Part shown: piece by piece, positions 1 through 64,000 of the stretch
How the letters are laid out: every line of letters begins with the position of its first letter
Numbering within the stretch: the first letter of the stretch is position 1
Assembly: GCA_964412775.1 (NCBI GenBank)
Contig: CAYPPX010000001.1
Span: 65,122 to 129,121, forward strand
Length of the DNA stretch: 64,000 nucleotides
Direction of reading: 5' to 3'
Source of the DNA: an uncultured Pseudomonadales bacterium
Lineage (GTDB): Bacteria > Patescibacteriota > Microgenomatia > UBA1400 > PJMF01
Program-made: the position numbers and the translations under genes
Notes under the pieces: generated by a model
The model's database searches: none
What the model saw: only the letters and a program-made list of their open reading frames with translations
What the model was told of the DNA's origin: nothing

Positions 1-66
1 TTTGGTAGTGGCATTAATGAGGAAAAGACACCAATAGCTGACAAATTTATTGTTAGTCAATCGACT

Positions 67-321
67 TTGTATGTTATTTCTTTAGTGCCAACAGCAATTT
101 TTGTTTTTACTTCTTCAGGTAGTTTTTTGGCAATGGGCTTAATGGGTGGATTAATTATTTTTTTATTGGTAGAGATGTTGCAGAGTTTGGATAAGCCAGC
201 TTTATTTTTTTCTAAGTTTTTAGTTCAAGCAAAGTTCGAAGCCACTCAGCAAAACCTAAAAAAAATCATTATTAGTTCAGTGCTATTTTTTGTGATGTTA
301 CATTTTTTGGTTTTGCTTTAA
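67..321 (+). CDS. small hypothetical membrane protein
   Basis: 84-aa ORF, two hydrophobic segments; no recognisable motif. Confidence 0.3.
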   Translation: MYVISLVPTAIFVFTSSGSFLAMGLMGGLIIFLLVEMLQSLDKPALFFSKFLVQAKFEATQQNLKKIIISSVLFFVMLHFLVLL

Positions 322-340
322 GGTTAAGTTAAAGAAAATT

Positions 341-1081
341 ATGACTTTTCATCTTTATGGCTTAATTGTTGGTATAGCAGTGATTACTGTTTTTTTAATT
401 AGTGAAAAATTTGCTTTAAATTATGGTTTTTCTGAAAAACTATTTTCAAAAATTGCTATAGCTATTTTATTTAGTAGTATCGTTGGGGCTAGAGCTTGGC
501 ATGTTTTTACAGATTTTTCTTTATATAAAGAAAATTTCCAAGAAATTTTTTACTTATGGCAGGGTGGTCTAAGTATTTTTGGAGCGATTTTTGGTGGTTG
601 GTTTTGTTTAATTTTCTTGGCTAAAAAATATCATTTTGATCAAAAAATTTTACTTGATAGTTTAGCTTTTAGTTTTCCAGTTGGCCAGTTTATTGGCCGT
701 TGGGCAAATTACTTTAACCAAGAGCTTTATGGTTCACCAACAAGCTTGCCTTGGAAAATTTTTATTGATTTAGATAATAGAGTTGCTGGTTATGAAGGTT
801 TTTCATACTTTCACCCATTATTTTTATATGAAGGTTTATTAGCCTTAGTAGGTTTGAGTTTTTTGATTTACTTGTTCAAAACTAAAACCTATTATTTTGG
901 CAGTGGCCAGTTTTTTTATATTTATATTTTTTATTATTTATTTATCCGTTTCTTTTTAGACTTTTTAAGGTTAGAGAGAAGTCGAGTTATTGGGTATTTT
1001 GGTACTAACCAATTGATTATTTTATTAACTTTTATTTTTATAATTAGTTGTAAATTTTTAATGAAATGGCAAAAAAACTAG
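341..1081 (+). CDS. lgt: prolipoprotein diacylglyceryl transferase
   Basis: Multi-TM protein with Lgt-like motifs (GRWANYFNQELYG, HPLFLYEGL); length 246 aa typical. Confidence 0.85.
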   Translation: MTFHLYGLIVGIAVITVFLISEKFALNYGFSEKLFSKIAIAILFSSIVGARAWHVFTDFSLYKENFQEIFYLWQGGLSIFGAIFGGWFCLIFLAKKYHFDQKILLDSLAFSFPVGQFIGRWANYFNQELYGSPTSLPWKIFIDLDNRVAGYEGFSYFHPLFLYEGLLALVGLSFLIYLFKTKTYYFGSGQFFYIYIFYYLFIRFFLDFLRLERSRVIGYFGTNQLIILLTFIFIISCKFLMKWQKN

Positions 1082-1515
1082 TTTTTTTATTTTTAGTGAT
1101 TGGGTGTTTTTGGGCTTACTTGTTTTTTAGATCTAAGTCTTTTACACCAGGCTTATTGAATGTTTCAGACGGCGAAGTCATTAGCTGGCAATTAGAGGGG
1201 GAAAGTTTCAAGGTCAAAGTAGTTACTAACCAAGCAAGTATTGAAAAAGGTTTGGGAGGAATTAAGGAGTTTGTTGAAGCAGATGGAATGTTATTTGTTT
1301 TTCCTGGTAAAACTAAACCAATTTTTTGGATGAAAGGAATGCAGTTTGCAATCGATCTTTACTGGCTCAGGGATGGTCAAATTATTGGGGTAGAAAAAAA
1401 TATCTTGCCACCAGAAAGTGAAACTACTGATTTAGTTAAGTACTATTCTCCTGGTGAAGTTGATATGGTTTTAGAAATTCCAGTGAGTAAAAATCTTAAA
1501 TTTTACTCTGAATAA
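1066..1515 (+). CDS. DUF192-family protein
   Basis: N-terminal TM then 'MLFVFPG...PIFWMKGMQFAIDLYWL' resembling DUF192/COG1430; overlaps lgt end by 16 nt. Confidence 0.55.
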   Translation: MAKKLVFLFLVIGCFWAYLFFRSKSFTPGLLNVSDGEVISWQLEGESFKVKVVTNQASIEKGLGGIKEFVEADGMLFVFPGKTKPIFWMKGMQFAIDLYWLRDGQIIGVEKNILPPESETTDLVKYYSPGEVDMVLEIPVSKNLKFYSE

Positions 1516-1526
1516 TACTTCCTTAG

Positions 1527-2546
1527 TTGCTCCAAAAACAGTATTATAGAAGTGTGTCAGATCTTTCTGCCCAACCAGCTAGTAGGATGGCTAGTCGTTT
1601 TGTTGCTAAACAAAACTCGGCTATTGGTTCATTAATTAGAAAAGGGATGACTACTCAAGTAGTTAAAGCAACCAACCTAAATGATCAGCCAGCTACCACT
1701 CAAACTAAAATTCCAAATCAAGTTGTGAGCTCTGTCTCAACTCAAACTACTTCACCCTCAGTTCAGGTGGATGATTTTAAAACCAGTCTTGATGGTTTAT
1801 CAAGTTTGGTAGATCAATCTAAGCCAATTGGTAAGACAGCTGAGGATGTTGATTTAGATTCATTGGTTGGTATTGGTTCAACTCCACAACCTCAGCTTCA
1901 GTCTAGCTCAACCGTCTCAACTCAGCCAACTGATGATGATTTTAAACCCAGTTCAGATCCTTTAACTGATTTTGAAAAAATTATTCAAGACTCAACCCAG
2001 TCCTTGGAAGAAAAGACTCCAGAACAAAGCCAAGAACAAAAATATGGTGATCTAGATATCTTGGATCAGGTAATTAGTGAAGTTGAAGCTGGTGTGGTAG
2101 ACCAAGTTATTCCTCAAGTTGTTGTTCAAACTACTAGTACTTTGAATCCTCAACATCCAGTAAAATCTGCTGGCAGTAAAGAATCAGCTGGTAATATATC
2201 TTTAGACCAAGTAGCGATTGACGCAGCTCGCGGAGCTCAACAAGTCGAAACAGAGCCAACTCCAGAAATTCCTCCTGAAGTAGAGAGTTATTTACAAAAA
2301 GTTGAACAACATACCAACACAGCTCCACCAGAAATCGTGATTGCAGACGGTTCTAATACTCAACCCAACAACCACAACTACCCAGCTCAGCCAGTAGTAG
2401 TTTTACCAATTACTCCAGAGATTGAAAAACAAGGGGCTAATAAAAGTCCCAAGTTTAGTGTTCGTTGGTTAGTAGAATGGAGTAGAAAAATTATGAAAAT
2501 GTTTTCTGGTAAAGTAATTTACCGATTACCAGAGGAGGTCAAATAA
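1527..2546 (+). CDS. low-complexity S/T/Q/P-rich hypothetical protein
   Basis: 339-aa ORF, compositionally biased (Q,S,T,P,V), stop overlaps next ATG (ATGA) suggesting translational coupling; start uncertain. Confidence 0.35.
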   Translation: MLQKQYYRSVSDLSAQPASRMASRFVAKQNSAIGSLIRKGMTTQVVKATNLNDQPATTQTKIPNQVVSSVSTQTTSPSVQVDDFKTSLDGLSSLVDQSKPIGKTAEDVDLDSLVGIGSTPQPQLQSSSTVSTQPTDDDFKPSSDPLTDFEKIIQDSTQSLEEKTPEQSQEQKYGDLDILDQVISEVEAGVVDQVIPQVVVQTTSTLNPQHPVKSAGSKESAGNISLDQVAIDAARGAQQVETEPTPEIPPEVESYLQKVEQHTNTAPPEIVIADGSNTQPNNHNYPAQPVVVLPITPEIEKQGANKSPKFSVRWLVEWSRKIMKMFSGKVIYRLPEEVK

Positions 2547-4882
2547 TGATTTTTGGCTCCGCTGATTTTCTAAACCAAGTTTCTTTGTTTTTCATGAACA
2601 TGTTTCTAGTGATTTTATTGTTGATAGCTTTATTTTTTTTGGGTTACTTATTTTTTCAGTGGTTTAAGCATCGTAAGAGAGAAAGCTACTCTTTAGACTT
2701 TGTCACTTTATTAGTGAGATTACCAAAAGATAATGAAATTAAGATTGATGCAGCAGAACAAATGTTCGCTGGTTTGCACTCACTCAAAAAGCAGGGCTTT
2801 TTCTCATTTTTACAGCCAGAGGAAATGATTAGTTTTGAGTTGGTTGGTCTTAAAGAAGAAATTGCCTTTTATGTTAGTTGTTCCAAAAGCATTCGTGATT
2901 TAGTTGAGAAGCAGATTCATGGCGCCTATCCATTTGCTGATATTAAAGAACAAGATGAAGTTAATATTTTTAATGAAAATGGTCGAGTGGGTTTTGCTTC
3001 TTTAAAGTTAAAAGAGGCCCAGTATTTACCAATAAAAACTTATAAAGATTTGCCTACTGATGGTTTGTCTTTGATTACTTCTGCTTTTTCTAAAATGAGT
3101 GAAGGTGAGGGGGCAATTTTGCAAATTTTAATTCACCCAGATGGAAATAAGTGGCAGCAAAAGGGTCGAAGATACATGCAGGATGAAAAGAAACGAGAAG
3201 CTGATCCACAAAAAGCTACCTACGGCCATGATCCTAAAGAGATGGAAGCGATTAATAACAAAATTGATAAGCCAGGTTTTAGGGTTTCTGTCAGAATAGT
3301 GGTTTCAGCCCAAAATGATGTTGCTGCTGAGTCACACTTGAGCAATATTAAGGGAGCTTTTGCCCAATTTGCTTCTGCTTACAATCAGTTTGAGGAACCA
3401 TGGTTTTTTATTAAACATCTTTTTATGATTGATTTTATTTATCGTTATATGCCTTTGTTTGGTTGGGGTAGTTTTACTTTAAACACTGAAGAGTTAGCCA
3501 CTATTTTTCACTTTCCCAACAAAACAGTTGAGACTCATCATATCAAGTGGTTAACAGCCAAAAATGCGCCAGCACCAAACTTGATTCCAAGCCAAGGTTT
3601 ATTTTTGGGTAAATCTGTTTATCGGGGTGAAGTTCGTAATGTTTATATGAACTTAAAAGATCGTCAGCGTCACATGTATATTATTGGTAAAACTGGTACA
3701 GGCAAGTCAGAATTCTTAAAAGAAATGATTATGCAGGATATTGAGTCCGGACAAGGTGTGTGTGCCATTGATCCACATGGTGAGTTTGTTGAAGATATTT
3801 TACAGATGATTCCACCAGAGAGAGCCGAGGATGTAATTTACTTTAATCCATCAGACTCAACTCGCCCAATGGGTTTAAATATGATGGAAGCTGACACTGA
3901 AGAGCAGCGTCACTTTGTGGTTAGTTCTGTTATTGGTTTGATGTACAAACTTTATGATCCACACCGTACTGGTATTATTGGTCCTCGGTTTGAGCATGCT
4001 ATTCGTAATGCAATGCTAACGATTATGTGCAAAGAAGGATCAACTTTTATTGAGTTGGTACGTGCTTTGACTGATCAAAAATTTGTTGAAGAGTTGTTAC
4101 CCCTAGTCAAAGATCCGGTGGTGAAGCGCTATTGGACAGACCAAATGGCTCAAACAAGTGACTTTCATAAATCAGAAGTGCTTGATTACATTGTTTCCAA
4201 GTTTGGGCGTTTTGTGACGAACAAAACGATGAGAAACATTATTGGTCAGCCTTTTAGTGCTTTTAACTTTAGAAAAGCAATGGACGAAAAGAAAATTATT
4301 CTTTGTAATTTATCTAAAGGTATTCTTGGAGAAGAGGATGCTAAATTTTTGGGTTTGATTTTAGTGCCTAAAGTTTTGACTGCAGCGATGAGTCGTCAAG
4401 ATATCCCAATGGAACAGCGTCAAGATTTCTTTTTGTATGTTGATGAGTTTCAAAACTATGCAACCGAAGATTTTGCCACGATTTTATCTGAGGCTCGTAA
4501 ATATAAACTGAACTTAATTGTGGCTAATCAGTTTATTGGCCAGATTGATGAAGAAGTGAAAAATGCTGTTTTTGGTAACGTCGGTACGATGGTGTCATTT
4601 AGAGTAGGTGTGACTGATGCTAATTTCTTACAACATGAGTTTTCACCAACTTTTACTGAGAATGATTTAGCCAATGTAGAGAAATTTCATGTTTATATTA
4701 AAACCATTGTAAACAATGAACCAGTGCCTGCTTTTAGTATGTCTCTTGAAAAAGATATGGACGAAGTTAAAGCAAGGATGAACCCAAAACTAGCAGAAAT
4801 GATTAAGCAACTGTCCAGACTTAAATATGGTAAAGATAAAGAAGTAGTTGAGGCTGAAATCCAAGTTAGAGCTAGGTTGTAA
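2546..4882 (+). CDS. TraG/TraD/VirD4-family (type IV secretion coupling protein-like) P-loop ATPase
   Basis: N-terminal TM helix, Walker A 'IIGKTGTGKSEF', Walker B-like 'FFLYVDEFQN', 778 aa; architecture of T4SS-DNA-transfer/TraM-recognition ATPases common in CPR. Confidence 0.5.
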   Translation: MIFGSADFLNQVSLFFMNMFLVILLLIALFFLGYLFFQWFKHRKRESYSLDFVTLLVRLPKDNEIKIDAAEQMFAGLHSLKKQGFFSFLQPEEMISFELVGLKEEIAFYVSCSKSIRDLVEKQIHGAYPFADIKEQDEVNIFNENGRVGFASLKLKEAQYLPIKTYKDLPTDGLSLITSAFSKMSEGEGAILQILIHPDGNKWQQKGRRYMQDEKKREADPQKATYGHDPKEMEAINNKIDKPGFRVSVRIVVSAQNDVAAESHLSNIKGAFAQFASAYNQFEEPWFFIKHLFMIDFIYRYMPLFGWGSFTLNTEELATIFHFPNKTVETHHIKWLTAKNAPAPNLIPSQGLFLGKSVYRGEVRNVYMNLKDRQRHMYIIGKTGTGKSEFLKEMIMQDIESGQGVCAIDPHGEFVEDILQMIPPERAEDVIYFNPSDSTRPMGLNMMEADTEEQRHFVVSSVIGLMYKLYDPHRTGIIGPRFEHAIRNAMLTIMCKEGSTFIELVRALTDQKFVEELLPLVKDPVVKRYWTDQMAQTSDFHKSEVLDYIVSKFGRFVTNKTMRNIIGQPFSAFNFRKAMDEKKIILCNLSKGILGEEDAKFLGLILVPKVLTAAMSRQDIPMEQRQDFFLYVDEFQNYATEDFATILSEARKYKLNLIVANQFIGQIDEEVKNAVFGNVGTMVSFRVGVTDANFLQHEFSPTFTENDLANVEKFHVYIKTIVNNEPVPAFSMSLEKDMDEVKARMNPKLAEMIKQLSRLKYGKDKEVVEAEIQVRARL

Positions 4883-4900
4883 GTTGTTTTTAAGTTTAGG

Positions 4901-4942
4901 GTGAGATACTTGCCCATGGGGCAGAGGGGCCGGAGTTGTCTG
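4901..4942. repeat. GC-rich ~40-nt conserved intergenic motif, copy 1
   Basis: gtgagatacttgcccatggggcagaggggccggagttgtctg; about 88% identical to copy at 12413-12454; contains hairpin TGCCC-nnn-GGGCA. Confidence 0.45.
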
Positions 4943-4989
4943 ATTGAGTTATAATACTTTTTCTCCTAATAACAGGAGAAATTTTTTTT

Positions 4990-6201
4990 ATGTTGAATTT
5001 ATTTAGTAAAAAATCCATTTCTGAACAAAACATTACTGTTTATTACCTGATGCAGTTTTGTCATTCTTTGATTTTTTCTATTCCAATTTGGATTGTTTTT
5101 TATCGTCGAGTAATAACCATTGAAGAAATTTCTTTTTTGGTTGGCTTTCAATATTTTATTCAAATTATTGCTGAGTTACCAACGGGGGCTTTTGCTGATA
5201 TTTTAGGTAAAAAAGTCTCGATTATTATTGGTTTTTTGTTTTTTGCTGCCAGCTCCTTGTTATTTCCTTTTGCTCAAGGGTTTACTCACTATTTAGTTTT
5301 GGCTGCTTTTATGGGTTTGGCTGATTCTTTTTTATCTGGATCAGTTGATGCTTTGCTTTATGACTCACTCAAACAAGATGGTCGTGAGACTGAGTTTGCT
5401 GCGGTTTTAGCTAAACAAAGTATTTTTTACCAACTTGGTTTAGTGACCAGTACTGCCTTGGGTGGTCTGATTTATAAGTGGCATATTTTTGCGCCATTTT
5501 TTATTGAAGGGAGCTTTTTTTTACTCGGTGGTTTTTTTGCTTCTCTATTGAGAGAACCAAAAGTTGATTCAGAAATTTTTACCATTAGGAACTATTTAAG
5601 GCAAATTAAACATGGTGCTAAAGAAGCTTTTAAAAACAGTTTTTTAAAAAAGCTATCTTGGTTTTATATTATGGTGGGAGCAATTACTTGGTCAGCAGCC
5701 CTTTATTTTAATAGTTCACTCATGGTTGATTTGGGATTTTCAGATGAAGTTAGAGGTTTTTTACTTGGTTTAATGCGGTTGTTTAACATTGTTTTTTTGA
5801 CTAACTTACTCAAAAACAAAAAACTTTTTACTGAACGCAACTCAATTATTTTTTTTCCAGTCTTAATGATTGTTGCATTATTACCTGGAATTTATCTCCA
5901 AAGTTGGTGGGCGCTACCTTTTGTGGCAGGTTCAATGGCGGCTTCTACAGCTCGTTGGATTGTTTTGGGTAGAATGACTAATGACCACTTTTCTTCGAAA
6001 TACCGTTCAACAGCAATTTCAACTTTAAGCATGGTAATTGGTATTTTTTATACAATGTTTACGATTATTTCTGGTCCAGTGATTAAGTTGGGTACCACTA
6101 GGCTGATGTATACCATTTTGGGTTTAGTGACAGTGGTAGTTGTAGTTCCTTTAGCCAAGTCATTATTACTAGATGTAGATAAAAACTCTAAAGCAAATTA
6201 A
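4990..6201 (+). CDS. MFS-type transporter
   Basis: about 12 predicted TM segments, 403 aa, MFS-like loop between TM2-3 (GAFADILGKK). Confidence 0.55.
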   Translation: MLNLFSKKSISEQNITVYYLMQFCHSLIFSIPIWIVFYRRVITIEEISFLVGFQYFIQIIAELPTGAFADILGKKVSIIIGFLFFAASSLLFPFAQGFTHYLVLAAFMGLADSFLSGSVDALLYDSLKQDGRETEFAAVLAKQSIFYQLGLVTSTALGGLIYKWHIFAPFFIEGSFFLLGGFFASLLREPKVDSEIFTIRNYLRQIKHGAKEAFKNSFLKKLSWFYIMVGAITWSAALYFNSSLMVDLGFSDEVRGFLLGLMRLFNIVFLTNLLKNKKLFTERNSIIFFPVLMIVALLPGIYLQSWWALPFVAGSMAASTARWIVLGRMTNDHFSSKYRSTAISTLSMVIGIFYTMFTIISGPVIKLGTTRLMYTILGLVTVVVVVPLAKSLLLDVDKNSKAN

Positions 6202-6244
6202 ATGTTTTTTATAGTTTTTACGACTAATTAGTATCTTCAATTTT

Positions 6245-6787
6245 ATGGAAAAGACTAAGATAAGACATGGAGTTATTGGCGTTTTAACCCACCAAGATCA
6301 AGTGGTTTTTCTTGGTTTGCCCAGAGAGGATTCACTCCCCAAAGAAGCTGGAGGAAAAGGTAAGCAAGAAAGAGTTAAAGGTGAACAATTCTGGACTTTA
6401 CTAACTACTGGAATGTTGGGTTTCGTTAGTGGTGGTGTAAAAACATCGGCTGACTTAGAACAAATGCCAATTGAGGCTAGAAATGAAATTCTTTTAAAAT
6501 CTTTAACTAGAGAAGCCTTAGAAGAGTTTGATTTGGGTGTTGGCTTGGATAAAGCTGTTGTTAAAAGAGATGGCATAATTGAGCAGTTAAGATATGATGA
6601 ACAAATAACTTTTTTATTATGGGTAGTAAGTAGAGTAGTGATTCAAGAAAACCAACTTTTAAAGCTACGAGAAAAAACTGAAGTAGTTTTAGTCAAGGAA
6701 ACTAAATTAGCTGACTTTTTTGCAACTGAAAAAAATAGAATTAGGCCAGCTGCTCAACAAGCTTTAATTACAGCATATAACTTATGA
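6245..6787 (+). CDS. hypothetical protein
   Basis: 180-aa ORF, 4-nt overlap (ATGA) with downstream IPK gene suggests co-transcription. Confidence 0.35.
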   Translation: MEKTKIRHGVIGVLTHQDQVVFLGLPREDSLPKEAGGKGKQERVKGEQFWTLLTTGMLGFVSGGVKTSADLEQMPIEARNEILLKSLTREALEEFDLGVGLDKAVVKRDGIIEQLRYDEQITFLLWVVSRVVIQENQLLKLREKTEVVLVKETKLADFFATEKNRIRPAAQQALITAYNL

Positions 6788-7599
6788 AAAAATTTAATAA
6801 AAAACAACCAATTACTTTAGTCAAACTGGGTGGTTCTATTATCACCAACAAAAAAGAGTTTATGTCTCTCAAGAAAGAGGCAATCAATGATTTGGTTAAG
6901 CAGATTAAGTTGGTTATTAGTAGTTTTCCCAACGAGCATTTGATAGTTGGTCATGGTCAAGGTAGTTATGCTCACTTGCCAGCTAGTAAATATAGAACCA
7001 TGGAAGGTTTTGTTAACCAAGATAGTACTTATGGAATGGCTGTAGTTCAAGATATGGCTGCTAGATTAAATCGAGAAATAGTTGGGGCTTTTATTGAACA
7101 AAATATTCCAGCAGTATCATTTTTAATGAGTAACTCTTTAATTACCGAAAAACAAAAAGCTAGTCAGGACTTTTTTATTCTTTTAGAAAAATATTTAGAA
7201 AAAGGTCTATTTCCAATTACTTGTGGTGATGTTATTTTGGATGAAGTGATGGGGTGCACCATCTGGTCAACTGAAAAAATTCTAACTTTTTTTACCGAAC
7301 AGTTAACAGCGCATGGTTATCAAGTTGAAAGGCTAATTCATATTACTGAAGTTGGTGGTTTCCTTGATGATCAAAATCAAATTATTAAATACATTAATAA
7401 AACTAATTGGCCAAGTTTAAGTAGGCATTTAACAGCAACCAAAGGCGTTGATGTAACAGGTGGAATGGATTTAAAAGTAACAGAATCACTTGCTTTAGCT
7501 AGTAACTTTGGTCTTAAAACATATATTATGTCTGGTAAAAACAATAACTTATATAATTTTTTTGCTAAAAAAGACTGGGTGGGTACAGAAATTAGTTAG
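6784..7599 (+). CDS. isopentenyl phosphate kinase (amino-acid kinase superfamily)
   Basis: LVKLGGSIIT N-terminal motif, GHGQGSYAH, IPAVSF, CGDVILDE, DVTGGMD, GTEI C-terminus; these align with archaeal IPK motifs. Confidence 0.75.
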   Translation: MKKFNKKQPITLVKLGGSIITNKKEFMSLKKEAINDLVKQIKLVISSFPNEHLIVGHGQGSYAHLPASKYRTMEGFVNQDSTYGMAVVQDMAARLNREIVGAFIEQNIPAVSFLMSNSLITEKQKASQDFFILLEKYLEKGLFPITCGDVILDEVMGCTIWSTEKILTFFTEQLTAHGYQVERLIHITEVGGFLDDQNQIIKYINKTNWPSLSRHLTATKGVDVTGGMDLKVTESLALASNFGLKTYIMSGKNNNLYNFFAKKDWVGTEIS

Positions 7600-7960
7600 A
7601 GTTTTCTGGAGTGGGCGTTTGGCTAATTTCGTAGCTTTCCACTACTTGTTTACAATAAATGTATTGACCATATTCGATAGCTTTTTCATGAACTGGTTGT
7701 GAAGTATCTTCTTGGATAGTATTTTTGAAGGCATCTTGGGCAAAATTACCTAGCTCTTTGGCTCTAGTTGAAAAAGTTTCTAGTTGTTCTCCTGAGCTAC
7801 CTTGAAAGTTGTTAAAACTAGGAACTTTATTGGTAGCTTGATCGATTGTTTCTTTGGGGATTGCTGGCAAGTTGGTTGGTAGTAGATTATTGTAGCTAGA
7901 GTAAACATATCCACCGGCTAATCCTAGCAATAACAGAGCTATAATCAATTTTGTTCTCAT
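7592..7960 (-). CDS. small secreted hypothetical protein
   Basis: N-terminal signal peptide (MRTKLIIALLLLGLAGG), 122 aa. Confidence 0.4.
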   Translation of the reverse strand: MRTKLIIALLLLGLAGGYVYSSYNNLLPTNLPAIPKETIDQATNKVPSFNNFQGSSGEQLETFSTRAKELGNFAQDAFKNTIQEDTSQPVHEKAIEYGQYIYCKQVVESYEISQTPTPENSN

Positions 7961-8023
7961 CTTATAGTCCTAGTGTGGCAAAGTTAAAGGAAAAAGTAAA
8001 GATTTGGTAGAATATATTTTTAT

Positions 8024-9253
8024 ATGATAAAAGAACTTCAGAAAGTAGAGCCGACCCCAAATGAACTATTGGCAGAAAAATTAGAAAAAATAAGCCAAGA
8101 TCCTTTGTTTTGGTTTCTTAAAAAAGAGGTGGTTGAGAATAGCCCTTTTTGGAGACTTTTAACTTATCGTTTGCATGAAGCCCAAAATTCAGTTAATAGT
8201 CGTTTCATTTTTCATAGTAATAAAGTAAAAGCTGAAAATTCTGGATTTGTTTCCAAGCTTGATTTACTAATTGAGACAAGAGGTGGTAAAGAGGGCAAGC
8301 TTAATGAGGATGCCATTATGATTGAAAATCTTGGTGATGGTCGAGCTGTTTTTGCTGTATTCGATGGGGCTTCTAGTCAGGCACCAATCAAGGCTTTAGA
8401 GTCTCATGGTATTTCTGGTGCTTTTTATGTTTCTCATTTAGCTGCTTTTGGTTTTCCGACTAGTGATATCTTCCAAGAACTAAGTCAAAGAGATATTGTT
8501 ACAGCTGGTGAATTTACTAGGGCTTTAAACAAGTGGTTATATGAACAAATGAGTCAAGTTGATGGCGTTGATTATAATGATGTTTTAACTATTCCTGGTA
8601 TGGCCGCGACTATTGTAGTAGTTGATTTTAATAAACAGAATTTGTCAGTAGCAAGTGTCGCAGATACAGTTGGTATTGCTCACCATACAGATGGTGAATG
8701 GGATTATTTTACTGGTAACCTTAACGAAAGATTTGATCTTGAAACAATGTCTTTAGTTAAGCAAATTGCAGTAAGAGAAGGTATTTCAATTAAAGAAGCA
8801 GCTGGTTATCCAGAAGTTAAGGCTCAATTAGCTACTTCATTTAGAAAGAAAATTAATGCCCCAGAAGATTTACAAGGTTTAATTGGTTGTGGAATTTTAA
8901 ATGGTATGCCCGAATTAGAACACCCAGGTTTAATTGAAGAGTATTCTTTGGCTAGTTTGACTGATTTACACCAGTTGGTTTTGTGTAGTGATGGTGCTTT
9001 GACCCCATTTAAGGGTGAGGAAGTGGCTGATTTTTTGGTTAAGTTATTAGCTTTTAAAGAAAAGCACCTAGCTCAGCCAGGAATGATGAACATTGTAAAA
9101 AACTTATTAGATGAAGACCCAGACTTTTCATTGTTTGAACGTTTAAAGCACTCAGATGATGCTAGCTTACTAGTTATTGGGTTTAATCAACTTCGGGCTA
9201 TAGCATTTGAGAGATTTAGTTTGGTTAGGACCTTTTTTCAGAGAAAAAAGTAA
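8024..9253 (+). CDS. PP2C/SpoIIE-like phosphatase-domain protein (divergent)
   Basis: 'AVFAVFDGASS' and 'LVLCSDGALTPF' resemble PP2C motifs 2 and 8, but the His-Gly-Gly of motif 2 is replaced by Ala-Ser-Ser. Confidence 0.4.
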   Translation: MIKELQKVEPTPNELLAEKLEKISQDPLFWFLKKEVVENSPFWRLLTYRLHEAQNSVNSRFIFHSNKVKAENSGFVSKLDLLIETRGGKEGKLNEDAIMIENLGDGRAVFAVFDGASSQAPIKALESHGISGAFYVSHLAAFGFPTSDIFQELSQRDIVTAGEFTRALNKWLYEQMSQVDGVDYNDVLTIPGMAATIVVVDFNKQNLSVASVADTVGIAHHTDGEWDYFTGNLNERFDLETMSLVKQIAVREGISIKEAAGYPEVKAQLATSFRKKINAPEDLQGLIGCGILNGMPELEHPGLIEEYSLASLTDLHQLVLCSDGALTPFKGEEVADFLVKLLAFKEKHLAQPGMMNIVKNLLDEDPDFSLFERLKHSDDASLLVIGFNQLRAIAFERFSLVRTFFQRKK

Positions 9254-9255
9254 AG

Positions 9256-10464
9256 TTACTCGTATCTCAAAGCTTCAATCGGAGAGAGGCTAGCTGCTCT
9301 TTTGGCTGGAGCAACTCCAAAAATTACTCCAACAGCAGCCGAAACACTAAAGGCTAACATAATGGCACCTAAAGTAATTTTGGCTGGGAAAAAGGCTTGA
9401 ATAGCCAGTGAACCAAGATAAGCAATTGCTAAACCAATCAAACCACCCATAACCGAGAGTAGAGCAGATTCAATTAAAAACTGGACCAAAATTTGTTTTG
9501 GGGTAGCGCCTAGAGCTTTTCTTAGACCAATTTCTCTAGTTCTTTCGGTAACAGAAACTAACATGATATTCATAATCCCAATACCACCAACCACTAGGGA
9601 AATAGCAGCAATGCCCCCAAGACCCACAGTTAGCATGCCCAAAATACCATTAATTGTATCTAGAATTTCAGCTTGATCAACCACACTAAACTCATCTTCT
9701 TCTAGTCTTTTACCCAAAGTATTTTCGATAGCTTTAATTGATTCCTTCATCCTATCTTTGTCATTAATCTTGACCATAATTTCCACAATTTGTTCTGTAT
9801 CATAAATTCTAAAACTAGTTTCCAGTGGTATATATACATAAGTATCAAAACTTGGACCACCTCCACCCCCACCTTGTTTTTCAGCTGTGCCTACGACTTT
9901 AAAGGTTTGGGTACCAAGTTTGACCTTTTTACCAATAGGATCAACTTGACCAAATAACTCATCAGCAATTTGCCAACCCAAAACAGCCACTCTTTCTGCT
10001 CCTTGGTCTTCAGCTTTATTGAAAAACCGTCCTTTTTCTATCCCAATGATGAATTCTTCATATTGGTAGTTTGTACCAATTACTGAGACGGTTTTTTCTT
10101 CCTCTCTGAAAGAAATTTTGTCTGATTGAGTATTCATTGGTATAGCAAATTTGACAAATTCTCTCAGTCTATTAATTTCGTTGACATCTTCTAGTTTTAG
10201 TTTATTGTTAATAAAAGCATTTCTTTGTGATTCGGCGTTAAAGCCACCACCCTCAGCAAAGGGATTTCCTGGAACGATAAAAACATTGTTGGAACCAAGT
10301 GCTTCAAACTGGTCAGTAATGTAGGCTTGGAGACCAGTCCCGATGGAAGTTAGCAAGACTACAGAAGACACCCCAATAATGACACCCAACATGGTTAAGA
10401 ATGACCTACCTTTGTTGACCATGATGGCTTTAATGGCCACCAGGAAAGTATTTTTTAGTTTCAT
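9256..10464 (-). CDS. ABC transporter permease, MacB/FtsX-type
   Basis: N-terminal TM, large extracytoplasmic domain, C-terminal 3-TM FtsX-like domain; G-rich loop (GGGGGG). Confidence 0.75.
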   Translation of the reverse strand: MKLKNTFLVAIKAIMVNKGRSFLTMLGVIIGVSSVVLLTSIGTGLQAYITDQFEALGSNNVFIVPGNPFAEGGGFNAESQRNAFINNKLKLEDVNEINRLREFVKFAIPMNTQSDKISFREEEKTVSVIGTNYQYEEFIIGIEKGRFFNKAEDQGAERVAVLGWQIADELFGQVDPIGKKVKLGTQTFKVVGTAEKQGGGGGGPSFDTYVYIPLETSFRIYDTEQIVEIMVKINDKDRMKESIKAIENTLGKRLEEDEFSVVDQAEILDTINGILGMLTVGLGGIAAISLVVGGIGIMNIMLVSVTERTREIGLRKALGATPKQILVQFLIESALLSVMGGLIGLAIAYLGSLAIQAFFPAKITLGAIMLAFSVSAAVGVIFGVAPAKRAASLSPIEALRYE

Positions 10465-11159
10465 TTCTTTATTTTTCCATCATGAATTTCAATACTAGAA
10501 TGAGCAATTTTAGCCACATCATGTTCGTGGGTGACCATAATGATAGTTTTACCTTCTTTGTTGAGTTCTTTGAGAATTTTTTCAACTTCTTGTCCAGATT
10601 TAGAGTCTAAGTTGCCAGTTGGTTCATCAGCAAAAATAATTGAGGGGCTATTAATCAGTGCCCTAGCGATGGCAACCCTTTGTTGTTGACCACCAGATAA
10701 TTGTGCCGGACTGTTGTCCAATCTATTACCCAGTCCCACTCTTTCTAACATTACTTTGGCCATTTCCAGCCGAGTTTTTTCATCAATCCCAGCGTAAACT
10801 AGAGGTAAAGCAACATTTTCGAGAGCAGATGTTTTAGCTAGAAGGTTGAAGTTTTGAAAAATAAAGCCGATCTCTTTGTTTCTTAAATGGGCTCGTTCAA
10901 CTTCATCATAAGTAGTGGTATCTTTACCATTGATGAAAATTTTACCAGAGCTTGGGGCAGCTAAAATACTAGCGACCTGTAGAAAGGTTGATTTTCCAGA
11001 ACCAGATGGGCCCATGACTGATAGAAAGTCACCAGCTCGGACCTTTAAAGAAATACCATCTAAAGCTCTAATTTTTTGAGTACCAAGCGAATATTCTTTG
11101 ACAACATCAATCAATTCTAAAACTACTGGTTTATTATTTTTACTTGCTTTTTGAGACAT
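10461..11159 (-). CDS. ABC transporter ATP-binding protein (MacB/LolD-like)
   Basis: Walker A GPSGSGKST, signature LSGGQQQRVAIARAL, Walker B IIFADEPTGNLD; 4-nt overlap with the downstream permease gene. Confidence 0.9.
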   Translation of the reverse strand: MSQKASKNNKPVVLELIDVVKEYSLGTQKIRALDGISLKVRAGDFLSVMGPSGSGKSTFLQVASILAAPSSGKIFINGKDTTTYDEVERAHLRNKEIGFIFQNFNLLAKTSALENVALPLVYAGIDEKTRLEMAKVMLERVGLGNRLDNSPAQLSGGQQQRVAIARALINSPSIIFADEPTGNLDSKSGQEVEKILKELNKEGKTIIMVTHEHDVAKIAHSSIEIHDGKIKK

Positions 11160-11161
11160 CT

Positions 11162-12208
11162 TTATTCTGGAATAACGATTTCATCACTTGTAGATAAACC
11201 ACTAACTACCTCAATTTTTTCGTCTGTTTCTAATCCAACCTCAATTTCTCTTTCTTCGGTGGTTTTGTTGTCAATTTTGATATCAACATAGGTTTTACCA
11301 TCTCTTTCTTTGATTGCGACCAAAGGAACTGTCATCACATTCTGTTTGGTTTCTAGCTCTATTTTGACATCACCATTCATGCCTAAGCGGTATTTAGTTA
11401 AATCGTTTGATGAGATAGGAAACTCAACGACAAAGGCTGTACCACTAGCTGATGGAACACTTTGAAAAGAAATATAGTTGACAGCACTAGTGAAATTTTC
11501 TTCTGGGTAAGCATCTAGTTCGATTGTGGCTGATTGATTTTGAGTAACCAACGAAATATCTGATTCGTCAACTAAAGCTTTGAAAGTAAGTGTGGCTGGG
11601 TTAACAATCTCAAAACTATCTGTAGCTAAGAGTTGAACTCCAGTCACCGGAGTTGGACTTTTAATCAAGATACCATCAAATGGTGAAGTCATCACTCCAT
11701 TTGAGATAGAAATGGCAGCTAGTTCCACATCAAGAACTGAGTTAGTAAGGTCAAATTGTTCTTTGTCGATGGTTCTTTTTAAAGATTCATCAACGGTTGT
11801 GCCATCACCAATATCGTCCTGTCTTTGGTCCCAATCAAGTCTTTCCTTAGAGTAAGCATTGAGGTACTTTTCTTGAGTTTTTAGGGCAGTCCTTTGATCA
11901 ACTGTGGCGATGGTTTGCCATTTTTTGACAGTATCACCTTCTTTGGCTCCCAGGTAAACCACTTTACCACCAGCCACAAAGCGCAGGCTAACTTTTTCTT
12001 TAGCATCAATAACACCAGAAACATCAAGAGTTTTAGTAATGGTTTCAATTGTGGGGTGAGCGAAAACAAGAACTGGTTGGTTAGCTTTACTTTTAATGAT
12101 GTTGTTTAAAATTAATCCCAGAATCACAACGACAGTAATAATTAACCACTTTCTTTTTTGCCAGATGCTTTTTAGATTGCTAAATAAACCTTTAATTTTA
12201 TTTGCCAT
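11162..12208 (-). CDS. HlyD/MacA-family periplasmic adaptor (efflux membrane-fusion protein)
   Basis: N-terminal TM anchor, coiled-coil region, beta-barrel-like C-terminal region, 348 aa; operon with MacB-like ATPase/permease. Confidence 0.6.
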   Translation of the reverse strand: MANKIKGLFSNLKSIWQKRKWLIITVVVILGLILNNIIKSKANQPVLVFAHPTIETITKTLDVSGVIDAKEKVSLRFVAGGKVVYLGAKEGDTVKKWQTIATVDQRTALKTQEKYLNAYSKERLDWDQRQDDIGDGTTVDESLKRTIDKEQFDLTNSVLDVELAAISISNGVMTSPFDGILIKSPTPVTGVQLLATDSFEIVNPATLTFKALVDESDISLVTQNQSATIELDAYPEENFTSAVNYISFQSVPSASGTAFVVEFPISSNDLTKYRLGMNGDVKIELETKQNVMTVPLVAIKERDGKTYVDIKIDNKTTEEREIEVGLETDEKIEVVSGLSTSDEIVIPE

Positions 12209-12250
12209 AAGTCTTTCTCAGATTATAGTTGCTCAATTATATAACTTTAG

Positions 12251-12323
12251 TGCGTGCGCTAGGACTTGAACCTAGAACCACCAAGGTATAAGCTTGGCGC
12301 TCTGCCAATTGAGCTACGCACGC
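12251..12323 (-). tRNA. tRNA-Ile (anticodon UAU)
   Basis: Hand-folded 73-nt cloverleaf on minus strand: acceptor GCGTGCG/CGCACGC, D-stem GCTC/GAGC, anticodon stem CCAAG/CTTGG with loop CTTATAC, T-arm CTAGG-TTCAAGT-CCTAG; no encoded CCA. Confidence 0.8.
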
Positions 12324-12412
12324 TTTATGATGTGCTAATTATAAAACAAAACAGATTAAACTATTTGAGTAGTTTGATTTAGTTATTTGTAGTCAGCTGG
12401 TGGAAATGTTCG

Positions 12413-12454
12413 TGTGAGACACTTGCCCACGGGGCAGAGGGGTCGGGTTGTTTT
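12413..12454. repeat. GC-rich ~40-nt conserved intergenic motif, copy 2
   Basis: gtgagacacttgcccacggggcagaggggtcgggttgttttc; lies between surface-protein gene stop and tRNA-Ile. Confidence 0.45.
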
Positions 12455-12456
12455 CT

Positions 12457-13689
12457 TTACAAGAAGAGTAACAGTAATGCACCAATACCAAGGGCTCCAA
12501 GACCAACTTGTAAGTATTGTAGCCAATTTTCTGGACCACTCTTTGGTAGCTCTGAAGGAAGAGTTGGTTCAGTTGAAGTATATCTGTTAGTGATATTAAC
12601 AGTAGCCGTACTTGAAGACGATGAGCTAGATGAGGAACTACTGCTACTACTGCCTTCAGTTGGAACGGCTGTTGGGGCATTACAACAGGCTGCTTTGCCA
12701 GGGTTAGCGATACAAGCATCCTCATAGGCAGGCATTGAACAATAATTGTCACCGTCATTGGCAGTGACACAGATTAAGCCATCATTACAATCATTATCAT
12801 CGTCACAAGGGGTGTAGCCACATTCTTCTGGTAAAGGAGTTGGAGTAATAGTTGGGGTAGGTTCATTACAACAGGCCTCAACACCAGGGTTAGCGATACA
12901 AGCATCCTCATATTCAGGTAGAGAACAGTATTTATCACCATCATCAGCAGTAACACAGATCAAACCCTCATCACAGCTGGCATCAGTAGTACAAGGAGTG
13001 TAACCACATTCACTAATCATCGGAGTTGGACTTGGGGTAACAGTAATGGTTGGAGTAATAGTTGGGGTTACACCAGGAGGTAGTGTTGGAGTTGGACTTG
13101 GTACTCTGGTTGGTGTTGGAGTAGCAGTTGGTGTAATAGTCGTAGTTGGAGGCTCGGTTGGTTCAGGTGGTTCGGTGGGTCTTGGTGGTCTAGTAGGTCC
13201 ACCACCAGGACAACAGCCATCTTCATCTGGCCCATAAATATCAGAACAACACACATAGCCTTCAACACAACAAGTTGTTCCTTGGCCTTGATAGTTAGTA
13301 CAGTAAGCTCTGCCTTGATTTTCACATTGGGTTTCTAATTCTGGTTCGCATTTTGTTCCATTACATAAATCTCCACCTAAACAGTGACACCACTCTGGGT
13401 GTCCACCACAAGCATTAGGGTCATTAATGTTACACTCAAAGTTACTATATTGACCGGTATCTGCCTGTTGACGTAAATCTTGGTTGAGTTTGGTCATGTA
13501 AAGACCAGCAATACCTCCAAGAACTAGGAGTAAAAGTGATAAAAAAGCAAAAACAAGTTTTGTTTTTTTACTATTTGTATTTTTTAGTTTTTTTTCTTTG
13601 AAACTATTACCATCACCATTAACTATAGTCTTATCTAAAGAGGGGATATCACCAATTGGCTGGTTGATTTTAGTTAACAGGTCGGACAT
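12457..13689 (-). CDS. cysteine-rich cell-surface protein, paralog 1 (signal anchor, Cys modules, PT linker, poly-Ser, C-terminal LPKSG sorting-like signal)
   Basis: ORF 12457-13701 starts at a TTG; the first ATG is at 13689. N-terminal TM followed by conserved [17 protein letters not shown], two ECGYTPC...CVTADDGDKYCSLPEYEDACIANPG..CC modules, 16 consecutive Ser, and C-terminus ...[30 protein letters not shown]. Confidence 0.6.
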   Translation of the reverse strand: MSDLLTKINQPIGDIPSLDKTIVNGDGNSFKEKKLKNTNSKKTKLVFAFLSLLLLVLGGIAGLYMTKLNQDLRQQADTGQYSNFECNINDPNACGGHPEWCHCLGGDLCNGTKCEPELETQCENQGRAYCTNYQGQGTTCCVEGYVCCSDIYGPDEDGCCPGGGPTRPPRPTEPPEPTEPPTTTITPTATPTPTRVPSPTPTLPPGVTPTITPTITVTPSPTPMISECGYTPCTTDASCDEGLICVTADDGDKYCSLPEYEDACIANPGVEACCNEPTPTITPTPLPEECGYTPCDDDNDCNDGLICVTANDGDNYCSMPAYEDACIANPGKAACCNAPTAVPTEGSSSSSSSSSSSSSSTATVNITNRYTSTEPTLPSELPKSGPENWLQYLQVGLGALGIGALLLLFL

Positions 13690-13747
13690 GTATTTATACA
13701 ATACATAGAATAGCTTGTTTTTTATAGATTCGTCAATCTGCTGATTA

Positions 13748-15082
13748 TTATAAAAATAAGATTAATAATGCCCCAATACCTAATGCTCCAAGACCAATTT
13801 GTAAGTAGTTTAGCCAGTCGCTTGGTCCAGATTGAGGTAATTTTTCTGGATAGGTTGGTTGCTCACCTTTTGTAGTGGTTTTAGTGGTTGTTTTAGTTGG
13901 AGTTGCTGTTGTTGTTTTAGTAGCCACTTTGGTTGGAGAAGAGGTCGTATTGTTGGTAACAGTTCTGCCTCCACCTGACACAACAGTATTATTTTCAATG
14001 TTTATAACGACTGATGAAGATGAACTACTGCTAGAACTGCTGCTAGATGAGCTACCTCCACTTGGTGGGTTGGTTGGAGCAATACAACAAACAGCTTTAC
14101 CAGGGTTAGCGATACAAGCTTCTTCATATTCTGGCATCGAACAATAGTTATCACCGTTATTAGCAGTGACACAAATTAGGTCATCGCTACAATCGTTATC
14201 ATCGTCACAAGGAGTGTAACCACATTCTTCAGGTGCTGGAGTAGCGGTTGGAGTTGGAGTGGTAGTGGCTGTTGGAGCGATACAACAAGATTCGGTGCTT
14301 GGGTTATCTATACAAGCATCTTCATATTCTGGTATCGAACAATAGTTATCACCGTCATTAGCAGTGACACAAATTAGGTCATCGCTACAATCGTTATCAT
14401 CGTCACAAGGAGTGTAACCACACTCACTTGGCTCTGGGGTAGCAGTTGGAGCGTTACAACATTTTTCTACTCCTGGTTCGATAGCACATTCTTCAGCATA
14501 TTCTGGCATCGAACAATAGTTATCACCGTTATCAGCAGTGACACAGATTAAATCTTCACCACAGTCATTATCATCATCACATGGGGTGTAGCCACACTCA
14601 CTTGGCTCTGGGGTAGCAGTTGGAGCGTTACAACATTTTTCTGTCCCTGGTTCAGCGATACAAGCTTCTTCATATTCAGGTAAAGAACAATAGCTATTTC
14701 CATTTTCAGCGGTAATACAACTGAGGCCCTCAGCACAGTCGTTGGCCGTTTCACAAGGGCCAAAGCCACAATTTGCTTTGAGAGTTGGACCTGGAACAGT
14801 AAAGGAAATATGGCAACTATCTTGATTTATAAAGGCTGCAGGTTGTGAGTCTGGAGCATTTGGAGCTTTAATTGAATCATCAATAAATTGTTTTTGTGAA
14901 ATTAATACGCCAGCTAATCCAAGAATAAAAAAAGATAATAATCCAAAGGTAGTTAGGATAATATTTTTAATATTCTTCTTTGGTTTTTCTGGTTTGTTAA
15001 ATGAAGGCACGGAATCATTCAGCTTTACTTCAAAAGCTGTTGGATCTTGTTTGACTGGTAGGTTCTTTTTTAAATCAAGCAT
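13748..15082 (-). CDS. cysteine-rich cell-surface protein, paralog 2 (four tandem 8-Cys modules, C-terminal LPQSG signal)
   Basis: N-terminal TM; 4 repeats of SECGYTPCDDDNDC..DLICVTA.NGDNYCS.PEYEEACI..PG...CC.APTAT; poly-Ser (16); TTK-rich linker; C-terminus [32 protein letters not shown]; 9 nt downstream of paralog 3 (operon). Confidence 0.65.
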   Translation of the reverse strand: MLDLKKNLPVKQDPTAFEVKLNDSVPSFNKPEKPKKNIKNIILTTFGLLSFFILGLAGVLISQKQFIDDSIKAPNAPDSQPAAFINQDSCHISFTVPGPTLKANCGFGPCETANDCAEGLSCITAENGNSYCSLPEYEEACIAEPGTEKCCNAPTATPEPSECGYTPCDDDNDCGEDLICVTADNGDNYCSMPEYAEECAIEPGVEKCCNAPTATPEPSECGYTPCDDDNDCSDDLICVTANDGDNYCSIPEYEDACIDNPSTESCCIAPTATTTPTPTATPAPEECGYTPCDDDNDCSDDLICVTANNGDNYCSMPEYEEACIANPGKAVCCIAPTNPPSGGSSSSSSSSSSSSSSVVINIENNTVVSGGGRTVTNNTTSSPTKVATKTTTATPTKTTTKTTTKGEQPTYPEKLPQSGPSDWLNYLQIGLGALGIGALLILFL

Positions 15083-15091
15083 TTTTACTTT

Positions 15092-16255
15092 TTAGTCTTC
15101 ACAAGCTGTTGGTGTTAGGCTCTCCCAATCACAAACAGTATCTCCTGCTTCATCGATGCTACAAACAGAACATTGAGCCATGTAATCACCATACATACTA
15201 ATATTGTAATTAATTCCGTTTTCACCCTCTTCATTAATAAATTCTAGAGGTTCTAAGTGGTTATGACTGCCACATGGTTCGTAGATTCTAAAGGCGTAGA
15301 AGTATCCATCTGGTAAGGAACTTTGATTACTACTACAAACAAATCTAACAGTACTTTGTCCAGCAATAAGTTGATCATCGTCATTAGCTGACATTAGACT
15401 GCTTTGACCACTAGTCACGTTGTACATAGCAATATCTCTACATTGTGGTCCAATCATTGTTGTAGGGGTTGGAGTAGGCTCATTACAACAGGCCTCAACA
15501 CCAGGGTTAGCGATACAAGCATCCTCATATTCAGGTAGAGAACAGTATTTGTCACCATCATTAGCAGTGACACAGATTAAACCATCGTTACAACTGGCAT
15601 CAGTAGTACAAGGAGTGTAACCACACTCATTAATTACTGGAGTTGGACTTGGTGTAGGAGTGCTAGTTGGTGTAGGGGTAGCAGTAGGGGTAATGGTTGT
15701 AGTTGGTGGGTCAGTTGGATCTGGAGGATCATCTGGAGGGTCGTTTGGAGGGCAGTCAGTACAGACAACTCCGGCATCTTCACACAAAGCATCACAGCTA
15801 TCTGCAACACCAATTACCCAGTAGCCCTGGTCATTTCCTGGACCACATTTGCAACGGATCATACCTCCAGTACAACCTTCTACAACTGTAGTATTGGGAT
15901 TGTCACACCAATCACCACCCAAAGTATCTTCTGTACATAAACCGTCATCGTCATAACCACAAACAATAATGCCGTCACCATCAGGATCATCACAGTTTTC
16001 TAGCACACAACGGCCATTCACTAGATGGTAGTTTGGTTCGCAACTATATTGACCGGTATCTGCTTGTTGACGTAAGTCTTGGTTGAGTTTGGTCATAAAC
16101 AAGCCAGTGGTAACACCAATTACTAAAAAGAGTAAGGAGGCGATACCGATTAATAACTTATTTTTTGAAGATTGAGCGACAGCAAATTGAACCGTTTTTT
16201 TGCTTGGTTCTCTAGCAGAACTAAAACTAGTATTTTGGGGATCACTAGATTCCAT
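15092..16255 (-). CDS. cysteine-rich secreted/surface protein, paralog 3 (no C-terminal sorting signal)
   Basis: N-terminal TM + [18 protein letters not shown] (nucleotide sequence nearly identical to paralog 1), Cys-rich N domain, PT linker, one ECGYTPC module, distinct Cys-containing C-terminal domain ending ...TPTACED. Confidence 0.6.
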   Translation of the reverse strand: MESSDPQNTSFSSAREPSKKTVQFAVAQSSKNKLLIGIASLLFLVIGVTTGLFMTKLNQDLRQQADTGQYSCEPNYHLVNGRCVLENCDDPDGDGIIVCGYDDDGLCTEDTLGGDWCDNPNTTVVEGCTGGMIRCKCGPGNDQGYWVIGVADSCDALCEDAGVVCTDCPPNDPPDDPPDPTDPPTTTITPTATPTPTSTPTPSPTPVINECGYTPCTTDASCNDGLICVTANDGDKYCSLPEYEDACIANPGVEACCNEPTPTPTTMIGPQCRDIAMYNVTSGQSSLMSANDDDQLIAGQSTVRFVCSSNQSSLPDGYFYAFRIYEPCGSHNHLEPLEFINEEGENGINYNISMYGDYMAQCSVCSIDEAGDTVCDWESLTPTACED

Positions 16256-16312
16256 AAATAAACTGTTATTAAGAATATATCTTTTTTCAAGTACTCGTCA
16301 ATGAATAAAAAT

Positions 16313-16340
16313 AAAAAGGGACTAATTTTTAGTCCCTTTT
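16313..16340 (-). terminator. intrinsic terminator downstream of paralog 4
   Basis: Perfect 10-bp stem aaaagggact/agtccctttt with 7-nt loop, followed on the minus strand by T-rich tract. Confidence 0.55.
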
Positions 16341-16365
16341 ATTAATCTTAGTTATTATTGGTTTT

Positions 16366-17214
16366 TTATAAGAAGAGTAGTAGCAGTGCTCCAGCTCCTA
16401 AAGCACCCAAACCAATCTGTAAGTATTTAAGCCAGTCTTCTGGTCCAGTTTCTGGTAATTGTTCTGGTAAATCTGGTTGAGTAGTGTAACTAGTAGTACC
16501 AGTGCTGGTGCTAGTATTGATGTTTACAGTAGCACTACTATTACTTTCTGAGTAACTACTTGATGAACTGCCATCATTGTTGTTTGATTGGGTTGGTTCT
16601 GCTGTTGGTTCGGTTGTGGGCTCACTTCCACCAGTAGTTGGTTCGGTTGTCGGTTCACCGGTTGGTTCGGTTGTGGGCTCACCAGTTGGTTCAGTTGTAG
16701 GTTCACCAGTTGGTTCAGTTGTAGGTTCTGCTGTTGGTTCGGTTGTCGGTTCACCGGTTGGTTCGGTTGTGGGAGCTACAGTTGGAGTTGGATCAGATGA
16801 TCCAGCATCACAAGTACACTTAGCTTTACCATCGTTTCCAATTTGGTTTGGTAGTGATCTACATTCTCCATCACCACCACATGAATCACCTGGATCTTTG
16901 CCTTGACATTGAGAAGCAGAAGCATCAGAACAGTCGCCTCCAGTAGTGTATGCTCCTGTATCAGCCTGTTGACGTAAATCTTGGTTAATCTTCATCAAGT
17001 AAAGACTAATTCCACCACCTATTACTAATAGTAGTAAGAGAATCCCAGCAATTAGATAGCGTTTATTACTTTTTCTAGTGGGTTTTTTTGAAAATCTTTT
17101 TAGAGTCGGTTCTTTGTTTTCTGCTTTGTCGCTATTTAATTGAGTTGGATCAGCTGGTAAGCTAGGTCCAGACACATCGTTGCTATAACTAGGATTTTGG
17201 ATGGTATTAATCAT
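16366..17214 (-). CDS. cysteine-rich cell-surface protein, paralog 4 (EPTT/GEPT tandem repeats, C-terminal LPETG signal)
   Basis: N-terminal TM + [17 protein letters not shown], 12-Cys domain, about 9 tandem TEPTGEPT repeats (12/24-nt DNA periodicity), S-rich tract, C-terminus [32 protein letters not shown]. Confidence 0.6.
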
Positions 17215-17290
17215 TTAAAATTTCATCTTTTATTGGTATAAGGATACTAAGAATAGTATATTTACTTCTGTTTATATAGTCAATTTATAT

Positions 17291-18139
17291 TTGAATAGTA
17301 ATTTATATTATGGTATTTATTTTTATATAGAACTAAGACTTGTGACAATCAACAATTTAAGATCTCTTGAAAAATACAAAAACTGGTTTGATTTTTTGTG
17401 GTCAATGGCTGAAAAAGAAACTAAAGCAAGATATAAAAATGCTTTGCTTGGTTTTTCGTGGATGGTTATCAATCCAGTTTTGCAAATGTTAATTATTGGG
17501 ATTATTTTTCAGTTTTTTGTTTCTTTTCAAACCATAGACAACTATTATTTATTTTTGTTAGTTGGTTTATTAGTATGGAATTTTTTTTCATCAAGCTTGA
17601 GCCAAGTTTCTCCTGTTTTTATTCAGCAACGTTTTTTATTACAAAAAGCAAGTTTTTCTAGAGAGATTTTGCCACTTTCGGTTATTTTGTCGAATATGTT
17701 TCATATTATTGTTTCTCTTGTTTTACTTTTAGTTTATATTTTTATTTTTAATGGTTTTGTTTTTTCATTTGTTAAATTAGTGTTACTTCTTTTTTCAGTT
17801 ATTTGGTTGCTTATTTTTACTAGTGGATTGGGTTTGTTGACTTCATCTTTAAATGTCAAATACAGAGATGTAAGTTTTATGGTTCAAGCATCGTTACCAC
17901 TTGGTTTCTACTTAACGCCGATTATTTATGATGAAAGCATGTTGCCTGGCAGTATTAGGTGGTTATTATTCATTAACCCTTTGAGTTCAATTATTGCAAA
18001 TTTAAAATCTGTATTTTTATCAACTACTGTTTTATCTATTAATTACCAAATACTTAGTATTTTTGTGACAATTTTAATTTTATTTTTAGGCATTTTTGTT
18101 TTTTTTAGAAACAGTAAAAACTTTAGTGACTATGTTTAA
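17291..18139 (+). CDS. ABC-2 type polysaccharide/teichoic-acid export permease (Wzm/TagG-like)
   Basis: 'LWSMAEKETKARYKNALLGFSWMVINP' matches the Wzm/KpsM N-terminal signature, 6 TM; true start may be GTG at 17342 or ATG at 17405. Confidence 0.7.
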   Translation: MNSNLYYGIYFYIELRLVTINNLRSLEKYKNWFDFLWSMAEKETKARYKNALLGFSWMVINPVLQMLIIGIIFQFFVSFQTIDNYYLFLLVGLLVWNFFSSSLSQVSPVFIQQRFLLQKASFSREILPLSVILSNMFHIIVSLVLLLVYIFIFNGFVFSFVKLVLLLFSVIWLLIFTSGLGLLTSSLNVKYRDVSFMVQASLPLGFYLTPIIYDESMLPGSIRWLLFINPLSSIIANLKSVFLSTTVLSINYQILSIFVTILILFLGIFVFFRNSKNFSDYV

Positions 18140-18142
18140 TTT

Positions 18143-18871
18143 ATGAAAAAAAATGCTGTTATTTCTCTAAAGAACATTACTAAAGAATATACTTTAAGAG
18201 GGCATAGACCAACTTTAGTGGAAAGATTGCTTGGGAAATCTAAGTTGGAAAAAGTTGAAGCATTACATAATTTGAGTATTGATATTTTTCCTGGGCAAAA
18301 AGTAGGTATTGTTGGCTCAAATGGTTCAGGTAAAACTACTTTTTTAAAAATTATTTCTAATATTTCTCAACCCACATCTGGTGAAATGAAAGTTGTTGGT
18401 CGAGTTGTGTCAGTCATAGATTTGGAGGCTGGATTTCATCCAGATCTTTCAGGTAGAGAGAATATTATGATTAATGGCATGATTTTAGGTATGACTAAGA
18501 AAGAAATATTATCAAAAATGAATGAAATTCTTTCTTTTGCTGATATTGGTAGATTTATTGATGAACCAATATTTACTTATTCAAAGGGCATGAAACTTAG
18601 GTTGGGCTTTGCTATTGCAATTAGTAGTGATCCGGATATTTTTTTGCTTGATGAGATGATTGCTGTAGGTGATAAAGAATTTAAAGCCAAAACGGCAAAA
18701 AAAGTTGCTTCTTTTTTGAAGCAAGGTAAAGTGGTGGTTATTGCTAGTCATTTAATTGATTTTATTGGTCTTTCATGCAAAAGAATTGTTTGGTTGGAAA
18801 AAGGTAAAATTTTGGCAGATGGTGGTAAAGAAGTTGTAAAAAAGTACAAAAAATACAAAAGTTCTTTATAA
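18143..18871 (+). CDS. ABC-2 exporter ATP-binding protein (Wzt/TagH-like)
   Basis: Walker A GSNGSGKTT, Walker B FLLDEMIAVGD, 242 aa without C-terminal carbohydrate-binding domain. Confidence 0.85.
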   Translation: MKKNAVISLKNITKEYTLRGHRPTLVERLLGKSKLEKVEALHNLSIDIFPGQKVGIVGSNGSGKTTFLKIISNISQPTSGEMKVVGRVVSVIDLEAGFHPDLSGRENIMINGMILGMTKKEILSKMNEILSFADIGRFIDEPIFTYSKGMKLRLGFAIAISSDPDIFLLDEMIAVGDKEFKAKTAKKVASFLKQGKVVVIASHLIDFIGLSCKRIVWLEKGKILADGGKEVVKKYKKYKSSL

Positions 18872-18886
18872 ATTTTATTAATATAA

Positions 18887-20146
18887 ATGGAAAAAGTTTT
18901 TAAGAAAAAAATGTTTAATTTTTTTAGAAATAAGTACGACATTGTTATTAGCGCTCATGATTTTGGTTTGGGGCCAACTTCTATCATTTCTCAAACTTTA
19001 AAAAACCAAAATAAGTACAAATTTGGTTTGATAGGTAACAAAAACCAAGAAAATTTTATTAATAAACAGGGTTTTAAGGTAAAGTTATTGGCAGATCAGT
19101 ATGACTATTTAAATTCTAAAAATAGAGTCAAAGCCACAGTCTCATGTTTTGATCCGATGCTAGTTTTTTCTTCATGGAAAAGGGGTATTCCTGTTTTATA
19201 TATAGATAGTTTACTTTGGTTTTGGGATTTTGATGAAAAAAAATTACAAAAAACTTATGAAAAATTGTTTGCTTTGAGGGAAACTAGTAATCAAGATTTT
19301 GACTTTAGAGTTAAAGAAATAGTTGATTTTGATAGTCATTTACCTTTTGTTTTAGCACATTTATTTTCTACTCACTCTTTGATTCAACGTTTTGGTGGGT
19401 TAACGGAAAAAAGATTGAAGTTTATTAGAAAATTTAATAAGCAAATTAGTCTTTTTGGGGCTTTAGTTCCTAAAAAAAATAATTTAATTAAAGAAAAAGT
19501 TACTAAACCAGTTATTTATGTTCAACTTGGAGGTATGCTTAATCCAAATACTGGTTTAGATTTTAGTAAGAAATACGTTAATTATATTGCACAGATATTA
19601 GACCAAATTAATAAAAAAGATATTTATAAAGTTATTTTTAAGGTTAATTCTATTTTTGACAATTTAAAAAACAAATATAAACATTTAGATGTAATTGGTA
19701 ATTTATCATTTACTGAGCATATTTCCTTAATAAAAAACTGTGATTTTTTGATTTTGCAGCCAGGGCAACATGGTATTTATGAGTCTGTTTTTTTTAAAAA
19801 AAACATTTTTCTGTTACCGGAACAAACAACTTCTCATACTGTTCATGTTAAAGAAATGATTAAGAATGGCTTTGTGGTTGATCAGCATATGTTTTTTGAC
19901 TTTTATGATGCCAAAGCAAACAAGGAGAATACTGATTATTTGGTAAAAGGATTAAATCAGTTTAGAAGAGACAAAGTGAAGTTAATAAATAAAATTGAAG
20001 AATTTTTTCATAAAGATAAAAAACTTACAACCAAAGAGATTAAAACAAGATATCAAGTTACCAAAAGATTATTGGGTGATTTTGGTGGCAATGAAACTTT
20101 AATAAAGACTGCAGATTTATTTTTTAAAAAATTCGTTGATAATTGA
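18887..20146 (+). CDS. hypothetical protein (possibly glycosyl/glycerophosphotransferase-like)
   Basis: 419-aa soluble ORF in glycan cluster; no confident motif. Confidence 0.3.
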   Translation: MEKVFKKKMFNFFRNKYDIVISAHDFGLGPTSIISQTLKNQNKYKFGLIGNKNQENFINKQGFKVKLLADQYDYLNSKNRVKATVSCFDPMLVFSSWKRGIPVLYIDSLLWFWDFDEKKLQKTYEKLFALRETSNQDFDFRVKEIVDFDSHLPFVLAHLFSTHSLIQRFGGLTEKRLKFIRKFNKQISLFGALVPKKNNLIKEKVTKPVIYVQLGGMLNPNTGLDFSKKYVNYIAQILDQINKKDIYKVIFKVNSIFDNLKNKYKHLDVIGNLSFTEHISLIKNCDFLILQPGQHGIYESVFFKKNIFLLPEQTTSHTVHVKEMIKNGFVVDQHMFFDFYDAKANKENTDYLVKGLNQFRRDKVKLINKIEEFFHKDKKLTTKEIKTRYQVTKRLLGDFGGNETLIKTADLFFKKFVDN

Positions 20147-21025
20147 ATCAATTATTTTTTTGTCTACTTTATTTACAATTGTTACAGCAAATATTTTATC
20201 GCTTTTTTGAGACTCTTTGTTAAAAATGGGGAAGATAAACCCCGGTTCTTTTTTAATAAGTTTAGTTGATAAATATAACTTTTTTTTTGAATTTTGTTGT
20301 AGATGTTCCAATAGGATCGCTGTTAGTAAATCGTGAACTGCTGCTCCAGTATATTGGGTTTTTTCTAACTTTTCTGTAAAGAAAAACTTTTTGTTTTTTA
20401 TGTAATAGTTTAGGTATGGTTTAAAAAAAGTTTTTAAAGGTTCAATTTTTAAATCACTTAAATTGAGTTGAATTTTTTCTGTAATGTTAAGTGGTACTAA
20501 AACTATTTTTTCACTAAGTTTAAGTAAAACTTTTTCTACGGCGATTGGGTCCCAATAAAAGTTTGCTTCAGCGAGTGGCGTTGCGTTGCCAGGTGTAAGA
20601 ATAGCTCCTCCCATAATCAAAAGTTTATTGAGTTTTTTTAAAAAATTATTATTTTTTATTAACTTACTTAGGTTTGTTAGTGGACCAATTGAAAGATAGT
20701 CAAATTTGTCATTAAAACTGTTGTTATTAATTTGATTAACTCTGATGGGTTTTTTATTAATCCACTTATTGCCATGTATATGGTAAAAAGGTAAGAACTC
20801 ACCTTTAAGTGGTTGCTTTTCTCCTAAAAAAATCTCTATTTTTTTATCAGTTTTTAGTAAGCTTAAAAAATAACTAATTCTAGAAAGGCACTCTTCTCTA
20901 GAAAAAATTCCATAATTGGCAATAATTTTTATATTTTTATATTTTTTTGTTTTTATAAGGTAGTAAATTGCTAGTAAATCATCTGCACCAGCATCAGTAT
21001 CTACAACGATTGTTTTTACTTGCAT
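20117..21025 (-). CDS. nucleoside hydrolase (IU-NH family)
   Basis: N-terminal 'VVDTDAGADDLLAI' DxDxxxDD fingerprint of inosine-uridine nucleoside hydrolases; 302 aa. Confidence 0.7.
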   Translation of the reverse strand: MQVKTIVVDTDAGADDLLAIYYLIKTKKYKNIKIIANYGIFSREECLSRISYFLSLLKTDKKIEIFLGEKQPLKGEFLPFYHIHGNKWINKKPIRVNQINNNSFNDKFDYLSIGPLTNLSKLIKNNNFLKKLNKLLIMGGAILTPGNATPLAEANFYWDPIAVEKVLLKLSEKIVLVPLNITEKIQLNLSDLKIEPLKTFFKPYLNYYIKNKKFFFTEKLEKTQYTGAAVHDLLTAILLEHLQQNSKKKLYLSTKLIKKEPGFIFPIFNKESQKSDKIFAVTIVNKVDKKIIDSIINEFFKK

Positions 21026-21672
21026 TTATTTTCCAATTTTATACCTAAAAAATCTTTTAATTCATCAACTAAAATTGCTTGAAAACCCAACTTTTTGGCA
21101 GGCTCAATATCATTTTTATATGAGTCACCAACCATTAAAATCATTTTTGGGAAAAGTTTAGTTTCAGTTAAAACTTTTTTAAAAGGTGCTAGGTTGGGTT
21201 TTAAACTTTTTGTTTCGTTACAGTCAATTATTTTAGTAAAAGGTGAAAAAACAAGCTTTTTATTTTTCTTAAATCCAATTTTTTTTAGACATTTTTCTAG
21301 TTCAGCTTTAGGGGTATTTGAGAGAATTAAATGCTGATAATTATTAAGTTTTTCTAGTTGTTTGACTAGCTTTTTGTTTGGTTTTAGTAATTTACTCTTA
21401 TCAACTTTTTTTTCAACATAATTAATAACGTCTAGTTCTTTTTTATTCAGTTTTTTAGCCACTGCTTTACTCCAACGACCATGTTGTTTAATTAGCTGGT
21501 CAAATTCTTTAGTTGAAATTTTTTTATTTAAATTTTTATTTAGATAGTTGTAGTAGCCTTTTTTTAAAGCTTCCCCAACTTGGGGGTTAATATACAAAGT
21601 ATCGTCGAAATCCCAGACTATAACTCTAACTAGATTCCGTTTGATTATGTTTTTTATTTTTTTAAGTAACAT
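21016..21672 (-). CDS. HAD-superfamily hydrolase (nucleotidase-like)
   Basis: Motif I 'VIVWDFDDTLY', motif IV 'MVGDSYKNDI'. Confidence 0.65.
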   Translation of the reverse strand: MLLKKIKNIIKRNLVRVIVWDFDDTLYINPQVGEALKKGYYNYLNKNLNKKISTKEFDQLIKQHGRWSKAVAKKLNKKELDVINYVEKKVDKSKLLKPNKKLVKQLEKLNNYQHLILSNTPKAELEKCLKKIGFKKNKKLVFSPFTKIIDCNETKSLKPNLAPFKKVLTETKLFPKMILMVGDSYKNDIEPAKKLGFQAILVDELKDFLGIKLENKCK

Positions 21673-22779
21673 TTAAATTCTAGGAATATTTTCCAAGTGG
21701 GTGCTGTTTGAAACTAAGACAACTTTGGCATTTTTTTCAATTTCTTTGATGTCTTTAGTTCCCAAGTACCACATTGACCTAATTAAGCCACCTTTTAACT
21801 GGTTTAAAACAATATCGGCTGAACCTTTATATGGAACCAAAGCCTCAACTCCTTCTTCGAATTCTTTGTTTAGTTTTTGATTATTAAAAATAGATCTTTT
21901 AATTTTTCTTAAAATTTCTATAGGGTTCAGTTGTTCCCATGGTGTTTGATGTTTGTAAGCAGTGTCTGTGCACATTCCCCAAGAGTATTTATATTTTTTA
22001 CCATCTTTTTCAATGATTTCACCAGGGCACTCATCTGTGCCACTTAGTAAACCTCCAATCATCACTGCTTCAGCTCCAAAAGCAAATGCTTTGGGAATGT
22101 CACCTGAGTATTTAATTCCAGTATCAGAAATAATTGGAATATCATATTTTTTTGCTATTTGGTAACAATCCTCAACAGCACTTAGTTGTGGTCTACCTAC
22201 CCCAGTAACTAATCTAGTTGTACAGTGGGATCCACCTCCGATTCCAACCCTGATACTGTCAGCTCCAGCTTTGATTAGTTCTTTAGTTGCTTGTTGGGTT
22301 ACAACTAATGAAGCGCTGACTTTAATATCTTTAAAAGCATTTTTAATTTTGCTAATAAACTCAATTGTTTGAGTATTGTGGGCTTGACCTGTTTCTAGAG
22401 AAATTAAGTCAGCTCCAGCTTGAAGTAAAATTGAGACATCTTTTAGAGTAGTTGATTTGTTAAAAGAAATAGTCCCAGCAACCTTAACATTTTCTTTTTT
22501 TACTCTAGTAATTTGTTCTGCTTGGCTATTTATACTTTGAAAAGGATGGATAAAGCCTAATCCACCAGCTTTTCCAATCGTAATTGCCATTTTTTCACCA
22601 GTTACTCCAGGCATTGGGGCAGACACAATTGGTAAATCTAAGTAAAAATCTTTGGCAATTCTACCAGTAATTTTTATATTTTTCTTTTCATTGTCGACTA
22701 AAAAGTCAGACTTACCAGGTAAAAGTAAGACATCATCAAATGTTACTTCGTTAAAGTTGTTTGTTTTATCAATTTTCAT
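21673..22779 (-). CDS. IMP dehydrogenase/GMP reductase family protein (no CBS subdomain)
   Basis: 'FDDVLLLPG', '[26 protein letters not shown]', catalytic loop '[24 protein letters not shown]'; 368 aa. Confidence 0.75.
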
Positions 22780-24028
22780 TTACAATTCCAGTTTTTCTAG
22801 TTATATATATCGTTCCACTATTTATGCAATCAAATTGATAATTTGGCAAGTAGTATGTATAGTATCTTTCCATATTTGGGTAACAAGCTGTGTCTAAAAT
22901 TTGTTCATTCTGGTTTGTCATTTTTTCTTTTATTTTTGTTATTTCAGGAGAAAAAAACGTAAGTCTTAAAAAAGTAGAATAAATTAGAAACGATCCATAA
23001 AAGATAAAAATTATTTTTTTATTGGTTTCACTAAAAATATTATCAATGATTAATATGAAACTAAGCTGGATGATAATTGCTAAAGAAATTTGATAAGTTA
23101 GAACAGGGAATATATCTATAAATGGTTTGCTATAAAAAATAATAAATTGGATTATTGCAAAGATAACTAACCCTTTTTGCTTTTCTAAGATTTTTATTTT
23201 ATTTATTTTGATAATAGTGACGACTAATAATAGTAAAACAATAAAAATTATTATTTTGTAGTTTACTATTCCTTGGAAAAGACTTGTCCTGATTAATTCT
23301 AAAATAAAAGTTTTATCATAGTAAATCTGATTAAATTCATATCGGTAGTTTTCACCAAATAAAGCAGTGTAAATATTTTTAAAGTTAAATATCATGCTTG
23401 TAAAAAAACTAATCAAGATTGCTAAGGATGTATTTTTATTCTTTTGTAACAATGCTAATAGAAAGAAAGCTAAAAAATTTAGATAAAAAACATAGTGGGT
23501 TATTGTTCCTAAAGTTATTGTAATTATTAGTGAAATAGTTTTTATCTTTGTTGGTTTGCTATTTAAAAGATACAAGGAAATAATAAAAAACATTAAGTAC
23601 ATTGGGTAAGGTCTAGCTAGGTTGTAATATGTTAAAGTTACAACCGAAGTAGAGAATAAAAGAGCACTGAGTAGTATTGATTTTTTTGATTTATAAATAT
23701 TTTCACTAATTTTAATAATAAAAAAATAACTGACTGAAAGAAAAACTAAAGAAAGTGATCTTGAAATAAATTCTGAATGATAAGGAAATAAACTAAGATA
23801 ATTTTTTAAAGTAAAAAAATATAATGGGGGGTTTCCTATATCAAGGTTTTTTGAAAAAAAATTACTATTTTGGTTGTCTCTGGTTAATTCAAAAGAGAAA
23901 AATTCATCTCCAGTATAGGGTTGGTTAAAGTAAGAATTTCCAACCTTAAATAGTGAAAATAAAAATATCAAAAAAAGTAATATTAACTCTTTTTTTGAAT
24001 AATCAACTTTACTATTTAATTCTTGCAT
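22769..24028 (-). CDS. polytopic membrane protein, GT-C (ArnT/PMT-like) glycosyltransferase candidate
   Basis: about 11 TM segments, early 'YTGDEFF' DE-containing loop typical of GT-C enzymes. Confidence 0.4.
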   Translation of the reverse strand: MQELNSKVDYSKKELILLFLIFLFSLFKVGNSYFNQPYTGDEFFSFELTRDNQNSNFFSKNLDIGNPPLYFFTLKNYLSLFPYHSEFISRSLSLVFLSVSYFFIIKISENIYKSKKSILLSALLFSTSVVTLTYYNLARPYPMYLMFFIISLYLLNSKPTKIKTISLIITITLGTITHYVFYLNFLAFFLLALLQKNKNTSLAILISFFTSMIFNFKNIYTALFGENYRYEFNQIYYDKTFILELIRTSLFQGIVNYKIIIFIVLLLLVVTIIKINKIKILEKQKGLVIFAIIQFIIFYSKPFIDIFPVLTYQISLAIIIQLSFILIIDNIFSETNKKIIFIFYGSFLIYSTFLRLTFFSPEITKIKEKMTNQNEQILDTACYPNMERYYTYYLPNYQFDCINSGTIYITRKTGIVNEN

Positions 24029-24031
24029 AAA

Positions 24032-24892
24032 TTATTTAGTTTGTTTCTTTGCTATTAAAGTATAGCTAAGAGGCATTTTTTTTGTTGATTTTTCTAGTTT
24101 TTTAAAACTTAGTGAAAAATCTTCAGGGTGTTCTTCAAATGACACTATGGAAAATTTTGTTTTGACTAGTGTGTTTATAATTTCGGAAAGTTTATGGTAT
24201 TTACAGTATTGATTCGGAACTTTGTATTTATTTTTACCATAATAGTCTAGTGAAATATTATTTTGGTCTATGTTTTCATTAAAATATGATCTGTTAACTT
24301 TGATTTTTGTGATAGAGCTATTGTAGTCAAACATATGTAAGAGTGGATTCATTTCATTAATAATGATTTGGCCATTATTTTTTAGAATTAAACTGGTTTT
24401 TTTAAAAAAATCCTCAAGGTCTATCATCCATGGGAGTGTTCCAACAGAAATAAAAACTAGGTCAAATTTTTTCCCATTAAGTGCCCTTATTTTTAAAAAA
24501 TTATCTTTAATAAAATCGCAATTTTGTAAATTTATTGAATTTTTCAATTCATTAGCTTGGTCAATAAATTCTTTTGAGATATCTATTCCTAAACAGTAAC
24601 TTGCTCCTAGTTTTTTGATTGAAATTAACTCAACTCCGTTATTGCATGCTGGTTGGCAAACAGTTTTATTTTTAACTTTTAATTTTTTAAGGGCAATTAT
24701 TTGTTGTTGGTTTAGGCAAGAAAAGTTTTTTTCCCTTATTTTATTTAACCAATAGCTATGTTTTTCTTTTTTATGAAATGGTGAAACTGTGTTCCAAGCA
24801 ATTTCATTAGATTTATAGTAATGGTTGAAGTTTTTTTTACTGATCAAACTTTTAAGACCATTTTTGATTTTATTTTTAGTTGTATTTAGCAT
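24032..24892 (-). CDS. class I SAM-dependent methyltransferase
   Basis: 'CLGIDISKEFIDQA' (motif I-like) and 'FDLVFISVGTLPW' (post-I/II). Confidence 0.55.
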   Translation of the reverse strand: MLNTTKNKIKNGLKSLISKKNFNHYYKSNEIAWNTVSPFHKKEKHSYWLNKIREKNFSCLNQQQIIALKKLKVKNKTVCQPACNNGVELISIKKLGASYCLGIDISKEFIDQANELKNSINLQNCDFIKDNFLKIRALNGKKFDLVFISVGTLPWMIDLEDFFKKTSLILKNNGQIIINEMNPLLHMFDYNSSITKIKVNRSYFNENIDQNNISLDYYGKNKYKVPNQYCKYHKLSEIINTLVKTKFSIVSFEEHPEDFSLSFKKLEKSTKKMPLSYTLIAKKQTK

Positions 24893-24894
24893 TG

Positions 24895-26220
24895 TTAAAT
24901 AAAAAATAATTTTGGTTTTTTAAATATAAAGTCACCGCCAATAGTGCTGTTATAAGCACCTACGGCAAAGAAAACTATTAAATCATCTTTATTGACTTTT
25001 GGTAGATCTCCAACAAAGATTAAGTCATCTTCTTGGCATGATGAACCAAAAATTTGTGTTTTTAAATTTTCTTTTTGGTTGTTTAATTTAAGTTTATTAG
25101 TGTAAATCCTAACAAGGTTTGGTCGATAGTGAGTTAGTGGTAACATATTATTAGTAGCACTACAGGTAATCTTTTGTTTTTTATTTTCTGTTTTAATATC
25201 GAGTACATTGGTTATTAATATTTGGGCATCTTCGACAATAAATCTTCCAGGTTCTAAAATAAGCATTGGTTTTTTATTAGTAAAAGTATTTGCTAGCTCA
25301 CTTGATATAGCTACTATATATTTTTCTATTTCTTCGATTTTAGTTTTTAATTCGCTATTTGGTTGTGGAGCGTGGCTGGGAAAACCACCACCAAAATCAA
25401 TAAAATCCAAGTTGTTAAGTTTAGTGTCTTTAATGAACTTTTTAACCAAGATGGCTGCTTCTTTATATTTTTCAGGTTTGTAGTTGTTTGTTCCTAGATG
25501 CAAATGTAGGCCCTTAATTAATATTTTGTTTTTTTTGAGTCTGGTTAATGCGATTTTGGCCTCATTATTTTTGATAGAAAAGCCGAACCTACTGTTACTA
25601 TCAACTTTTAATCTTAGCCCCCAGCTAATTTGTTGTTGCTCTTTTTTAGTTAAGGATTTAATAATTTCAATTTCTGTTAAGTTATCAATATTAACAATGG
25701 CTCTTAATTTAGCCGCTTTTTTTAAAGAGTTAATTGTTTTTGCTGGTCCATTAAAAATAATTTTTTCATAGTTATGTTGATTCGCTAAAAGTAGCTCGTT
25801 TTCAGAAACAACTTCCGCCCAGAAATTTTTTTTAAAAAAACTATTACCAATTACTGAATAGTTGGTTTTGAAAGAGTAGGCTAATTGGTTATTTCCACCC
25901 CAATTTTTATTTAGAGAATTTTTAATTTTTGTGTAATTTTTAACAATAATACTTTTTTGAGTGACAAAAAAAGGCAAAGATTGTTGCTTTAAAAGTTTTT
26001 TTAAAGCAATTTCATTTTTGCCTATGTTAGTAAAAAAACTAAAATTTTTATTATTGTTTTTTTTATAAAAATAGGTCTTATTTAAGATAGATTTAGTGAT
26101 AAACTTAATCATAAAACTATGAACCATATCATACAACAAATATTTGGCAGTAAAAGAATAGTTAACAATCGATCTATTAAAAATTTTATTAATCATTTTA
26201 GTAAAGGTGACAATTGGCAT
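24895..26220 (-). CDS. PLP-dependent decarboxylase, Orn/DAP/Arg decarboxylase (alanine-racemase fold) family
   Basis: 'AYSFKTNY' (PLP-Lys region), 'FIDFGGGFPS', 'EPGRFIVEDA', 'GAYNS'; 5' end overlaps divergent gene by about 100 nt, so the true start may be internal (for example 26196). Confidence 0.65.
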   Translation of the reverse strand: MPIVTFTKMINKIFNRSIVNYSFTAKYLLYDMVHSFMIKFITKSILNKTYFYKKNNNKNFSFFTNIGKNEIALKKLLKQQSLPFFVTQKSIIVKNYTKIKNSLNKNWGGNNQLAYSFKTNYSVIGNSFFKKNFWAEVVSENELLLANQHNYEKIIFNGPAKTINSLKKAAKLRAIVNIDNLTEIEIIKSLTKKEQQQISWGLRLKVDSNSRFGFSIKNNEAKIALTRLKKNKILIKGLHLHLGTNNYKPEKYKEAAILVKKFIKDTKLNNLDFIDFGGGFPSHAPQPNSELKTKIEEIEKYIVAISSELANTFTNKKPMLILEPGRFIVEDAQILITNVLDIKTENKKQKITCSATNNMLPLTHYRPNLVRIYTNKLKLNNQKENLKTQIFGSSCQEDDLIFVGDLPKVNKDDLIVFFAVGAYNSTIGGDFIFKKPKLFFI

Positions 26221-26796
26221 GAATTAGATGAAAACTCTGGGAACTTGGGTTATGGTTGGGTACATTATTCATTAATTAGACTTTTAAAACCTAAAAGAGT
26301 TTTATGTATTGGTAGTAGATATGGTTTTATTCCAGCAATTTGTGCTTTAGCATGTAGAGATAATGGTTTTGGTGTTGTTGATTTTGTTGATGCTGGTTTT
26401 TCACAAAATAATATCTTAGATAAAGATCGACATTGGGGCGGTGTTGGGTTTTGGAATGATAAAAAAATTGATAAACATTTTGCCAAATATGGTTTAGCTG
26501 AACATTTAAAATTACACGTGATGCTTTCTGCTGATTTCAAAAATAAATATCCCAAAAGAAAATGGGGTTATATGCACTTGGACGGGGATCATTCATATAA
26601 AGGGGTTAAAAAAGATTTTCATGACTTTTGGCCAAGTTTAGAAACCAAAGGCATTGTGGGCTTTCATGATATTAATACCAACTTAGAGAATGACTTGGAT
26701 TATGGTGTTGATAAATTTTGGCAAGAAATTAGTAAAAAATATTCTGCCTTCGATTTTCCAGGATCAAATGGTCTTGGTTTAATTCAAAAAAAGTAA
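26119..26796 (+). CDS. class I SAM-dependent methyltransferase (TylF/MycF-like O-methyltransferase family)
   Basis: 'VLCIGSRYGFIPAICAL', 'HLDGDHSYKGVKKDFHDFWP', 'GIVGFHDI' resemble Methyltransf_24-type sugar O-MTs; start uncertain. Confidence 0.5.
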   Translation: MNHIIQQIFGSKRIVNNRSIKNFINHFSKGDNWHELDENSGNLGYGWVHYSLIRLLKPKRVLCIGSRYGFIPAICALACRDNGFGVVDFVDAGFSQNNILDKDRHWGGVGFWNDKKIDKHFAKYGLAEHLKLHVMLSADFKNKYPKRKWGYMHLDGDHSYKGVKKDFHDFWPSLETKGIVGFHDINTNLENDLDYGVDKFWQEISKKYSAFDFPGSNGLGLIQKK

Positions 26797-26797
26797 C

Positions 26798-27703
26798 ATG
26801 TCTGGTTTGTTGACTGTCGCAATTGTCACTAAAAATAGGAAAGTTGAGTTAAATAATTGTTTATCTAGTTTGGTAGAGCAAAAAGTTTTACCAAATGAAG
26901 TATTAGTTATTGATAACGACCCAGCTAGATCTGCTCAGGAAGTTATTAAAAATGAACGGTTCAAGGTTCTTAATATTAAGTATCTGAATTCAAAAAAAAC
27001 AGTCCCTGGTTGTAGAAACTTAGCTTTGGCCAAAACTAAAACTAAGTTTTTAGCGTTTACTGACGATGATTGTGTTTTAACACCCAATTGGCTTGCTTCT
27101 GGTTTGAGTAAGATAAAAACACACAATTCAAGTTACGTTTTAGGCAACAGTTTATTGTTAAACAAGCAAAGTATTTTAGCTTCAGCTCAGTTTGCTAGAG
27201 AAAACTATTGGAGAAAAATTGGTTTAAAAAAAGACTCAACTGATCCTAGAGAAGTTTTTGATACCAAAAATGTAATCATCAACTTACAAAAAATAATCAA
27301 AAATAAATTGAAGTTTGATGAAAAGATTCAATTTGGAATATATGACACGGCTGACTTTGATTTTGGTTATCAACTAAAAGCTGCAGGTTTAACTGGTTGT
27401 TATGAAAAAGAAATGAAGCTCTATCATGCCGAAACGTCAGTATTTAGGTCTTTTGCTCAAAAAGCTTTTGCTAGAGGCAAGTTAATGAATATTTTGCAAC
27501 AGAAGTTTGAAATTAAAAAAGATTTTATCAATAAGCGTGATGTGATTTTGCTTTTGTGGATTTTCAGGTTAATTAAACATTTCAGAGGAGATTTTAAAAA
27601 GTACTCAAAACAGATTAGTGGTGGAACTTTTAAAAAATTATTGGTTATTTTAAGTATCAAAGTTTATGAGAGATTTTTTGCTCTTGGGTATTCAGCCTCA
27701 TGA
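26798..27703 (+). CDS. glycosyltransferase family 2
   Basis: 'VAIVTKNRKVELNNCLSSLVEQ', 'VIDNDPA', 'TDDDC' DxD region. Confidence 0.7.
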   Translation: MSGLLTVAIVTKNRKVELNNCLSSLVEQKVLPNEVLVIDNDPARSAQEVIKNERFKVLNIKYLNSKKTVPGCRNLALAKTKTKFLAFTDDDCVLTPNWLASGLSKIKTHNSSYVLGNSLLLNKQSILASAQFARENYWRKIGLKKDSTDPREVFDTKNVIINLQKIIKNKLKFDEKIQFGIYDTADFDFGYQLKAAGLTGCYEKEMKLYHAETSVFRSFAQKAFARGKLMNILQQKFEIKKDFINKRDVILLLWIFRLIKHFRGDFKKYSKQISGGTFKKLLVILSIKVYERFFALGYSAS

Positions 27704-29178
27704 TTGCTAGTTTAAAGAAAAATACTGACTGGTTGGCAATCGCGAGTACTGTTGTTTTTTTTATTTTAGTATTGATGTCACCATCAGTTAAAATTTATTT
27801 TTTAGTTAGTTTACTCTGGTTTTTATTTTTATCTTTTTTTTACTCTTTCCCCAAAGCCCTGGTTTATACAGTGCCACTTTTGATGTCTTTTAATGCTGGC
27901 CAAGAGTACTCTTTTCAAGTCATTGGTCCTAACGACTTAAAGTCTGTTCAGTACTGGAACGGGAAACATTTATTTTTTGTTTTGTCACCTCATATGTTTA
28001 TTTGTTTAGTTGGCTTAGTGTTGTTACCTTTCTTTTATAAGCAGAGTAAGTTTAAGCTCTTTTTTCATGAAACTATTTTTATTTTTATGTTTTTATCTTT
28101 TTTGTTTTCATCTCTTTGGTTCTCTCAAATACCATTTTTGAGTTTACTTTTTTATTTTAAAGAAAGTGTGGTGGTTGTTTGGCTGATTTATATTTTTCTT
28201 TTTAGCAAGAAAAATAAATCTGAGAAAGAAAAAATTGTGTTTACATTTATCATTTTGTTGACAATTAATTTACTTTTTGAGTCTGGTTTAGTAACTATTC
28301 AGTTGCTAAGAAACTCAACTATTGGTTTAGTGATTGAGAAAACCCAATTAATTCCAGTTTTTGGTCTTGGTGCCGATGAAGGTGGTGGGTTTAGACCTTT
28401 TGGTTGGTATCCACATGCTAATAGTTTAGCTAACAATCAATTAATTTTTACTTTTGCTATTTTATTTTTATCTACTTATTTAAAAAACAACTTTTTTAAT
28501 AAATTAAAAAAGTTTTTACTACCAGCAGTTATATTTATGGGTTTGTTTTCATCATTTGTTGCTTTGAGTAGATCAGCTATTTTGGCTATTTTTCTGGCAG
28601 TTTTAATCTTTGTAATTGTTGGTTTTAAAAAAGATGAGTTTTATTCATTTTTGAGTCTATCTAACAGAAATATAAAGAAACTCTCACCAATTTTTAAATT
28701 ACTAATTTTGTTAGTTGGTTCGTTTTTAATTTTAAAAATGGTTGGCAGAATGGTTAATAGTTCATTTATTTTTTCACCATCTGGTGGTTTATATACAAGA
28801 ACTGAACAGTTTAGTGAGGCATTAGAAGTTGTTAAAAATGTTCCTTTTTTTGGGGTAGGAGTGGGAATGTTTATTCCAGCGTCATTTAGTTATTTTCCAC
28901 TAGGACAGATGAGATACTTTCCAGAAGATGTTCATAATGGATTTTTATTGTTTTTAGTTGAAAGAGGTTTTGTTGGCTTATTATTGTTAGTTTTATTTTT
29001 ATTTTTACTCTTTAAAGAACTAGTTAATTTATTTAAGAATAAAAAAACCAGAGCCGTGATATACTCAGGTTTGATGGCTGGCTTTATCATAATGCTTTTC
29101 CATCCATTTATTAATATTTTTAGTTTTAGTGTATTGTTTTTATTGGTAATAATTCATTATGAAAAAGAAACTATTTAA
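27700..29178 (+). CDS. O-antigen ligase/polymerase-like (Wzy_C family) membrane protein
   Basis: About 10 or more TM helices with a larger external loop near the C-terminal half, 492 aa, glycan-cluster context. Confidence 0.45.
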   Translation: MIASLKKNTDWLAIASTVVFFILVLMSPSVKIYFLVSLLWFLFLSFFYSFPKALVYTVPLLMSFNAGQEYSFQVIGPNDLKSVQYWNGKHLFFVLSPHMFICLVGLVLLPFFYKQSKFKLFFHETIFIFMFLSFLFSSLWFSQIPFLSLLFYFKESVVVVWLIYIFLFSKKNKSEKEKIVFTFIILLTINLLFESGLVTIQLLRNSTIGLVIEKTQLIPVFGLGADEGGGFRPFGWYPHANSLANNQLIFTFAILFLSTYLKNNFFNKLKKFLLPAVIFMGLFSSFVALSRSAILAIFLAVLIFVIVGFKKDEFYSFLSLSNRNIKKLSPIFKLLILLVGSFLILKMVGRMVNSSFIFSPSGGLYTRTEQFSEALEVVKNVPFFGVGVGMFIPASFSYFPLGQMRYFPEDVHNGFLLFLVERGFVGLLLLVLFLFLLFKELVNLFKNKKTRAVIYSGLMAGFIIMLFHPFINIFSFSVLFLLVIIHYEKETI

Positions 29179-30034
29179 ACTAAAAAAACAGTTTTTAAAG
29201 AAAGTTAAAGAAGCGAGCATTATTGATCTTCTGGGAATTTTTTTAGTAGTTTTTTTAGTTGGTTCAGCCTACTTTTTTTTCAGTAGAAAAACAGAATACT
29301 TAGAAGTGACCATCAAACTTTTAAACTACGATGGGCCTGAATATACCTTTGGCCAGAATAAACCCAGAGCTTTATACGTTGAGAAAATCAAACCTGGTAA
29401 AAAACAAATTGATGGTATTGGTAGATCTTTATCAGAAATAGTTGATGTTTATGAGTATTCATCTCCAACAGTTTTAAATGATGTTTATGTTACCTTAAAA
29501 CTAAGAGCTTTGAAAAATAAAGTCTCTAACCAATATATATTTGATGGAACTCCTTTATTAATTCATGAAATTAGATCATTTAAAATTCAAGATTTACTAT
29601 TAACTGGTGAAATCGTTGATTTATCGGCTGAGCAAAGAACTTACAAGGAATTTGTGGCTAAATTGGAAATAGAGCCTGATTTTGGTGCTTATAATGTTAG
29701 CTCAGCTTTAATTGAAGGTGTTGAAAACTATGTAGCTGATTCACTTGAGCCAGGAATGGTGATTAGAGATAGCACTGGTAGAGAGTTAGTCAAAATTATA
29801 ACAATTGATAAAAAACCAGGAACCAGAAGTTTTGTTTCTGAAAATGGTTTTTATTCAGTCGAGGATCCAAATAGAAAAAGAGTTTTTTTAACGATTAAAG
29901 TATTGGGAGAAAAAATTAATAATGGTTATTTTTATAGAAAAGAAAGCCCATTACTATTAAATGAAAAGTTATATTTAACTTTTGATAATATTGCTTTTTT
30001 AGGTACTATTTTTTCAATTGAAGAGAGCAATTAA
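29159..30034 (+). CDS. hypothetical membrane-anchored protein
   Basis: Single N-terminal TM, 291 aa, overlaps neighbours at both ends (operon). Confidence 0.3.
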   Translation: MKKKLFKLKKQFLKKVKEASIIDLLGIFLVVFLVGSAYFFFSRKTEYLEVTIKLLNYDGPEYTFGQNKPRALYVEKIKPGKKQIDGIGRSLSEIVDVYEYSSPTVLNDVYVTLKLRALKNKVSNQYIFDGTPLLIHEIRSFKIQDLLLTGEIVDLSAEQRTYKEFVAKLEIEPDFGAYNVSSALIEGVENYVADSLEPGMVIRDSTGRELVKIITIDKKPGTRSFVSENGFYSVEDPNRKRVFLTIKVLGEKINNGYFYRKESPLLLNEKLYLTFDNIAFLGTIFSIEESN

Positions 30035-30039
30035 CTTAA

Positions 30040-30888
30040 ATGAAAAAATACCCCAAAATATCTATTGTTACACCGTCTTTTAATCAAGGAGAGTTTTTAG
30101 AAAAAACAATTCAATCGATTGTTGGTCAGAATTATCCCAATCTAGAATATGTAATTATTGATGGCGGTTCCACTGATGGTAGTCAAAAAATTATTAAAAA
30201 ATACCAAAAATATTTAAAGTACTGGGAAAGCAAAAAAGACAGAGGTCAATCTCATGCTATCAACAAGGGTTTTTCTAAAACTAATGGTGAAATTATGGCT
30301 TGGTTAAATAGTGATGATATGCTAATGCCAGGAGCTTTGCATTTAGTAGCTAGTATTTTTTCAAACTTTCAAGAGATTAAGTGGCTTACAAGTTTGCCTT
30401 CGACAATTAACGATCAAGGTTATCAGCTTTATTTGGCTCAACCACCTTTTTATGTTAGCAACTTTATTAAAAGGGGATGGTATACCAAAAAATTTATGGG
30501 TTTTGTGATGCAAGAAGGAACTTTTTGGCGAAGGAGTTTGTGGAAGAAGGCTGGTGGCAGATTGGCCGAGGTACCATATTCAATGGATTTAAAATTATGG
30601 CAAAGTTTTGCTCAGCACGCTCAACTTTATCCAGTTCAGGCTTGTTTGGCTTCATATCGTTTAAACCCTAACCGAAAAAATAATGATAATCATGCTAAAT
30701 ACTATCGAGAAATGAATGCAATTGTTCCAGAAAAAGTCAGTTTAGTTGGTAAAATTATTTGGAGGCAAATTGCCAAATTTGCTCACCACTTACATTTGGC
30801 TCCAATTATTTATTATGATCAACATAAACTAAAATGGTTTTTTAGAAAAAACTTATTTGAAACTAAACAATTTGAATTATTAGATTAA
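30040..30888 (+). CDS. glycosyltransferase family 2
   Basis: 'KISIVTPSFNQGEFLEKTIQSIVGQNYPNLEYVIIDGGSTDGS', 'WLNSDDML'. Confidence 0.8.
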   Translation: MKKYPKISIVTPSFNQGEFLEKTIQSIVGQNYPNLEYVIIDGGSTDGSQKIIKKYQKYLKYWESKKDRGQSHAINKGFSKTNGEIMAWLNSDDMLMPGALHLVASIFSNFQEIKWLTSLPSTINDQGYQLYLAQPPFYVSNFIKRGWYTKKFMGFVMQEGTFWRRSLWKKAGGRLAEVPYSMDLKLWQSFAQHAQLYPVQACLASYRLNPNRKNNDNHAKYYREMNAIVPEKVSLVGKIIWRQIAKFAHHLHLAPIIYYDQHKLKWFFRKNLFETKQFELLD

Positions 30889-30890
30889 CT

Positions 30891-32438
30891 TTACTCAGTT
30901 ATTTCAGTTTTCTCATTTAATAATTGCTTGGTAGTTAAAAAATTATAGATTTTTTTAGCTATTAATGTGTGACCGTAATCAGTGGGGTGTATAACATCCC
31001 ACCATAAAATTCCATTATCACTTAGTTGGTTCAAATGATTTTGCATATCTATGATTGGAATATTTTCATCAATTGCCGCTTTTTTCATTGCTTGTTGTCT
31101 GTTTGTATAATCTTTGTTGTCAAGTTGACTAAGTTCTATTGAGTTTGCTTCTATAACAAAAACTGTTTTGATATTTTTATCTTTATTTATAGTGGCAAAT
31201 TTTTTAAGGTTTTTTTCAAAAAAATTTTCATCAAAGTCGTTATATGACAGATTAATAATTACTAATTTTGGATTTAAACTTAACCAGTGGTTTTGATAAA
31301 GATCTAATAAAATGGTTGAATCTGCACCGGGAATTCCGGCATTAATAACTTGCCATTGGTCGTTACTACTATTGATCATATTTTCTAGTATTTTGGCGAA
31401 AGAAAATTCTAATTTACTAGATCCTTGTCCCCAGGTTTGAGAAGTTCCAATGATGATTAGGGTTTTTTTATTTTGGTCTAACTCTTTACTCATAACTTGT
31501 TGATCGATTTTTTCAACAATTTCTTTAAGTTGATGGTTTGAATCTAAGACATTTTTTTCTTGGTTGGCTGGGATAAAAGATTTAGTGCTTATTAAATTTT
31601 GAGTTTTACTTACGATTGCTGGAAGTTGGTTCTTAGCTAATGAAAATAAACAAATTAGTATAAATAGAAGGGAGGTATTAACTAAAATTAATTTAGTTGT
31701 TTTATTTTCATTATTAGTTATAAACGAAAAAATAATATTAATTAGTGAAATTATGGCAAAATAACTAAATACATTTGGGAAAAGATTTACTTTTGGTTTA
31801 AATTTATCAGTGAATTTTTTATTATTTGAACTAACATAAAAATTATCTATTGTTTGTTTTGCTAAGGAGCTTTTAAAGCCAACTTTAAAACTATCTTTTA
31901 GCTCAATATTATCAATGGTGATTTTTTCTTTATTTTTATTTAAAAATAAATCTATAGAATTTTTGTTAAAGTTTATTTTTAATTTATTCCAGCCATCATT
32001 TAAATTTAGGTTTAATTTTTCATTTTTAGTAAACTGGTTATTTGCGTATGATTCAATGTAGGTATTAGGAAACAGTTGGTTGTTACTTAACCTAATTGCT
32101 GAAAATCCAGAATTATCTTTATTAAAAATGAAATATATATAGGAGTCTTTGTCTAGTAAAAAATCAAAACTAACTTCTTGAAAACTATCCTCTTCTTTGT
32201 AAATTAATTCTTCAAAACCATGCACAGCAGCTAGCTGAAGTTTTTCTGTTGATAGTGCTTGAGGACTAACAAAAAATTCTGGACCACCAGTCGGGGTATT
32301 TTCTAAACCAATTTTACTAGATATCCAATTACCGTTTTTTTCAATTGTATTATTCATTGAAGCACCAATGAAACAGAGAATTATGGCAATGGTTGCAATC
32401 TCAAAAATAAGAAATAGTTTTAGAAAATTTGTTTTCAC
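30891..32438 (-). CDS. membrane-anchored SGNH/GDSL hydrolase-family protein
   Basis: N-terminal TM segments; C-terminal 'LIIIGTSQTWGQGSS' (GDS-like block I) and 'WDVIHPTDYGH' (DxxH block V). Confidence 0.55.
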   Translation of the reverse strand: MKTNFLKLFLIFEIATIAIILCFIGASMNNTIEKNGNWISSKIGLENTPTGGPEFFVSPQALSTEKLQLAAVHGFEELIYKEEDSFQEVSFDFLLDKDSYIYFIFNKDNSGFSAIRLSNNQLFPNTYIESYANNQFTKNEKLNLNLNDGWNKLKINFNKNSIDLFLNKNKEKITIDNIELKDSFKVGFKSSLAKQTIDNFYVSSNNKKFTDKFKPKVNLFPNVFSYFAIISLINIIFSFITNNENKTTKLILVNTSLLFILICLFSLAKNQLPAIVSKTQNLISTKSFIPANQEKNVLDSNHQLKEIVEKIDQQVMSKELDQNKKTLIIIGTSQTWGQGSSKLEFSFAKILENMINSSNDQWQVINAGIPGADSTILLDLYQNHWLSLNPKLVIINLSYNDFDENFFEKNLKKFATINKDKNIKTVFVIEANSIELSQLDNKDYTNRQQAMKKAAIDENIPIIDMQNHLNQLSDNGILWWDVIHPTDYGHTLIAKKIYNFLTTKQLLNEKTEITE

Positions 32439-33601
32439 TTTGCTTTACTTAAGTAGGTTTTTTCTAATTGTTGAGCTACACTCGTCCATGACAATTTGAT
32501 GGCTACTTTTCTAGCATTTTTACCAAGTGACTCTTGTAATAGCGTGTTGTTTAAAAAGTTGTTTGCGGTTTCGGCGAACTTTTTTGGATTTTCTGAAGCA
32601 AATATGCCGATTTTTTCTTGGTTGAGTAGTTTTTTAACTTCTCCAGTAGGATTTGCTAAGATTGGTCTGCCAGCAGCTAGGTAGTCACCTAATTTGTTTG
32701 GAAATTTTCCGAGATTAATTTCTTTGTTGGCAAATGGCATCATCATGATATCACCAGCAGATAAGTATAGACTTAGTTTTTCTCTGGATACAATTCCCGG
32801 ATGAATAATTTTTTTTAGTGCTTGAGGCTCATTTCTAAATTGATTGTAAAAATTCGGAATATTTGGTCCGAGCAGAAGTAAACTAACATTTTTATTAATT
32901 TTATTAAGTTCAATAAACATTTTGGCTAGCAATACTTCGTCATAGGTCCCAACATACAAATATACTAATAACTTGTTTTTAATTTTTAACTTTTTTTTAG
33001 CTATATTTTTATTTATTGGGTTAATGTCTTTAACATTACAACCAATTGGTAAAAATACTATGCCTTTTCTACCTTTTCTGATTTCTGTGGCTTTCTTTAC
33101 CAGATCATCACTAATTGGAGTGACATAGCTAGCAATTTTAATGATTAGTTGTTCTGTATAGTGATCTACTTTTGCAGTGACAAAACTTAATGGACCATTT
33201 CTTCTATCGGCAATACCACCTTTTCCCCATAAATCTGCCCAATCAACAAACCACTTAGTTTTTGAAATAAGTGATTTGACTAAACCGGGAATGGTTGCTG
33301 CTGGTCTATGATTAAAACTATGGAAAACATCACATTTAGTAAATAAAGTTACTATGGTTCTGAAAATAATATCCAATGGATCATAACCACCTTTTCTAAA
33401 ACGATAGGGGAAGATTCCAATTGATTCAATAATCTTTACATTTTCTTCATAAGATATCTTGGGTAATAAAGTTGCTTTTTTGGCACTTGTCCAAAGATCA
33501 ACATCATTTTTTAGTTCTGCTAAACCTTTTGCTAATGAAAGTGATCTTAAATAACTACCACCAATTTCTTTAGTTTCGTAAGTTGAAAAAATTATTTTCA
33601 T
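32435..33601 (-). CDS. glycosyltransferase family 4 (GT-B, group 1)
   Basis: C-terminal 'GDIMMMPFANKEINLGKFPNKLGDYLAAGRPILAN' E-x7-E-like region. Confidence 0.7.
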   Translation of the reverse strand: MKIIFSTYETKEIGGSYLRSLSLAKGLAELKNDVDLWTSAKKATLLPKISYEENVKIIESIGIFPYRFRKGGYDPLDIIFRTIVTLFTKCDVFHSFNHRPAATIPGLVKSLISKTKWFVDWADLWGKGGIADRRNGPLSFVTAKVDHYTEQLIIKIASYVTPISDDLVKKATEIRKGRKGIVFLPIGCNVKDINPINKNIAKKKLKIKNKLLVYLYVGTYDEVLLAKMFIELNKINKNVSLLLLGPNIPNFYNQFRNEPQALKKIIHPGIVSREKLSLYLSAGDIMMMPFANKEINLGKFPNKLGDYLAAGRPILANPTGEVKKLLNQEKIGIFASENPKKFAETANNFLNNTLLQESLGKNARKVAIKLSWTSVAQQLEKTYLSKAK

Positions 33602-33603
33602 TA

Positions 33604-34317
33604 TTATTTATTTATTCTAAGAGTTTTTAATATTAAGTATTTTGGAATAGTTAGTAGATATCTTTTCCAGAGTCTAGCTGGTTCTGAAATTAATCTAAAC
33701 AACCATTCTAAACCATTTTTTTGCATCCAAATTGGAGCTTGTTTCTTTTGTTTGCTTAAAAATTCAAAAGCTGCACCTACACAAAAGATGCTAACTTTTT
33801 TTGTTTGTTTTTTAATAAGTACTGCTAGTTCTATTTGTTTTGGAGAGCCAAGTCCAATCCACACAAATTTTGGTTTTTTATTTATTATATCTCTGATAAC
33901 TTCTTTCTCTTTTTTGTCAGAATCTGTTTTTTTAAGGCTAATAAACTCAAAGTTTTTACCATTTAGGTTTAATAAATTTTTTAGTTTTTTTAATGTTTCA
34001 TCATCTGGTCCAAGTAAGACGTTTTTTCCTTTACCTTCTTTGATAAGAGTTTTCATCAAATCTGGTCCGTAAACTCTTTCTATTTTTTGTTTTTTTTTAA
34101 AGTCAAGCCACTTTGTAATAAACATACTATCTGTTGTACAGATATCAACTTCTTTATATAGATTAGAAATTTTTTTATTTTGTGATTTTTGAGCAAGATC
34201 ATTAAGTGAGCAGGGGAGGAAAATAGTGCTTTTTTGAGGAGTAATTTTTTTAATTTTTGAAACTACTTGTGAAAAAGTTCCAACTAAAAAGTTTTGTCCA
34301 TCTATTTCTATAAACAT
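33604..34317 (-). CDS. WecB/TagA/CpsF-family glycosyltransferase (GT26)
   Basis: 'VYGPDLM', 'IGLGSPKQIE', 'QKNGLEWLFRLISEPARLWKRYL' signature of N-acetylmannosaminyltransferase-like enzymes. Confidence 0.75.
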   Translation of the reverse strand: MFIEIDGQNFLVGTFSQVVSKIKKITPQKSTIFLPCSLNDLAQKSQNKKISNLYKEVDICTTDSMFITKWLDFKKKQKIERVYGPDLMKTLIKEGKGKNVLLGPDDETLKKLKNLLNLNGKNFEFISLKKTDSDKKEKEVIRDIINKKPKFVWIGLGSPKQIELAVLIKKQTKKVSIFCVGAAFEFLSKQKKQAPIWMQKNGLEWLFRLISEPARLWKRYLLTIPKYLILKTLRINK

Positions 34318-34320
34318 ATA

Positions 34321-35430
34321 TTAGTTATTTTCTAAAATTTGTGATTTAAAGTTTTCAAAAAGTATATTACCAAAATATTCTTCTCCATTATCTGATAAAT
34401 GCCTAATACCTTTGTAAGCAGGATCTAAATCAGAAAATAGTGAGTTTTTATCATTGGTATCCAAAACTGCTTGATCATCATCTTTGTAATATTTAGTCAT
34501 ACTAATATAACTACTATTTTCCATTAAAATAGACTCCAACGTTTGGTGTTGTTTAATTGTCCAATCTTCACAGTTAATGCCATTAACAATAAAACATTCT
34601 AAAGGTGAAACAGTTGTGAACAAACTAAACTCTTTTTTTTGGCTTATTTTTTCCACATTTTTGATTGCTAGTGATATAAATTTTTTGTTGTAATCGTATA
34701 GTTCTTCTCCTTCAAAAGGGTTGATGGGCCAACTTCTAAGAATATCTTTATTTATTAATTTGTTTGAAAGGTAAAATCCAAGAGTTGAATCTATCAAGAA
34801 AGGTATTTTTTGGTTTAGATATCCAGCCCAAAAAGCAGAGTTATCCCAAGCTTTTTTTCGAATAATGGAGTCATTTTTCATGTCGTGAACAGAAAATTTT
34901 ATGTTATCTAAAAAATCGTTCCAGTAAAACTGCCAGAACACAATGTTTGGATTGATTGAATCTATTTTATCTTCCAGTATTGCTAATTGTTGGCTAGTCC
35001 CAACTCCGCCAGAGGATAAGTAAGTACTTTCAACACAGTAATTTAAAGTGTCTGAAAGCTTTTCTGAGAAAAAATCACCATAGCTTTTCTTTGAAAATGG
35101 TTTTGAGGAGTAAGAGTCACCTAGAAACAAAATTTTTAGACATGTTTCATTTTCTAGATTTGTTTTAGTTATTTTTGTTGAGTCTAGTACTATTTCATCC
35201 AATGGCTTGAACCTTTTCCAACAGTCTACATCTCCACTAAAACAACTTTGCCAAAAAACATAACGCTCATCATACGTTCCATAAAGTATTGTCCAGTCAT
35301 GAGCTGGTATCTCTTGATTTTGATAGTAAACAAACTTTAGGTAGAGATTTGTTCCAAAAATTACTAAAAAAAGGGTTAGAATTGACGAAACTGTAGCAAG
35401 TAATATTTTTTTTAAAAACTTTTTTTTCAT
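34321..35430 (-). CDS. SGNH/GDSL-like hydrolase family protein (membrane-anchored)
   Basis: N-terminal TM, 'KILFLGDSYS' block I. Confidence 0.4.
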   Translation of the reverse strand: MKKKFLKKILLATVSSILTLFLVIFGTNLYLKFVYYQNQEIPAHDWTILYGTYDERYVFWQSCFSGDVDCWKRFKPLDEIVLDSTKITKTNLENETCLKILFLGDSYSSKPFSKKSYGDFFSEKLSDTLNYCVESTYLSSGGVGTSQQLAILEDKIDSINPNIVFWQFYWNDFLDNIKFSVHDMKNDSIIRKKAWDNSAFWAGYLNQKIPFLIDSTLGFYLSNKLINKDILRSWPINPFEGEELYDYNKKFISLAIKNVEKISQKKEFSLFTTVSPLECFIVNGINCEDWTIKQHQTLESILMENSSYISMTKYYKDDDQAVLDTNDKNSLFSDLDPAYKGIRHLSDNGEEYFGNILFENFKSQILENN

Positions 35431-35501
35431 TAACTAAATTAGCTATTTAAACAAAAAAAGGTTAGAACCCTTATCTGGTCATATTATAGTACAATTTACT
35501 T

Positions 35502-36707
35502 ATGCTGAGTGAGAAATTTTGGCTTAAAAATAGGACTTTTTCTGGCGAATTATTAGCTTCACAAGTTAACTTTACAGCAACTTCTGGTTGGTTTAAAAAA
35601 TTAGTTTTAGTAATTTTTTCTTTGATATTTATTATTGGTATTTTTTTCTCTATAGAGCTTGTGTTCAGAAAATTTATTACAAAAGAACAAGTTATATTTT
35701 TTCCAACTTTTGAAAGTCTGACCCAACAAGAACTAGTAAACAACTCTTACAAAAAGGTTAATTACCACTATAAGCCATTTTTGTTGTGGGTAGCAAACTC
35801 TAACCAGGATAATGGTGTTATTAAAACAAACTCGCTTGGTTATAGAGATGAAGAGTTTGGTAAAAAGGAAAAAGAATCTATCAGAATAGTATTATTGGGA
35901 GGGTCCTCTGTTTGGGGACAAGGTTCAACAAGTAACGAAACAACAATTGCTGGTTATTTAGAAGAAATACTTAATAAGTATTTTACAGGAAAGAAAGTTG
36001 AAGTTTTAAATCTTGGTCAACCTGGATACGTATCAACTCAAGAGTTTTTAATGTGGAGAGAACTAGTTGATTATGAACCAGATCTTGTGATTCATTATGG
36101 AGTTTTTAATGATATTTATGCGGGAATGATTGGCCGGCCAAATAGTAATTTAGCTGGCATAAATGAACAGATTTTGACATCAGAAAAAATGGTTGTTGCG
36201 ACCTCACTTATCAAAGAAGAGTTTTACAATTTGCTCTCAAGAAGTAAAGCCTTTAATTACTTTGAATTTCAATTCAAGAAGAAATTTACTAAGGTAAATC
36301 TTGACCAAACAGATTTGACATCTTTAACTGAAGAAAACTTATTAGTTTCAATTAATGAGTATTTGAAAAATGTAAGTTTTATAGAAGAACTTTCTAAAAA
36401 AGAGGATATTCCAGTTTTATTTGTTTTTCAACCCTCTATATTTTTGGGTAAAAAAACTTTAACAGAAGAAGAAATTTTTGTTTTAGATAGTTTTGAAAAA
36501 AACTATCCCACAGCTAAAGAATTTTTTGAAAAATCATATAAACAATTACAAGAAAAATTTTTATTAAAAGACAATGTTATAGATGGTTCTGGTTTTTATG
36601 ATGAATATGAAAATAATCTTTACATTGATCATGTTCATACTTCAGATGAAGGCTATAAAATAGCTGCTGAAAAACTATTACCTTTTATTTTGAGCAAATT
36701 AAAATAA
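35502..36707 (+). CDS. SGNH/GDSL hydrolase family protein (membrane-anchored)
   Basis: N-terminal TM, 'IVLLGGSSVWGQGS' block I, 'DHVHTSDEG' block V. Confidence 0.55.
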   Translation: MLSEKFWLKNRTFSGELLASQVNFTATSGWFKKLVLVIFSLIFIIGIFFSIELVFRKFITKEQVIFFPTFESLTQQELVNNSYKKVNYHYKPFLLWVANSNQDNGVIKTNSLGYRDEEFGKKEKESIRIVLLGGSSVWGQGSTSNETTIAGYLEEILNKYFTGKKVEVLNLGQPGYVSTQEFLMWRELVDYEPDLVIHYGVFNDIYAGMIGRPNSNLAGINEQILTSEKMVVATSLIKEEFYNLLSRSKAFNYFEFQFKKKFTKVNLDQTDLTSLTEENLLVSINEYLKNVSFIEELSKKEDIPVLFVFQPSIFLGKKTLTEEEIFVLDSFEKNYPTAKEFFEKSYKQLQEKFLLKDNVIDGSGFYDEYENNLYIDHVHTSDEGYKIAAEKLLPFILSKLK

Positions 36708-36842
36708 AACGTAAATAAATGGTCCAACTGGTGATGCTTGGGTAAACACAACAAGCAAACCAAAAATTACTAAAATAATTACTGGTGGGATTAACCACCA
36801 TGATTTATTTTTCCATAAATAAGCAAAAAGTTGTTTAAACAT
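36699..36842 (-). CDS. small membrane protein, DUF5989-like (47 aa)
   Basis: Hand-translated: MFKQLFAYLWKNKSWWLIPPVIILVIFGLLVVFTQASPVGPFIYVLF; below the ORF-track size cut-off; this matches my recollection of a tiny-protein family that accompanies NodU/CmcH carbamoyltransferases. Confidence 0.45.
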   Translation of the reverse strand: MFKQLFAYLWKNKSWWLIPPVIILVIFGLLVVFTQASPVGPFIYVLF

Positions 36843-36856
36843 ATTTAAATTTTATT

Positions 36857-38575
36857 TTACTTTAATACTAAAAATCTATCCATGAGAAGACAATCAATTT
36901 CAGTTTTCAGAAAACAATTAATTGCATTTTCAGGATTATTAACAATTGGTTCACCTCTAACATTAAACGAAGTATTGATGATGACTGGTATTCCAGTTTT
37001 TTTCTTATAAGCATCTATTAAGTCATAGTAAAGTTTATTTTCTTTTCTATTAATGCTTTGTAATCTACCTGTCCCATTAACATGGACGACAGATGGGATA
37101 TCTTTTGCTCCTTTTTTGGTAAAGGGGTAGACTAATAACATGTATTTAGCTAGAGGTGATAGTGGTTTATCTGCTTCAAAAAAATCATGAACGTATTCTT
37201 CCAAAATAACTGGGGCAAATGGTCTAAATAGTTCTCTCATTTTAACTTTTTCATTAAGAATGTCTTTCATATCACTACTAGTCGCAGCAGCTAAGATGCT
37301 TCTACTGCCCAGAGCTCTTGGTCCCCATTCAACCCTGCCTTGAAACCAACCAATTACTTTTTTATCTATAATGAGATCGCTTAGTAAATCTAGTAACTCT
37401 TTATCATTTTTATAATATTTATACTTTAGTCCAAATCTTTTTAACTCTGTTTCTATTTCTTCTTTTGTGTAGCCTGGACCAAGATAGGGAGTAAATGTTT
37501 TTGGATCAAAAGATTTAAGTTTTTTTTGTCCTAATAGTTCTGGGTTTTGGTTGAGGTAGAGTGCTGCTCCCATCGCTCCACCAGAATCTCCTGGGGCTGG
37601 AGGAATATAGAGTTTTTTAAATGGTGTATTTGAGAGTATTCTGCCATTCATTACAGAATTTAAAACCACGCCACCAGCCATACATAAGTTGTTAGATTTA
37701 TATTTTTTGTGTACTTTATTTAATAAATTAATAACGACTTCTTCAGTTTTATATTGAAGCGCTGCAGCAATATCCTCGTGATGAGTTTCAATTTTACTTT
37801 CTTTTGTCCTAGTTGGAAAACCAAAAAGCTCTTCCATTTTTTTAGATGACATGTGGTTTGACCAACCATAATCAAAATATTTCATGTTTAGGGAGTAGCT
37901 TCCGTCACTATGGACTTTGATTAGTTCATCAAATTTATCTAAAAATGGTTGATGTTTTCCATAAGCAGCTAGCCCCATGACCTTATATTCAGCATCATTG
38001 ACCTCAAAGCCCAAGTAAGCAGTAATAGTGCTGTATAAAAGACCTAATGAGTGAGGAAATCTAATTTCTTTATCCACTCTAATGTTGTTTCCTTCACCAA
38101 AACCAATGGTTGTCGAGGCCCATTCTCCAACACCATCAACAGTTACAATAACCGATTTATCGAATCCTGAGAGATAATAGGTACTGGCGGCATGAGATAA
38201 ATGGTGTGGAGAAAAAAACACTTTGCCATCATAACCAAGTTCTTTTTTTAAGATTTTGTTAATATTTAGTTTTTGGTTTAACCATGACCCTGTATTTTCT
38301 AGAAAGACCTTAAGACTAAAGGGGAAATACTCTAGATGTTGACTAATTAGTCTTTCAAATTTCCAAATTGGTTTTTCATAAAAGGCTATAGCGTCAAGTT
38401 CGTTTATGTTTAAACCACCTTCTTTGAGACAATATTCAATAGCTAAGTGTGGAAAACCATTGTCATGTTTTTCTCTAGATAGGCGTTCTTCTTCAACGGC
38501 AGCCACTATTTTGCCATCAACTACTAAACAAGCGGCTGAGTCATGGTAAAAACATGATATTCCAAGTATTTTCAT
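36857..38575 (-). CDS. carbamoyltransferase (NodU/CmcH family)
   Basis: 'MKILGISCFYHDSAACLVVDGKIVAAVEEERLSREKHDNGFP' N-terminal ASKHA-like fold, 572 aa, His-containing motifs. Confidence 0.85.
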   Translation of the reverse strand: MKILGISCFYHDSAACLVVDGKIVAAVEEERLSREKHDNGFPHLAIEYCLKEGGLNINELDAIAFYEKPIWKFERLISQHLEYFPFSLKVFLENTGSWLNQKLNINKILKKELGYDGKVFFSPHHLSHAASTYYLSGFDKSVIVTVDGVGEWASTTIGFGEGNNIRVDKEIRFPHSLGLLYSTITAYLGFEVNDAEYKVMGLAAYGKHQPFLDKFDELIKVHSDGSYSLNMKYFDYGWSNHMSSKKMEELFGFPTRTKESKIETHHEDIAAALQYKTEEVVINLLNKVHKKYKSNNLCMAGGVVLNSVMNGRILSNTPFKKLYIPPAPGDSGGAMGAALYLNQNPELLGQKKLKSFDPKTFTPYLGPGYTKEEIETELKRFGLKYKYYKNDKELLDLLSDLIIDKKVIGWFQGRVEWGPRALGSRSILAAATSSDMKDILNEKVKMRELFRPFAPVILEEYVHDFFEADKPLSPLAKYMLLVYPFTKKGAKDIPSVVHVNGTGRLQSINRKENKLYYDLIDAYKKKTGIPVIINTSFNVRGEPIVNNPENAINCFLKTEIDCLLMDRFLVLK

Positions 38576-38868
38576 TAATACATACTTTCATTAAAATTAT
38601 TTGTATATTTTGCTGCTGACCATTGGGATTTTTTATTATTTATTTCAAGGAACTTTTTACCAAAAAATGAAGCAACAAGCTTGGTTAATCCAAAACCAAT
38701 CAGGTAAGCAATAAATAAACTAACAAAAGAAACAGTAAAAGTTCCAGCTAGTTCTATCTTTTTTAGATTTTTTTTGACTTTGGTAACGTATTTTTCTAGT
38801 AAAGGGTATTTAACTAAAAAATTTTCAAATCTGTTTTTAATTTTTGTAGCAATAGATATTTTTTTCAT
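38575..38868 (-). CDS. small membrane protein (possible SxtJ-like partner of carbamoyltransferase)
   Basis: 97 aa with one hydrophobic helix; stop overlaps carbamoyltransferase start. Confidence 0.3.
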   Translation of the reverse strand: MKKISIATKIKNRFENFLVKYPLLEKYVTKVKKNLKKIELAGTFTVSFVSLFIAYLIGFGLTKLVASFFGKKFLEINNKKSQWSAAKYTNNFNESMY

Positions 38869-38955
38869 ATATTCGTTACCTAAACAAACTATTTCATATT
38901 AACTCAGATGTCAAGGTGATTGTTTGAACTACTTGTTATAGTTAGTAACTATGAT

Positions 38956-39933
38956 TTACTTTGAGTTTTCTTCTTTTTCAATCCATTGATAAAGGTGTTT
39001 TAGGCCTTTTTTCAAACTAATTGAAGGCTCCCACTTGAGGTATTTTCTGATTAAAGTGTTATCACTACTTCTACCTCTAACACCTTTTGGAGCATCAAGT
39101 TTATAGTTCTTTTTTATTTTAATTTTTGCAATGTCTTCAATAATTTTTGTTAGTTGGTTAATTGAGACCATTTCTTCACTTCCTAGATTAATTGGCTCTC
39201 GAATATCACTATGAGTAATTAAGTCTATACCTTTAACACAGTCGTCTATGTACATGAAACTTCTGGTTTGTTTGCCATCACCCCAAATTTCTATTTCATA
39301 TGATTTGTTTTTTTGGGCCTCAATAATTTTTCTAGTTAAAGCTGCTGGAGCTTTTTCTCTACCAGTGTTGTAGTCACCATTTGGTCCATAGACATTATGA
39401 AACCTAGCTACTCTGGTTTCTAGACCGTAGTCTTCCATGAAGTGTCTACACATTCTTTCACTGAATAGTTTTTCCCAACCATAACCATCTTCTGCCATTG
39501 CAGGATAAGCATCGGTTTCTTTTAGACCTTTATTATTAGCACTTTTTTGTTTTTCAGCTGCATAAACACAAGCAGAGGAGGAAAAAAAATATCTTTTTAC
39601 TTTTTCCTCTTTGGCAGCCATTAGTAGATGAGTGTTAATTAGGACGCTTAACATACACTCAGCTTTGTTGTTTTCTATAAAACCAATTCCACCCATATCA
39701 GCAGCTAGGTTGTAAACCTCATCAACACCTTTTACTGCCTTAAAGCAGTTTTTTTTCTCTGATAAATCTAAAACAATGTTTTCAACCTCACTATCTAGCT
39801 GGTGCCATTTTTTTAGTGGCTTAATATCCACAGCTCTAATTTGTTTTATTCCTTTTTTTTTGAAATATTTGACAAGGTGACCACCAATAAAACCACCAGC
39901 CCCAGTAATTAAAATTTTAGTATTTTTATTCAT
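38956..39933 (-). CDS. NAD-dependent epimerase/dehydratase (extended SDR)
   Basis: 'ILITGAGGFIGGHLVKYF' Rossmann motif, Tyr region 'YGWEKLFSE'; 325 aa. Confidence 0.8.
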   Translation of the reverse strand: MNKNTKILITGAGGFIGGHLVKYFKKKGIKQIRAVDIKPLKKWHQLDSEVENIVLDLSEKKNCFKAVKGVDEVYNLAADMGGIGFIENNKAECMLSVLINTHLLMAAKEEKVKRYFFSSSACVYAAEKQKSANNKGLKETDAYPAMAEDGYGWEKLFSERMCRHFMEDYGLETRVARFHNVYGPNGDYNTGREKAPAALTRKIIEAQKNKSYEIEIWGDGKQTRSFMYIDDCVKGIDLITHSDIREPINLGSEEMVSINQLTKIIEDIAKIKIKKNYKLDAPKGVRGRSSDNTLIRKYLKWEPSISLKKGLKHLYQWIEKEENSK

Positions 39934-39959
39934 AAGTTAAAGAGATGTTAACACAATAT

Positions 39960-42542
39960 TTATTTTTCTGAATATATTAAATTAGCAACATTAAAGTATC
40001 CGTATTGGTAAAATTGTTTTTTTTCAATATTTTCTATTGTTTGGAAACATTCCTGATGTGGATGTTGGTAGGGATAGGTGTTAACACATTGTTCAAATGC
40101 TTGTTTTGCCAGTTCCGGTTTGTTTAAAAATAAATAAATATTTCCTGGTTGTAGAGCTACCAAATAGTTATCAGGAATAATTTTTACCATTAAAGTTGTT
40201 AATTCTATGGCTAATTTTTCTTCTTCAGGACTAATATCTTCTTTTAATAATAATTCTTCAGCTTGTTTTTGAAAGATTTTGGTTATTGCAAATCTTTCTT
40301 GTCTATCAAATTCGGTAAAATCTGGGTAACTTGAATAAATTTCTTCTGTATCAATCCAAAAGTTAGCAAGATAAATTGATTCTATTAGTTTTTTTTCATT
40401 AACTAAACGTTTAATCTCATTTGCAAAAATTTTACTAAAGTCATGAGCAACTTCTGTTACTAAAATAGGGTTAGCAGTAATAATTGTTGTTAAATCAATT
40501 TTTAGTTGTTCTAAATCGATGTTTTCAATTTTGTTTTTAGTGATTAGTTTTTTGATAGTGTCAAGGTATTTATATAAAAAGTTGCCTTTGTTTGTTTGCC
40601 ACATATCTATCTCTTGGACTGAGAATTCTCTAAAGAAATTAATTTGATTATTTATTAGTTCAGCATCATTTATAGAGAGAATAGAAGATTGGTGAGTGCC
40701 CCAAATCCATGGGTTAATTTCTCTAGCTTTTTTGTAAAGTGTGACTGATTTTGTTGGTTTTTCAATAAAAATTTTATCTGCCAAGATGACACAACTATCC
40801 GCAAGTTCTTTGATTCTGTTGTTATTAAATATCCACTGGTTTTTATTACTCAAAGACTTATCAAGCATTTTTAAACTAAGTTCTAAGTCTTTCTCGGCTA
40901 GGTCTAATTGGTTTGTTTTTAAGTAGTAGTCAAAGTTATCTGAGTTTATTTTTTGCCATGGATCTATTTCATAGAGTTTGTTTCTTAGTTCTGCTAGTTT
41001 TTCTTCTTCATTTGTGTGAAGTTTTTTTGAAATTAAAAAACTATAAATTGTTGAATGATTTTGGTAAATTGATTCTAGTTTTGGATAAAGTTCCTCTTTT
41101 AACTCATTTTTGTAGATTTCTTGATGCCAATAAAAATAGGGGAAAAACCTAAAAGCTTTTTCGGTGTCACCAGCAACTATTTTTGTATCAGTTATAAAGT
41201 AAAGCAGCATCAGTGTTATGGGTATAGTTGTTAATAAAATAAAAAGAAATTTTGCAAATTTTATAATATTTTTTTTCACTAACCGTTGTTCAAAACTGAT
41301 TTCTTTAACCAAGATTGCTAATAGTATTAAACTAATTGAGAATATACCAACAAAATTCCAGTCAAAATCAAATAAGACATTAAGGTAGGAACTAAGGAGT
41401 GATAACCATATACAAAAAAGTAGGCCATTTGTATTTGTTGATTTATTTTTAGAGAAAATATTTTTAAGTTCTTGATAATACTTTCCATTGTTTGTTATAG
41501 CTATAAAAGGCTGATAAATAAAGTATATTAAGCTTATTCCACCGATTAGACCAAGCTCTGATAGTGAATCTAAAACAAAGTTGTGAGCAGAATTTGTTGT
41601 TAGTTGAGGAGAGTTCTTGTATCTTTCATTTGCGATTTGAAATGTTCCTGGTCCAGAACCAAAAAGTAGATGATCTTTTAATATATAAATGGCTTGTAAC
41701 CAGTAATATGGTCTAGGCTCTGTGTTAATTGGTTTACAAATTTTGTTATCTAGATAGTTTATTGGACAGTAAAAATCTGGTTTAACTAAACTAATACTAG
41801 AAAATAATAGTTTTAAAAATAAAACAGAACAAAATAGTATTTCTATAATTTTATGAATTTTACTAATTTTGATGTTTTTTTTTGCAAAAAGCATTCTTAG
41901 AGCAACAACCTCAATTAAACCAAGGAAAACCGCTGTTCTACCAAAGCTTAGGAGTAGTGCAAAAGAAAAGAGTACAGCTAAATATTTTAAAATTTTTTGA
42001 GGAATAATCTCACTAGTTTTTTTATCAGGGTTATTTGCTAGCCACCAAGTGATTGGAATGACTAATAGCAGTAATGAAGCAAGGTGATTGTGACCATAGG
42101 TTGAGTATAGAATATTCATTCCAGGCAGCAGAGATGCTAATTTGTGGTTAAATTGAAAAATTATGCTAATGATTGTTAAATCAAAAGCAAGAAAAATCAG
42201 TCCAGTTGTAATGATATTTAAATTGTTTCGCTTATATAAAACTAATGTCGCAATAAATACTATTATTGCAAATACATAAGTATTTATTTTTATAAGTGTT
42301 AGTGGAACACTAATGGTAAAGATTGCACTTAGGGTTAAAGTTATTGTAAAAAAAAATATTCTTTTTACCAAAGTTGAGTGGTAATTAAAAACATTCCAAT
42401 CTCCATACTTAAGGCTAGTAAAGGTAAGTAGAATGGTTCCTATACCAATTATAAAAAATTGAAGGTATGAATTACCAAGCAACGTTAATAATACTAAGTA
42501 AGTAAAAATAAAAAACAAAATTAGTATTTTTTTTAGGTTCAT
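39960..42542 (-). CDS. large polytopic membrane protein with O-antigen ligase-like (Wzy_C) domain and C-terminal soluble repeat region
   Basis: About 12 TM helices in N-terminal half, C-terminal about 400 aa helical/TPR-like; 860 aa. Confidence 0.45.
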   Translation of the reverse strand: MNLKKILILFFIFTYLVLLTLLGNSYLQFFIIGIGTILLTFTSLKYGDWNVFNYHSTLVKRIFFFTITLTLSAIFTISVPLTLIKINTYVFAIIVFIATLVLYKRNNLNIITTGLIFLAFDLTIISIIFQFNHKLASLLPGMNILYSTYGHNHLASLLLLVIPITWWLANNPDKKTSEIIPQKILKYLAVLFSFALLLSFGRTAVFLGLIEVVALRMLFAKKNIKISKIHKIIEILFCSVLFLKLLFSSISLVKPDFYCPINYLDNKICKPINTEPRPYYWLQAIYILKDHLLFGSGPGTFQIANERYKNSPQLTTNSAHNFVLDSLSELGLIGGISLIYFIYQPFIAITNNGKYYQELKNIFSKNKSTNTNGLLFCIWLSLLSSYLNVLFDFDWNFVGIFSISLILLAILVKEISFEQRLVKKNIIKFAKFLFILLTTIPITLMLLYFITDTKIVAGDTEKAFRFFPYFYWHQEIYKNELKEELYPKLESIYQNHSTIYSFLISKKLHTNEEEKLAELRNKLYEIDPWQKINSDNFDYYLKTNQLDLAEKDLELSLKMLDKSLSNKNQWIFNNNRIKELADSCVILADKIFIEKPTKSVTLYKKAREINPWIWGTHQSSILSINDAELINNQINFFREFSVQEIDMWQTNKGNFLYKYLDTIKKLITKNKIENIDLEQLKIDLTTIITANPILVTEVAHDFSKIFANEIKRLVNEKKLIESIYLANFWIDTEEIYSSYPDFTEFDRQERFAITKIFQKQAEELLLKEDISPEEEKLAIELTTLMVKIIPDNYLVALQPGNIYLFLNKPELAKQAFEQCVNTYPYQHPHQECFQTIENIEKKQFYQYGYFNVANLIYSEK

Positions 42543-43169
42543 CTATATAAAAATTTTAAGGGCTTTTCTTAGAAGATAAATAACCATTTTTACTATAAGT
42601 TTGTATTGTTCTTTTTCGTTTTTTAAGATTGTTGCTTGTTCTAGTTTTTCCCATTGTTTAATATCAGAGTGCCTTTTTTCTGCTAAGCTCCAGTCAGAAA
42701 AAATTCCTGGTTTAACTTTTTCTCTAAAGTTTTTCCAGGTTTTGGGAAGTAAGTTAGCTTCTTTTACAGGTAGCGGCCTTGGTCCCACAAAACTCATTTC
42801 ATTTTTCAAAATGTTTAGTAATTGAGGTAATTCATCTATTCCTGATCTAGAAAAGAACCTCCCAAAGCCGACGAATCTTGGATCATTGTGAATTTTAAAC
42901 ATTGGTAAAGGGGCTTCATTAAACTTTAAATATTTATGTTTAGTTATACTTGCATTTTTTTCCATTGTTCTAAATTTATAAATTACAAATTCTTTACCGT
43001 TCAGTCCACTTCTTTTCTGTTTAAAAATTATAGGAAAGCCAGAAGTAACATATATAGTTAAGCCAACTAAAATGAATAAAGGAGAGAGCAACACAAGTAG
43101 ACAAATTGAAAAACAGAGGTCAAAGACTCTTTTTCTCCAAGATTGGTAGTATGGGTTTATTGCTATCAT
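42543..43169 (-). CDS. undecaprenyl-phosphate sugar phosphotransferase (bacterial sugar transferase, WbaP/EpsL-like small form)
   Basis: 'KQKRSGLNGKEFVIYKFRTM', 'DPRFVGFGRFFSRSGIDELPQLLNILKNEMSFVGPRP' canonical motif. Confidence 0.85.
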   Translation of the reverse strand: MIAINPYYQSWRKRVFDLCFSICLLVLLSPLFILVGLTIYVTSGFPIIFKQKRSGLNGKEFVIYKFRTMEKNASITKHKYLKFNEAPLPMFKIHNDPRFVGFGRFFSRSGIDELPQLLNILKNEMSFVGPRPLPVKEANLLPKTWKNFREKVKPGIFSDWSLAEKRHSDIKQWEKLEQATILKNEKEQYKLIVKMVIYLLRKALKIFI

Positions 43170-43249
43170 TGTTGTCTGGAGTCCTTGTGAAAATTTAATA
43201 TCAGTATGATATACTTCACAGATCTCAAAAGAAAGGGGATTTATCGTGT

Positions 43250-44503
43250 ATGGCTACAAAGAAAGCTCAAAAAGATAAAAAAGAATTAGAAAAGACCGCT
43301 ATAGTTGAGGAGGTCGCTCAAGAAGAGCAAAAAGAATCAACTGAACAAGTTTCCCAAAAAGCAGAAAAAGTTGAAGAAACTGCCTCAAAAACTGAGGAGA
43401 AAAAATCAGCTAATAAGCCTCAAACTATGGAGGAATTACTGGCTGATGCTAAATACAACTTAGTTGTTCCACAAAAGGGAGATTCTCTAAAAGGAACAAT
43501 TACTGCTAAAAACAAAAAATCTTTGATTATTGACTTAGGTGCTAAAACTGAGGGTATCGTTGCTGATAAAGAGTACGATTTTGCTCTTGAGTTTATTAAA
43601 GACTTAAATGTTGGTGATGAAGTGTCCGCTTTGGTGGTTTCCACTGAAAACGATCGTGGTCAAATTGCCCTCTCACTAAGAGGTGCTGCTTCTGATGCCA
43701 AATGGGAATACTTTGAAGAAGCTTTTGAAAAGGAAGAAGTTTTAGATGCCAAAGGTATTGAGACCAATCGTGGTGGTTTAATTGTGGTGGTTAATGGTGT
43801 GAGAGGTTTTGTGCCTTCTAGTCAATTTGGTCGAGATTTTGTGGGTAAAGTTAATAACTTAAAAGGTGAAACTTTCCAAGTCAAAGTGATTGAGGTTGAT
43901 CGTGAGAAAAATAGACTTATTTTCTCTGAAAGACACGTTAGTGAAGCTAAAGAACTCGCTCAAAAAGATCAAGCTTTAGATAAAGTTGAATCTGGCAAGA
44001 TTTATGAGGGTGTTGTTTCTGGTGTGATGCATTTTGGTTTATTTGTCACTGTTGAAATTCCAGTTGATGATGACTCCAAGAATGTTGGTTATGTTGAAGG
44101 TTTAGTTCACATTTCCGAAATCAGTTGGGAAAAAGTCAATCATCCTAAGGATTACCACAAAGTTGGTGACAGAATTAAAGTTAAAGTTTTGGGCATTGAT
44201 GAAAAAACCAACAAACTTAATCTATCTATCAAACAACTAATCGATGATCCTTGGATTACTATTGGTGAGAGATACGCTGTCGGTACAACCTTTACTGGCA
44301 AAGTTACCAGAGTTGAATCTTTTGGTGTCTTTGTTAATGTTGAACCAGGAGTAGATGGCTTAATTCACTCTAGTAAACTTGATTCTGCTAAAGAGTTAAA
44401 AGTAGGTGAAGAAGTCACTGTTAACGTTGAGAATGTTGTTCCTGAACAACGCAGAATGAGTTTGAGTATTGTTTTGACTGAAGCCCCAATGGGTTACAAG
44501 TAG
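43250..44503 (+). CDS. rpsA: 30S ribosomal protein S1
   Basis: Four S1-type OB-fold repeats (G.V.....G.FV.......G..H.S), 417 aa. Confidence 0.8.
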   Translation: MATKKAQKDKKELEKTAIVEEVAQEEQKESTEQVSQKAEKVEETASKTEEKKSANKPQTMEELLADAKYNLVVPQKGDSLKGTITAKNKKSLIIDLGAKTEGIVADKEYDFALEFIKDLNVGDEVSALVVSTENDRGQIALSLRGAASDAKWEYFEEAFEKEEVLDAKGIETNRGGLIVVVNGVRGFVPSSQFGRDFVGKVNNLKGETFQVKVIEVDREKNRLIFSERHVSEAKELAQKDQALDKVESGKIYEGVVSGVMHFGLFVTVEIPVDDDSKNVGYVEGLVHISEISWEKVNHPKDYHKVGDRIKVKVLGIDEKTNKLNLSIKQLIDDPWITIGERYAVGTTFTGKVTRVESFGVFVNVEPGVDGLIHSSKLDSAKELKVGEEVTVNVENVVPEQRRMSLSIVLTEAPMGYK

Positions 44504-44538
44504 AAATAAACTTAAACAATTTAGTAGTAACTGAAGAA

Positions 44539-44562
44539 CTGGCCCACTCAAGGGCCAGTTTT
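44539..44562 (+). terminator. intrinsic terminator after rpsA
   Basis: ctggccc-actcaa-gggccag followed by tttt. Confidence 0.6.
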
Positions 44563-44615
44563 GAAAAAAGCCGATCTAATCGACTTTTTCTCTGGAAAAT
44601 GATATAATACCTTAT

Positions 44616-44783
44616 ATGGCAAAACAAAGAATGATTGTAACCGACGACCAACTTTTAATTGACATGGATCTGCTTTTTAATGCAATCCGTGAGGCTAAAG
44701 GCGATTGGAAAAAAGTAGAAGAGGATATGAATCAATATCTGGCTTCGATCCAAGCTATGTCTCACACTGAAGATGCTGAATAG
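44616..44783 (+). CDS. small ORF (55 aa), hypothetical
   Basis: Hand-translated MAKQRMIVTDDQLLIDMDLLFNAIREAKGDWKKVEEDMNQYLASIQAMSHTEDAE; preceded by TATAAT-like box; below ORF-track threshold. Confidence 0.25.
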   Translation: MAKQRMIVTDDQLLIDMDLLFNAIREAKGDWKKVEEDMNQYLASIQAMSHTEDAE

Positions 44784-44808
44784 TTCAGCTCTTTGAGGAG
44801 GTTAGATT

Positions 44809-45444
44809 ATGACAGATAAACAACCCACTTATGTAATTACATGTGGTGATGAAGGTATCCAAATCAATGAGGGAACTAGATTCTCTTTTGTTGGTAGTGG
44901 TTACGAGTTGCCTGGATTTTCTAAAGCAATTGTGGCTTTAAAAAAAGTTTTCGGTCCAGCAATTAGTATTGTGGCCTCACAAGAGAATGACTGGATTAAA
45001 GAAAAAATGCAGTTGGCTGACTTTGAACAAGCCGATGCCTCTATGCAACAACAAATTGAATCATTGGCTGACCGAGAAGGCTTATCTTATGCTGGTTTTA
45101 TTCCATTCTCTGATCCTAAAAAACTCAAAGACGAAGTTAAAGGTCACATGGTTAGACCTAGAGGCATTCACATTGCTAATAAAATTTGTTTGACCTTGGG
45201 TGGTGGTGAACAAGTTTATAACTTGGGTTGTTACAAAATCTCTGCTGATTGGGTTCATGCAACCACAGATAAAGTTGCTCAAGAAGTGATTGCTCCTCAA
45301 ATTGAGTTTTATAATAAGCTTGCCAAGAGAGAGTTGCCACTTTTTTATGAAACTGCTGGTGAACTTGACGAAAAAACTGTAAATAAAAATTTGAAAGTGT
45401 TGGAAAAAATTGGTTTAAAACTAGAATCTTTACCTGAAAGGTAG
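44809..45444 (+). CDS. hypothetical protein
   Basis: 211-aa ORF with GAGGAGG Shine-Dalgarno 8 nt upstream. Confidence 0.4.
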   Translation: MTDKQPTYVITCGDEGIQINEGTRFSFVGSGYELPGFSKAIVALKKVFGPAISIVASQENDWIKEKMQLADFEQADASMQQQIESLADREGLSYAGFIPFSDPKKLKDEVKGHMVRPRGIHIANKICLTLGGGEQVYNLGCYKISADWVHATTDKVAQEVIAPQIEFYNKLAKRELPLFYETAGELDEKTVNKNLKVLEKIGLKLESLPER

Positions 45445-45458
45445 AGTTTTTTCCTCTA

Positions 45459-45487
45459 TTGCAAATTTAAATATCTTTGGTTACAAT
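45459..45487 (+). promoter_or_regulatory. sigma-70-like promoter for the tRNA-Ala/23S/5S unit
   Basis: TTGCAA - 17 nt - TACAAT, about 140 nt upstream of tRNA-Ala. Confidence 0.45.
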
Positions 45488-45626
45488 ATGGCTCTCTGTT
45501 CGGGAAAACAGAAAATAGATATTCTTATTGATGTATTTCAATAGAATCCCTCACCCGATTTAAACAAGTAAAGAAACCTTTTGAATGGCCCTACATTTTT
45601 TTTGTGGGGAAGCATGGTCTTTAAGA

Positions 45627-45700
45627 GGGCCCTTAGCTCAGTTGGCTAGAGCGCTACATTTGCAATGTAGAGGCCAAGGGTTCGAGCCCCTTAGGGTCCA
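45627..45700 (+). tRNA. tRNA-Ala (anticodon UGC)
   Basis: Hand-folded: acceptor GGGCCCT/AGGGTCC (one G-U), D-arm GCTC-AGTTGGCTA-GAGC, anticodon arm CTACA-TTTGCAA-TGTAG, T-arm AAGGG-TTCGAGC-CCCTT. Confidence 0.85.
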
Positions 45701-45931
45701 CCGAGCAACTTAACATTAAGAAGTGGGTGAAAAACTTGGGCTTTTTGTTATTCGTTCATGGGTTGTTGGAAAAAACTAACGACTCGGAGCGAACAACAAG
45801 AAGCACAAACTTCTTGATTAGTTTGTTCTTTAAAAAGTGAAGAGATATGTCATCTAATAGTAAAATTCGTCGAGAATTTTATAACAAAATTTAATTAATT
45901 TAAATTTAAAAATGCAAATTTCGCTAATTAT

Positions 45932-48845
<2,914 letters not shown>

Positions 48846-48952
48846 AATAACAATTTACATTTTTATGAATTCGCGACAATATGCTGGCAGATGACAATTT
48901 CTCTTCACCTTTTAGGGAACATACCCTAAAATTAACAAAACAGAGCGTTTTA

Positions 48953-49070
48953 TTCTGGTCTCTAGAGCGAGGTGGTACCAACTCTTCCCATCCCGAACAG
49001 AGTCTTGAAACGCCTCAGCGCTGACAATAGTATCCCCTCGTTGGGACGCGAAGATAGGTCGAGGCCAGAA
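48953..49070 (+). rRNA. rrf: 5S ribosomal RNA
   Basis: 'CCCATCCCGAAC', 'GAAACGCC' and terminal helix TTCTGGTC.../...GGCCAGAA; flanked by an extended perfect processing stem (agcgttttatt / aataaaacgct). Confidence 0.8.
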
Positions 49071-49146
49071 TAAAACGCTTTTTTTGTGCCTATTTTTGTT
49101 TATCTCTTGCTTTGCTTGATTATTTACCTAATAATTTAGTGTTTTT

Positions 49147-50662
49147 ATGTTGACCAAGTTAAAAGAAAATAAATTTTTAAATTTATTTTTTATATTTTCT
49201 AGTTGTTTTTTTATTTTTAGATATCTCTTATATATTACTAACTCAGTTTTTTATCGATACCAACTTAACTTAGTTGAAAGTTATATTTTAGATCAGGTCA
49301 AAACTTTTCCTAACTTAGTTGGGCTTTATCCAACTGAGTCATCTTTGCTTACAAATTGGTTACCAACAGCTTATCCACCAATCTATGTTGCTTTATTAAG
49401 TATTTTTTATAACTTTTTTGGTCCGGCTTATTGGTATGGGCGACTAATTTCTTTTTTATCTATCATCGGTATTTATTTTATTATTTTAAAGATAGTTTTA
49501 TATAAAAAATATAATGTTTATCTTTCTTTATTTTTAATTTCAATCACTTTGGCTAACCCTTTTTTTATTAATTGGTCAATATTGGCCAGACCTGACTATT
49601 TAGCCTCACTTTTTTACTGGTTGGTAATTTATTTAGTTTTATTTGAATCAAAATTTAGCCTTAAAAAAAATTTGTTGATTTTGGGTTTTTCTTTATTAAC
49701 TATTTTCACTAAACAAACTTATTTACCAATATTACTGTTGACTGTTTCTTCATTTTTAATTTTAGAAAATAAAATAAAACTATTAATTATTTATATAATT
49801 TCACTTTTTACAGGTTTTTTTCTTATAACTTTTATCTTTAACTTTTTTACTCATGGGGGGTACTGGTTTAATATTGTGAGTATCAATGCCTCTATAGCCA
49901 AAGATTTAAGTAATTTTTTTAGTTTTTTTATAAATTTCTTTTCATTTAACTTCTTTTTTCTTATTTTTATAATTTTTTCTTTTTCTATTTTTTATTTTAA
50001 AACTAAGTTTTTAAAAAAAATTAGTTTTATTTTGTTTGCTTCTTTTTTTGCCAATTTTGATGAGTGTTCATATGGGAGCAGATTTTAATTATTTTTTTGA
50101 ATTTATGGTTGCTTTTTCACTTTTTTCTGTAGTAGTAGTTAATGAAAACCTAGTTAAAAATAACTCTAATAAAATCAAGTTTTTGTTTTTGTTGATTTTT
50201 TTACAGGTAATTATCTTTTTTAGGCCAAGTATTTTTCATGGCATCGAATATTTAGAGTATTGCAACCTGAATACCAGAATTTATTTGAGAAAAGTAAAAG
50301 ATCCGTTGTTAGCTACTTTAGAAAAAGTTGTTGTTAGTGAGAAATCAACTAGGGTTTTGGCAGATAGAGCGGCAATTGGTATTTTACCTTTGGTTGGTAA
50401 ATCAGTTGAAATTGATTTTTTTGCAGTTTCAAGACTTTATTTTAAGGGTATTGGGTGGGACAGAGATATTTTGGCTGAAAGTATTACAAATAAAGATTTT
50501 GATTTAATTATTCTTGAGCCGGTACCACCTCAGCCTGACAGTAAAAATCTTAATTTTGAAAAAGAGTATTGGTTTACACCAAGAGAGTATGAAGCTATAA
50601 GCGAAAATTACTATCTTTTTAAAAAAATATTTACTTTTTATATTTTCAAACCCAAAGAATAG
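49147..50662 (+). pseudogene. polytopic GT-C-like membrane glycosyltransferase candidate interrupted by a +1 frame change at a T7 run (ORFs 49147-50088 and 50036-50662)
   Basis: 313-aa multi-TM ORF and 208-aa soluble-domain ORF overlap in different frames across ttttttt at 50044-50050 (A8 run at 50013-50020 nearby); removing one T fuses them into an ArnT/PMT-like N-TM plus C-terminal-domain architecture. Confidence 0.45.
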
Positions 50663-50665
50663 TTT

Positions 50666-50905
50666 TTATGGTTGAACAAAAAACATAAAAGAAAGCATTA
50701 CAGCTAAAGCAAAACCAAAATGAACTAATCCTAATAAAGTTACTTTTCCAGACATTGGTGTAAGCAGAGTTTTTTTCATAATCGAGATCTGTCTGACTAC
50801 CACAAAAGAAAAAATTAAGTAGAAAAAAGACGCTATAATCAGTAAGTATTTAAAGATTATTAAGAGTGAAAAATTATAGTCAAAGTTACTGAAGTTAGTT
50901 ATCAT
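50666..50905 (-). CDS. small membrane protein
   Basis: 79 aa, two TM helices; start overlaps stop of upstream bPH_2 gene. Confidence 0.3.
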   Translation of the reverse strand: MITNFSNFDYNFSLLIIFKYLLIIASFFYLIFSFVVVRQISIMKKTLLTPMSGKVTLLGLVHFGFALAVMLSFMFFVQP

Positions 50906-51663
50906 TAGTTGACTCTCCCTTCGATTTTTTCTCTTTCTTCTTCTAGAATTAGCTCATTTAGAATAGCTGCTACCTTGGCAGGTTGAGGGACATTTTCAAA
51001 CTGAATTTCTGGACTTTCTCCAGCTGTTTGGATGTAAACTGTTCCATAGTCGACGATTGTACCAAGCATGCCTCCAGTTTTTGAACTAATATCTTCAATT
51101 GCATCGATTTTGGCTGAAGAGATGTCTTTAAATAGGAGTGATACAAAGTCAACATCAATAATTCGTTCGTCAGTGATGATAAAAACGCTAAAGAACCAGA
51201 CTAAAAAAGTTTCGAGTGAATAACCCAAAACTAGGGTATACCAGCCTAAAGTCATAGCAAATAGGTAAGATTGAGGGAAGAAACTCTCCATGCCAACAGC
51301 TCCAAACATAATTGGTATAAAAGTGGCAATGATTACACCAATAATTTTTTGTAGCAGAACTACGGGATGTTGTCTCAGTACTAGCACAATTTGTTCACCA
51401 GGCATTTGATTATCAAAACCAATCATGAATGGTTTTGGTAGAAAAGCATTTAAACAGTTATTTTTAGGTTTTTCTTGTCGCAAGATTGTTGAATAGTCAT
51501 CAATAGAACGAACAGTTTTTGCTTTGGAGGAATCTGAATGATTAGAAGGCACTGGTTCTTCCTTTTTAGCCTGTTTTGCTGAGTTAAATATTTCAGGCAT
51601 ATAACTATTATAGTATACCATTTTTAAATCAGGACTATGCATTTTGCAGAAGGTTTGATACAT
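50905..51663 (-). CDS. membrane protein with bacterial PH domain (bPH_2/DUF304, YdbT-like)
   Basis: Two TM helices followed by 'ITDERIIDVDF...KIDAIEDISSKTGGMLGTIVDYGTVYIQTAGE'. Confidence 0.55.
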   Translation of the reverse strand: MYQTFCKMHSPDLKMVYYNSYMPEIFNSAKQAKKEEPVPSNHSDSSKAKTVRSIDDYSTILRQEKPKNNCLNAFLPKPFMIGFDNQMPGEQIVLVLRQHPVVLLQKIIGVIIATFIPIMFGAVGMESFFPQSYLFAMTLGWYTLVLGYSLETFLVWFFSVFIITDERIIDVDFVSLLFKDISSAKIDAIEDISSKTGGMLGTIVDYGTVYIQTAGESPEIQFENVPQPAKVAAILNELILEEEREKIEGRVN

Positions 51664-51670
51664 TCAAGGA

Positions 51671-52501
51671 ATGTCAAAAACAACCACAAAAAAGACCAAA
51701 AAAACTCCAACTCGTACATTAGCAAAGAAAAGCTCTGCTAAAAAGATTACCAAACCAGTTGTTAAACAAACTGCTAAACCAGTAGCCAAGAAAACTCTAT
51801 CAACTCCTAAAGTTTCTCCAAAAATGGCTTCATCTACCATAAATAAATCAATGGTTGGTTCAGTTGCTCAGAAATCAATTAATTATAGTGAAGTATTTAA
51901 AAAGTTTTTTGCCAATCAAAAAAATGTCATTATTTTAGTGGCAGCCTTTTTGTTTTTGGGTTTAGGCTATTTACTCAAAGACGTATTTATTGTTGCGATG
52001 GTTAATGGTAAGCCAATTTATCGTTGGACGGTGGTTCAAAGATTGGAAGAACAAGGTGGTAGGCAAATTTTAGATTCGATTGTGGCAGAAACTTTGGTAA
52101 AACAAGCAATCAAAGATGCTGGCATCAAAATTGAACAGGCAGAAATTGATGCTGCCATTAAAGAGATTGAAGATAGAATTGCTGCTCAAGGTCTGTCTTT
52201 AGATCAAGCCTTAGCGGAACAAAACATGACTAAAGATGATTTGGTGGAAGACATTGTTTTGCAAAAAAGTGCTGAAAAAATTGTAGCTGATAAAATTACT
52301 GTGACAGATGAAGAGGTAATGGCTTATATGGAAGAAAATCAAGATTTTTTCCCAGAAGACTCTGACTTAGAATCAATGAAAACTTTAGTTAGAACTCAAC
52401 TTGAATCTACTAAGGTTAATACTGAAATTCAAACTTGGGTTCAGTCTCTTCAAGATAATGCTAAGATTATTTACCTAAAAGAATATAGTTTAGCTTTATA
52501 G
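51671..52501 (+). CDS. SurA-N/PrsA-like chaperone domain protein with Lys-rich N-terminal tail
   Basis: K/T-rich 60-aa N-terminus, TM, then SurA N-terminal-like helical domain; no PPIase core motif seen. Confidence 0.4.
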   Translation: MSKTTTKKTKKTPTRTLAKKSSAKKITKPVVKQTAKPVAKKTLSTPKVSPKMASSTINKSMVGSVAQKSINYSEVFKKFFANQKNVIILVAAFLFLGLGYLLKDVFIVAMVNGKPIYRWTVVQRLEEQGGRQILDSIVAETLVKQAIKDAGIKIEQAEIDAAIKEIEDRIAAQGLSLDQALAEQNMTKDDLVEDIVLQKSAEKIVADKITVTDEEVMAYMEENQDFFPEDSDLESMKTLVRTQLESTKVNTEIQTWVQSLQDNAKIIYLKEYSLAL

Positions 52502-52520
52502 TTGCCCTAAAGATTTAGAA

Positions 52521-52556
52521 AAATAAAAAAAGCTCCTCTTCATGAGGAGCTTTTTG
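52521..52556. terminator. bidirectional intrinsic terminator between convergent genes
   Basis: aaaaaaa-agctcctc-ttcat-gaggagct-ttttt: perfect 8-bp stem with A-tract and T-tract on either side. Confidence 0.7.
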
Positions 52557-52558
52557 GT

Positions 52559-54352
52559 TTAAGTTTTTAAAACTGCCAAGAATGTTTCTTGGTTTAACTC
52601 AACTTTACCAATTGATTTCATTTTTTTCTTACCTTTGCTTTGCTTTCGCAATAGCTTCATTCTACGAGTAACATCACCCCCATAAAGTTTAGCAGTTACA
52701 TCTTTGCGATAAGCTTTAATGGTTTCACGAGCAATAATTTTTCCACCAATCGCTGCTTGAATTGGTACTTCAAACATTTGGCGAGGGACAACTTCCTTAA
52801 GTTTACTGACTAAATCTCGACCTTTTTGTTCGGCTTTTTCTTTAACAGTAATAAAACTTAAAGCTTCAATTGGTTCTTTATTAATCATAATGTCCACCTT
52901 CAGAGCATTGATTGGTTGGTAGCCAGCCAATTCATACTCGAGTGAAGCAAACCCAGAAGTAGCTGATTTTAGTAAATCATGAAAATCAGTAATCAGTTCT
53001 GCCAAAGGAATAGTGTACTCAAGTCTGACTCTAGTGCCAGTGCCGATAGTATTATTTAGCACACCTCTTTTTTCTCTGGTGAGTTTGTAAACAGTGCCGA
53101 CATATTCTTCAGGGGTAAAAATCATGGCTTTAACGATTGGTTCTTCAATAGTTTGAATATTGCTTGGGTCGGGAAACTCAGCAGGAGTATTAACAATAGT
53201 TTGCTCGTTTTGTTTATTAGTGATCAAGTAACTAACAGATGGAGCTGTCGCAATTAAATCTAAATCAAATTCTCTAGAAAGTCTTTCTCGAACAATTTCA
53301 GCATGAAAAATGCCCAAGAAACCGACCCTTAGTCCGTTGCCTAAAGCTGTTGAGTGGGTGGGTTTACTCTGGAGAGCAGAGTCGTGAAGGGAAAGTTTTT
53401 CAAAAGCATCTTTTAGAGCCGGAAAATCATCAGCGTCGATCGGGTAAAGTTCCATAAACACCATTGGGGTTGGTTCTTTATAGCCAGGTAATTTTTCGAC
53501 TTTAGTTTTATCTTGTTGAAGGGTAAGCGTATCACCAACTTTAACATGAGAAATATCTTTTAGGCCTGTAGCGACAAAACCAACTTCTCCAGCAGACAGT
53601 TGATCTTTATTAACTCTTTCTGGTTTAAATACGCCTAGACTGATTGGTTGAAATAAACTTTCTGTTGAAAGTAAATACATTGGTGCTTTAGTTAGCACGC
53701 CATCAATCACTCTTAGATAGGCAATGACCCCTTGGTGGCTATCGAACAAGGAAGTGACAATCATGGCTTTGGCTGGTTTAGTCAAATCACCAGTTGGAGC
53801 AGGAATTTTTTCTACAATTGCTCTTAAAACTTCATCAATACCCAGGTTGTTTTTGGCTGAGGTTTTGTAAATATCTTCTTCATTAACACCCAGTAATTCC
53901 ATGATTTCTAAAGTTACTTGGTCAATATCAGCCGAAGGTAAGTCAATTTTGTTGATGACAGGAATGATTTTTAAGCCAAGATTAGTTGCTTTTTCAAAGT
54001 TAGCCAAGGTTTGAGCTTGAACACCTTGAGTAGCGTCAATTAACAATAACGCTCCTTCACAAGCAGCCAAAGAACGACTGACTTCATAACCGAAATCAAC
54101 ATGACCTGGTGTATCAATTAAATTGAGTTGGTAATTTTGCCCATTTAATTCATAGTCCATGCGAACTGGAGCTAGTTTAATGGTGACGCCTTTTTCTTGC
54201 TCAATGGGGTTGGAGTCCATGACTCTTTGTCTAGTTTCATTGGCTGAAATAGTATGAGTTGCTTTCAAAAAGGCATCAGTCAAAGTAGTTTTACCATGAT
54301 CGATATGAGCAATGATTGAAAAATTTCTGATGTGAGCAAGCTGATTTACCAT
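52559..54352 (-). CDS. lepA: elongation factor 4 (LepA)
   Basis: 'IRNFSIIAHIDHGKTTL', 'DTPGHVDF', LepA-specific C-terminal domain 'YGGDVTRRMKLLRKQSKGKKKMKSIGKVELNQETFLAVL'; 597 aa. Confidence 0.9.
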   Translation of the reverse strand: MVNQLAHIRNFSIIAHIDHGKTTLTDAFLKATHTISANETRQRVMDSNPIEQEKGVTIKLAPVRMDYELNGQNYQLNLIDTPGHVDFGYEVSRSLAACEGALLLIDATQGVQAQTLANFEKATNLGLKIIPVINKIDLPSADIDQVTLEIMELLGVNEEDIYKTSAKNNLGIDEVLRAIVEKIPAPTGDLTKPAKAMIVTSLFDSHQGVIAYLRVIDGVLTKAPMYLLSTESLFQPISLGVFKPERVNKDQLSAGEVGFVATGLKDISHVKVGDTLTLQQDKTKVEKLPGYKEPTPMVFMELYPIDADDFPALKDAFEKLSLHDSALQSKPTHSTALGNGLRVGFLGIFHAEIVRERLSREFDLDLIATAPSVSYLITNKQNEQTIVNTPAEFPDPSNIQTIEEPIVKAMIFTPEEYVGTVYKLTREKRGVLNNTIGTGTRVRLEYTIPLAELITDFHDLLKSATSGFASLEYELAGYQPINALKVDIMINKEPIEALSFITVKEKAEQKGRDLVSKLKEVVPRQMFEVPIQAAIGGKIIARETIKAYRKDVTAKLYGGDVTRRMKLLRKQSKGKKKMKSIGKVELNQETFLAVLKT

Positions 54353-54440
54353 TTTTTACCATTAACTAATAAATTGATATATCAAAATATTATCAACTTA
54401 TTGATAAAATAAATTTTACACAATTAAACTGAGCTAAAGT

Positions 54441-54749
54441 TTATTTTTTAGCTGTTTTTTTTGTGGTTTTTTTCTTAGCAGGGGAAGCTTTTTTAGCTGT
54501 TTTTTCTAATTTAGCTGGTTTAACTAATTTAGAAAGTTGAGCTTTCAAACGAGCTGCTTTATTGCCGTGCATAGTATTCTTTTTGACGGCTTTATCGATA
54601 GCTGAAAAAGCACCAGCTAGGAGTTCCATAGTTGGGGTCTTTTTCACTTTATCAACAGCATTCTTTGTTTTTGATTTAGTAACTCTGTTTTGAGTGGTTT
54701 TTTTCTTACTCACTCTTAAAGCTTTTTTTGCATTAGATAAGATTGGCAT
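54441..54749 (-). CDS. rpsT: 30S ribosomal protein S20 with Lys-rich C-terminal extension
   Basis: 'NAKKALRVSKKKTTQNRVTKSKTKNAVDKVKK...HGNKAARLKAQLSKL' S20-like; about 20-aa extra K-rich tail. Confidence 0.7.
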   Translation of the reverse strand: MPILSNAKKALRVSKKKTTQNRVTKSKTKNAVDKVKKTPTMELLAGAFSAIDKAVKKNTMHGNKAARLKAQLSKLVKPAKLEKTAKKASPAKKKTTKKTAKK

Positions 54750-54906
54750 AGATCGAGAATTATACAGTGTATATCTAGATTTATCAATGGATGTTTCTCA
54801 AGAAGTATTTTGAGTGAATTCTGTTGTTATTTTATTGAGTTTTAATAAGAAAGATAATAATAGGACCCTTTTATTTAAGGAGAGAAACTTTATAATCAAG
54901 GTTAGT

Positions 54907-56595
54907 ATGTTTTTAAGGTTGTCAAAGTTTTTTAGTCAAAATACTAAGTGGTTGGAAAAACAACAAACCTCGATTTTATCGGCTGCTTTTATCATTACCT
55001 TGGCTAATATTGCTTCATCGCTGGCTGGGTTGGTTAGAGAAAGACTGCTGATTTCTTCATTTTTTGATTCGGCAGTTTCCCAACAAGCTTATGAAGCTTT
55101 CCAAATTGCTTTCCAAATTCCAGATATGCTGTTTCAGTTAATTGTTTTAGGTGCCGTCTCGGCTTCTTTTATTCCTCTTTTTACTGATCTTAGAAAACAA
55201 AATGAGCAGAAAGCTTTTAACTTTACTTCATCGGTGATGAATTTACTGGTTTTGATTTTTTTGGTGGTGGCAATAGTGGTGGGATTTTTTGCTGACCCTT
55301 TGACTAGATGGAGGACTGGGACTGAGTTTACTAGTCACCAGGTAGAAATTGCAGTTAACTTGACTAGACTAATGTTATTTAGTCAATTATTTTTTGCTAT
55401 TTCAAACTTTTTAACTGGTATGTTGCAGTCCTATCAACGTTTTATCGTGGCGGCAGTTGCTCCAGTTTTTTATAACTTTGGCATTATTCTGGGAGTGTTC
55501 TTATTTAAAAACATGTTTGGTATTTACTCAGCTGGTTTGGGGGTGATTATTGGCGCCTTTTTACACATGTTGGTCCAGTTGCCATCAGTCAAAAACCTGG
55601 GTTTTAAACACAGCCTAAGAATTGATCTCAAAGATTGGTCGGTGCGTCGATTATTTAGATTAATGCCGCCAAGAGTGATGGCTTTGGGTATTTCTGAGCT
55701 ACAGAATTTGGGTTTAGGTTTTTTTGCGACGACAATTGGCAGCTTAAGTTTTGTGGTGATTCGATTGGGCTTGAGGTTAATGACAATTCCAATTCGATTA
55801 TTCGGTGTGCCGATTAGTCAGGCTTCTTTGCCATTTTTTTCTCAGGAAACTGAGGAAGAAGAGCGCAAGCGTTTTTCTTCTTTGGTCATTCAATCACTTC
55901 ACCAAATTTCTTTTTTTGCATTGCCAGCTTCTGTTTTACTCTTGATTCTTCGTATCCCAATTGTGCGTTTGGTCTTTGGTGCAGATAATTTTCCTTGGAA
56001 AACTACTGTTTTGACTGGTAAAGTGGTGGCAATTTTAGCTTTATCTGTAGCGGCTCAAGCAATGGTGCAGTTATTGGTAAGAGCTTTTTATGCCTTAAAA
56101 AACACCAAAACTCCTTTTTTTATAACTTCGGTTACAGTGTTAGTTTACTTTATCATTAGTTTGGTTTTTGTTTATGCCACTGATTTGGGAGTTTTAGGTT
56201 TGGCTTGGGCAACCACGATCAGCGCTTACTTGGAGTTGATTCTGTTTATTGTTTTTTTACAACCCAGAGCCAAGTGTTTTACTGGTTCAGATTTTTGGTT
56301 GCCGCAAATTAAAATGATTGTGTCAAGTTTTTTGATGGCAGTTTTTCTATATTTGCCTTTTAGAATTTTGGATGAAGTTGTTTTTGATACCTCAAGAACT
56401 CTAGAACTAATTGCTTTAACTTTTTCAACTGGGACGATTGGGATGCTAGTTTATATTTATTTCTCTTATTTATTTGATGTTAAAGAATTGAAGTACTTTT
56501 CAAGGGTTTTTTCGATTGTTAATAAGTGGAAAGATTTATTGGCTAATACTAAAGAAATTTTGGTTGATACTAAAGTTGAAAGCAATGAAGTTTAA
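54907..56595 (+). CDS. murJ: lipid II flippase MurJ (MviN)
   Basis: 'GLVRERLLISSFFDSAVSQQAYEAFQIAFQIPDMLFQLIVLGAVSASFIPLF' N-terminal signature, 14 TM; ATG at 54907 preferred over GTG at 54814. Confidence 0.8.
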   Translation: MFLRLSKFFSQNTKWLEKQQTSILSAAFIITLANIASSLAGLVRERLLISSFFDSAVSQQAYEAFQIAFQIPDMLFQLIVLGAVSASFIPLFTDLRKQNEQKAFNFTSSVMNLLVLIFLVVAIVVGFFADPLTRWRTGTEFTSHQVEIAVNLTRLMLFSQLFFAISNFLTGMLQSYQRFIVAAVAPVFYNFGIILGVFLFKNMFGIYSAGLGVIIGAFLHMLVQLPSVKNLGFKHSLRIDLKDWSVRRLFRLMPPRVMALGISELQNLGLGFFATTIGSLSFVVIRLGLRLMTIPIRLFGVPISQASLPFFSQETEEEERKRFSSLVIQSLHQISFFALPASVLLLILRIPIVRLVFGADNFPWKTTVLTGKVVAILALSVAAQAMVQLLVRAFYALKNTKTPFFITSVTVLVYFIISLVFVYATDLGVLGLAWATTISAYLELILFIVFLQPRAKCFTGSDFWLPQIKMIVSSFLMAVFLYLPFRILDEVVFDTSRTLELIALTFSTGTIGMLVYIYFSYLFDVKELKYFSRVFSIVNKWKDLLANTKEILVDTKVESNEV

Positions 56596-56664
56596 CTGGA
56601 TAGCTTCTTTTTTTTCTTGTTACCTAGCTATAAACAGCTTACAATGTAGATAAGACCTGCCTCT

Positions 56665-57270
56665 ATGCCAGAAACTAAAGTAGCAACTATTGATATTAAT
56701 TTGGTGCCTAAAGATCCATTTTTTGAGACTTTATTGGGGCGAAGTTTGAAGTGGGCTCTTTCTGCTGGGCGTTATATTGTGATGTTTACCGAGTTGATTG
56801 TGGTTTTAAGTTTTGTAACCAGATTCTATCTTGATCGGCAAATTACTGATTTAAACCGAAGCCTTTTTCAAAAAGAATCAGTAATTAGATCTTATGGGGA
56901 TTTCGAAGATGAAATTAGAGGGATTCAGGAAAGGTTGTCTCAGTACGATCAAATTGAACAAGAAGACAATATTGCTGATACTTTTCCTTTGTTGGCTGAG
57001 GTGATTCCTAGTGGGATTAAGCTTGATGAATTGGTGATTTATCCAGACAGGGTAGCTTTGAAAGGTACGGTTTTGTCTCAAAAATCATTGAATATTTTGA
57101 TTAATAATTTACAGATTTCACCTGATTTTAGTAACGTAGTAGTCAGTACAATTGAGTCTGAAGGTTTGAGTAATTCTGGTTTTTTATTTCAGTTAACGGC
57201 TCAAACTCAGGATACAACTAAAGCTACACCTAAAACGCCAACTCAAGTGCCAGCTAAGACTAATAATTAA
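56665..57270 (+). CDS. PilN-like type IV pilus assembly protein
   Basis: N-terminal 'IDINLVP' (PilN INLLP motif), single TM, periplasmic domain; 201 aa. Confidence 0.5.
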   Translation: MPETKVATIDINLVPKDPFFETLLGRSLKWALSAGRYIVMFTELIVVLSFVTRFYLDRQITDLNRSLFQKESVIRSYGDFEDEIRGIQERLSQYDQIEQEDNIADTFPLLAEVIPSGIKLDELVIYPDRVALKGTVLSQKSLNILINNLQISPDFSNVVVSTIESEGLSNSGFLFQLTAQTQDTTKATPKTPTQVPAKTNN

Positions 57271-57282
57271 TTTTGGGAAAAA

Positions 57283-57903
57283 ATGGTACAAAGCGAAACA
57301 AGAAAAGACCAAGTTAACAAGCTGTTAGATAGTTTTTATCACAACCCAATTGCAGTTGTTTCTTTTGAGTTATTTTTATCTATTAGTGTGGTGATTTTCT
57401 TTGCTGTGTTTGCGATTAGGCCAACCTTGTTAACAATGGCTGACTTGGTTAAAGAGATTGAAGATAAAAGAAAGCTAGATACTCAGTTAGCTCAAAAAGT
57501 TGCCGCTTTGGGAACAGCTCAAGCTCAATACTTAGCCGTTAGCAATCGAATTTTTGTTTTAGAAGAAGCTTTACCCAATGGGGGCGATGTTGTGAATACC
57601 TTAAAAATTATTGAGCGGGTGGCGAGTGACCAAGATTTAGTTATTAATAACATGACTTTATTGGAAATACCTGAAAATCCAGATCCAACTAAAACAATTG
57701 CTGAACTAGAAAGAAAGGCTATGCCAATTCAACTGACTGTAATTGGTCCATATAGTGCGATTAGAAGTTTTGTGGAGGGTCTAAGAAACTCCAGAAGAAC
57801 TTTTATTATTGAAAGAATTACTTTTTCCACTGAAGATAATCGTGGCCAGAAATCACTGGAAGCAACCATGTTGATTTCAGCGCCTTATTTTGGAGAAAAA
57901 TAA
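57283..57903 (+). CDS. PilO-like type IV pilus assembly protein
   Basis: TM, coiled-coil (EIEDKRKLDTQLAQKVAALGTAQAQ), C-terminal alpha/beta domain; immediately follows PilN-like gene. Confidence 0.45.
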   Translation: MVQSETRKDQVNKLLDSFYHNPIAVVSFELFLSISVVIFFAVFAIRPTLLTMADLVKEIEDKRKLDTQLAQKVAALGTAQAQYLAVSNRIFVLEEALPNGGDVVNTLKIIERVASDQDLVINNMTLLEIPENPDPTKTIAELERKAMPIQLTVIGPYSAIRSFVEGLRNSRRTFIIERITFSTEDNRGQKSLEATMLISAPYFGEK

Positions 57904-58286
57904 TGACTCAAAACGGTTTATTACAAGATCAGCTTAAGGGTTTAAAAAAACGAAAAGAGATTTTGGTAATTTTGATTTTTCTTTTTGTTATTGTGATTTT
58001 TTGGATTGGATTAAGTTTGTTTAGTTCTCAAGAAAAACTGGGTATTACTCCAGAACAAAAGAAAATGTCTCAGCCATTAACCCCAAATCTTAATGTTGCC
58101 ACATTAGAGAAGTTGGAACAAAAAAAGAAATACTCAGAGTTTGAGTTAAAAAACTTTCCAGTTTACTCACTTTTCCAAAATGGTGGGGTGTTAGAAGTGG
58201 TTGATGTTAGTCAAGGTTTACCAGAGGATTTAAAGGAAGTTGAGTTGTCAGACCCTGAGAATGAAGCGACTAGTTCTAGTTTTTAA
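57903..58286 (+). CDS. small membrane-anchored protein (possible PilP-like)
   Basis: 127 aa, N-terminal TM, ATGA overlap with PilO-like gene. Confidence 0.3.
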   Translation: MTQNGLLQDQLKGLKKRKEILVILIFLFVIVIFWIGLSLFSSQEKLGITPEQKKMSQPLTPNLNVATLEKLEQKKKYSEFELKNFPVYSLFQNGGVLEVVDVSQGLPEDLKEVELSDPENEATSSSF

Positions 58287-58418
58287 ACAGCCAAATGATT
58301 TAGCTTTGTGACCAAAATAAAATCAACTTATTTATCCAGGCTTAATATTGAATTAGTTTCATGTTTTTTTCGCCTTGTAGTTTTGTATTAATTTCTCTAG
58401 AGTATTAGAAGGAGTCTT

Positions 58419-59969
58419 TTGACTTCGCTGTTCTATATGCAACAACCTGCCGCTAAACAACGAGTACCACTTTCAAAAAGACAAATTCCAACCCTGTTGG
58501 GCTTGGGTATTTTAATTATCTCTTTGGTTGCTGGTTTAATGATGTTTGGTGAAGGCACTGGTGTTTTTGCTCCTAGAGCTACTCCACAAACTACCCCTAA
58601 AAATGTCAAAGTTACTAATTTGACTGATAAATCATTTACGGTTGTTTTCTATACAGATGAAAGTACTAATGGTTTTGTTAAATTTGGTACTGATGAAAAA
58701 TCATTAAAATCTCAGGCTACTGATGATCGAGACCAACTTTCTGGAACGGTTGGTAACTATAGATTACATCATATTACTGTTAGAGGTTTGACCCCAAATA
58801 CTAGTTACAAGTATGTTCTAGGAACTGCTTCAAACTCAAATTTTGACAATGAGGGTGTGCCTTTTACCATCAAAACTTTACCTGCTACTACTGCTGTGCC
58901 ACCAACTAACAAGACTATTTATGGTACTGTTTCAACTACTGCCGGTGGTCCAGCAGAAGGTAGTTTAGTTTTTGTTTCGGCTGACGGTGTAGGTGAGATG
59001 TCAGCTTTGGTTAAGTCGTCTGCTAGTTGGGCGTTGGCTTTATCAAATGCTAGAAAAATTGATGGCACAGGTTATGCTGAGCTAGCTGATACCGCTAATA
59101 TTAAACTAACAGTTCAAGGTGTTGAACCAACTCAAGTTTCAAGCTTTAGTTTGCCTATTTCCGCTGCCCAACCAGTGCCAGATGTTACTTTGGGACAAGT
59201 TCCACAAATTACGGTAAGTGAGACCTTAAATGAAGTTGCTGAGGGTGCTGAAGAGGCGGTTTTGGATACTGATGCTACTGCGTTGAACTTGCCAGCAAAT
59301 GCTGGTGGTTTAGAGTCACTAACTGAAGTAATGGACTTTGTTGATCAAGCAGAGCCAACTGAGGTAACTAAGAGTAGTAATACTGCTAGCGCTGAGGAAA
59401 TTTTGGATGTGGTTGCTGAAGAAGTTTTGGACTTAACTCAAACGGCAACAACTGACAAACCAGTGTTGGTTTCTCAACCAATTATTAAGGGTAAAGCTGC
59501 CCCTAATGTTGAAGTATCGATCGAGGTTCATTCAAACTCAGAAATTATGAAAACAGTGACTGCTGATAGTGCTGGTGACTTTGTTTTGAATATTATTGAG
59601 CTCCAAAAGATTTTAGAACCAGGAGATCATACGGTTACTTATAGTTATACTGATCCAGGGACTGGTCAACTGGTAACCAAGACTCAATCATTTATTGTTC
59701 AAGCAACCGATACTTTTGCTGAGAACACCTCTCCGTTTGGTTCTGGTAATCCATTTCCAATTGAAACCCCAACAATTGCGCCAACTGTACCAGTTGCTTC
59801 GGCTACCACTGAGCCATCTACCAGATCAGCAATTGTTTCAACTGACAGTGGTGCTTATAAATCAGGTACTGTGGGTAACACCATTGCTTTATTGGTTGGT
59901 GGTTTATTCTTAATGTTTACTGGTTTGTGGAGTTGGTGGTTGGCTCAAGAAGTAGAAGCCGCTGAATAA
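58419..59969 (+). CDS. large bitopic surface protein with FN3-like and carboxypeptidase-regulatory-like (CarboxypepD_reg) beta-sandwich domains
   Basis: N-terminal TM, 'VKVTNLTDKSFTVVFYTDE...YRLHHITVRGLTPNTSYKY' FN3/PAP-N-like, 'IYGTVSTTAGGPAEGSLVFV' CarboxypepD_reg-like, C-terminal TM (LLVGGLFLMFTGLWSWWL). Confidence 0.4.
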   Translation: MTSLFYMQQPAAKQRVPLSKRQIPTLLGLGILIISLVAGLMMFGEGTGVFAPRATPQTTPKNVKVTNLTDKSFTVVFYTDESTNGFVKFGTDEKSLKSQATDDRDQLSGTVGNYRLHHITVRGLTPNTSYKYVLGTASNSNFDNEGVPFTIKTLPATTAVPPTNKTIYGTVSTTAGGPAEGSLVFVSADGVGEMSALVKSSASWALALSNARKIDGTGYAELADTANIKLTVQGVEPTQVSSFSLPISAAQPVPDVTLGQVPQITVSETLNEVAEGAEEAVLDTDATALNLPANAGGLESLTEVMDFVDQAEPTEVTKSSNTASAEEILDVVAEEVLDLTQTATTDKPVLVSQPIIKGKAAPNVEVSIEVHSNSEIMKTVTADSAGDFVLNIIELQKILEPGDHTVTYSYTDPGTGQLVTKTQSFIVQATDTFAENTSPFGSGNPFPIETPTIAPTVPVASATTEPSTRSAIVSTDSGAYKSGTVGNTIALLVGGLFLMFTGLWSWWLAQEVEAAE

Positions 59970-61107
59970 CTTCCCAAAGTTCTCGATTATCACCTTCATA
60001 GCCTAATGACCAAATGGCAATACCACCCAAGTTTAGTTGGTTTACATAGTCAAGTTTATAACTAAGTGAGGCCTCATTTTCATAGTAAACAGTGTAGTAT
60101 TTTTCGTCTTCAATATAAGTTAGGTATGGTTCTAAAGCTTTGTTATCCCAGTGTTCAACTAGCTGAAGTTCTGCTTTTCTAGCTAAGAGTTCTTTAACCC
60201 TTTTATAGCTTGCGGTAGCACCAGTTTCTGGCATGGTAAAGGCTTGTGGCTCTAGACTGGTTGTTTGCCATTCATAACCATAAAAAGGAATGCCTAAAAG
60301 GATCTTATGAGTAGGGACTTTTTTAGCAAACTCAACTAGGTAAGTATGGATGCTTTCTTGGAAGAGTTGGTTATCGTTAAAAAGAGGTGCCACTGGCCCA
60401 GCTTGAGCTGAAGAACTTTGTGTAAAGTCGTAAGCCATGACGACAATGTAGTCAACATGAGCCTGGAGTTGATCGATATCCCAAAGCATCTTTTTTTTGG
60501 CAGCTGCGGCATAAGTGTCAATACTTAGCTCAATTTTGTTTTTATATCTATTAGTTAAATGTTGTTTTAAATTAATTACTAGCTGGGTATATTTATCCCT
60601 AAGTTCCTGACTGGCTTCTCCGGTGTACTCAAGATCTAGGTTTACTCCAGAGAATGGATAGGCTAGTAGTAGCGAGTCTAGTTCTTGGAAGAATTGATTC
60701 TGAGCTGCAGTTGAGCTCAAAAACTGTTCTATTTTTTTATTTTCAAAAAGTGATAACACAATATTGATTTTTTTGTTTTCAGCAAAAAGTGAGTTTTGAA
60801 TGGTGGCAAACTTTTCTGACTGAAGTTGGTAAAAACCAGGATCTAGGTTTGAATCTTCGGTTGTTTTGAGTGTGCCATCTTCATTAATAGTTAGTGAGAA
60901 GTACGCTAGATCAGTTAGTTCTGGTTGAATAGTAACATCAGCTAAGTTCCAATAGGGTAAAAATCCTAAGATTTTTTTAGTGGTGGTTTGTTTGGTGAGT
61001 TTGTTGTCAGTTGAAAAGGGTGAAAACAACGGCAAATCAGCAAATAATAATACCAGTAATAATACTAAGAAACTAATCAGCAATAAAATATTGATAATTT
61101 TTTTCAC
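59917..61107 (-). CDS. glycoside hydrolase family 18-like protein (membrane anchored)
   Basis: N-terminal TM; 'FSGVNLDLEYTG' resembles the GH18 DxxDxDxE catalytic motif; 'GGIAIWSLGYEG'. Confidence 0.5.
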   Translation of the reverse strand: MKKIINILLLISFLVLLLVLLFADLPLFSPFSTDNKLTKQTTTKKILGFLPYWNLADVTIQPELTDLAYFSLTINEDGTLKTTEDSNLDPGFYQLQSEKFATIQNSLFAENKKINIVLSLFENKKIEQFLSSTAAQNQFFQELDSLLLAYPFSGVNLDLEYTGEASQELRDKYTQLVINLKQHLTNRYKNKIELSIDTYAAAAKKKMLWDIDQLQAHVDYIVVMAYDFTQSSSAQAGPVAPLFNDNQLFQESIHTYLVEFAKKVPTHKILLGIPFYGYEWQTTSLEPQAFTMPETGATASYKRVKELLARKAELQLVEHWDNKALEPYLTYIEDEKYYTVYYENEASLSYKLDYVNQLNLGGIAIWSLGYEGDNRELWEVIQRLLLLEPTTNSTNQ

Positions 61108-61138
61108 GGCTTTACAGAGTATATCAGATTATAACAGT

Positions 61139-63481
61139 TTATCTGGGCTCAACGTAATGTTTTTCGTAGATAATTTTGCCTTCTGCATCAGTAGCTCGAT
61201 TACAGTCAGCACAGTAAAGCTCTGTTACTGGATCTTGGTAAAGGGTGTGTCTTTCTAAGATTAAACCCTCAGCTTGTTCGCCATACTCAGGTGGAAGGCC
61301 AGTTTCTGGCTTGATCCAGACTTCTTTTTCAGTTTTAGTAGCAATAGCTGGTTGGCCTTCTTTCCAATAGTAGTCCTCACCCACTATGGCACAAGCATCT
61401 TCGTTTAGTTCTGGTGGAAAGCCGGATGCACAAACTGGTCCTTTGAGTACACTTTCTGGTTTTTCTTGCCAAAGAGGTTCTTGGTTTCTGAGGACATAGC
61501 TCATGATGTCATTAAAAATTGGGGCAGCCCCAGTAACACCAGAGGCAACATAACTCATTGAGGTATTGTCATTGTTTCCTACCCAAGTAATGGTTAAAAA
61601 GGCAGGGGTAAAACCAATAGTCCAATTGTCTTTTAAATCATTAGTGGTACCAGTTTTAGCACTGACAATTTGGTTTTTGATTACGAGTTGTGAATTGCTA
61701 CCAAAGGCTAAGGTTCTGGCACTATTGTCTTGCATAATGTGACTAGCTAAGTAGGCTGGAGCAGCATCCATCACTCTTTCTAGATCATCTATTTTGGTTG
61801 AGTATTCATCGCTTTGTAATTCTTTTAAATTAGCTAATGTTTTATCAATGTTGTACTCTTTGATTAATTCGCCTTTATAGTTTTCTATTTTTAAAATTGG
61901 ATTAAGTGGAACTTTAATTCCCAGATTAGCCAGTGAGCCAAAAGCTTGAGCCATATCTAGCATTCTGACTTCACCACCACCAAGGGCAATTGATGGGCCA
62001 TAGTGGCTAGGATCATCCCAACCGGTGATGCCCATTTTTTCTGCTTGGTTGATAAAAGTTGGAATGTCGATAGTACTAACTGCTTTGACTGCTGGGATAT
62101 TCAAAGAATTACCTAAAGACTGTCTAACTGAAATTGGTCCCTTGAAGTCTCCAGTATAGTTTTTGGGACAGTAGTCAGCTTGACCTGGTTGTTTGAAACA
62201 AGTCGGGATATCTAAAAGAATTGTCCCTGGACTGAGTTTTTTTTCTTGAAAAGTAGTGGCGTAAACTAATGGTTTGATCGATGAACCAGGTTGTCGACGG
62301 GCAATGGTGACATTTACTTGGCCATCATTTTCAGTATCAAAGTAATTTTTTGAACCAATCATTGCCAAGATTTCACCAGTGTTTGGTTTAGTGACTACGG
62401 CTGCTCCATTTGAGACTTTGAGCCTTTCTAAAGTTTCTAGCTCAGCAGATAAAGATGCTTGAGCAGCTTCTTGTAGATCCAAATCCAGAGTAGTAGTAAC
62501 TCTCAAACCACCTTTTTCCACGGTTTCTTCGCCATACTCGGCATAGAGTTGATCTCTAACATAAAATACAAAGTGAGGGGCTTTAATATCTGTTTTTTTC
62601 AAAGCAAATTGCAAAGTTTCTGCTTTGGCTGCTTCAGCTTCTAATGCAGTAATAAACTTTTCTTCGACCATTCTTCTCAAGACTTCAGCTTGTCTAGCTT
62701 TGGCTCTTTCTGGATCAGAACCAAAGGGTGAGTAGAGACTAGGTGCCTGAGGTAAACCAGCCAACATGGCGGCTTCTGCTAAGCTCAAATCTTTGGCACT
62801 TTTGTCAAAGTATTTTTTGGCAGCTGACTCAATGCCAACGGCTGTACCTCCATAAGAAATATAGTTGAGATACATTTCCAAAATTTCTTTTTTAGAGTAA
62901 ATAACCTCAGTCATGACAGAAAGAGTGGCTTCTTTAATTTTTCTTTGAAATGATCTTTCTGGGGTTAGTAAGGCATTTTTGACTAACTGTTGAGTGATAG
63001 TTGAGCCACCTTCTAGTCTATCACCAGTTAAATTATTTTTTACTGCTCTGATAATACCCTCTAGGTCAAACCCAAAATGTTTATAAAAATTTTTATCTTC
63101 AATGGCAATTGAAGCTTGGCCAACATATTCAGGTAAATCATCGATATTAATAGGAATTCGGTTTTCATCAGCATAAATCTCATAAAGAAGTTGGCCATGA
63201 CGGTCAAAAATCTGGGTGCTGACAGCAAAGTTTTCTTGTGAAGTGAGGTTTTTGGGAGATGGTAAGTCTTTGACAAAATAAGCAAAAACAGCCAAGAGAA
63301 CAGTCACTAGACCGATGAGTGCATATTTAGTAATTGGATCACTAACTATTTTTTTGAAGAACTCAAGTCTAGTTTTTGTTTTGTTATGATGTTTAGTTTT
63401 AGAAGAGATTTTATTTGAACCAAGCAAGGCCTTTGCCGCGACTTCTCTAATGGCTGATTTTTTAGTTTTCTTTTTTTTCAT
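61139..63481 (-). CDS. class A penicillin-binding protein (PBP1A; transglycosylase + transpeptidase)
   Basis: GT51 motifs 'EDKNFYKHFG', 'GGSTITQQLVKN'; TPase 'PGSSIKP' (SxxK), 'SLGN', 'KTGTTND'; N-terminal TM. Confidence 0.9.
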   Translation of the reverse strand: MKKKKTKKSAIREVAAKALLGSNKISSKTKHHNKTKTRLEFFKKIVSDPITKYALIGLVTVLLAVFAYFVKDLPSPKNLTSQENFAVSTQIFDRHGQLLYEIYADENRIPINIDDLPEYVGQASIAIEDKNFYKHFGFDLEGIIRAVKNNLTGDRLEGGSTITQQLVKNALLTPERSFQRKIKEATLSVMTEVIYSKKEILEMYLNYISYGGTAVGIESAAKKYFDKSAKDLSLAEAAMLAGLPQAPSLYSPFGSDPERAKARQAEVLRRMVEEKFITALEAEAAKAETLQFALKKTDIKAPHFVFYVRDQLYAEYGEETVEKGGLRVTTTLDLDLQEAAQASLSAELETLERLKVSNGAAVVTKPNTGEILAMIGSKNYFDTENDGQVNVTIARRQPGSSIKPLVYATTFQEKKLSPGTILLDIPTCFKQPGQADYCPKNYTGDFKGPISVRQSLGNSLNIPAVKAVSTIDIPTFINQAEKMGITGWDDPSHYGPSIALGGGEVRMLDMAQAFGSLANLGIKVPLNPILKIENYKGELIKEYNIDKTLANLKELQSDEYSTKIDDLERVMDAAPAYLASHIMQDNSARTLAFGSNSQLVIKNQIVSAKTGTTNDLKDNWTIGFTPAFLTITWVGNNDNTSMSYVASGVTGAAPIFNDIMSYVLRNQEPLWQEKPESVLKGPVCASGFPPELNEDACAIVGEDYYWKEGQPAIATKTEKEVWIKPETGLPPEYGEQAEGLILERHTLYQDPVTELYCADCNRATDAEGKIIYEKHYVEPR

Positions 63482-63571
63482 AAATAAAAAGTTATCTCTT
63501 CAAGAATAAAGTTTGATCTTGTGTTATAGTTTTTGTATCCTAAAATCTAGGACAAATTGTAATAGTGAATT

Positions 63572-64000
63572 ATGGCTTATCTACCTATGAATTGGCAAGG
63601 TTTTCTTTCAAGTAGCTGGTATCAATATTTAGATGACGATCACCAAGCAATTGTTAGGACAGCAATAAAGTTAGCTGAAAATGAAGATTTAATTGGCCAA
63701 TTAGAGGATTACTCATTTATTGTTTTTTTATTTGCTAAAGCTTATGAAGCTTTTTTAAAGACTTATTTACTCAATCTTAATTTAATTGATGAAAACCTTT
63801 ATAACAGTAAAAAATTTAGAATTGGTCGAGCGTTAAATCCTGATGTGAGTGCTAATCATCGAGATGAATGGTGGTTGTATGATGATGTTTCTAGACAGTG
63901 TGGTGAGGCAGTAGCTCACTCTCTTTGGTTGGCTTGGTTAGAGGGTAGGAACAGAGTGGTTCACTCATTTCCTGGAGAAGATCCACTGTACTCTTGGGAA
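63572..64000 (+). CDS. hypothetical protein (5' partial, runs off window end)
   Basis: Open frame from ATG at 63572 to window end with no stop (about 143 codons); hand-translated. Confidence 0.35.
   Translation, partial: MAYLPMNWQGFLSSSWYQYLDDDHQAIVRTAIKLAENEDLIGQLEDYSFIVFLFAKAYEAFLKTYLLNLNLIDENLYNSKKFRIGRALNPDVSANHRDEWWLYDDVSRQCGEAVAHSLWLAWLEGRNRVVHSFPGEDPLYSWE

Follow-up and report, generated by a model that had tools for sequence, protein, structure and literature searches.

The window analysed here, a stretch of 64,000 nt from a member of Candidatus Pacebacteria (CPR/Patescibacteria, according to named homologs of its ATPase), carries two copies of a GC-rich intergenic element. Judged from comparison with related loci, the element has a core of about 30 nt which is under purifying selection, and it is predicted to fold into a bulged hairpin whose pairing favours the + strand. 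In the best reading of these data, which we hold only tentatively, the element is a strand-specific RNA hairpin that is recognised by a protein and lies at the ends of + strand transcripts. It is of a familiar kind, that of short intergenic hairpin motifs, and not a new type of system.

A 29-mer pattern, GTGAGAYACTTGCCCAYGGGGCAGAGGGG, matched exactly at two positions, both on the + strand. Even with three mismatches allowed, these were the only matches in the 64-kb window, and the chance expectation was 0 matches (100 dinucleotide-preserving shuffles). The two cores and their hairpins are as follows.

4901..4929, + strand: conserved core of copy 1, GTGAGATA then CTTGCCC-ATG-GGGC(A)GAG then GGG (pattern match; CM R1, 55 bits; RNAalifold hairpin)
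4909-4926, + strand: hairpin of copy 1, with 5' arm 4909-4915, loop 4916-4918, 3' arm 4919-4926 and bulged A4923
12414..12442, + strand: conserved core of copy 2, GTGAGACA then CTTGCCC-ACG-GGGC(A)GAG then GGG (pattern match; CM R1, 60 bits)
12422-12439, + strand: hairpin of copy 2, with 5' arm 12422-12428, loop 12429-12431 and 3' arm 12432-12439

The copies were aligned by blastn at 89.7% identity over 39 positions with one gap. Outside the core they were identical at 7/15 and 8/23 positions, not above neutral sequence. The first-pass annotation had described a 42-nt pair of about 88% identity at 4901-4942 and 12413-12454; both sequences are indeed in the window, but the similarity that matters extends over about 29-31 nt and copy 2 begins one base later, at 12414. 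The same annotation saw a TGCCC/GGGCA hairpin, which is present but longer, with a 7-bp stem (CTTGCCC/GGGC(A)GAG) and a 1-nt bulge. Its remarks that the copies are strikingly GC-rich, intergenic and in a common orientation were borne out: with rRNA and tRNA excluded, no other 30-mers of the window (27-41% GC, in a genome of about 33% GC) are as GC-rich as the two copies, and both are intergenic and on the + strand.

The genes and signals around the two sites are listed below.

2546-4882, + strand: ATPase gene, 778 aa, DUF8128/DUF87/TrwB_AAD_bind, 'type IV coupling-protein-like' (Pfam)
4952-4957, + strand: conserved TATAAT ahead of the MFS gene
4960-4981, + strand: hairpin TTTCTCCT-AATAAC-AGGAGAAA (terminator scan), followed by a T8 run to 4989 and then by the MFS start codon
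12250-12323, - strand: tRNA-Ile(UAU) (ARAGORN, Rfam), its 5' end 90 nt from copy 2
12457-13701, - strand: first gene of the surface-protein array (ORF list; no Pfam match; repeat families D1-D5)

At site 1, copy 1 begins 19 nt past the stop codon of the ATPase gene, the last gene of a + strand operon, and the + strand is the sense strand for the genes on either side. At site 2, copy 2 lies between the surface-protein array and tRNA-Ile, a placement already given in the first-pass annotation and on which the ORF list, ARAGORN and Rfam agree; the stop codon of the first surface-protein gene (12457-12459) is 14 nt from the end of the core. Between the copies are encoded an MFS protein, a 180-aa protein, a protein of amino-acid-kinase fold, a 122-aa protein, a PP2C-like protein, MacB, an ABC ATPase and an HlyD-type protein. 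The hairpin at 4960-4981, 30 nt downstream of copy 1, contains the MFS Shine-Dalgarno sequence in its 3' arm and occurs also in relatives lacking the element. Two related loci, L049 and L054, keep the 4952-4989 layout with compensatory changes in the stem (the hairpin of L049 reads TTCTCCAG-ATCAA-CTGGGGAA). This hairpin is ancestral and may be a terminator of the ATPase operon, an MFS leader that sequesters the Shine-Dalgarno sequence, or both.

Across the ten copies of the element from the window and related loci, the helix takes the form CTTNCCC : GGGN-(bulge)-NAG, with seven pairs and a loop of 3-4 nt, and RNAalifold gave the same structure as the reading drawn by hand. One extrahelical base was present in the 3' arm of every copy (10/10), so that the arms measure 7 and 8 nt. 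In this register 97% of the alignment cells in the helix are paired, against 40-76% when the register is slid. At the fourth pair, the window lineage has G:C, site 1 of group A (by which we mean the near-identical relatives L005/L006, L010 and L011) has A:U, and site 2 of L011 has U:A, while site 2 of L010 shows an A-G mismatch there. The covariation score was reached by 2 of 500 column shuffles; it rests on this one pair and on about 4-5 independent lineages. At site 1 of L010 and L011, U:G pairs were observed, which are compatible with pairing on the + strand only, and the + strand hairpin was more stable than its complement in nine of the ten copies. The unpaired flanks are invariant, with TGAGA on the 5' side and a G-run, GGG(G), on the 3' side, and the core opens with GTGAGA, ATGAGA or CTGAGA depending on the copy. 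The hairpin itself is weak (-6 to -8 kcal/mol), and folds of the whole region on both strands gave z-scores near 0, no better than shuffles. Together, the constant bulge, the difference in arm length, wobble pairing confined to one strand and the sequence conservation of loop and flanks point to a folded single strand that is read by a specific protein rather than to a generic stable stem or a palindrome bound by a dimer.

Constraint on the core is seen most clearly against the L054 locus, whose ATPase is 98% identical to that of the window at the amino acid level and whose ATPase gene is 88% identical at the nucleotide level. While only 59% of the 4-fold sites of this gene were identical, the cores matched at 27/29 positions for copy 1 (P ~6e-5) and at 28/29 positions for copy 2 (P ~6e-6). 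Within the window lineage, loop and flanks were invariant but for two transitions. Between the window and group A, identity was 47% at 4-fold sites and 21-26 of 30-31 positions in the core; the core of copy 2, for example, was identical to that at site 2 of L010 at 26/30 positions. The sequences next to the core (15 nt before and 23 nt after it) showed identity at the neutral level, and so the unit under constraint is about 30 nt long.

Conservation of this kind might also be expected of double-stranded DNA, for example of a binding site for a clade-specific regulator or a roadblock protein located upstream of the MFS and tRNA-Ile promoters. Consistent with such a site, conservation in the window lineage is sequence-specific and not merely structural, the arms of the inverted repeat covary, as operator half-sites also do, the extra sequence at site 1 stops just before the conserved TATAAT, 22 nt past the core, and at site 2 the distance between the start of the core and the TATAAT preceding the tRNA gene is about 70 nt. 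However, the 7- and 8-nt arms break dyad symmetry in every copy, and the U:G (T:G) positions would be mismatched half-sites. Moreover, spacing and orientation relative to the promoters are not the same at the two sites, the core beginning about 50 nt upstream of TATAAT and on its strand at site 1 but about 70 nt upstream and on the opposite strand at site 2. Within the 22-kb loci, there is no regulator gene whose presence follows that of the element. Because the asymmetry of the arms is found in all ten copies, a folded strand fits better than a palindrome bound by a dimer, and we consider a duplex site rather unlikely.

To follow the element in relatives, loci around the ATPase gene were compared from about 50 of them, and absence was scored both by eye and with a covariance model trained on seven copies. 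The window, L054, L010 and L011 carry the element in both orthologous spacers, the latter three in a diverged yet clearly homologous form. In L005 and L006 it was present at site 1, and the contigs of these two stop short of site 2. Both spacers were devoid of the element in L049-L052, L012/L001-L004, L007-L009, L014, L013 and L045, and it was found in none of the more distant loci fetched. In the sister lineages represented by L049, L012, L007 and L014, which lack the element, gene order is unchanged. A neighbour-joining tree of six concatenated proteins placed the carriers (window, L010 and L011) in one clade with bootstrap support of 190/200 and L049 as its sister. Relative to L049, each site has 50-55 nt of extra sequence, delimited as follows.

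4901..4950 (+/-5 nt), + strand: site-1 insertion, between AAGTTTAGG and TTATAAT (alignment realigned by eye)
12396..12449 (+/-5 nt), + strand: site-2 insertion, between TTTGTAGTCA and GTTTTCTTTAC (aligned with the element-less L049, L012 and L014)

At site 1, L049 and L052 read stop-AGTTTTTAGAAATTTGG-TTTATAAT with no insert between. Inspection of the alignments by eye showed neither terminal inverted repeats nor an evident target duplication at the insertions. From this distribution, the simplest history would be one gain per site on the branch leading to the carrier clade.

Some of these loci showed peculiarities of their own. At the DNA level, L010 and L011 share 98-100% identity outside a tract of about 2.3 kb (~17400-19700), where identity drops to 80-90%. 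This tract comprises the HlyD gene, tRNA-Ile, site 2 and the first surface-protein genes and looks like an imported recombination; this apparent import would explain why the site-2 copies of L010 and L011 differ so much. Other lineage-specific sequence is present just past the ATPase stop, i.e. (TTTTCCC)x3 in L014 (~12355-12380) and a long GC-rich palindrome in L048 (~12260-12345). New hairpins seem to have a hot spot in the spacer past the ATPase stop.

The number of copies is low wherever it was assessed. A scan of the 64-kb window with the covariance model and filters off returned the two copies and no third, and no additional copy was present in a further 7.5 kb to the left in L054, L010 and L011 or in L055, a 22-kb locus of the L011 genome that surrounds the PBP gene and extends 9.5 kb past the right end of the window. 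Exact 22-mer scans of genome and metagenome contig collections gave 0 matches, as did a degenerate pattern of the family in metagenome and viral contigs. The idea that the element is dispersed, put forward in the first-pass annotation, thus found no support in the approximately 80 kb sampled, where only two copies occur, at the same two orthologous sites in every carrier. No curated RNA family covers the element. Nothing in Rfam 15 reached the gathering threshold, and matches at E<=10 were of chance level (11-16 bits, against thresholds of 38-115); the comparison took in mini-ykkC/guanidine-II, the PyrR site, small ribozymes and terminator-type leaders. A loop of ACGG (ACGR-like) is found in some copies only, and there is one hairpin, not two. 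In the literature, nothing was found on such an element in CPR.

Several other candidate identities were rejected. A Box C/D- or TIGR-like unit (GUGAGAU...CUGA) could be drawn in copy 1 of the window only, with no array and no Nop protein, and a hammerhead-like CUGAUUGAG is likewise confined to copy 1 and not conserved. As for the IMH/hairpin of a DGR, there is no reverse transcriptase and no template repeat, and the orientation at site 1 is wrong. The resemblance to a KOPS/SRS-like GGGNAGGG is only loose, the number of G-tracts needed for a G-quadruplex is not conserved, and derivation from the 23S rRNA of the window yielded no blastn-short match.

The presence/absence polymorphism, with two insertions of about 50-55 nt on one branch, brings to mind the REP/RAYT and IS200/IS605 systems, and a REP- or IS200/IS605-like miniature element is the main rival of the RNA hairpin. 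REP/RAYT systems consist of intergenic palindromes of 20-40 nt, dispersed in tens to hundreds of copies, often as inverted pairs, together with a Y1 (RAYT/TnpA) transposase, and REPs of the E. coli type have a conserved 5' GTAG tetranucleotide. According to this rival, the element would be a relic, or a domesticated copy, of a bulged hairpin of single-stranded DNA which an HUH-type (Y1) transposase acting at the replication fork would paste into two nearby spacers. Like REPs and the subterminal hairpins of IS200/IS605, the element is a short, GC-rich, imperfect palindrome, intergenic and close to gene ends, with an extrahelical base in the stem, a conserved single-stranded 5' flank, G:T-tolerant pairing on one strand only, and neither terminal inverted repeats nor a clear target duplication. 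Furthermore, it looks foreign in an AT-rich genome, and both copies are on the G-rich (+) strand, which by the monotonic GC skew would be the lagging-strand template. On the other hand, there are only two direct copies in 64 kb, at orthologous sites, and none in the 7.5 kb to the left and 9.5 kb to the right in relatives, and the scans with degenerate patterns found no matches in metagenome and viral contigs. The old copies are under strong purifying selection, which is unexpected for a selfish relic, and the 5' flank reads GTGAGA or ATGAGA and not GTAG. Finally, no domain of a Y1 transposase, integrase or other transposase was detected among ORFs of at least 110 aa in the window, which is a fraction of the genome. 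We regard a REP- or IS200-like origin as unlikely, though as the strongest alternative to the RNA hairpin.

An older suggestion was that the two copies are direct repeats left by integration of the 7.5-kb segment between them. An att-bracketed island is expected to be an accessory block with an integrase and with a repeat that overlaps a tRNA or the 3' end of a gene. The bracketed block does include a tRNA, the repeats are co-present or co-absent at both sites, and in L011, though in this locus only, the 60-nt stretches that precede the two copies gave a better alignment than 500 shuffles did. Nevertheless, the block is found in the same order without the repeats in L012/L001, L049 and L014, and since sister lineages lacking the element keep the gene order, the 7.5-kb block is no att-bracketed island. 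The arrangement h122-MacB-ABC-HlyD-tRNA-Ile beside the ATPase gene is ancestral across Pacebacteria, and only the MFS/180-aa/kinase/PP2C part just past the ATPase gene varies between lineages. Among the ORFs of the window, no transposase, integrase, reverse transcriptase, Cas or Nop domain was found (Pfam), and the repeats do not overlap the tRNA, copy 2 being separated from its 5' end by the 90 nt given above. The similarity upstream of the copies was not significant against genomic background in L010 or in the window, the element-less L049 already has the AACCAGG..GGTAGTTT block at site 2, and the limits of the divergent tract between L010 and L011 do not coincide with the element. Both the integration event and the att-type repeat or recombination scar are therefore very improbable, and together with the short peptide considered below, the att repeats are close to excluded. 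A duplication of at least 100 nt reaching the end of the ATPase coding sequence was also tried and rejected; it was significant in L011 only and is contradicted by L049. That the transporter/tRNA block is not a mobile island is a useful negative result in itself.

Two further observations were made in this region. The PP2C-like gene (8024-9253 of the window) is an indel, present in the window and L014 and missing from L054, L010-L012 and L049. The tRNA-Ile with the rare UAU anticodon is linked to the DUF87/TrwB ATPase gene across Microgenomates, as exemplified by L034 (3929-4001), L036 (12375-12448) and L037 (12373-12446), all on the + strand. In loci of Levyibacteria type it is located directly past the ATPase stop on the same strand, and in Pacebacteria it is inverted relative to the ATPase gene, with the MacB-ABC-HlyD cluster between.

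Selection at the level of a peptide was considered as well, because 10/10 copies are open for at least 12 codons when read from core base 1, and the core would then be the start of a micro-ORF encoding (V/M)R(H/Y/C)LP(T/M/L)G.... We find this reading hardly credible. Frameshifting indels separate close relatives (L010 and L005; window and L054), one copy starts with CTG instead of GTG or ATG, and site 1 offers no usable Shine-Dalgarno sequence, for which reasons it was rejected. In addition, the predicted peptides, 12 to more than 30 aa in length, have tails that are unrelated to one another, and both variable positions of the core are non-synonymous.

We thus return to the strand-specific RNA hairpin. 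In the first-pass annotation, a small structured RNA and a regulatory or terminator-like element had been named among the possibilities. This part agrees with the purifying selection, the bulged hairpin and the covarying pair, but the element is not a canonical intrinsic terminator and has no match in Rfam. Intrinsic terminators consist of a GC-rich stem-loop with a U-tract within 0-2 nt, and conservation of loop or flank sequence is not needed. The element resembles them, and the hairpins that stabilise 3'-UTRs, in its location a few to about 20 nt past a stop codon, in the T-rich sequence downstream of 8/10 copies and, for site 1, in being oriented as the upstream operon. It differs in its weak stem, in the sequence conservation of loop and flanks, and in that the site-2 copy is antisense to the gene ending there. 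Since the T-run begins only 9-20 nt past the stem, after a G-rich spacer, the element cannot be regarded as a canonical intrinsic terminator, and the terminator scan of the window listed the hairpin at 4960-4981 and neither copy of the element.

The mechanism which we propose for the RNA hairpin is as follows. The clade-specific, cis-acting element of about 30 nt would work single-stranded on the + strand, most likely as RNA, and the parts recognised would be the 7-bp stem, whose bulge of 1 nt is constant, together with its neighbouring sequences, namely unpaired UGAGAYR 5' of the stem and GGG(G) 3' of it. By analogy, an architecture of this kind is typical of hairpins that are read by proteins and unlike that of stems which need only stability. 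At site 1, + strand transcription of the ATPase operon would stop after its last gene, at the element; at site 2, + strand read-through from the transporter/tRNA block would otherwise proceed antisense into the surface-protein genes. The outcome might be that + strand 3' ends are marked or protected, with the element serving as a factor-dependent terminator, an insulator or a 3'-end stabiliser. We propose marking or protection of 3' ends because the copies face the same way, at places where + strand transcription should end, although two copies share an orientation with a chance expectation of 50%. Transcription of the element, a protein reader and an effect on termination or stabilisation are all three inferred. 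Evidence against this reading comes from site 2, which yielded no conserved + strand promoter and is not the end of any + strand gene. At site 1, the hairpin 30 nt downstream already offers a canonical terminator, in relatives lacking the element too, and the element may not belong to the MFS transcript, being located upstream of its TATAAT. The weak stem and the unremarkable folds of the whole region count against it as well.

To our knowledge, little is known about transcript ending, stabilisation and insulation in CPR/Patescibacteria. It is conceivable, if improbable, that the element is the site of an undescribed CPR protein which reads a bulged hairpin on one strand, either as a new termination or insulation signal or as part of a new HUH-type or recombinase system. 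In the former case, a factor-dependent signal would fence the transporter/tRNA block from + strand read-through; in the latter, the HUH-type or recombinase system would act at both ends of the block. Similar architectures are known from the bottom strands of integron attC sites and from CRISPR repeats cut by Cas6-type enzymes, with which the element shares the unit of about 30 nt, the central hairpin with a fixed extrahelical base, the conserved single-stranded handles and the single orientation of all copies. Unlike these, it is not tandem and has no R'/R'' core sites, and what separates the copies is neither a cassette nor a spacer; genes for Cas, Tas or integrase proteins are absent from the window. 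TIGR loci are laid out as a tandem array of repeat units beside tas genes (PMC12045711). As opposed to CRISPR and TIGR arrays, the copies of the element are 7.5 kb apart, and there is no array at or near either of them.

With regard to significance, a 30-nt motif that was apparently gained twice and is near-invariant, while neutral sites differ by 40-50%, should provide a clean handle on its binding partner. Its practical value is limited, as it concerns a genus-level clade, two sites and no phenotype tied to the element.

A few features of the rest of the window are recorded here. The surface-protein array next to site 2 (12457-17214, - strand) comprises four genes with common 5' ends (an 83-nt repeat family), internal repeats of 146-218 nt and 12-nt tandem repeats of PT type at 16592-16803. 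The segment 45627-49070 contains tRNA-Ala(UGC) and the 23S and 5S rRNA genes; the 16S gene appears to be unlinked, since protein genes are situated directly upstream of these rRNA genes and no 16S gene is present in the window. GC content is low (27-32%) over 18000-44000. The region ~26800-43200 is a cell-envelope polysaccharide cluster, which encodes mainly glycosyltransferases, O-antigen-ligase-like (Wzy_C) proteins, GDSL lipases, a carbamoyltransferase and a sugar epimerase.

Follow-up and report, generated by a model that had tools for sequence, protein, structure and literature searches.

What do the four consecutive minus-strand genes at positions 12457-17214 of this DNA encode, and how are their products held at the cell surface? 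The window, by which we mean the whole 64-kb stretch analysed, derives from an uncultured ultra-small member of the Pacebacteria, within the candidate phyla radiation (CPR). ORF translation yielded the order par4-par3-par2-par1 and reproduced the coordinates of a first-pass annotation; the longest ORF of par1 opens at TTG 13701, and the ATG at 13689 chosen in that annotation is its most likely start. Profile searches placed the proteins in no Pfam or NCBIfam family, in keeping with their earlier description as unfamiliar, and the evidence below supports the view that they form an uncharacterised family of surface or envelope proteins. The best reading of this conserved cluster, and in our judgement a fairly probable one, is sortase-type cell-wall anchoring of surface proteins that are probably glycosylated. 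The genes are arranged as follows:

16366-17214, minus strand: par4, a 282-aa short stalk protein (ORF and translation) with an N-terminal cytoplasmic region, transmembrane (TM) segment, N-motif, small 6-Cys domain, (EPTx)n PT(E) repeat, short Ser-rich stretch and LPETG tail
16314-16340, minus strand: terminator-like hairpin (12 bp stem, then a T run) between par4 and par3
15092-16255, minus strand: par3, the 387-aa tail-less member, with TM segment, N-motif, N-terminal Cys-rich region, one 8-Cys module and a C-terminal FN3/Ig-like domain
13748-15082, minus strand: par2, a 444-aa class II member with TM segment, ISQKQ..APNAPDSQPAAF in place of the N-motif, four 8-Cys modules, 14-Ser run, Thr/Lys-rich stretch and LPQSG tail
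12457-13689, minus strand: par1, a 410-aa member with TM segment, N-motif, ~80-residue N-terminal Cys-rich domain, PT linker, two 8-Cys modules, 14-Ser run and LPKSG tail

As annotated, the tail is missing from par3, whose stop codon is 9 nt away from the start of par2. Probably par4 is its own transcription unit, while par3 and par2 are co-transcribed.

Architecture of the four proteins

The N-terminal TM anchor and the PT-rich linkers previously ascribed to all four proteins were indeed present. Each protein starts with an extended polar region, then a single hydrophobic segment (an N-in signal or signal-anchor), which resembles an uncleaved anchor in having a conserved cytoplasmic N-region of 40-80 residues and no AxA site. 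The N-motif, [LM][TM]K[LI] plus 11 residues, follows this segment in par1, par3 and par4, as had been noted, and not in par2:

16954-16998, minus strand: par4 N-motif, directly after the TM segment (17002-17058); DNA repeat family D4
16052-16096, minus strand: par3 N-motif, after the TM segment (16103-16159)
13453-13497, minus strand: par1 N-motif, after the TM segment (13507-13563)

In the AF2 model of par3, the TM segment and N-motif form one continuous helix that ends at ..QQADT. Two lineage-specific juxtamembrane motifs could be distinguished, class I (..Q-D-[LIV]-R-Q-Q-A) and class II (..Q-[KR]-Q..APNAPxSxPxA). Among 147 full-length proteins with the C-terminal tail described below, the class I N-motif occurs in ~39% and class II in at least 39%, and most of the remainder resemble class II variants; the extreme N-terminus of class II proteins reads M..(E/Q)PQAxYxK.

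The extracellular part consists of small Cys-knotted modules strung on Pro/Thr(/Ser) linkers. Cys-dense modules had been attributed to every gene; this held for par1-par3, which share a 47-residue, 8-Cys unit (consensus CGYTPC..C..LICVTA.DGD.YCS.PEYE.ACI..PG...CC), but not for par4, which has no module and only 6 Cys. Regex mapping gave two copies in par1, four in par2, one in par3 and none in par4. The modules and other features of this part are:

14084-14770, minus strand: four tandem 8-Cys modules of par2 (14630-14770, 14456-14596, 14282-14422, 14084-14224; regex mapping)
12682-13008, minus strand: two 8-Cys modules of par1 (12868-13008, 12682-12822)
15485-15625, minus strand: single 8-Cys module of par3 (AF2 pLDDT 79-88)
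15095-15454, minus strand: beta-sandwich (FN3/Ig-like) domain at the C-terminus of par3, spanning residues ~268-387 and bearing conserved Cys (..AQC.VC..)
13201-13440, minus strand: Cys-rich domain near the N-terminus of par1, with ~18 Cys among 80 residues (alignments)
12610-12651, minus strand: 14-Ser run of par1, which separates its last module from the tail
14012-14053, minus strand: 14-Ser run of par2, equivalent to that of par1
16612-16803, minus strand: 12/24-nt tandem repeats of par4 (repeat family D3, Pfam PT repeat) encoding a (T)EPT(G/A)EPT linker

AF2 modelled the par1 modules as a beta-hairpin with two short helices (pLDDT 86-92), and the fold class of two domains is established. 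The N-terminal Cys-rich domain of par1, modelled with moderate pLDDT (52-79), was also found by alignment in the par3-type proteins of relatives. In par2 the modules are parted by APTATPEPSE-type linkers and correspond to DNA repeat families D1 and D2 (61-89% identity), and a 218-nt repeat copy around the par3 module is 88% nucleotide-identical to the copy over par1 module 1. No Pfam or NCBIfam model matched the 8-Cys module, save a marginal 26-bit 'DX module', a structural search found no neighbour for it, and the PT repeat was the only Pfam match of par4. The run of 14-16 Ser that the annotation had placed in each gene turned out to be 14 Ser in par1 and par2 only, with 5 Ser in par4 and none in par3. 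The S+T+P content of the stalks is 26-35%; from this composition and the variable glycan island next to the array, O-glycosylation of the proteins appears plausible.

Gene order, relatives and neighbourhood

In Pacebacteria-type Patescibacteria, the locus forms a conserved cluster of envelope genes and encodes three to four different disulfide-rich cell-surface proteins. Its order par4-par3-par2-(par1) is kept in at least eight Pacebacteria genomes; par4 orthologues hold the first cluster position in loci L001, L003, L008, L010 and L012-L015, and par2 orthologues of the same N-terminal class occur in L001, L005, L007, L019 and L020. A par3-type gene always lies directly ahead of a par2-type gene in the loci compared, and this pair, 7-26 nt apart, recurs in distant lineages; the core of the cluster is an ancient, tightly coupled pair of a tail-less par3 type followed by a tailed par2 type. 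The proteins had been called paralogs, and par3 a released form of par2. Neither description fits. The genes represent four conserved orthogroups in fixed order across Pacebacteria and are not simply paralogs, and par3, which matches database protein P0018 at 100% identity, is a separate conserved protein that ends in an FN3-like domain of its own. Nor is the array a recent burst of paralogs; its three to four genes belong to distinct orthogroups.

These comparisons bear on whether the proteins might instead be a diversifying set of paralogous, secreted Cys-rich effectors or toxins, their N-terminal segment being a cleaved signal peptide and their targets host or competitor cells. Patescibacteria are episymbionts (PMC12857230), the modules are Cys-rich, knottin-like and variable in copy number, and in comparison with the closest relative, par4 (69%) and par3 (85%) diverge faster than the flanking genes (93-97%). 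However, par1 is 99.8% identical to its L001 orthologue, and the recombining glycan island that adjoins par4 accounts for the gradient of divergence. Moreover, the orthogroups are stable and keep a fixed order, unlike a fast-turnover paralog family, a hydrophobic anchor signal closes three of the four proteins, and all four have the TM segment with its long conserved cytoplasmic region. We therefore judge this alternative, which the annotation had offered, highly improbable.

The flanks are those previously described, namely exporter genes plus tRNA-Ile at one end and Wzm/Wzt at the opposite end:

9256-12208, minus strand: MFP (HlyD/YknX type), ABC ATPase and MacB/FtsX permease, just downstream of the array (Pfam)
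17291-18871, plus strand: Wzm/Wzt glycan ABC exporter, at the start of a low-GC glycan island of 26 kb

The island encodes, besides Wzm/Wzt, several glycosyltransferases and two Wzy_C proteins. It is variable, with other glycan genes in L001 and L003 and no island beside the array in L017, L021 and L023. The array could have a functional link to the neighbouring MacB-type ABC/MFP system, whose pump might, for example, extract or export the anchored proteins or their glycolipid partners. Indeed, the MFP-ABC-MacB genes directly follow the array in 13 loci (L001-L005, L008, L010-L014, L019, L020), and the linkage reaches distant lineages whose passenger domains differ completely. Yet the whole block, from Lgt-DUF192-VirB4-like to small protein-MacB-ABC-MFP-array, is collinear, so that adjacency may reflect inherited gene order rather than coupling. 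Furthermore, unrelated genes separate the array from an MFP gene 9 kb away in L007, other genes are inserted between the two in L020, and a tRNA gene and a 250-nt gap lie between par1 and the MFP gene in the window. Such coupling therefore seems improbable to us, and the 'dedicated' link to the flanking exporters proposed earlier is not upheld, given the collinear neighbourhood and the variable island. The MFP/ABC/MacB block is conserved context and at most a candidate part of the array's system. Coupling to MacB would be compatible with either anchoring model discussed below.

The C-terminal tail and its proposed processing

Directly before the stop codon, par1, par2 and par4 carry the tail that the annotation had reported, LPx[ST]GPxxWLxYLQ[IV]GLGALG[IA]GALL[LI]LFL:

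16369-16458, minus strand: par4 C-terminal sorting signal, 30 residues, then stop (tail profile search)
13751-13840, minus strand: par2 C-terminal sorting signal, 30 residues, then stop (tail profile search)
12460-12549, minus strand: par1 C-terminal sorting signal, 30 residues, then stop

The tail is a real, modular C-terminal sorting signal. Its profile matched 199 protein clusters among 1.84 billion (79 at E<=1e-10), in proteins of 200-1500 aa, and the tail reaches the last residue in nearly all of the 150 matches listed, five ending 1-12 residues earlier. Beyond this genome, where the annotation had suggested looking, the motifs recur in 59 database homologues, which is not due to chance. 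The extended, lineage-specific consensus is QPxLPxxLPx[T/S]G-PEDW plus 25 further residues, and its best-conserved short element is an LPx[T/S/A]G core with invariant Gly, 8-10 residues ahead of the helix; at this position, 146 of 177 proteins have LPxTG (80), LPxSG (56) or LPxAG (10). The passengers of 85 tailed proteins include DUF11/CLIPPER repeats (27-32) and an RrgB-type isopeptide fimbrial domain (22). Cys-rich passengers also carry the tail (median Cys content of tailed proteins 4.6%), and one tailed protein matches TIGR02232 and DUF4215.

The signal had been termed LPXTG-like yet non-canonical, an apt description. The curated LPXTG model TIGR01167 scored 14.8 bits (par4, close to threshold) and 11.6 bits on window proteins, below its cutoff of 15.9, and one homologue is named 'LPXTG cell wall anchor domain-containing protein' by NCBI, with similar JGI names. 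The sortase reading further draws on the DUF11/CLIPPER and RrgB-type passengers, typical of Gram-positive sortase substrates, on the extreme C-terminal position, and on the AF2 model of par1, in which LPKSG lies in a disordered segment just ahead of the terminal helix (residues 389-409). In addition, the organism makes peptidoglycan, as a class A PBP and MurJ are encoded in the window, and a sortase family described as 'common in CPR' (PMC6851277) occurs in over half of all CPR genomes and is almost universal among Microgenomates (PMC6744442).

Several features count against this reading. The tail is uncharged, and basic residues are absent after the hydrophobic segment. Such residues are required for anchoring of classical S. 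aureus substrates. Ser replaces Thr in two of the three window tails, and TIGR01167 at E<=0.02 recovered only 3 of the 85 tailed proteins. Conservation of ~25 residues past LPxTG (including GPEDW and a Gly-zipper-like GLGALGxGA), together with a QPxLPxx prefix, is not typical of sortase signals and may point to another recognition partner. Finally, the uncleaved-looking N-terminal anchor implies a sortase product tethered at both ends, unless it is cleaved in another way. The first-pass annotation had envisaged a sortase or other processing enzyme; neither the window nor 22 related loci, 357 kb altogether, contained one, and we therefore infer, rather than observe, the processing.

The tail might thus be no sortase substrate, and serve either as a permanent C-terminal membrane anchor, both ends being held, or as a signal for a different sorting enzyme. 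The latter variant would be analogous to the exosortase, archaeosortase and rhombosortase systems, with their short motif and TM helix. About 30 strongly conserved residues, far beyond usual sortase needs, the lack of a basic tail, the failure of the LPXTG model to detect most members and the lack of a sortase near any of about 20 loci would all suit such a role. Against it stand the core with invariant Gly, the sortase-signal-like spacing to the helix and the sortase-substrate types of passenger. In addition, an Arg-rich cluster normally accompanies PEP-CTERM, PGF-CTERM and GlyGly-CTERM signals, and the array tail has none; the NCBIfam models for these signals matched neither the window proteins nor the tailed family, and no exosortase- or rhomboid-like gene occurs in the window. 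We consider this alternative rather unlikely.

Under the favoured sortase reading, a housekeeping sortase encoded elsewhere in the genome would cut between T/S and G and link the protein to peptidoglycan, with the Ser/Thr/Pro-rich stretch as a wall-spanning, probably O-glycosylated stalk. The tail-less par3-type protein might be retained or released at the surface, and could form with its anchored par2 partner a two-subunit structure for adhesion or envelope function.

Comparison with known systems

PEP-CTERM/exosortase, PGF-CTERM/archaeosortase and GlyGly-CTERM/rhombosortase systems likewise combine a lineage-restricted conserved C-terminal motif and TM helix with unrelated passengers, but the array motif is LPxTG-like and lacks the Arg-rich cluster, a model match and a nearby cognate enzyme. 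Known sortase-anchored glycoproteins include Actinomyces oris GspA, the paper on which is cited in PMC11623550, and the SD-repeat proteins glycosylated by SdgA/B, and S-layer O-glycosylation involves Wzm/Wzt plus a Wzy_C-type transferase, such as Geobacillus WsaB. The Ser/Thr/Pro stalks and the adjoining Wzm/Wzt and Wzy_C island resemble these; however, none of the glycosyltransferases at the array has an assigned role in protein glycosylation, the island varies between lineages and the proteins have no SLH or S-layer domains. High Cys content and repeated extracellular modules are shared with the cysteine-rich exported proteins of CPR Peregrinibacteria (PMC4736985) and with Myxococcus-type repeats (TIGR02232/DUF4215), whereas the 8-Cys module of the window matches no such model beyond the marginal DX module.

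As in proteins with YSIRK/GS (TIGR01168) or KxYKxGKxW (TIGR03715) signal peptides, conserved short motifs lie in an unusually long N-terminal signal region and a C-terminal anchor signal is also present. The motifs differ, though, class I following the hydrophobic segment rather than preceding it, cleavage is not evident, and neither model was among the families reported by the NCBIfam scans. Compared with the Gram-positive LPXTG signal (TIGR01167/PF00746; S. aureus protein A, ClfA), the array tail lacks positive charges, has ~25 more conserved residues and the QPxLPxx prefix, often has Ser for Thr, is mostly sub-threshold for the curated HMM and has no sortase located in the window or 22 loci. 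What it shares with these proteins is LPx[T/S]G ahead of a hydrophobic helix at the very C-terminus, a presumed wall-spanning stretch rich in Ser/Thr/Pro just upstream of the motif, DUF11 and RrgB-type isopeptide-domain passengers, and the order of signal, binding modules, stalk and anchor.

The four-gene array and its proteins

The four minus-strand open reading frames (ORFs) that we found at this locus have exactly the coordinates proposed in the first-pass annotation:

12457-13689, minus strand: par1, 410 aa (ORF call)
13748-15082, minus strand: par2, 444 aa (ORF call)
15092-16255, minus strand: par3, 387 aa (ORF call)
16366-17214, minus strand: par4, 282 aa (ORF call)

Each encoded protein begins with a polar N-terminal region of 30-55 residues, followed by a single hydrophobic segment. 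After this segment, par1, par3 and par4 carry the motif [LM][TM]K[LI] plus 11 further residues (not shown), and par2 has ISQKQFIDDSIKAPNAPDSQPAAF at the same position in place of it. Three proteins (par1, par2 and par4) end with LPx[ST]GPxxWLxYLQ[IV]GLGALG[IA]GALL[LI]LFL, at once followed by the stop codon; par3 is without this tail. Cys-dense modules had been ascribed to every gene, which holds for par1 to par3 but not for par4: the underlying 47-residue, 8-Cys unit (CGYTPC-x5-C-x5-C-x10-C-x8-C-x8-CC) is present in two copies in par1, four in par2, one in par3 and none in par4, the latter containing a (T)EPTxEPT repeat and a small domain with 6 Cys. Par1 has an additional, extremely Cys-rich N-terminal domain of ~80 residues, to which the Cys-rich region behind the N-terminal motif of par3 bears no resemblance. 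The run of 14-16 Ser described for each protein turned out to comprise 14 Ser in par1 and par2 and 5 in par4, and is missing from par3; the combined Ser, Thr and Pro content of the array proteins is 26-35%. Modules do pass from one array gene to another: copies of a 218-nt repeat covering the first module of par1 and the module of par3 are 88% identical at the nucleotide level. The opposite-strand ORFs inside the array genes (12393-12770, 13068-13325, 13875-14147 and 16577-16906) were dismissed as shadow ORFs of the repeats. The spacing between par3 and par2 is 9 nt, and a strong terminator-like hairpin lies 3' of par4 (16314-16340).

When the four proteins were scanned against Pfam and NCBIfam, no family described any of them, and marginal or compositional matches to the DX module (26 bits), the PT repeat, FliL and TonB were not taken as assignments. 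The sole relevant signal was that of the LPXTG anchor model TIGR01167 (cutoff 15.9 bits), with 14.8 bits for par4, 11.6 for par2 and no match for par1; PF00746 reached 10.1 against a cutoff of 20 in the Pfam scan of the array proteins. A database search with par1 yielded 59 homologues, all of which, where a source is named, trace to metagenome bins assigned to Patescibacteria, Pacebacteria or Peregrinibacteria; NCBI lists one of them (P0017) as 'LPXTG cell wall anchor domain-containing protein'. A database protein with 100% identity to par3 was found, and the 90%-identity clusters of par3 and par4 have members from a 'Candidatus Pacebacteria bacterium' MAG. We consider the name 'RNA polymerase sigma factor' of a database protein similar to par4 (P0038), which no domain match supports, a misannotation. 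In AF2 models, the 8-Cys module adopts a beta-hairpin with two short helices (pLDDT 79-92) and the C-terminal domain of par3 a beta-sandwich (pLDDT 83-91), disorder is predicted for the linkers and for the LPxSG region, and a terminal helix for the tail (residues 389-409 in par1). Foldseek against the PDB gave no match with E<0.04, and its best match, a Wzt carbohydrate-binding domain, was judged not meaningful; a PDB sequence search with par2 gave no match. The finding holds and goes somewhat further than first described: the cluster is a conserved set of envelope genes, and the protein families that it encodes are new and uncharacterised.

The C-terminal tail, the N-terminal motifs and their proposed processing

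Among the homologues, the conserved tail element spans ~38 residues and reads QPxLPxxLPx[T/S]G-P[E/A]DW followed by 21 further residues (not shown). An exhaustive search with the tail profile against 1.84 billion representative proteins retrieved 199 protein clusters at E<=1e-3, of which 79 reached E<=1e-10. The match reaches the last residue in nearly all of the 150 matches listed (exceptions: three that end one residue short and two with a 5- or 12-residue extension), and the tailed proteins range from 200 to 1500 residues. At the motif position of 177 tailed proteins we found LPxTG (80), LPxSG (56) or LPxAG (10), the Gly being invariant in the tail alignment; in the window, par4 has LPETG, and par1 (LPKSG) and par2 (LPQSG) have the Ser variants. 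The pentapeptide lies within about 35 residues of the C-terminus and precedes a hydrophobic membrane-spanning segment, GLGALGxGALLxLFL, at the C-terminus. A basic C-terminal cluster was found in none of the ~170 tails listed, and the three window tails end in ...LLFL-stop.

Domain scans of the passengers of 85 tailed proteins detected DUF11/CLIPPER repeats in 27-32, the RrgB-type isopeptide-forming fimbrial domain (TIGR04226) in 22 (best E 1e-25), bMG10 in 18, and SasC-type or Myxococcus-type Cys repeats in some further ones. Judged by this domain content, the passengers of the tail are of the types known from Gram-positive bacteria as sortase-anchored. The first-pass annotation had also offered a reading of the Cys-rich array proteins as secreted effectors, which we regard as very improbable. 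Only 3 of the 85 tailed proteins matched TIGR01167 at E<=0.02, and standard annotation largely overlooks the tail.

At the other end of the protein, 147 full-length tailed proteins fell into two classes. Class I, in which the transmembrane (TM) segment is followed by ..Q[DE][LIV]RQQA, accounts for 58 of them and class II, with ..Q[KR]Q..(V)APNAPxSxPxA at this place, for at least 58, most of the rest being visible class II variants. Conservation ends at an Ala in both classes (..RQQA| and ..SxPxA|), and this residue may be a non-canonical processing site. Since neither class fits the usual small -3/-1 signal-peptidase rule at this boundary, we treat the N-terminal segment as a signal-anchor. 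According to AF2, the TM segment and the class I motif form one continuous helix that ends at ..QQAD. Type IV pilin-like processing was rejected, as no G|FTLIE-type class III signal precedes the hydrophobic segment. The extreme N-terminus, M..(E/Q)PQAxYxK, is conserved in many class II proteins; this presumably cytoplasmic peptide was seen in the database proteins P0087-P0190 and at the related loci L017, L019 and L020, and is weak in par2 (15020-15082).

As for the processing enzyme, a Pfam scan of all ORFs of >=110 aa revealed no sortase in the 64-kb window, which also holds no TLxTC motif, and none was found in 357 kb comprising the window and 22 related loci (phmmer with S. aureus SrtA and an H...TLxTC...R regular expression) or in the contexts of six further tailed proteins. 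According to previous work, over half of CPR genomes carry a sortase family, which is near ubiquitous in Microgenomates and is accompanied by MdbA/VKOR-type disulfide machinery (PMC6744442); sortase was also described as 'common in CPR' (PMC6851277), and Cys-rich exported proteins and a sortase A were noted in Peregrinibacteria (PMC4736985). A peptidoglycan acceptor exists, because genes for a class A PBP and for MurJ are present in the window. These two genes and one for a GH18 hydrolase (54814-56595 and 59917-63481) adjoin homologues of the type IV pilus assembly genes pilN and pilO (56665-58286, plus strand), and the organism has type IV pilus as well as peptidoglycan machinery.

We propose that the N-terminal segment inserts the array proteins into the membrane, that the Cys modules would be oxidised outside it, and that a housekeeping sortase would cut the tail at LPx[T/S]|G and join the protein to the wall; the PT/Ser stretch would serve as a wall-spanning, probably glycosylated stalk, and the tail-less partner would associate with the anchored one. 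Taken as a whole, we consider this mechanism reasonably probable. The tail is also unusually long, uncharged and highly conserved, which speaks for its recognition by a factor different from a classical sortase, or for its being simply a permanent anchor. We think this main alternative conceivable, if rather unlikely, and retain sortase-mediated anchoring as the preferred reading.

Conservation and genomic neighbourhood of the cluster

In related contigs, the genes recur in the order par4-like (class I with tail), par3-like (class I, Cys-rich, tail-less), par2-like (class II with tail) and, optionally, par1-like. Much more distant genomes carry other passengers (a 700-aa CLIPPER protein and a 440-710-aa Cys-rich protein) and keep the pair in which a class I tail-less protein is followed 7-26 nt on by a class II tailed protein; there, the C-terminus of the tail-less partner is formed by the ..AQC.[IV]C.. 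beta-sandwich domain known from par3. As this pair is kept despite the different passengers, par3 is the conserved partner gene of an ancient pair and not, as previously suggested, a truncated or released copy of par2. Nor does the idea of a paralog burst stand, given that the gene order recurs and the pair persists.

The features flanking the array were as follows:

1527-4882, plus strand, with 341-1515: VirB4/TrwB-like ATPase (DUF87, 778 aa; Pfam)
7592-7960, minus strand: small conserved protein
8024-9253, plus strand: PP2C-family phosphatase gene
12250-12323, minus strand: tRNA-Ile, anticodon TAT (UAU)
17291-43169: glycan island, 26 kb, GC 27-30% versus 35-41% in the flanks

At 13 loci, the array is followed downstream by genes for an MFP, an ABC ATPase, a MacB/FtsX permease and a conserved protein of ~120 residues, beyond which lie a VirB4-like DUF87/TrwB ATPase, DUF192 and Lgt; at the related locus L007, the pump is 9 kb from the array. 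This arrangement could be read as a functional tie of the array to the MacB pump or the T4SS-like ATPase. However, the whole block is collinear, so that adjacency alone does not prove coupling, and we regard such a tie as improbable.

Several genes of this region deserve mention in their own right. The small protein (109-122 aa), which combines an N-terminal TM segment with a C-terminal ..ERAF.Y.RYLYC.QVV.DYE, always comes after the MacB permease gene, distant lineages included, and matched no known family. The PP2C gene is inserted between these two genes in the window and in L008, and is absent from this position in L001-L004 and L010-L014. The tRNA-Ile gene is located between par1 and the MFP gene; its UAU anticodon is an uncommon bacterial reader of AUA, the usual one being CAU modified with lysidine. 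Upstream of the VirB4/TrwB-like ATPase are a low-complexity 339-aa protein, DUF192 and Lgt, and this block, which is collinear with the MacB system and the array also in the distant loci L019 and L020, probably belongs to the T4SS-like apparatus that was described for Patescibacteria (PMC12102498).

That T4SS survey stated that 'No adhesins, such as the MPF-FATA PrgB, were detected' (PMC12102498), which makes the array worth testing as a neighbour of the T4SS-like ATPase. A bolder and, in our opinion, doubtful reading is that the par3/par2-type pair, with its two private N-terminal signals and its extended, uncharged tail, would be the surface part of a Patescibacteria-wide envelope apparatus coupled to the MacB-type exporter and the VirB4-type T4SS ATPase; it would have its own sorting route (a specialised sortase or a non-sortase enzyme, with possible processing at ..RQQA| and ..SxPxA|). 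Within this reading, one possibility is that the pair represents the host-contact adhesin missing from surveys of the essential Patescibacterial T4SS.

On the par4 side, the glycan island encodes Wzm/Wzt, GT2/GT1/WecG transferases, a carbamoyltransferase, an epimerase, GDSL esterases, a Bac_transf initiating transferase, two Wzy_C proteins (27700-29178 and 39960-42542, one of them fused to TPR) and others. Its content differs in the closest relative, and other lineages have S1 and PGK directly beside the array in its place. Identity to the closest relative falls towards the island, from 99.8% for par1 through 91% and 85% to 69% for par4, with flanking genes at 93-97%. From the variable content and this gradient, we deduce that the island is a recombining neighbour without a fixed place in the system; it resembles a cassette that is exchanged horizontally. 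Wzm/Wzt, the glycosyltransferases, the two Wzy_C proteins and the abundance of Ser, Thr and Pro in the array proteins provide a context for possible O-glycosylation by a Wzm/Wzt and Wzy_C transferase pathway; relaxed Pfam scans of the unannotated island proteins gave no usable protein O-glycosyltransferase.

Elsewhere in the window, 45627-49070 (plus strand) contains tRNA-Ala and the 23S (45926-48844) and 5S (48954-49070) rRNA genes; no 16S gene occurs in the 45 kb upstream, so the rRNA genes are unlinked. Two ORFs that overlap in different frames at 49147-50662 (plus strand; 313 and 208 aa, multi-TM or hydrophobic, no Pfam match) look like one GT-C-like membrane protein split by a frameshift or an assembly error.

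Significance and comparison with known systems

Much of bacterial diversity belongs to the Patescibacteria (CPR), whose members live attached to other microbes, and the locus bears on how they build and decorate their envelope. Two N-terminal motif classes and an extended, uncharged LPxTG-type tail constitute a recognisable sorting code, by which ~200 protein families of one CPR lineage are marked for surface display and which present models mostly miss. A dedicated profile would at once improve annotation of CPR surface proteomes and pick out candidate host-attachment adhesins, and the strictly conserved tail-less/tailed pair beside a MacB-type pump and a VirB4-like ATPase offers a concrete target for the genetic systems that now exist for Saccharibacteria-like organisms.

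Compared with known systems, serine-rich repeat glycoproteins, which accessory Sec exports, have SxSx repeats that extend over hundreds of residues, a signal peptide of the KxYKxGKxW type and linked secA2/secY2/gtfAB genes, whereas the array has single 14-Ser runs only, no TIGR03715 match was reported in the NCBIfam scans, and the window encodes no SecA2/Y2 or GtfA/B. Sortase-assembled pilins of the RrgB/SpaA type are defined by a pilin motif, isopeptide domains of the CnaA/CnaB type and a pilin-specific (class C) sortase encoded next to them; the four window proteins have no such Pfam/NCBIfam domains and no adjacent sortase, but 22 of the 85 other proteins that share the tail match TIGR04226. 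Exosortase, archaeosortase and rhombosortase signals combine a PEP, PGF or GlyGly motif, placed where the TM helix begins, with an Arg-rich cluster and a cognate enzyme. None of these signal models in NCBIfam matched, the tails have no basic cluster, and neither an EpsH-like nor a rhomboid-like gene is present in the window. O-glycosylated surface or S-layer glycoproteins are defined by a Ser/Thr glycan attached by a dedicated oligosaccharyltransferase, and gene context and composition suggest that the array proteins may be of this kind. With LPXTG sortase substrates (TIGR01167/PF00746), finally, the array tails share the pentapeptide and the hydrophobic segment that follows it, but they differ from them in being without the positively charged C-terminal end, and the array proteins, like most of their tailed relatives, score under the cutoff of the curated HMM. 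The tail system represents a variant of LPXTG-type sorting that is specific to this lineage. Should the tail prove to be processed although it has no basic retention signal of the classical kind, sortase substrates would also follow broader rules than those known so far.

What the first reader, a model, noticed from the sequence alone, without database searches (positions are those of the whole stretch)
12457..12560. C-terminal LPxTG/LPxSG-like motif followed by a hydrophobic helix but no basic tail
Canonical sortase signals are LPxTG + hydrophobic segment + Lys/Arg-rich tail. Here the three signals (LPKSG, LPQSG, LPETG) are followed by the highly conserved 'P[ES][DN]WL.YLQ[IV]GLGALG[IA]GALL[LI]LFL' and the protein then ends. 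The conservation of the residues after the motif (W-L-x-Y-L-Q-x-G-L-G-A-L-G) is much stronger than needed for a mere membrane helix. This suggests recognition by a specific sorting enzyme, such as a variant sortase class or another C-terminal processing system, or a GxxxG-type helix-helix interaction. The same signal occurs at 13748-13850 and 16366-16460.
Basis: seen in the sequence. Interest (0 to 1): 0.6.

Follow-up and report, generated by a model that had tools for sequence, protein, structure and literature searches.

The report
Uncharged LPxTG-type sorting tail in CPR bacteria
Three surface-protein genes of an uncultivated ultra-small (CPR/Microgenomates) bacterium end in a strongly conserved 38-residue signal that resembles the Gram-positive LPXTG wall-anchoring signal but always lacks its textbook positively charged end; it is shared by over a hundred protein clusters in this lineage and has no dedicated model in the libraries searched.

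Summary
Three minus-strand genes (12457-13701, 13748-15082, 16366-17214) end in LPx[ST]GP[ES][DN]WLxYLQ[IV]GLGALG[IA]GALL[LI]LFL, with the stop exactly 30 residues after the L of LPxxG. This is neither truncation nor recent duplication. Synonymous sites between the copies are saturated, while dN is 0.14-0.23.

An exhaustive profile scan found 167 protein clusters carrying the tail at their very C-terminus. None of 129 distinct tails has a charged residue in its last 15 positions. Named members are Candidatus Pacebacteria and Woesebacteria (Microgenomates, CPR).

The standard LPXTG anchor model (TIGR01167) aligns only to its positions 1-29 of 34, missing the basic end. It scores just below threshold on the window proteins and above threshold on one of 53 relatives' tails scanned. 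No dedicated model exists in NCBIfam or Pfam.

Best reading: a lineage-specific sortase sorting signal without the cationic tail. No sortase lies in the window or in about 830 kb of held DNA (the window plus 67 related loci). The literature reports sortase as near-ubiquitous in Microgenomates, so the enzyme link is inferred.

In 27 of 33 evaluable loci the tail genes sit just upstream of tRNA-Ile(UAU) and a MacAB-like transporter. This may be only a conserved backbone.

Verdict: a new variant of a known kind, of moderate interest.

The parts
12457..13701 (-). Tail-bearing surface protein 1 (414 aa from a TTG start). It has an N-terminal TM (13498-13557), NQDLRQQA (13462-13485), two Cys-rich ECGYTPC modules, a 14-Ser run (12610-12651) and the C-terminal tail.
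12460..12573 (-). 38-residue sorting module of protein 1: [43 protein letters not shown] is at 12535-12549 and the stop at 12457-12459.
13748..15082 (-). Tail-bearing surface protein 2 (444 aa). It has an N-terminal TM (14903-14962), an APNAPDS-type post-TM motif (14846-14866), four Cys-rich modules, a 14-Ser run (14012-14053) and the tail.
13751..13864 (-). 38-residue sorting module of protein 2: [43 protein letters not shown] is at 13826-13840.
16366..17214 (-). Tail-bearing surface protein 4 (282 aa). It has an N-terminal TM (16999-17058), NQDLRQQA (16963-16986), TEPTGEPT repeats (Pfam PT repeat) and the tail.
16369..16482 (-). 38-residue sorting module of protein 4: [43 protein letters not shown] is at 16444-16458. 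This copy gives the best TIGR01167 score in the window (14.8 bits against a cut-off of 15.9).
15092..16255 (-). Paralogue 3 (387 aa). It has the same N-terminal TM plus NQDLRQQA and one Cys-rich module, but no C-terminal tail. This shows that the N-terminal leader and the tail are separable.
12250..12323 (-). tRNA-Ile (anticodon TAT), the conserved boundary between the tail-gene cluster and the MacAB-like genes. It is present at this position in all 16 related loci tested.
7592..12208 (-). Conserved downstream neighbours; whether they belong to the system is uncertain. They are a MacA-like adaptor (11162-12208), an ABC ATPase (10461-11159), a MacB/FtsX-type permease (9256-10464) and a small TM protein (7592-7960). 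The adaptor gene lies within 5 kb downstream of a tail gene in 27 of 33 distinct evaluable loci.

Best explanation
The tail is a lineage-specific (Microgenomates/CPR) version of the LPXTG cell-wall sorting signal.

Proposed mechanism:
1. The precursor is exported through Sec by its N-terminal hydrophobic leader (inferred).
2. The 22-residue C-terminal helix (W-L-x-[YW]-L-x-x-G-L-x-x-L-G-x-G-A-x-L-L-L-L-L) stops transfer and holds the precursor in the membrane (inferred).
3. This places the invariant LPx[T/S/A]-G just outside the bilayer, flanked by the acidic P-E-D and an interfacial Trp (shown by sequence).
4. The housekeeping sortase of the organism cuts between T/S and G and transfers the protein to lipid II/peptidoglycan (inferred).

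The textbook cationic tail is absent throughout the family. Retention must therefore rest on the very hydrophobic LLLLFL end, on the acidic residues outside the membrane, and/or on packing of the glycine face against another helix such as the sortase anchor (speculative).

Shown: the module, its fixed distance to the stop, purifying selection, lineage-wide spread, partial match to the LPXTG model, and peptidoglycan genes in the same window. Inferred: cleavage, the enzyme, and wall attachment.
For: - Motif and position. LPx[TSA]G with an invariant G lies 30 residues before the stop in 22 of 22 distinct tails from the window and loci L001-L015, and in the large majority of 129 distinct tails from 167 protein clusters.
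- Model match. TIGR01167 LPXTG_anchor is the only consistent family hit. The window proteins score 9.8, 11.6 and 14.8 bits against a cut-off of 15.9, aligned to model positions 1-28 or 1-29 of 34. Of 53 isolated relatives' tails, 34 match at E<=1; the one whose table was returned scores 19.7 bits, above the cut-off. JGI labels two fragments 'LPXTG-motif cell wall-anchored protein'.
- Selection. dN/dS is 0.05-0.18 in the tail, with saturated dS.
- Helix. Mean Kyte-Doolittle hydropathy of the last 19 residues is about 2.0.
- Acceptor pathway. MurJ and a class A PBP are encoded in the window.
- Enzyme availability. Sortase is reported as 'near ubiquitous in Microgenomates' and strongly CPR-enriched (1020 CPR genomes against 12 non-CPR; about 231 aa with one TM; 93% of members hit PF04203) in PMC6744442. 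A complete Microgenomates genome encodes a sortase (PMC7143001).
- No competing substrate class. A scan of about 830 kb of held DNA found no canonical LPXTG signal with a basic tail, so this tail is the only candidate substrate class seen.
- Passenger regions (Cys-rich modules, PT and Ser linkers) look like surface proteins.
Against: - A defining part of the sortase signal, the basic tail, is absent in every member. In S. aureus the charged tail is part of the sorting signal (PMC3297441); that deleting it causes loss of anchoring is my recollection of Schneewind et al. 1992/1993, not checked here.
- No sortase was found in the 64-kb window or in about 830 kb of held DNA (the window plus 67 related loci). 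Co-occurrence in the same genome is therefore not shown.
- Two of the three window copies have Ser rather than Thr at position 4, and they score below the curated cut-off.
- The N-terminal leaders are atypical. They have a long cytoplasmic extension, and the residues before the putative cleavage point (R-Q-Q-A) do not fit a signal-peptidase I site well. Processing at the N-terminus is therefore unclear.
Confidence: 0.6

Rival explanations
1. Permanent C-terminal membrane anchor. The helix simply tethers the protein in the cytoplasmic membrane, possibly oligomerising through its glycine-zipper face. The Pro-rich QPxLPxxLPxTGP segment is a conserved stalk or hinge that is never cleaved.
For: - There is no basic tail and no sortase nearby.
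- The helix is more conserved than a generic TM, with a small-residue face G-x-G-x-x-G-x-G.
- CPR proteins with functional C-terminal TM anchors have been proposed elsewhere: PamC, PamD and PamR in bioRxiv 10.64898/2026.03.03.709456.
Against: - A stalk would not need an invariant Gly and near-invariant L-P at fixed spacing. The pattern is exactly the sortase recognition pentapeptide and is picked up by the LPXTG model.
- Sortase is near-ubiquitous in this class, and no other substrate type was seen.
Confidence: 0.17
2. The tail is handled by the neighbouring MacAB-like (type VII ABC, LolCDE/MacB-family) transporter. An uncharged helix could be pulled out of the outer leaflet, either to release the protein or to clear the helix remnant left by sortase. 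Tail and transporter would then form one system.
For: - A MacA-like adaptor, ABC ATPase and MacB/FtsX permease lie within 5 kb downstream (median 426 bp) and on the same strand as a tail gene in 27 of 33 distinct evaluable loci. Adaptor identity to the window is only 46-73%, so the arrangement is conserved across deep divergence.
- Relatives of MacB (LolCDE) extract lipid-anchored proteins from membranes (established knowledge). A helix without cytoplasmic charges would be easier to extract (inference).
Against: - A tRNA-Ile(UAU) gene separates the tail genes from the transporter in all 16 loci tested. In the Woesebacteria-type loci it is on the opposite strand, so the genes are not one operon.
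- The block S1/PGK, tail genes, tRNA-Ile, MacAB, VirB4-like ATPase, Lgt looks like a conserved chromosomal backbone with a variable surface-protein slot.
- Six loci carry tail genes far from any such transporter.
- No direct evidence links the two.
Confidence: 0.12
3. The tail is a signal for a non-sortase C-terminal sorting enzyme of the exosortase/archaeosortase, rhombosortase or CPBP (myxosortase) type.
For: The general architecture fits Haft-type sorting domains: a lineage-specific C-terminal motif plus helix on several paralogues with unrelated passengers.
Against: - There is no PEP, PGF, GlyGly or Cys signature.
- No NCBIfam sorting-domain model other than LPXTG-type ones matches.
- No exosortase, rhomboid or CPBP gene was found among the window ORFs scanned.
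- Those systems also carry basic tails.
Confidence: 0.03
4. Artefact: the basic tail was lost through assembly or annotation truncation, or the similarity reflects recent gene conversion among paralogues.
For: None found.
Against: - The stop falls at the identical position in 85 tails from 67 loci, and the 22 distinct tails in the window plus loci L001-L015 use three different stop codons between them.
- 129 distinct database tails all lack charges in their last 15 residues.
- dS is saturated between the window copies.
Confidence: 0

Closest known systems
LPXTG cell-wall sorting signal of sortase substrates (TIGR01167 / PF00746; for example S. aureus protein A)
   Same: Both have an LPx(T/S/A)G pentapeptide about 30 residues from the C-terminus, followed by a Gly/Ala/Leu-rich membrane helix, on secreted modular surface proteins. 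The LPXTG model aligns over positions 1-29 of 34.
   Different: - No Lys/Arg cluster after the helix in any member; the protein ends in LLLLFL or LLLLL.
- The residues after Gly (P-E/A-D-W-x-x-[YW]-L) and before the motif (QPxLPxx) are conserved as part of a fixed 38-residue module.
- Ser is common at position 4.
- The window copies fall below the curated cut-offs.
- The partner sortase was not identified.
Dedicated C-terminal sorting domains described by Haft and colleagues (PEP-CTERM/exosortase, PGF-CTERM/archaeosortase, GlyGly-CTERM/rhombosortase, MYXO-CTERM)
   Same: A short, positionally fixed, lineage-restricted C-terminal domain is shared by several paralogues per genome whose passenger regions are unrelated. 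It could be recognised by a small HMM.
   Different: The signature motif is different. Those domains end in basic residues, and each has an identified partner enzyme family. Here there is no model hit and no such enzyme.
NF058670 'LPxTATN C-terminal sorting signal domain' and NF053819 EF0750-type LPXTG proteins (NCBIfam)
   Same: Weak matches from a few family tails: 6 and 7 of 53, with best E-values of 0.055 and 0.02. These are also variant LPXTG-like signals.
   Different: The matches are far below significance and the motifs differ. I did not examine these families further.
MacAB / LolCDE-type (type VII) ABC transporters with a membrane-fusion adaptor
   Same: The conserved neighbours match RND_mfp (108 bits against a cut-off of 94.9), MacB ATPase and MacB/FtsX permease models.
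   Different: This is only a neighbour. No known MacB-type system handles LPXTG-type proteins, and a tRNA gene separates it from the tail genes.

Membership tests
LPXTG sortase sorting signal (TIGR01167 / PF00746) | LPXTG-like pentapeptide close to the C-terminus | tested here: met
   LPKSG, LPQSG and LPETG lie 30 residues before the stop. Across the family, L and P are at least 90% conserved, G is invariant, and position 4 is T, S or A.
LPXTG sortase sorting signal (TIGR01167 / PF00746) | Hydrophobic membrane-spanning segment after the motif | tested here: met
   The last 19 residues have a mean Kyte-Doolittle value of 1.9-2.1 and no charged residue.
LPXTG sortase sorting signal (TIGR01167 / PF00746) | Cluster of positively charged residues at the extreme C-terminus | tested here: not met
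   None of 129 distinct database tails and none of 22 distinct tails in the window plus loci L001-L015 has K, R or H in the last 15 residues. The proteins end in ...LLLLFL or ...LLLLL.
LPXTG sortase sorting signal (TIGR01167 / PF00746) | Score at or above the curated model cut-off | tested here: inconclusive
   The window proteins score 9.8, 11.6 and 14.8 bits against 15.9 for TIGR01167, and 10.1 against 20 for PF00746. Of 53 isolated tails of relatives, 34 match at E<=1; the first scores 19.7 bits, above the cut-off. The alignment always stops at model position 28-29 of 34.
LPXTG sortase sorting signal (TIGR01167 / PF00746) | N-terminal secretion signal | tested here: inconclusive
   All have an N-terminal basic cluster plus a 20-residue hydrophobic segment, but it follows a 30-90 aa extension and is followed by NQDLRQQA or APNAPES motifs rather than a clear AxA site. 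A few family members (P0075, P0087, P0147) have classical short signal peptides.
LPXTG sortase sorting signal (TIGR01167 / PF00746) | A sortase (PF04203) encoded in the same genome | not testable with these tools
   Only 64 kb of the genome is available. No sortase is in the window or in about 830 kb of held DNA, the window plus 67 related loci. The literature reports sortase as near ubiquitous in Microgenomates (PMC6744442).
LPXTG sortase sorting signal (TIGR01167 / PF00746) | Peptidoglycan/lipid II acceptor pathway present | tested here: met
   MurJ (54814-56595; 257 bits) and a class A PBP (61139-63481; Transgly plus Transpeptidase) are in the window.
LPXTG sortase sorting signal (TIGR01167 / PF00746) | Cleavage between T and G and covalent linkage to the wall | not testable with these tools
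   This needs biochemistry or proteomics.
Exosortase/archaeosortase/rhombosortase-type sorting domains (PEP-CTERM, PGF-CTERM, GlyGly-CTERM, MYXO-CTERM) | Signature motif (PEP, PGF, GG or Cys) before the helix, and a hit to the corresponding NCBIfam model | tested here: not met
   No such motif is in the sequence. At E<=10 on the window proteins and E<=1 on 53 tails, only LPXTG-type sorting-signal models appeared, alongside scattered chance hits to unrelated families.
Exosortase/archaeosortase/rhombosortase-type sorting domains (PEP-CTERM, PGF-CTERM, GlyGly-CTERM, MYXO-CTERM) | Partner enzyme gene (EpsH/exosortase, rhomboid or CPBP) in the genome | tested here: inconclusive
   None was found among the window ORFs scanned. 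The rest of the genome is unavailable.
MacAB-type tripartite ABC transporter (neighbouring genes only) | Membrane-fusion adaptor, MacB-type ATPase, and permease with MacB_PCD/FtsX domains | tested here: met
   TIGR01730 RND_mfp scores 108 bits against 94.9. The MacB model matches both the ATPase (244.6 bits) and the permease (213 bits), but as split genes. Pfam MacB_PCD plus FtsX are found on the orthologues.

The most novel reading that the evidence does not exclude
The uncharged, glycine-faced helix may not be merely a degenerate LPXTG anchor. It could be the handle of a CPR-specific sorting pathway in which the tail, or the remnant left after cleavage at LPxT|G, is recognised and extracted from the membrane by the MacAB/LolCDE-like transporter encoded next to the tail-gene cluster. 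Alternatively it could be docked helix-to-helix to a dedicated sortase subclass. Either would be a protein-sorting route without precedent in cultivated bacteria.
Probability: 0.1. Interest if true: 0.8.

Novelty: new variant of a known kind. Interest (0 to 1): 0.5.

Why it matters
CPR/Patescibacteria are a very large, mostly uncultivated part of bacterial diversity that lives attached to other cells. Their surface proteins are therefore central to their biology, yet they are almost unannotated.

- Annotation. This tail gives a simple sequence handle, a 38-residue HMM, for finding a whole class of Microgenomates surface proteins. Public gene callers currently truncate these genes to 30-aa fragments, replace them with opposite-strand shadow ORFs, or misname them (one homologue is labelled a sigma-70 factor).
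- Mechanism. The tail challenges the textbook three-part definition of the sortase signal. If these proteins are sortase substrates, the cationic tail is dispensable in at least one large lineage. That bears on how precursors are retained for sortase and on rule-based LPXTG predictors that require the basic tail.
- Testability. The conserved post-cleavage peptide and the constant neighbourhood with a MacAB-like pump offer testable leads on how a minimal cell with scavenged lipids handles membrane-embedded sorting remnants.

Tried and rejected
1. Protein-database searches with short tail profiles returned only 3-5 miscalled fragments of 30-59 aa. The word-indexed search does not retrieve long proteins from a 40-aa query, and one attempt failed because the query was too short. 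The exhaustive HMMER scan solved this.
2. An exact look-up of window protein 4 found nothing on record. The window's PBP is on a 6-kb read-assembly contig only, so the source genome could not be extended.
3. The sortase hunt gave nothing. I ran no further search on sortase, because a Firmicutes seed would not surface CPR members.
4. Recent duplication or gene conversion as the cause of conservation was rejected.
5. Assembly truncation was rejected.
6. Operon coupling with the MacAB-like genes was weakened by the intervening tRNA-Ile, which is on the opposite strand in many loci.
7. The 2026 preprint on a new CPR pilus (Pam) was checked and is unrelated; it has no LPXTG or tail. Literature searches combining LPXTG with CPR names found no description of this signal.
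Full report
**What is in the sequence.** The window has 33.6% G+C. Positions 12.4-17.2 kb carry four tandem paralogous genes on the minus strand.
- 12457-13701: ...[30 protein letters not shown]
- 13748-15082: ...[30 protein letters not shown]
- 16366-17214: ...[30 protein letters not shown]

The stop codon follows exactly 30 residues after the L of LPxxG, and no Lys or Arg lies within or after the helix. The fourth paralogue (15092-16255) shares the N-terminal leader and a Cys-rich module but has no tail. The conserved block starts eight residues upstream of the pentapeptide ([QE]PxLPxxLPxxG), so the unit is a 38-residue module.

**Is it more than chance, duplication or truncation?** Yes.
- The three tails differ at 25-27 of 90 nucleotides but at only 6 of 30 residues. 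dS is 1.3-2.9 (saturated) and dN is 0.15-0.23. Elsewhere the proteins are about 50% identical with long indels. The tail is therefore held by purifying selection, not by recent gene conversion.
- A scan of one genome per species (GTDB collection) with patterns from the tail found it in metagenome-assembled genomes labelled Candidatus Pacebacteria, Woesebacteria and 'Patescibacteria group'.
- In the window plus loci L001-L015 I found 24 tails, 22 of them distinct. All are exactly 30 residues from LP to the stop, and they end with TAA, TAG or TGA.
- An exhaustive HMMER scan of 1.84 billion representative proteins with the 38-residue profile gave 167 clusters at E<=0.001 and 22 at E<=1e-10. In nearly all, the match ends at the last residue of the protein.
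- Of 129 distinct tails extracted, none has K, R, H, D or E in the last 15 positions.
- The family consensus is QPxLPxELPx[TS]GP[EA]DWxN[WY]LK[AV]GLxxLGxGAxLLLLL-COOH.
- A metagenome scan added 47 loci. Across all 67 loci there are 85 tails with the same uncharged end.

The missing basic tail is therefore a defining property of the family, not an error.

**Why the family is poorly visible in databases.** In a related 155-kb JGI contig the full gene is a 309-aa ORF. The public gene call is a 30-aa fragment, and a spurious ORF is called elsewhere within the gene. Word-indexed protein searches returned only such fragments. One NCBI homologue is named 'RNA polymerase sigma factor, sigma-70 family'. 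The Thr/Pro/Ser-rich, low-complexity passenger regions evidently mislead gene finders.

**Relation to known sorting signals.** Against NCBIfam, the only consistent hit on all three window proteins is TIGR01167 LPXTG_anchor.
- The scores are 9.8, 11.6 and 14.8 bits (cut-off 15.9), aligned to model positions 1-28 or 1-29 of 34. That is everything except the basic end.
- Pfam Gram_pos_anchor gives 10.1 bits against 20 on protein 4.
- When 53 isolated tails from relatives are scanned, 34 match TIGR01167 at E<=1 (best 7e-5). The first scores 19.7 bits, above the cut-off, again over positions 1-29.
- No PEP-CTERM, PGF-CTERM, GlyGly-CTERM or other non-LPXTG sorting-domain model appears.

The tail is thus a near-standard LPXTG anchor domain that lacks the cationic tail and has extra conserved positions. 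No dedicated model exists in NCBIfam release 20 or Pfam. The textbook definition of the sortase signal includes the positively charged tail (PMC3297441; PMC8225981).

**The enzyme.**
- No sortase is encoded in the window. Pfam scans of 40 ORFs, NCBIfam on 10 more and inspection of the ORFs without hits found none. None of the unannotated ORFs has a plausible Cys/His/Arg arrangement.
- No exosortase, rhomboid or CPBP protease turned up either.
- phmmer with three sortase seeds plus a TLxTC-type regex found nothing in 1405 ORFs from about 830 kb of held DNA, the window plus 67 related loci. The neighbours of tail genes in two other genomic contexts also lack a sortase. Sortase is therefore not encoded next to these genes.
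- Meheust et al. 2019 (PMC6744442) report a sortase family as 'near ubiquitous in Microgenomates'. It is strongly CPR-enriched: 1020 CPR against 12 non-CPR genomes, mean length 231 aa, one TM, and 93% of members hitting PF04203. A closed Microgenomates genome encodes a sortase (PMC7143001).
- The window encodes the acceptor pathway: MurJ and a class A PBP.
- In the about 830 kb held I found no canonical LPXTG signal with a basic tail. This tail family is therefore the only candidate substrate class seen for the lineage's sortase.

On this basis I judge sortase processing the most likely mechanism (about 0.6). Same-genome co-occurrence and cleavage are not shown.

**Genomic context.** In 27 of 33 distinct evaluable loci the tail genes (1-3 per locus, 230-995 aa) lie upstream of a MacA-like membrane-fusion adaptor gene. 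The median distance is 426 bp, the range 140-4189 bp, and the genes are on the same strand.
- Downstream of the adaptor gene come a MacB-type ABC ATPase, a MacB/FtsX permease and a small TM protein. Further on lie a VirB4/coupling-protein-like ATPase, DUF192 and Lgt. Ribosomal protein S1 and often PGK lie on the other side.
- Adaptor identity to the window ranges from 46% to 73%, so the arrangement is old.
- However, a tRNA-Ile(UAU) gene sits between the last tail gene and the adaptor gene in the window and in all 16 loci tested. In the Woesebacteria-type loci it is on the opposite strand.
- Six loci carry tail genes elsewhere.

I therefore read the arrangement as a conserved chromosomal backbone with a variable surface-protein slot. 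Functional coupling to the transporter, such as extraction of an uncharged helix or of the post-cleavage remnant by a LolCDE/MacB-type machine, is an interesting minority hypothesis.

**The proteins themselves.** Passenger regions are modular:
- a Cys-rich unit of about 50-60 residues (ECGYTPC...CC.APT), with four copies in protein 2, two in protein 1 and one in protein 3, and a weak Pfam DX hit;
- PT-type repeats;
- 14-residue Ser runs.

N-termini are also conserved family-wide. They often start MIN[VAT], then have 30-90 Pro-rich residues, a basic cluster and a TM segment. After the TM comes either Q-x-x-Q-D-[ILV]-R-Q-Q-A or ...SQ[RK]Q...PVAPNAPES...; 107 of 132 full-length representatives have one of the two. 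A few members have ordinary short signal peptides instead, and paralogue 3 has the leader without the tail. The two ends are therefore separable signals. The abundance of Cys fits the CPR-enriched disulfide machinery that Meheust et al. discuss together with sortase.

**Verdict.** The tail is a specifically recognised sorting domain, but the evidence places it as a variant of the sortase/LPXTG signal rather than another C-terminal system. The enzyme remains unidentified. I found no description of this tail in the searchable literature and no curated model for it. I classify it as a new variant of a known kind, with moderate interest (0.5). It bends a textbook rule for a very large uncultivated lineage and gives a practical handle on CPR surface proteomes. 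The likely mechanism is nevertheless conventional, and the key link, sortase co-occurrence and cleavage, still has to be shown.

Noticed in passing
window 12250-12323 (-); also L001 8723-8797, L004 12084-12158, L018 4600-4674 and others: A tRNA-Ile with anticodon TAT (UAU) occupies the same position, between the tail-gene cluster and the MacA-like gene, in the window and in all 16 related loci tested. It is on the same strand as the tail genes in Pacebacteria-type loci and on the opposite strand in Woesebacteria-type loci. tRNA-Ile(UAU) is uncommon in bacteria, which normally read AUA with a lysidine-modified CAU tRNA (my knowledge). I did not look for TilS.
   Followed up: partly
window 13462-13485, 16061-16084, 16963-16986 (NQDLRQQA); 14846-14866 (APNAPDS); family representatives P0004-P0151: The tail proteins share conserved N-terminal leaders: a start of MIN[VAT].., a long Pro-rich cytoplasmic stretch, a basic cluster and a TM. 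After the TM comes either QxxQD[ILV]RQQA or SQ[RK]Q..PVAPNAPES. One of the two motifs is present in 107 of 132 full-length representatives. This is possibly a second, N-terminal sorting or processing signal. It also occurs without the tail (gene 15092-16255).
   Followed up: partly
window 12805-13011, 14207-14773, 15608-15628: A repeated Cys-rich module of about 50-60 residues (ECGYTPCDDDNDC..LICVT..G..YCS.PEYE.ACI.NPG...CC.APT) occurs in 4, 2 and 1 copies in proteins 2, 1 and 3. The only hit is a marginal match to the nematode DX module (26.4 bits against 25). The fold is unknown.
   Followed up: no
window 7592-12208 (-) and 2546-4882 (+): A deeply conserved backbone lies next to the tail genes. 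It comprises a MacA-like adaptor, an ABC ATPase, a MacB/FtsX permease, a small 110-128 aa TM protein, a 778-aa VirB4/TrwB-like ATPase (DUF87), DUF192 and Lgt. The ATPase is probably the CPR type IV secretion ATPase described in bioRxiv 10.1101/2025.01.22.634366.
   Followed up: partly
window 45627-49070 (+): tRNA-Ala(TGC), 23S and 5S rRNA are present without a 16S gene upstream in the window; S1 and a 211-aa gene lie there instead. The rRNA genes are therefore unlinked. The same tRNA-Ala/211-aa/S1 arrangement is seen in L001.
   Followed up: no
L001 5682-6611 against the called genes at 5959-6111 and 6519-6611; window shadow ORFs 12393-12770 (-), 13875-14147 (+), 16577-16906 (+): Public gene calls break these low-complexity genes into 30-50 aa fragments or call out-of-frame or opposite-strand shadow ORFs. 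NCBI names homologue KKU18192.1 (P0005) a sigma-70 family sigma factor, which is clearly wrong. The family is therefore under-represented in protein databases.
   Followed up: partly
window 58419-59969 (+), next to PilN/PilO (56665-57903): A 516-aa secreted-looking protein ends in a different C-terminal membrane helix followed by an acidic tail (...ALLVGGLFLMFTGLWSWWLAQEVEAAE). It is another non-canonical C-terminal anchor, located beside type IV pilus assembly genes.
   Followed up: no
window 49147-50088 and 50036-50662 (+): Two overlapping ORFs encode very hydrophobic, Phe/Ile-rich polytopic membrane segments with no family hit. They may be one frameshifted gene for a large membrane glycosyltransferase-like protein.
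   Followed up: no
window 17291-43169: A cell-envelope polysaccharide cluster of about 26 kb lies between the tail genes and S1. It includes Wzm/Wzt-type ABC exporter genes, several GT2/GT4 glycosyltransferases, two Wzy_C/O-antigen-ligase-like proteins, WecG/TagA, a carbamoyltransferase and an epimerase. Related loci such as L001 lack this cluster at that position, so it is an insertion or variable region.
   Followed up: no

Follow-up and report, generated by a model that had tools for sequence, protein, structure and literature searches.

Four adjacent genes on the minus strand of a 64-kb window (by which we mean the whole 64,000-nucleotide stretch that was analysed) raise the question of what a small eight-cysteine module, repeated in three of their products, is for, and whether it is, as a preliminary description of this DNA had proposed, related to the Kazal/follistatin-type protease inhibitors. 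Surface display and host attachment in CPR/Patescibacteria are largely unknown, and most of the surface proteome of these organisms is without annotation. The module is compact and could be expressed alone, with clear boundaries, a confident predicted fold and about 170 family representatives, and it thus offers something concrete for studies of structure and binding.

The module and the proteins that carry it

The repeated unit is 47 residues long and has the pattern C-x4-C-x5-C-x5-C-x9-C-x8-C-x8-CC. A regular-expression search of the six-frame translation of the window returned exactly seven matches, all of them in-frame, on the minus strand and confined to the paralogues p1, p2 and p3. The same seven DNA copies were recovered independently by repeat finding over the 64-kb window, and TRF gave a period of 174 nt in p2. 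The cysteine number and the distribution of copies (four in p2, two in p1 and one in p3) are those given in the preliminary description, whose printed consensus is also correct, because the third cysteine gap is x5. Its location, 14080-14785, holds for the p2 array but is not the full extent of the module, since p1 and p3 carry the same unit. The features discussed here are as follows.

12457-13701, minus strand: p1, 414 aa; membrane helix and 12-letter motif, 14-Cys head, Pro/Thr linker
12682-12822, minus strand: p1 module 2, aa 294-340; anchor-proximal copy
12868-13008, minus strand: p1 module 1, aa 232-278; 93% amino acid and 94% nucleotide identity to the p3 module
13748-15082, minus strand: p2 open reading frame, 444 aa; N-terminal cytoplasmic tail, membrane helix at aa 38-67
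13748-13840, minus strand: p2 C-terminal sorting-signal-like tail, LPQSG-type, without a basic tail; 11.6 bits with TIGR01167
14084-14224, minus strand: p2 module 4, aa 287-333; anchor-proximal copy
14282-14422, minus strand: p2 module 3, aa 221-267; copy modelled singly, pLDDT 87.9
14456-14596, minus strand: p2 module 2, aa 163-209
14630-14770, minus strand: p2 module 1, aa 105-151; most divergent copy (CGFGPC...)
15092-16255, minus strand: p3, 387 aa; membrane helix and the 12-letter motif of p1, Cys-rich head, Pro/Thr linker
15485-15625, minus strand: p3 module, aa 211-257
16366-17214, minus strand: p4, 282 aa; shared N-terminal motif, 6-Cys head, (E-P-T-T/G)n repeat, LPETG and hydrophobic tail

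The four open reading frames share one architecture, in which a K-rich N-terminus is followed by a membrane helix; p1-p3 carry modules and p4 carries none. In p2 the membrane helix is followed by a conserved 'APNAP.S.PAA...C.[LIV].F.V' segment with one odd cysteine (C90), then by the four modules on Pro/Thr linkers, a poly-Ser/Thr-rich tract and LPQSG with its hydrophobic tail. The C-terminal part of p1 consists of its two modules, a poly-Ser stretch and LPKSG with a hydrophobic tail, and that of p3 of one module and a Cys-containing domain of ~115 aa, without a C-terminal anchor. The repeat of p4 matches the Pfam PT repeat (E = 3.3e-7), with a DNA period of 12/24/48 at 16636-16785. The four genes are mosaic paralogues that encode putative surface proteins of Gram-positive style, in a Paceibacterota-like genome.

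Genes of the YknX/HlyD-ABC-MacB/FtsX type adjoin the locus in the window and in the related loci L001/L002, L003/L004 and L005, and were considered as a conserved operon partner. This was rejected because in L007 and L008, which are more distant, these genes do not adjoin it, and the linkage is therefore read as lineage synteny, not as a functional requirement.

Distribution, conservation and copy number

The module is rare, with 173 representatives among 1.84 billion proteins, and all named sources of the family are Patescibacteria, Peregrinibacteria or Pacebacteria. The organism is a CPR bacterium, as is borne out by near-identical NCBI proteins named Candidatus Pacebacteria/Paceibacterota; p3 is identical to one NCBI protein (P0006). 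A literature search found no description of a 47-residue eight-Cys module. The 102 family members compared have almost no Pfam domain in common, with VWA, PKD, dockerin, polysaccharide deacetylase and beta-helix domains occurring sporadically, and such diverse or absent heads fit a generic stalk element.

In a comparison of 33 modules from 20 proteins, the eight cysteines, G4 and Y29 never vary, and these residues together with P43 are invariant or nearly so across the family, in which no hypervariable loop is seen. The module copies have dN/dS values of 0.06-0.56, with most pairs at 0.06-0.30, and are under purifying selection. Given these values for most pairs and the invariance of the eight cysteines, G4 and Y29, the recurrence of the module is not due to chance. 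The module as a real, repeated, extracellular and disulfide-rich unit is supported, the oxidation of its eight cysteines, presumably in four disulfides, being the part that is inferred.

The underlying DNA repeats had been described as near-identical, and locally this is so, as 45 of 46 nucleotides agree between 14180-14225 and 14378-14423. However, it does not hold over 61 nt, where the best match is 53/61, nor over whole modules, which have 63-94% nucleotide identity. Synonymous sites are saturated (dS > 1) in most module pairs; only the pairs p2 module 3/p2 module 4 (dS 0.17) and p1 module 1/p3 module (dS 0.19) are recent copies or gene-converted. The closest relatives of p2 module 4 are p1 module 2 (87% amino acid identity) and p2 module 3 (90% nucleotide identity).

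Across the family, 117 proteins have one copy, 27 have two, 8 have three and 2 have four. A scan for related loci with a single protein returned only two near-identical syntenic loci. In the syntenic loci L001/L002 the orthologues of p2, p1 and p3 have one, one and no copies, as against 4/2/1 in the window; the related protein P0002 has three. The number of modules does therefore vary among relatives, as the preliminary description had supposed it could. The four-gene locus combines a change in module number with shuffling of heads and tails between close relatives, and such variation would be expected at a host-interaction or phage-exposed surface.

Predicted fold and comparison with known domains

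When p2 module 3 was modelled alone with AlphaFold2 (pLDDT 87.9), strands were predicted at residues 19-22 and 28-31 and helices at 33-41 and 45-49, so that the module is predicted with confidence to be a mini-fold in which an N-terminal loop leads into a beta-hairpin and then into two short helices. The model of full-length p2 has four beads of pLDDT 80-94, each with the secondary structure of the single module, and helices at 38-67 and 420-443; the linkers (153-161, 212-217 and 272-286) and the tract 336-412 fall below pLDDT 50. Because its pTM is 0.23, no fixed packing between modules is indicated. In this model p2 would be four beads on disordered Pro/Thr linkers, running from an N-terminal membrane helix to the C-terminal LPxSG tail.

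Kazal domains, with disulfides 1-5, 2-4 and 3-6, inhibit serine proteases through a canonical reactive-site loop; their six-Cys signature was tested here as C-x4-{C}-x2-C-x-{A}-x4-Y-x3-C-x(2,3)-C. The resemblance that had been proposed would make the module a divergent domain of Kazal/follistatin type with two extra disulfides, and there is indeed a local likeness, in that both are small and disulfide-rich and have a strand-turn-strand element with a D/N-G turn, ending in an aromatic residue before a cysteine (Y-C in the module) and followed by a helix; follistatin chains also appear in the Foldseek PDB list. However, neither Kazal_1 nor Kazal_2 matched the four paralogues or the single module at E <= 10, and no Kazal match at E <= 0.001 was found among the 102 family members. 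Alignment of the module profile to a Kazal alignment with hhalign gave a probability of 0.2% over five columns, which are the 'DG..Y' turn. The PROSITE-like pattern matched 0/4 paralogues and 0/172 family proteins, whereas the controls OMTKY3 and SPINK1 did match, and the core CG[ST][DN]GxTY occurs in no protein. With the predicted structure, Foldseek placed follistatin at rank 12 in the PDB (17 columns, E = 3.1, probability 0.07, TM 0.30), with no classical Kazal inhibitor in the top 50. In addition, the module has eight cysteines, not six, in an order and spacing that cannot be reconciled with the six-Cys Kazal pattern. What the two have in common is generic, a beta-hairpin that turns at D/N-G and then a helix; at the level of sequence and of predicted fold, Kazal homology is already refuted, and we regard a divergent Kazal domain as highly improbable.

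As for inhibitor folds other than Kazal, which the preliminary description had also named as a possible structural match, the matches found are knottin-like and non-significant. A knottin, or inhibitor cystine knot, has disulfides 1-4, 2-5 and 3-6, the third of which threads the ring. No match of the module to the PDB in Foldseek is significant (all E >= 1.5, probability <= 0.54); the best, Dkk1 and spider toxins (E 1.5-2.9, TMq 0.38-0.48, 26-30 columns), are Dickkopf and spider-knottin hairpins that cover the N-terminal half only. The N-terminal ~27 residues, which comprise C-x5-C-x5-C and the beta-hairpin, superpose on Dkk1 CRD2, Magi4, J-atracotoxin and psalmotoxin with an rmsd of 0.8-2.5 A, again non-significantly. 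The module differs from knottins in its eight cysteines, of which the last two form a terminal CC, and in having a C-terminal half that is helical. The best PDB matches by sequence are likewise weak: the 36-aa peptide WCI (6jic), which we take to be a knottin carboxypeptidase inhibitor, at E = 0.68, and Dickkopf-4 (DKK4) at E = 1. With hhalign, the potato carboxypeptidase inhibitor aligned over 22 columns with a probability of 8.4%.

With p2, DX (PF01666), a nematode Cys-rich domain of unknown function, is alone among Pfam families in exceeding its gathering score, at 26.4 vs 25 bits (E = 1e-5). However, the match covers only profile positions 47-72 of 76, the score of p2 is the sum of four partial matches, and one module alone reaches 10.9 bits (E = 0.68). 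DX is matched by only 3 of the 102 family members, and P0002 has a precomputed PF01666 match. Membership in DX was rejected as a summed partial match; what DX and the module have in common is the acidic C-x5-C-x5-C hairpin motif, not the domain. Searches for WAP, pacifastin, LDL-A, EGF, granulin and the Myxococcus Cys-repeat found none of these (Pfam E <= 10, NCBIfam E <= 1), although HMMER filters discard most matches above about E = 0.1, so that very weak ones may escape. The WAP four-disulfide core, C-xn-C-xn-C-x5-C-x5-CC-x3-5-C-x3-4-C, has its CC in the centre, whereas that of the module is terminal; WAP was rejected, as it has no match in the window proteins and a WAP-like regular expression finds nothing in the family. 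A weak WAP match (E = 2e-4) is present in 1/102 family members, somewhere along the protein. Beyond the marginal and partial DX match, the module family is covered by no Pfam or NCBIfam model.

Putative surface anchoring and the proposed role of the module

The sequences LPQSG (p2), LPKSG (p1) and LPETG (p4) are each followed by ~25 hydrophobic residues up to the stop codon, and these three proteins end in ...LLLLFL or ...LLILFL, without K/R. With TIGR01167 p4 scores 14.8 bits, which like the score of p2 is below the cut-off of 15.9 bits, and Pfam Gram_pos_anchor gives E = 0.82. Of 160 family proteins, 82 carry [LIVM]Px[TSAG]G at the C-terminus and 126 end in a hydrophobic tail; in a few distant members (e.g., P0091 and P0146) the LPXTG is canonical and the tail basic, and one protein (P0005) is named an LPXTG anchor protein by NCBI. 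In 124 family proteins whose C-terminal tail is hydrophobic, the distance from the end of the last module to the C-terminus has a median of 56.5 aa (10th-90th percentile 41-128), and the segment between them is T/P/S-rich. This consistent position beside an LPxTG-like anchor gives a means of annotating one class of surface proteins in CPR.

These proteins resemble the LPXTG surface proteins of Gram-positive bacteria in having an N-terminal export/membrane segment, a variable distal part, small folded repeats of varying number on Pro/Thr linkers, a Ser/Thr-rich tract and a C-terminal LPx[TS]G with a hydrophobic segment. In contrast to Gram-positive stalks, the repeat is a 47-aa mini-domain with, by inference, four disulfides, and not an Ig-like, B-repeat or helical unit; the organism is also a CPR bacterium. 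Against anchoring, the C-terminal signal is without a basic tail, LPXTG HMMs fall just below cut-off, and a motif scan of the 64-kb window found no TLxTC-type sortase motif. Sortase has been reported to be common in CPR (PMC6851277; PMC4736985). The tail is presumably cleaved by a sortase.

We consider the module most likely to be a rigid, disulfide-stapled, anchor-proximal stalk or spacer of sortase-type surface proteins, with a probability of about 0.5. Under this reading, the 47-residue unit would be an autonomous extracellular mini-domain in a protein that begins with an N-in membrane helix, continues with a variable Cys-rich head or none, Pro/Thr linkers and 1-4 modules, and ends, C-terminal of the modules, with the Ser/Thr-rich tract, LPx[ST]G and hydrophobic tail. 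The rigid beads would form a stalk near the anchor and keep the variable distal parts at a distance from the wall, and unequal recombination between the DNA repeats would change the copy number and so set the stalk length. A structural rather than a ligand-binding role is presumed here, and 'spacer' is the default reading from position and architecture.

The stalk reading has to be weighed against a direct role of the module. A ligand-binding or adhesin unit, directed at some constituent of the envelope of host cells or at divalent cations and gaining avidity for episymbiotic attachment from tandem copies, is a tenable though tentative alternative. It would accord with the acidity of the modules, with the absence of any other folded extracellular domain from the AF2 model of p2, with the conserved exposed motifs 'PEY' and 'TA.[DN]G', which could form a binding surface, and with the non-significant resemblance of the N-terminal half to receptor-binding disulfide hairpins (Dickkopf CRD, EGF-like); moreover, attachment has been suggested as a function of Cys-rich extracellular proteins of CPR (PMC4736985). 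However, the module is the domain nearest to the anchor, not a distal one, in most family members, a hypervariable surface is lacking and dN/dS is low, unlike at many host-interaction surfaces, and the acidity is not conserved across the family.

A surface-tethered, knottin-like inhibitor of non-Kazal type, for example one similar to carboxypeptidase inhibitors, that shields the epibiont from host or environmental proteases seems quite unlikely, even though WCI, Dickkopf-4 and the potato inhibitor are among the weak matches given above, the top Foldseek matches include ICK spider toxins (26-27 residues, rmsd 1.4-2.5 A), and inhibitor-like domains that are small and rich in disulfides (pacifastin-like) have been claimed for CPR MAGs (PMC13388995). 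The matches all fall short of significance and are restricted to the N-terminal half, whose 4-Cys half-unit also occurs alone in two unrelated-looking repeat proteins (P0135 and P0154) and is therefore a generic hairpin; in addition, there is no variable reactive-site-like loop, and an anchor-proximal position is odd for an inhibitor. A four-disulfide mini-domain restricted to CPR that has a genuine bacterial cystine-knot/Dickkopf-like hairpin as its N-terminal half, and which acts directly as a surface-tethered protease inhibitor or host-envelope binder with its avidity tuned by recombination-driven copy number, is likewise unlikely. If the module is only a spacer, it is useful for annotation and not surprising.

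Two observations on p2 and on charge run against a pure spacer. p2 has no recognisable head domain, and because the modules are its sole folded extracellular part, they may do more there than spacing. With a net charge of -8 to -13 (family mean -7), the modules in the window are strongly acidic, and the binding of cations or of a ligand could be the reason; in the family as a whole, values of up to +2 occur, and distant members have 'NGGNS' or 'NGTL' in the loop between the second and third cysteines.

Peribacteria, which also belong to the CPR, have large (~1,655 aa) Cys-rich extracellular proteins with Myxococcus-type Cys repeats, for which a role in attachment has been proposed (PMC4736985). 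The proteins of this locus are similar to these in being extracellular, Cys-rich and variable at the strain level, but they are 280-450 aa long and carry a distinct 8-Cys module that PMC4736985 does not describe.

Organization of the p1-p4 cluster

Four surface-protein paralogues (p1-p4) lie side by side on the minus strand at 12.4-17.3 kb of the window, between two sets of transporter genes. The features considered here are as follows.

2546-4882, plus: 778-aa protein with HerA/DUF87 and TrwB/VirD4-type coupling-protein domains
9256-12208, minus: HlyD/YknX-like adaptor, ABC ATPase and MacB/FtsX-type permease (one flank of the cluster)
12250-12323, minus: tRNA-Ile, anticodon TAT, directly downstream of p1
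12457-13701, minus: p1, ORF of 414 aa
~13150-13440, minus: p1 head (aa 88-165), 14 Cys including CC-x5-CC-x10-CC ('TTCCVEGYVCCSDIYGPDEDGCCPGG')
13444-13526 (p1), 16043-16125 (p3) and 16945-17027 (p4), in minus-strand genes: 83-nt repeat D4, 72-83% identity
13748-15082, minus: p2, ORF of 444 aa
15092-16255, minus: p3, ORF of 387 aa
15092-15480, minus: conserved, Cys-containing p3 C-terminal domain, ~115 aa ('GPQCRDIAMYN...CDWESLTPTACED')
16366-17214, minus: p4, ORF of 282 aa
16636-16785, in p4: (E-P-T-T/G)n repeat, 12/24/48-nt period (TRF); Pfam PT repeat, E = 3.3e-7
17291-18871, plus: ABC-2 type exporter pair (other flank of the cluster)
45627-49070: tRNA-Ala, 23S rRNA (45926-48844) and 5S rRNA (48954-49070)

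Each of the four proteins starts with a K-rich segment followed by a membrane helix. In p1, p3 and p4 the helix leads into a common 12-residue motif, which matches the DNA repeat D4, coding for the helix end and this conserved motif. Of 166 family proteins, 27 have a related 'QQDIRSRA'-type motif behind the N-terminal helix, and the 12-residue motif may be an export or processing signal typical of Patescibacteria (CPR). In its place, p2 has a conserved segment, 'APNAPDSQPAAF..SCHISFTV', where AF2 places two short strands with low confidence (pLDDT < 50 over residues 65-104). Beyond the membrane helix (p2 aa 75-97, window ~14813-14860), p2-type proteins (15 family members) have in common the pattern 'AP[NT]AP.S.P.A ... 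C.[LIV].F.V'. The 33 cysteines of p2 comprise four sets of eight and one odd conserved residue, C90, which lies in this post-helix segment and could be a site of intermolecular disulfide formation or modification.

At the C-terminus, p1, p2 and p4 carry LP[KQE][ST]GP and ~25 hydrophobic residues directly before the stop codon, with no basic tail; LPXTG HMM scores fall just under the cut-offs. Instead of this tail, p3 has its Cys-containing domain, which is without family assignment and is also present in family proteins P0009 and P0067 and in two related loci, L001 and L002. The 14-Cys head of p1 has no match in Pfam and recurs in family protein P0010 and in the p3-type gene of L001/L002. The repeat of p4, which lacks the module described below, is likely a length-variable linker and recalls a hypervariable surface gene with PTD repeats described in a Gracilibacterium (PMC6851277).

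Module copies in the window, the family and related loci

A regex for the 47-residue, eight-cysteine module (C-x4-C-x5-C-x5-C-x9-C-x8-C-x8-CC), applied to the window translated in all six frames, matched exactly seven times, with p2 containing four of the copies, p1 two and p3 one, and a DNA repeat search independently gave the same seven; the repeated module of the preliminary description is real and was accurately described. TRF finds a 174-nt period in p2, and copies are 57-93% identical as protein and 63-94% as DNA. The 'near-identical' DNA repeats also noted there exist for two pairs only (p2 modules 3 and 4; p1 module 1 and p3 module 1) and locally, as 14180-14225 and 14378-14423 share 45 of 46 nt, where identity stops; for other module pairs the term does not hold. 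By Nei-Gojobori estimates, most pairs have dS > 1 and dN/dS of 0.06-0.30, and the modules are therefore old protein domains under selection, whereas the p2 pair (dS 0.17, dN/dS 0.56) and the p1/p3 pair (dS 0.19) are young or gene-converted.

A word-indexed search of 5.8 billion proteins returned 19 relatives, those named being Patescibacteria and Peregrinibacteria, and no match above 64% identity for the p2 module region; an HMM search run exhaustively over 1.84 billion representatives gave 173 matches at E <= 0.001. Among 160 retrieved proteins, 154 contain the module, in one (117), two (27), three (8) or four (2) copies; 126 have a hydrophobic C-terminal tail and 82 have [LIVM]Px[TSAG]G within 45 residues of the C-terminus. 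Where module and hydrophobic tail occur together (124 proteins), a median of 56.5 aa, rich in T/P/S, separates the last module from the C-terminus. Pfam finds almost no other domains in 102 family members, with sporadic VWA, PKD, dockerin, polysaccharide deacetylase and beta-helix.

NCBI has p3, p4 and the adjacent MacB-type permease from a single contig (362,951 nt), and the near-identical proteins that cluster with them carry the name Candidatus Pacebacteria/Paceibacterota. These three proteins are present in a 15-billion-protein collection from which the exact p1 and p2 sequences are absent; in the source annotation, multi-module genes may have gone uncalled or been treated differently.

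Window positions 12457-17214 were compared with L001 (4126-7914), a Patescibacteria MAG locus, and L002 (CAYSQA010000005.1, 268-3160). The latter is labelled 'uncultured Pseudomonadales', yet it is syntenic with L001 and its protein sequences are nearly identical, so that the label in the public record probably results from an error in binning or taxonomy. Both loci have the same four-gene cluster adjoining the same HlyD/ABC/MacB genes. Their p2 orthologue (252 aa) and p1 orthologue contain one module each and their p3-type gene none (1/1/0 versus 4/2/1 for p2/p1/p3 in the window), which bears out the earlier suggestion that module number could vary. In addition, their p3-type gene fuses a p1-type 14-Cys head to the p3 C-terminal domain, and the gene at the p1 position has a p3-like head. 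Module number and head/tail combinations therefore differ between close relatives, and the cluster is a mosaic in which heads, modules and tails appear to be shuffled among paralogues.

Fold and possible role of the module

In an alignment of 33 modules from 20 proteins, the eight cysteines, G4 and Y29 are invariant and P43 nearly so. AF2 on this alignment (pLDDT 87.9) predicts strands at 19-22 and 28-31 and helices at 33-41 and 45-49. Family proteins P0135 and P0154 carry the 4-Cys N-terminal half-unit alone in tandem, which suggests for the hairpin half a generic motif that is complete in itself; pairing may take place within C2-C5, with C1 and C6-C8 tying the helical half on. The full-length p2 model shows helices at 38-67 and 420-443 and four beads (~105-152, 163-211, 221-270 and 287-335; pLDDT 80-94) of identical secondary structure; the linkers are of low confidence and the Ser/Thr tract (336-412) is disordered. 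Because pTM is 0.23, p2 is modelled as beads on a string without fixed packing.

The likeness to Kazal/follistatin inhibitors proposed in the preliminary description did not survive comparison, and homology to Kazal domains is effectively refuted: hhalign against a Kazal alignment gave a probability of 0.2%, the Kazal signature regex matched 0 of 172 family proteins and both controls, and follistatin ranked 12th in the Foldseek PDB search, over 17 columns. No PDB structure matched the module at E <= 0.001. Pfam returned solely DX (PF01666), whose score of 26.4 bits (cut-off 25) is the sum of four partial matches (10.9 bits for a single module), and NCBIfam had no relevant match. The best Foldseek PDB matches, limited to the N-terminal ~27 residues, are the Dkk1 CRD (3s2k_C; E = 1.5, 28 columns, rmsd 0.8 Å) and spider ICK toxins; BFVD gave EGF-like giant-virus proteins (E ~ 1), the module profile against PDB sequences gave WCI (E = 0.68) and DKK4 (E = 1), and hhalign with potato carboxypeptidase inhibitor gave 8.4%. 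A knottin-like inhibitor is improbable, as the matches in its favour are non-significant. For CPR MAGs, there are claims of small disulfide domains resembling inhibitors (PMC13388995).

The best-supported reading, to which we assign a probability of about 0.5, is that the module is a disulfide-stapled bead, variable in copy number, which serves as stalk or spacer close to the anchor of sortase-type surface proteins; sortases are encoded by CPR genomes (PMC6851277). Ranked second, and tentative, is a direct role in binding or as an adhesin, in favour of which are that the modules are the only folded ectodomain of p2 and that they are strongly acidic (net charge -8 to -13). Cys-rich extracellular proteins in CPR genomes are thought to be attachment-related (PMC4736985). 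Overall, this is a new unclassified mini-domain, for which no description was found in the literature, in a known kind of protein, the modular, LPxTG-like anchored surface protein; it would gain in interest if it turned out to be a cystine-knot inhibitor of bacterial origin or the host-binding element.

Genomic surroundings

The MacB-type neighbourhood is kept in the related loci L001-L005 and is missing at the distant L007 and L008. The 778-aa HerA/TrwB-type gene is also near the cluster in L003/L004. No 16S rRNA gene was found anywhere in the window and protein-coding ORFs directly precede the tRNA-Ala/23S/5S genes, so that 16S is apparently not linked to 23S-5S. Finally, the tRNA-Ile next to p1 has a UAU anticodon, which is uncommon in bacteria, where AUA is usually read by a lysidine-modified CAU tRNA.
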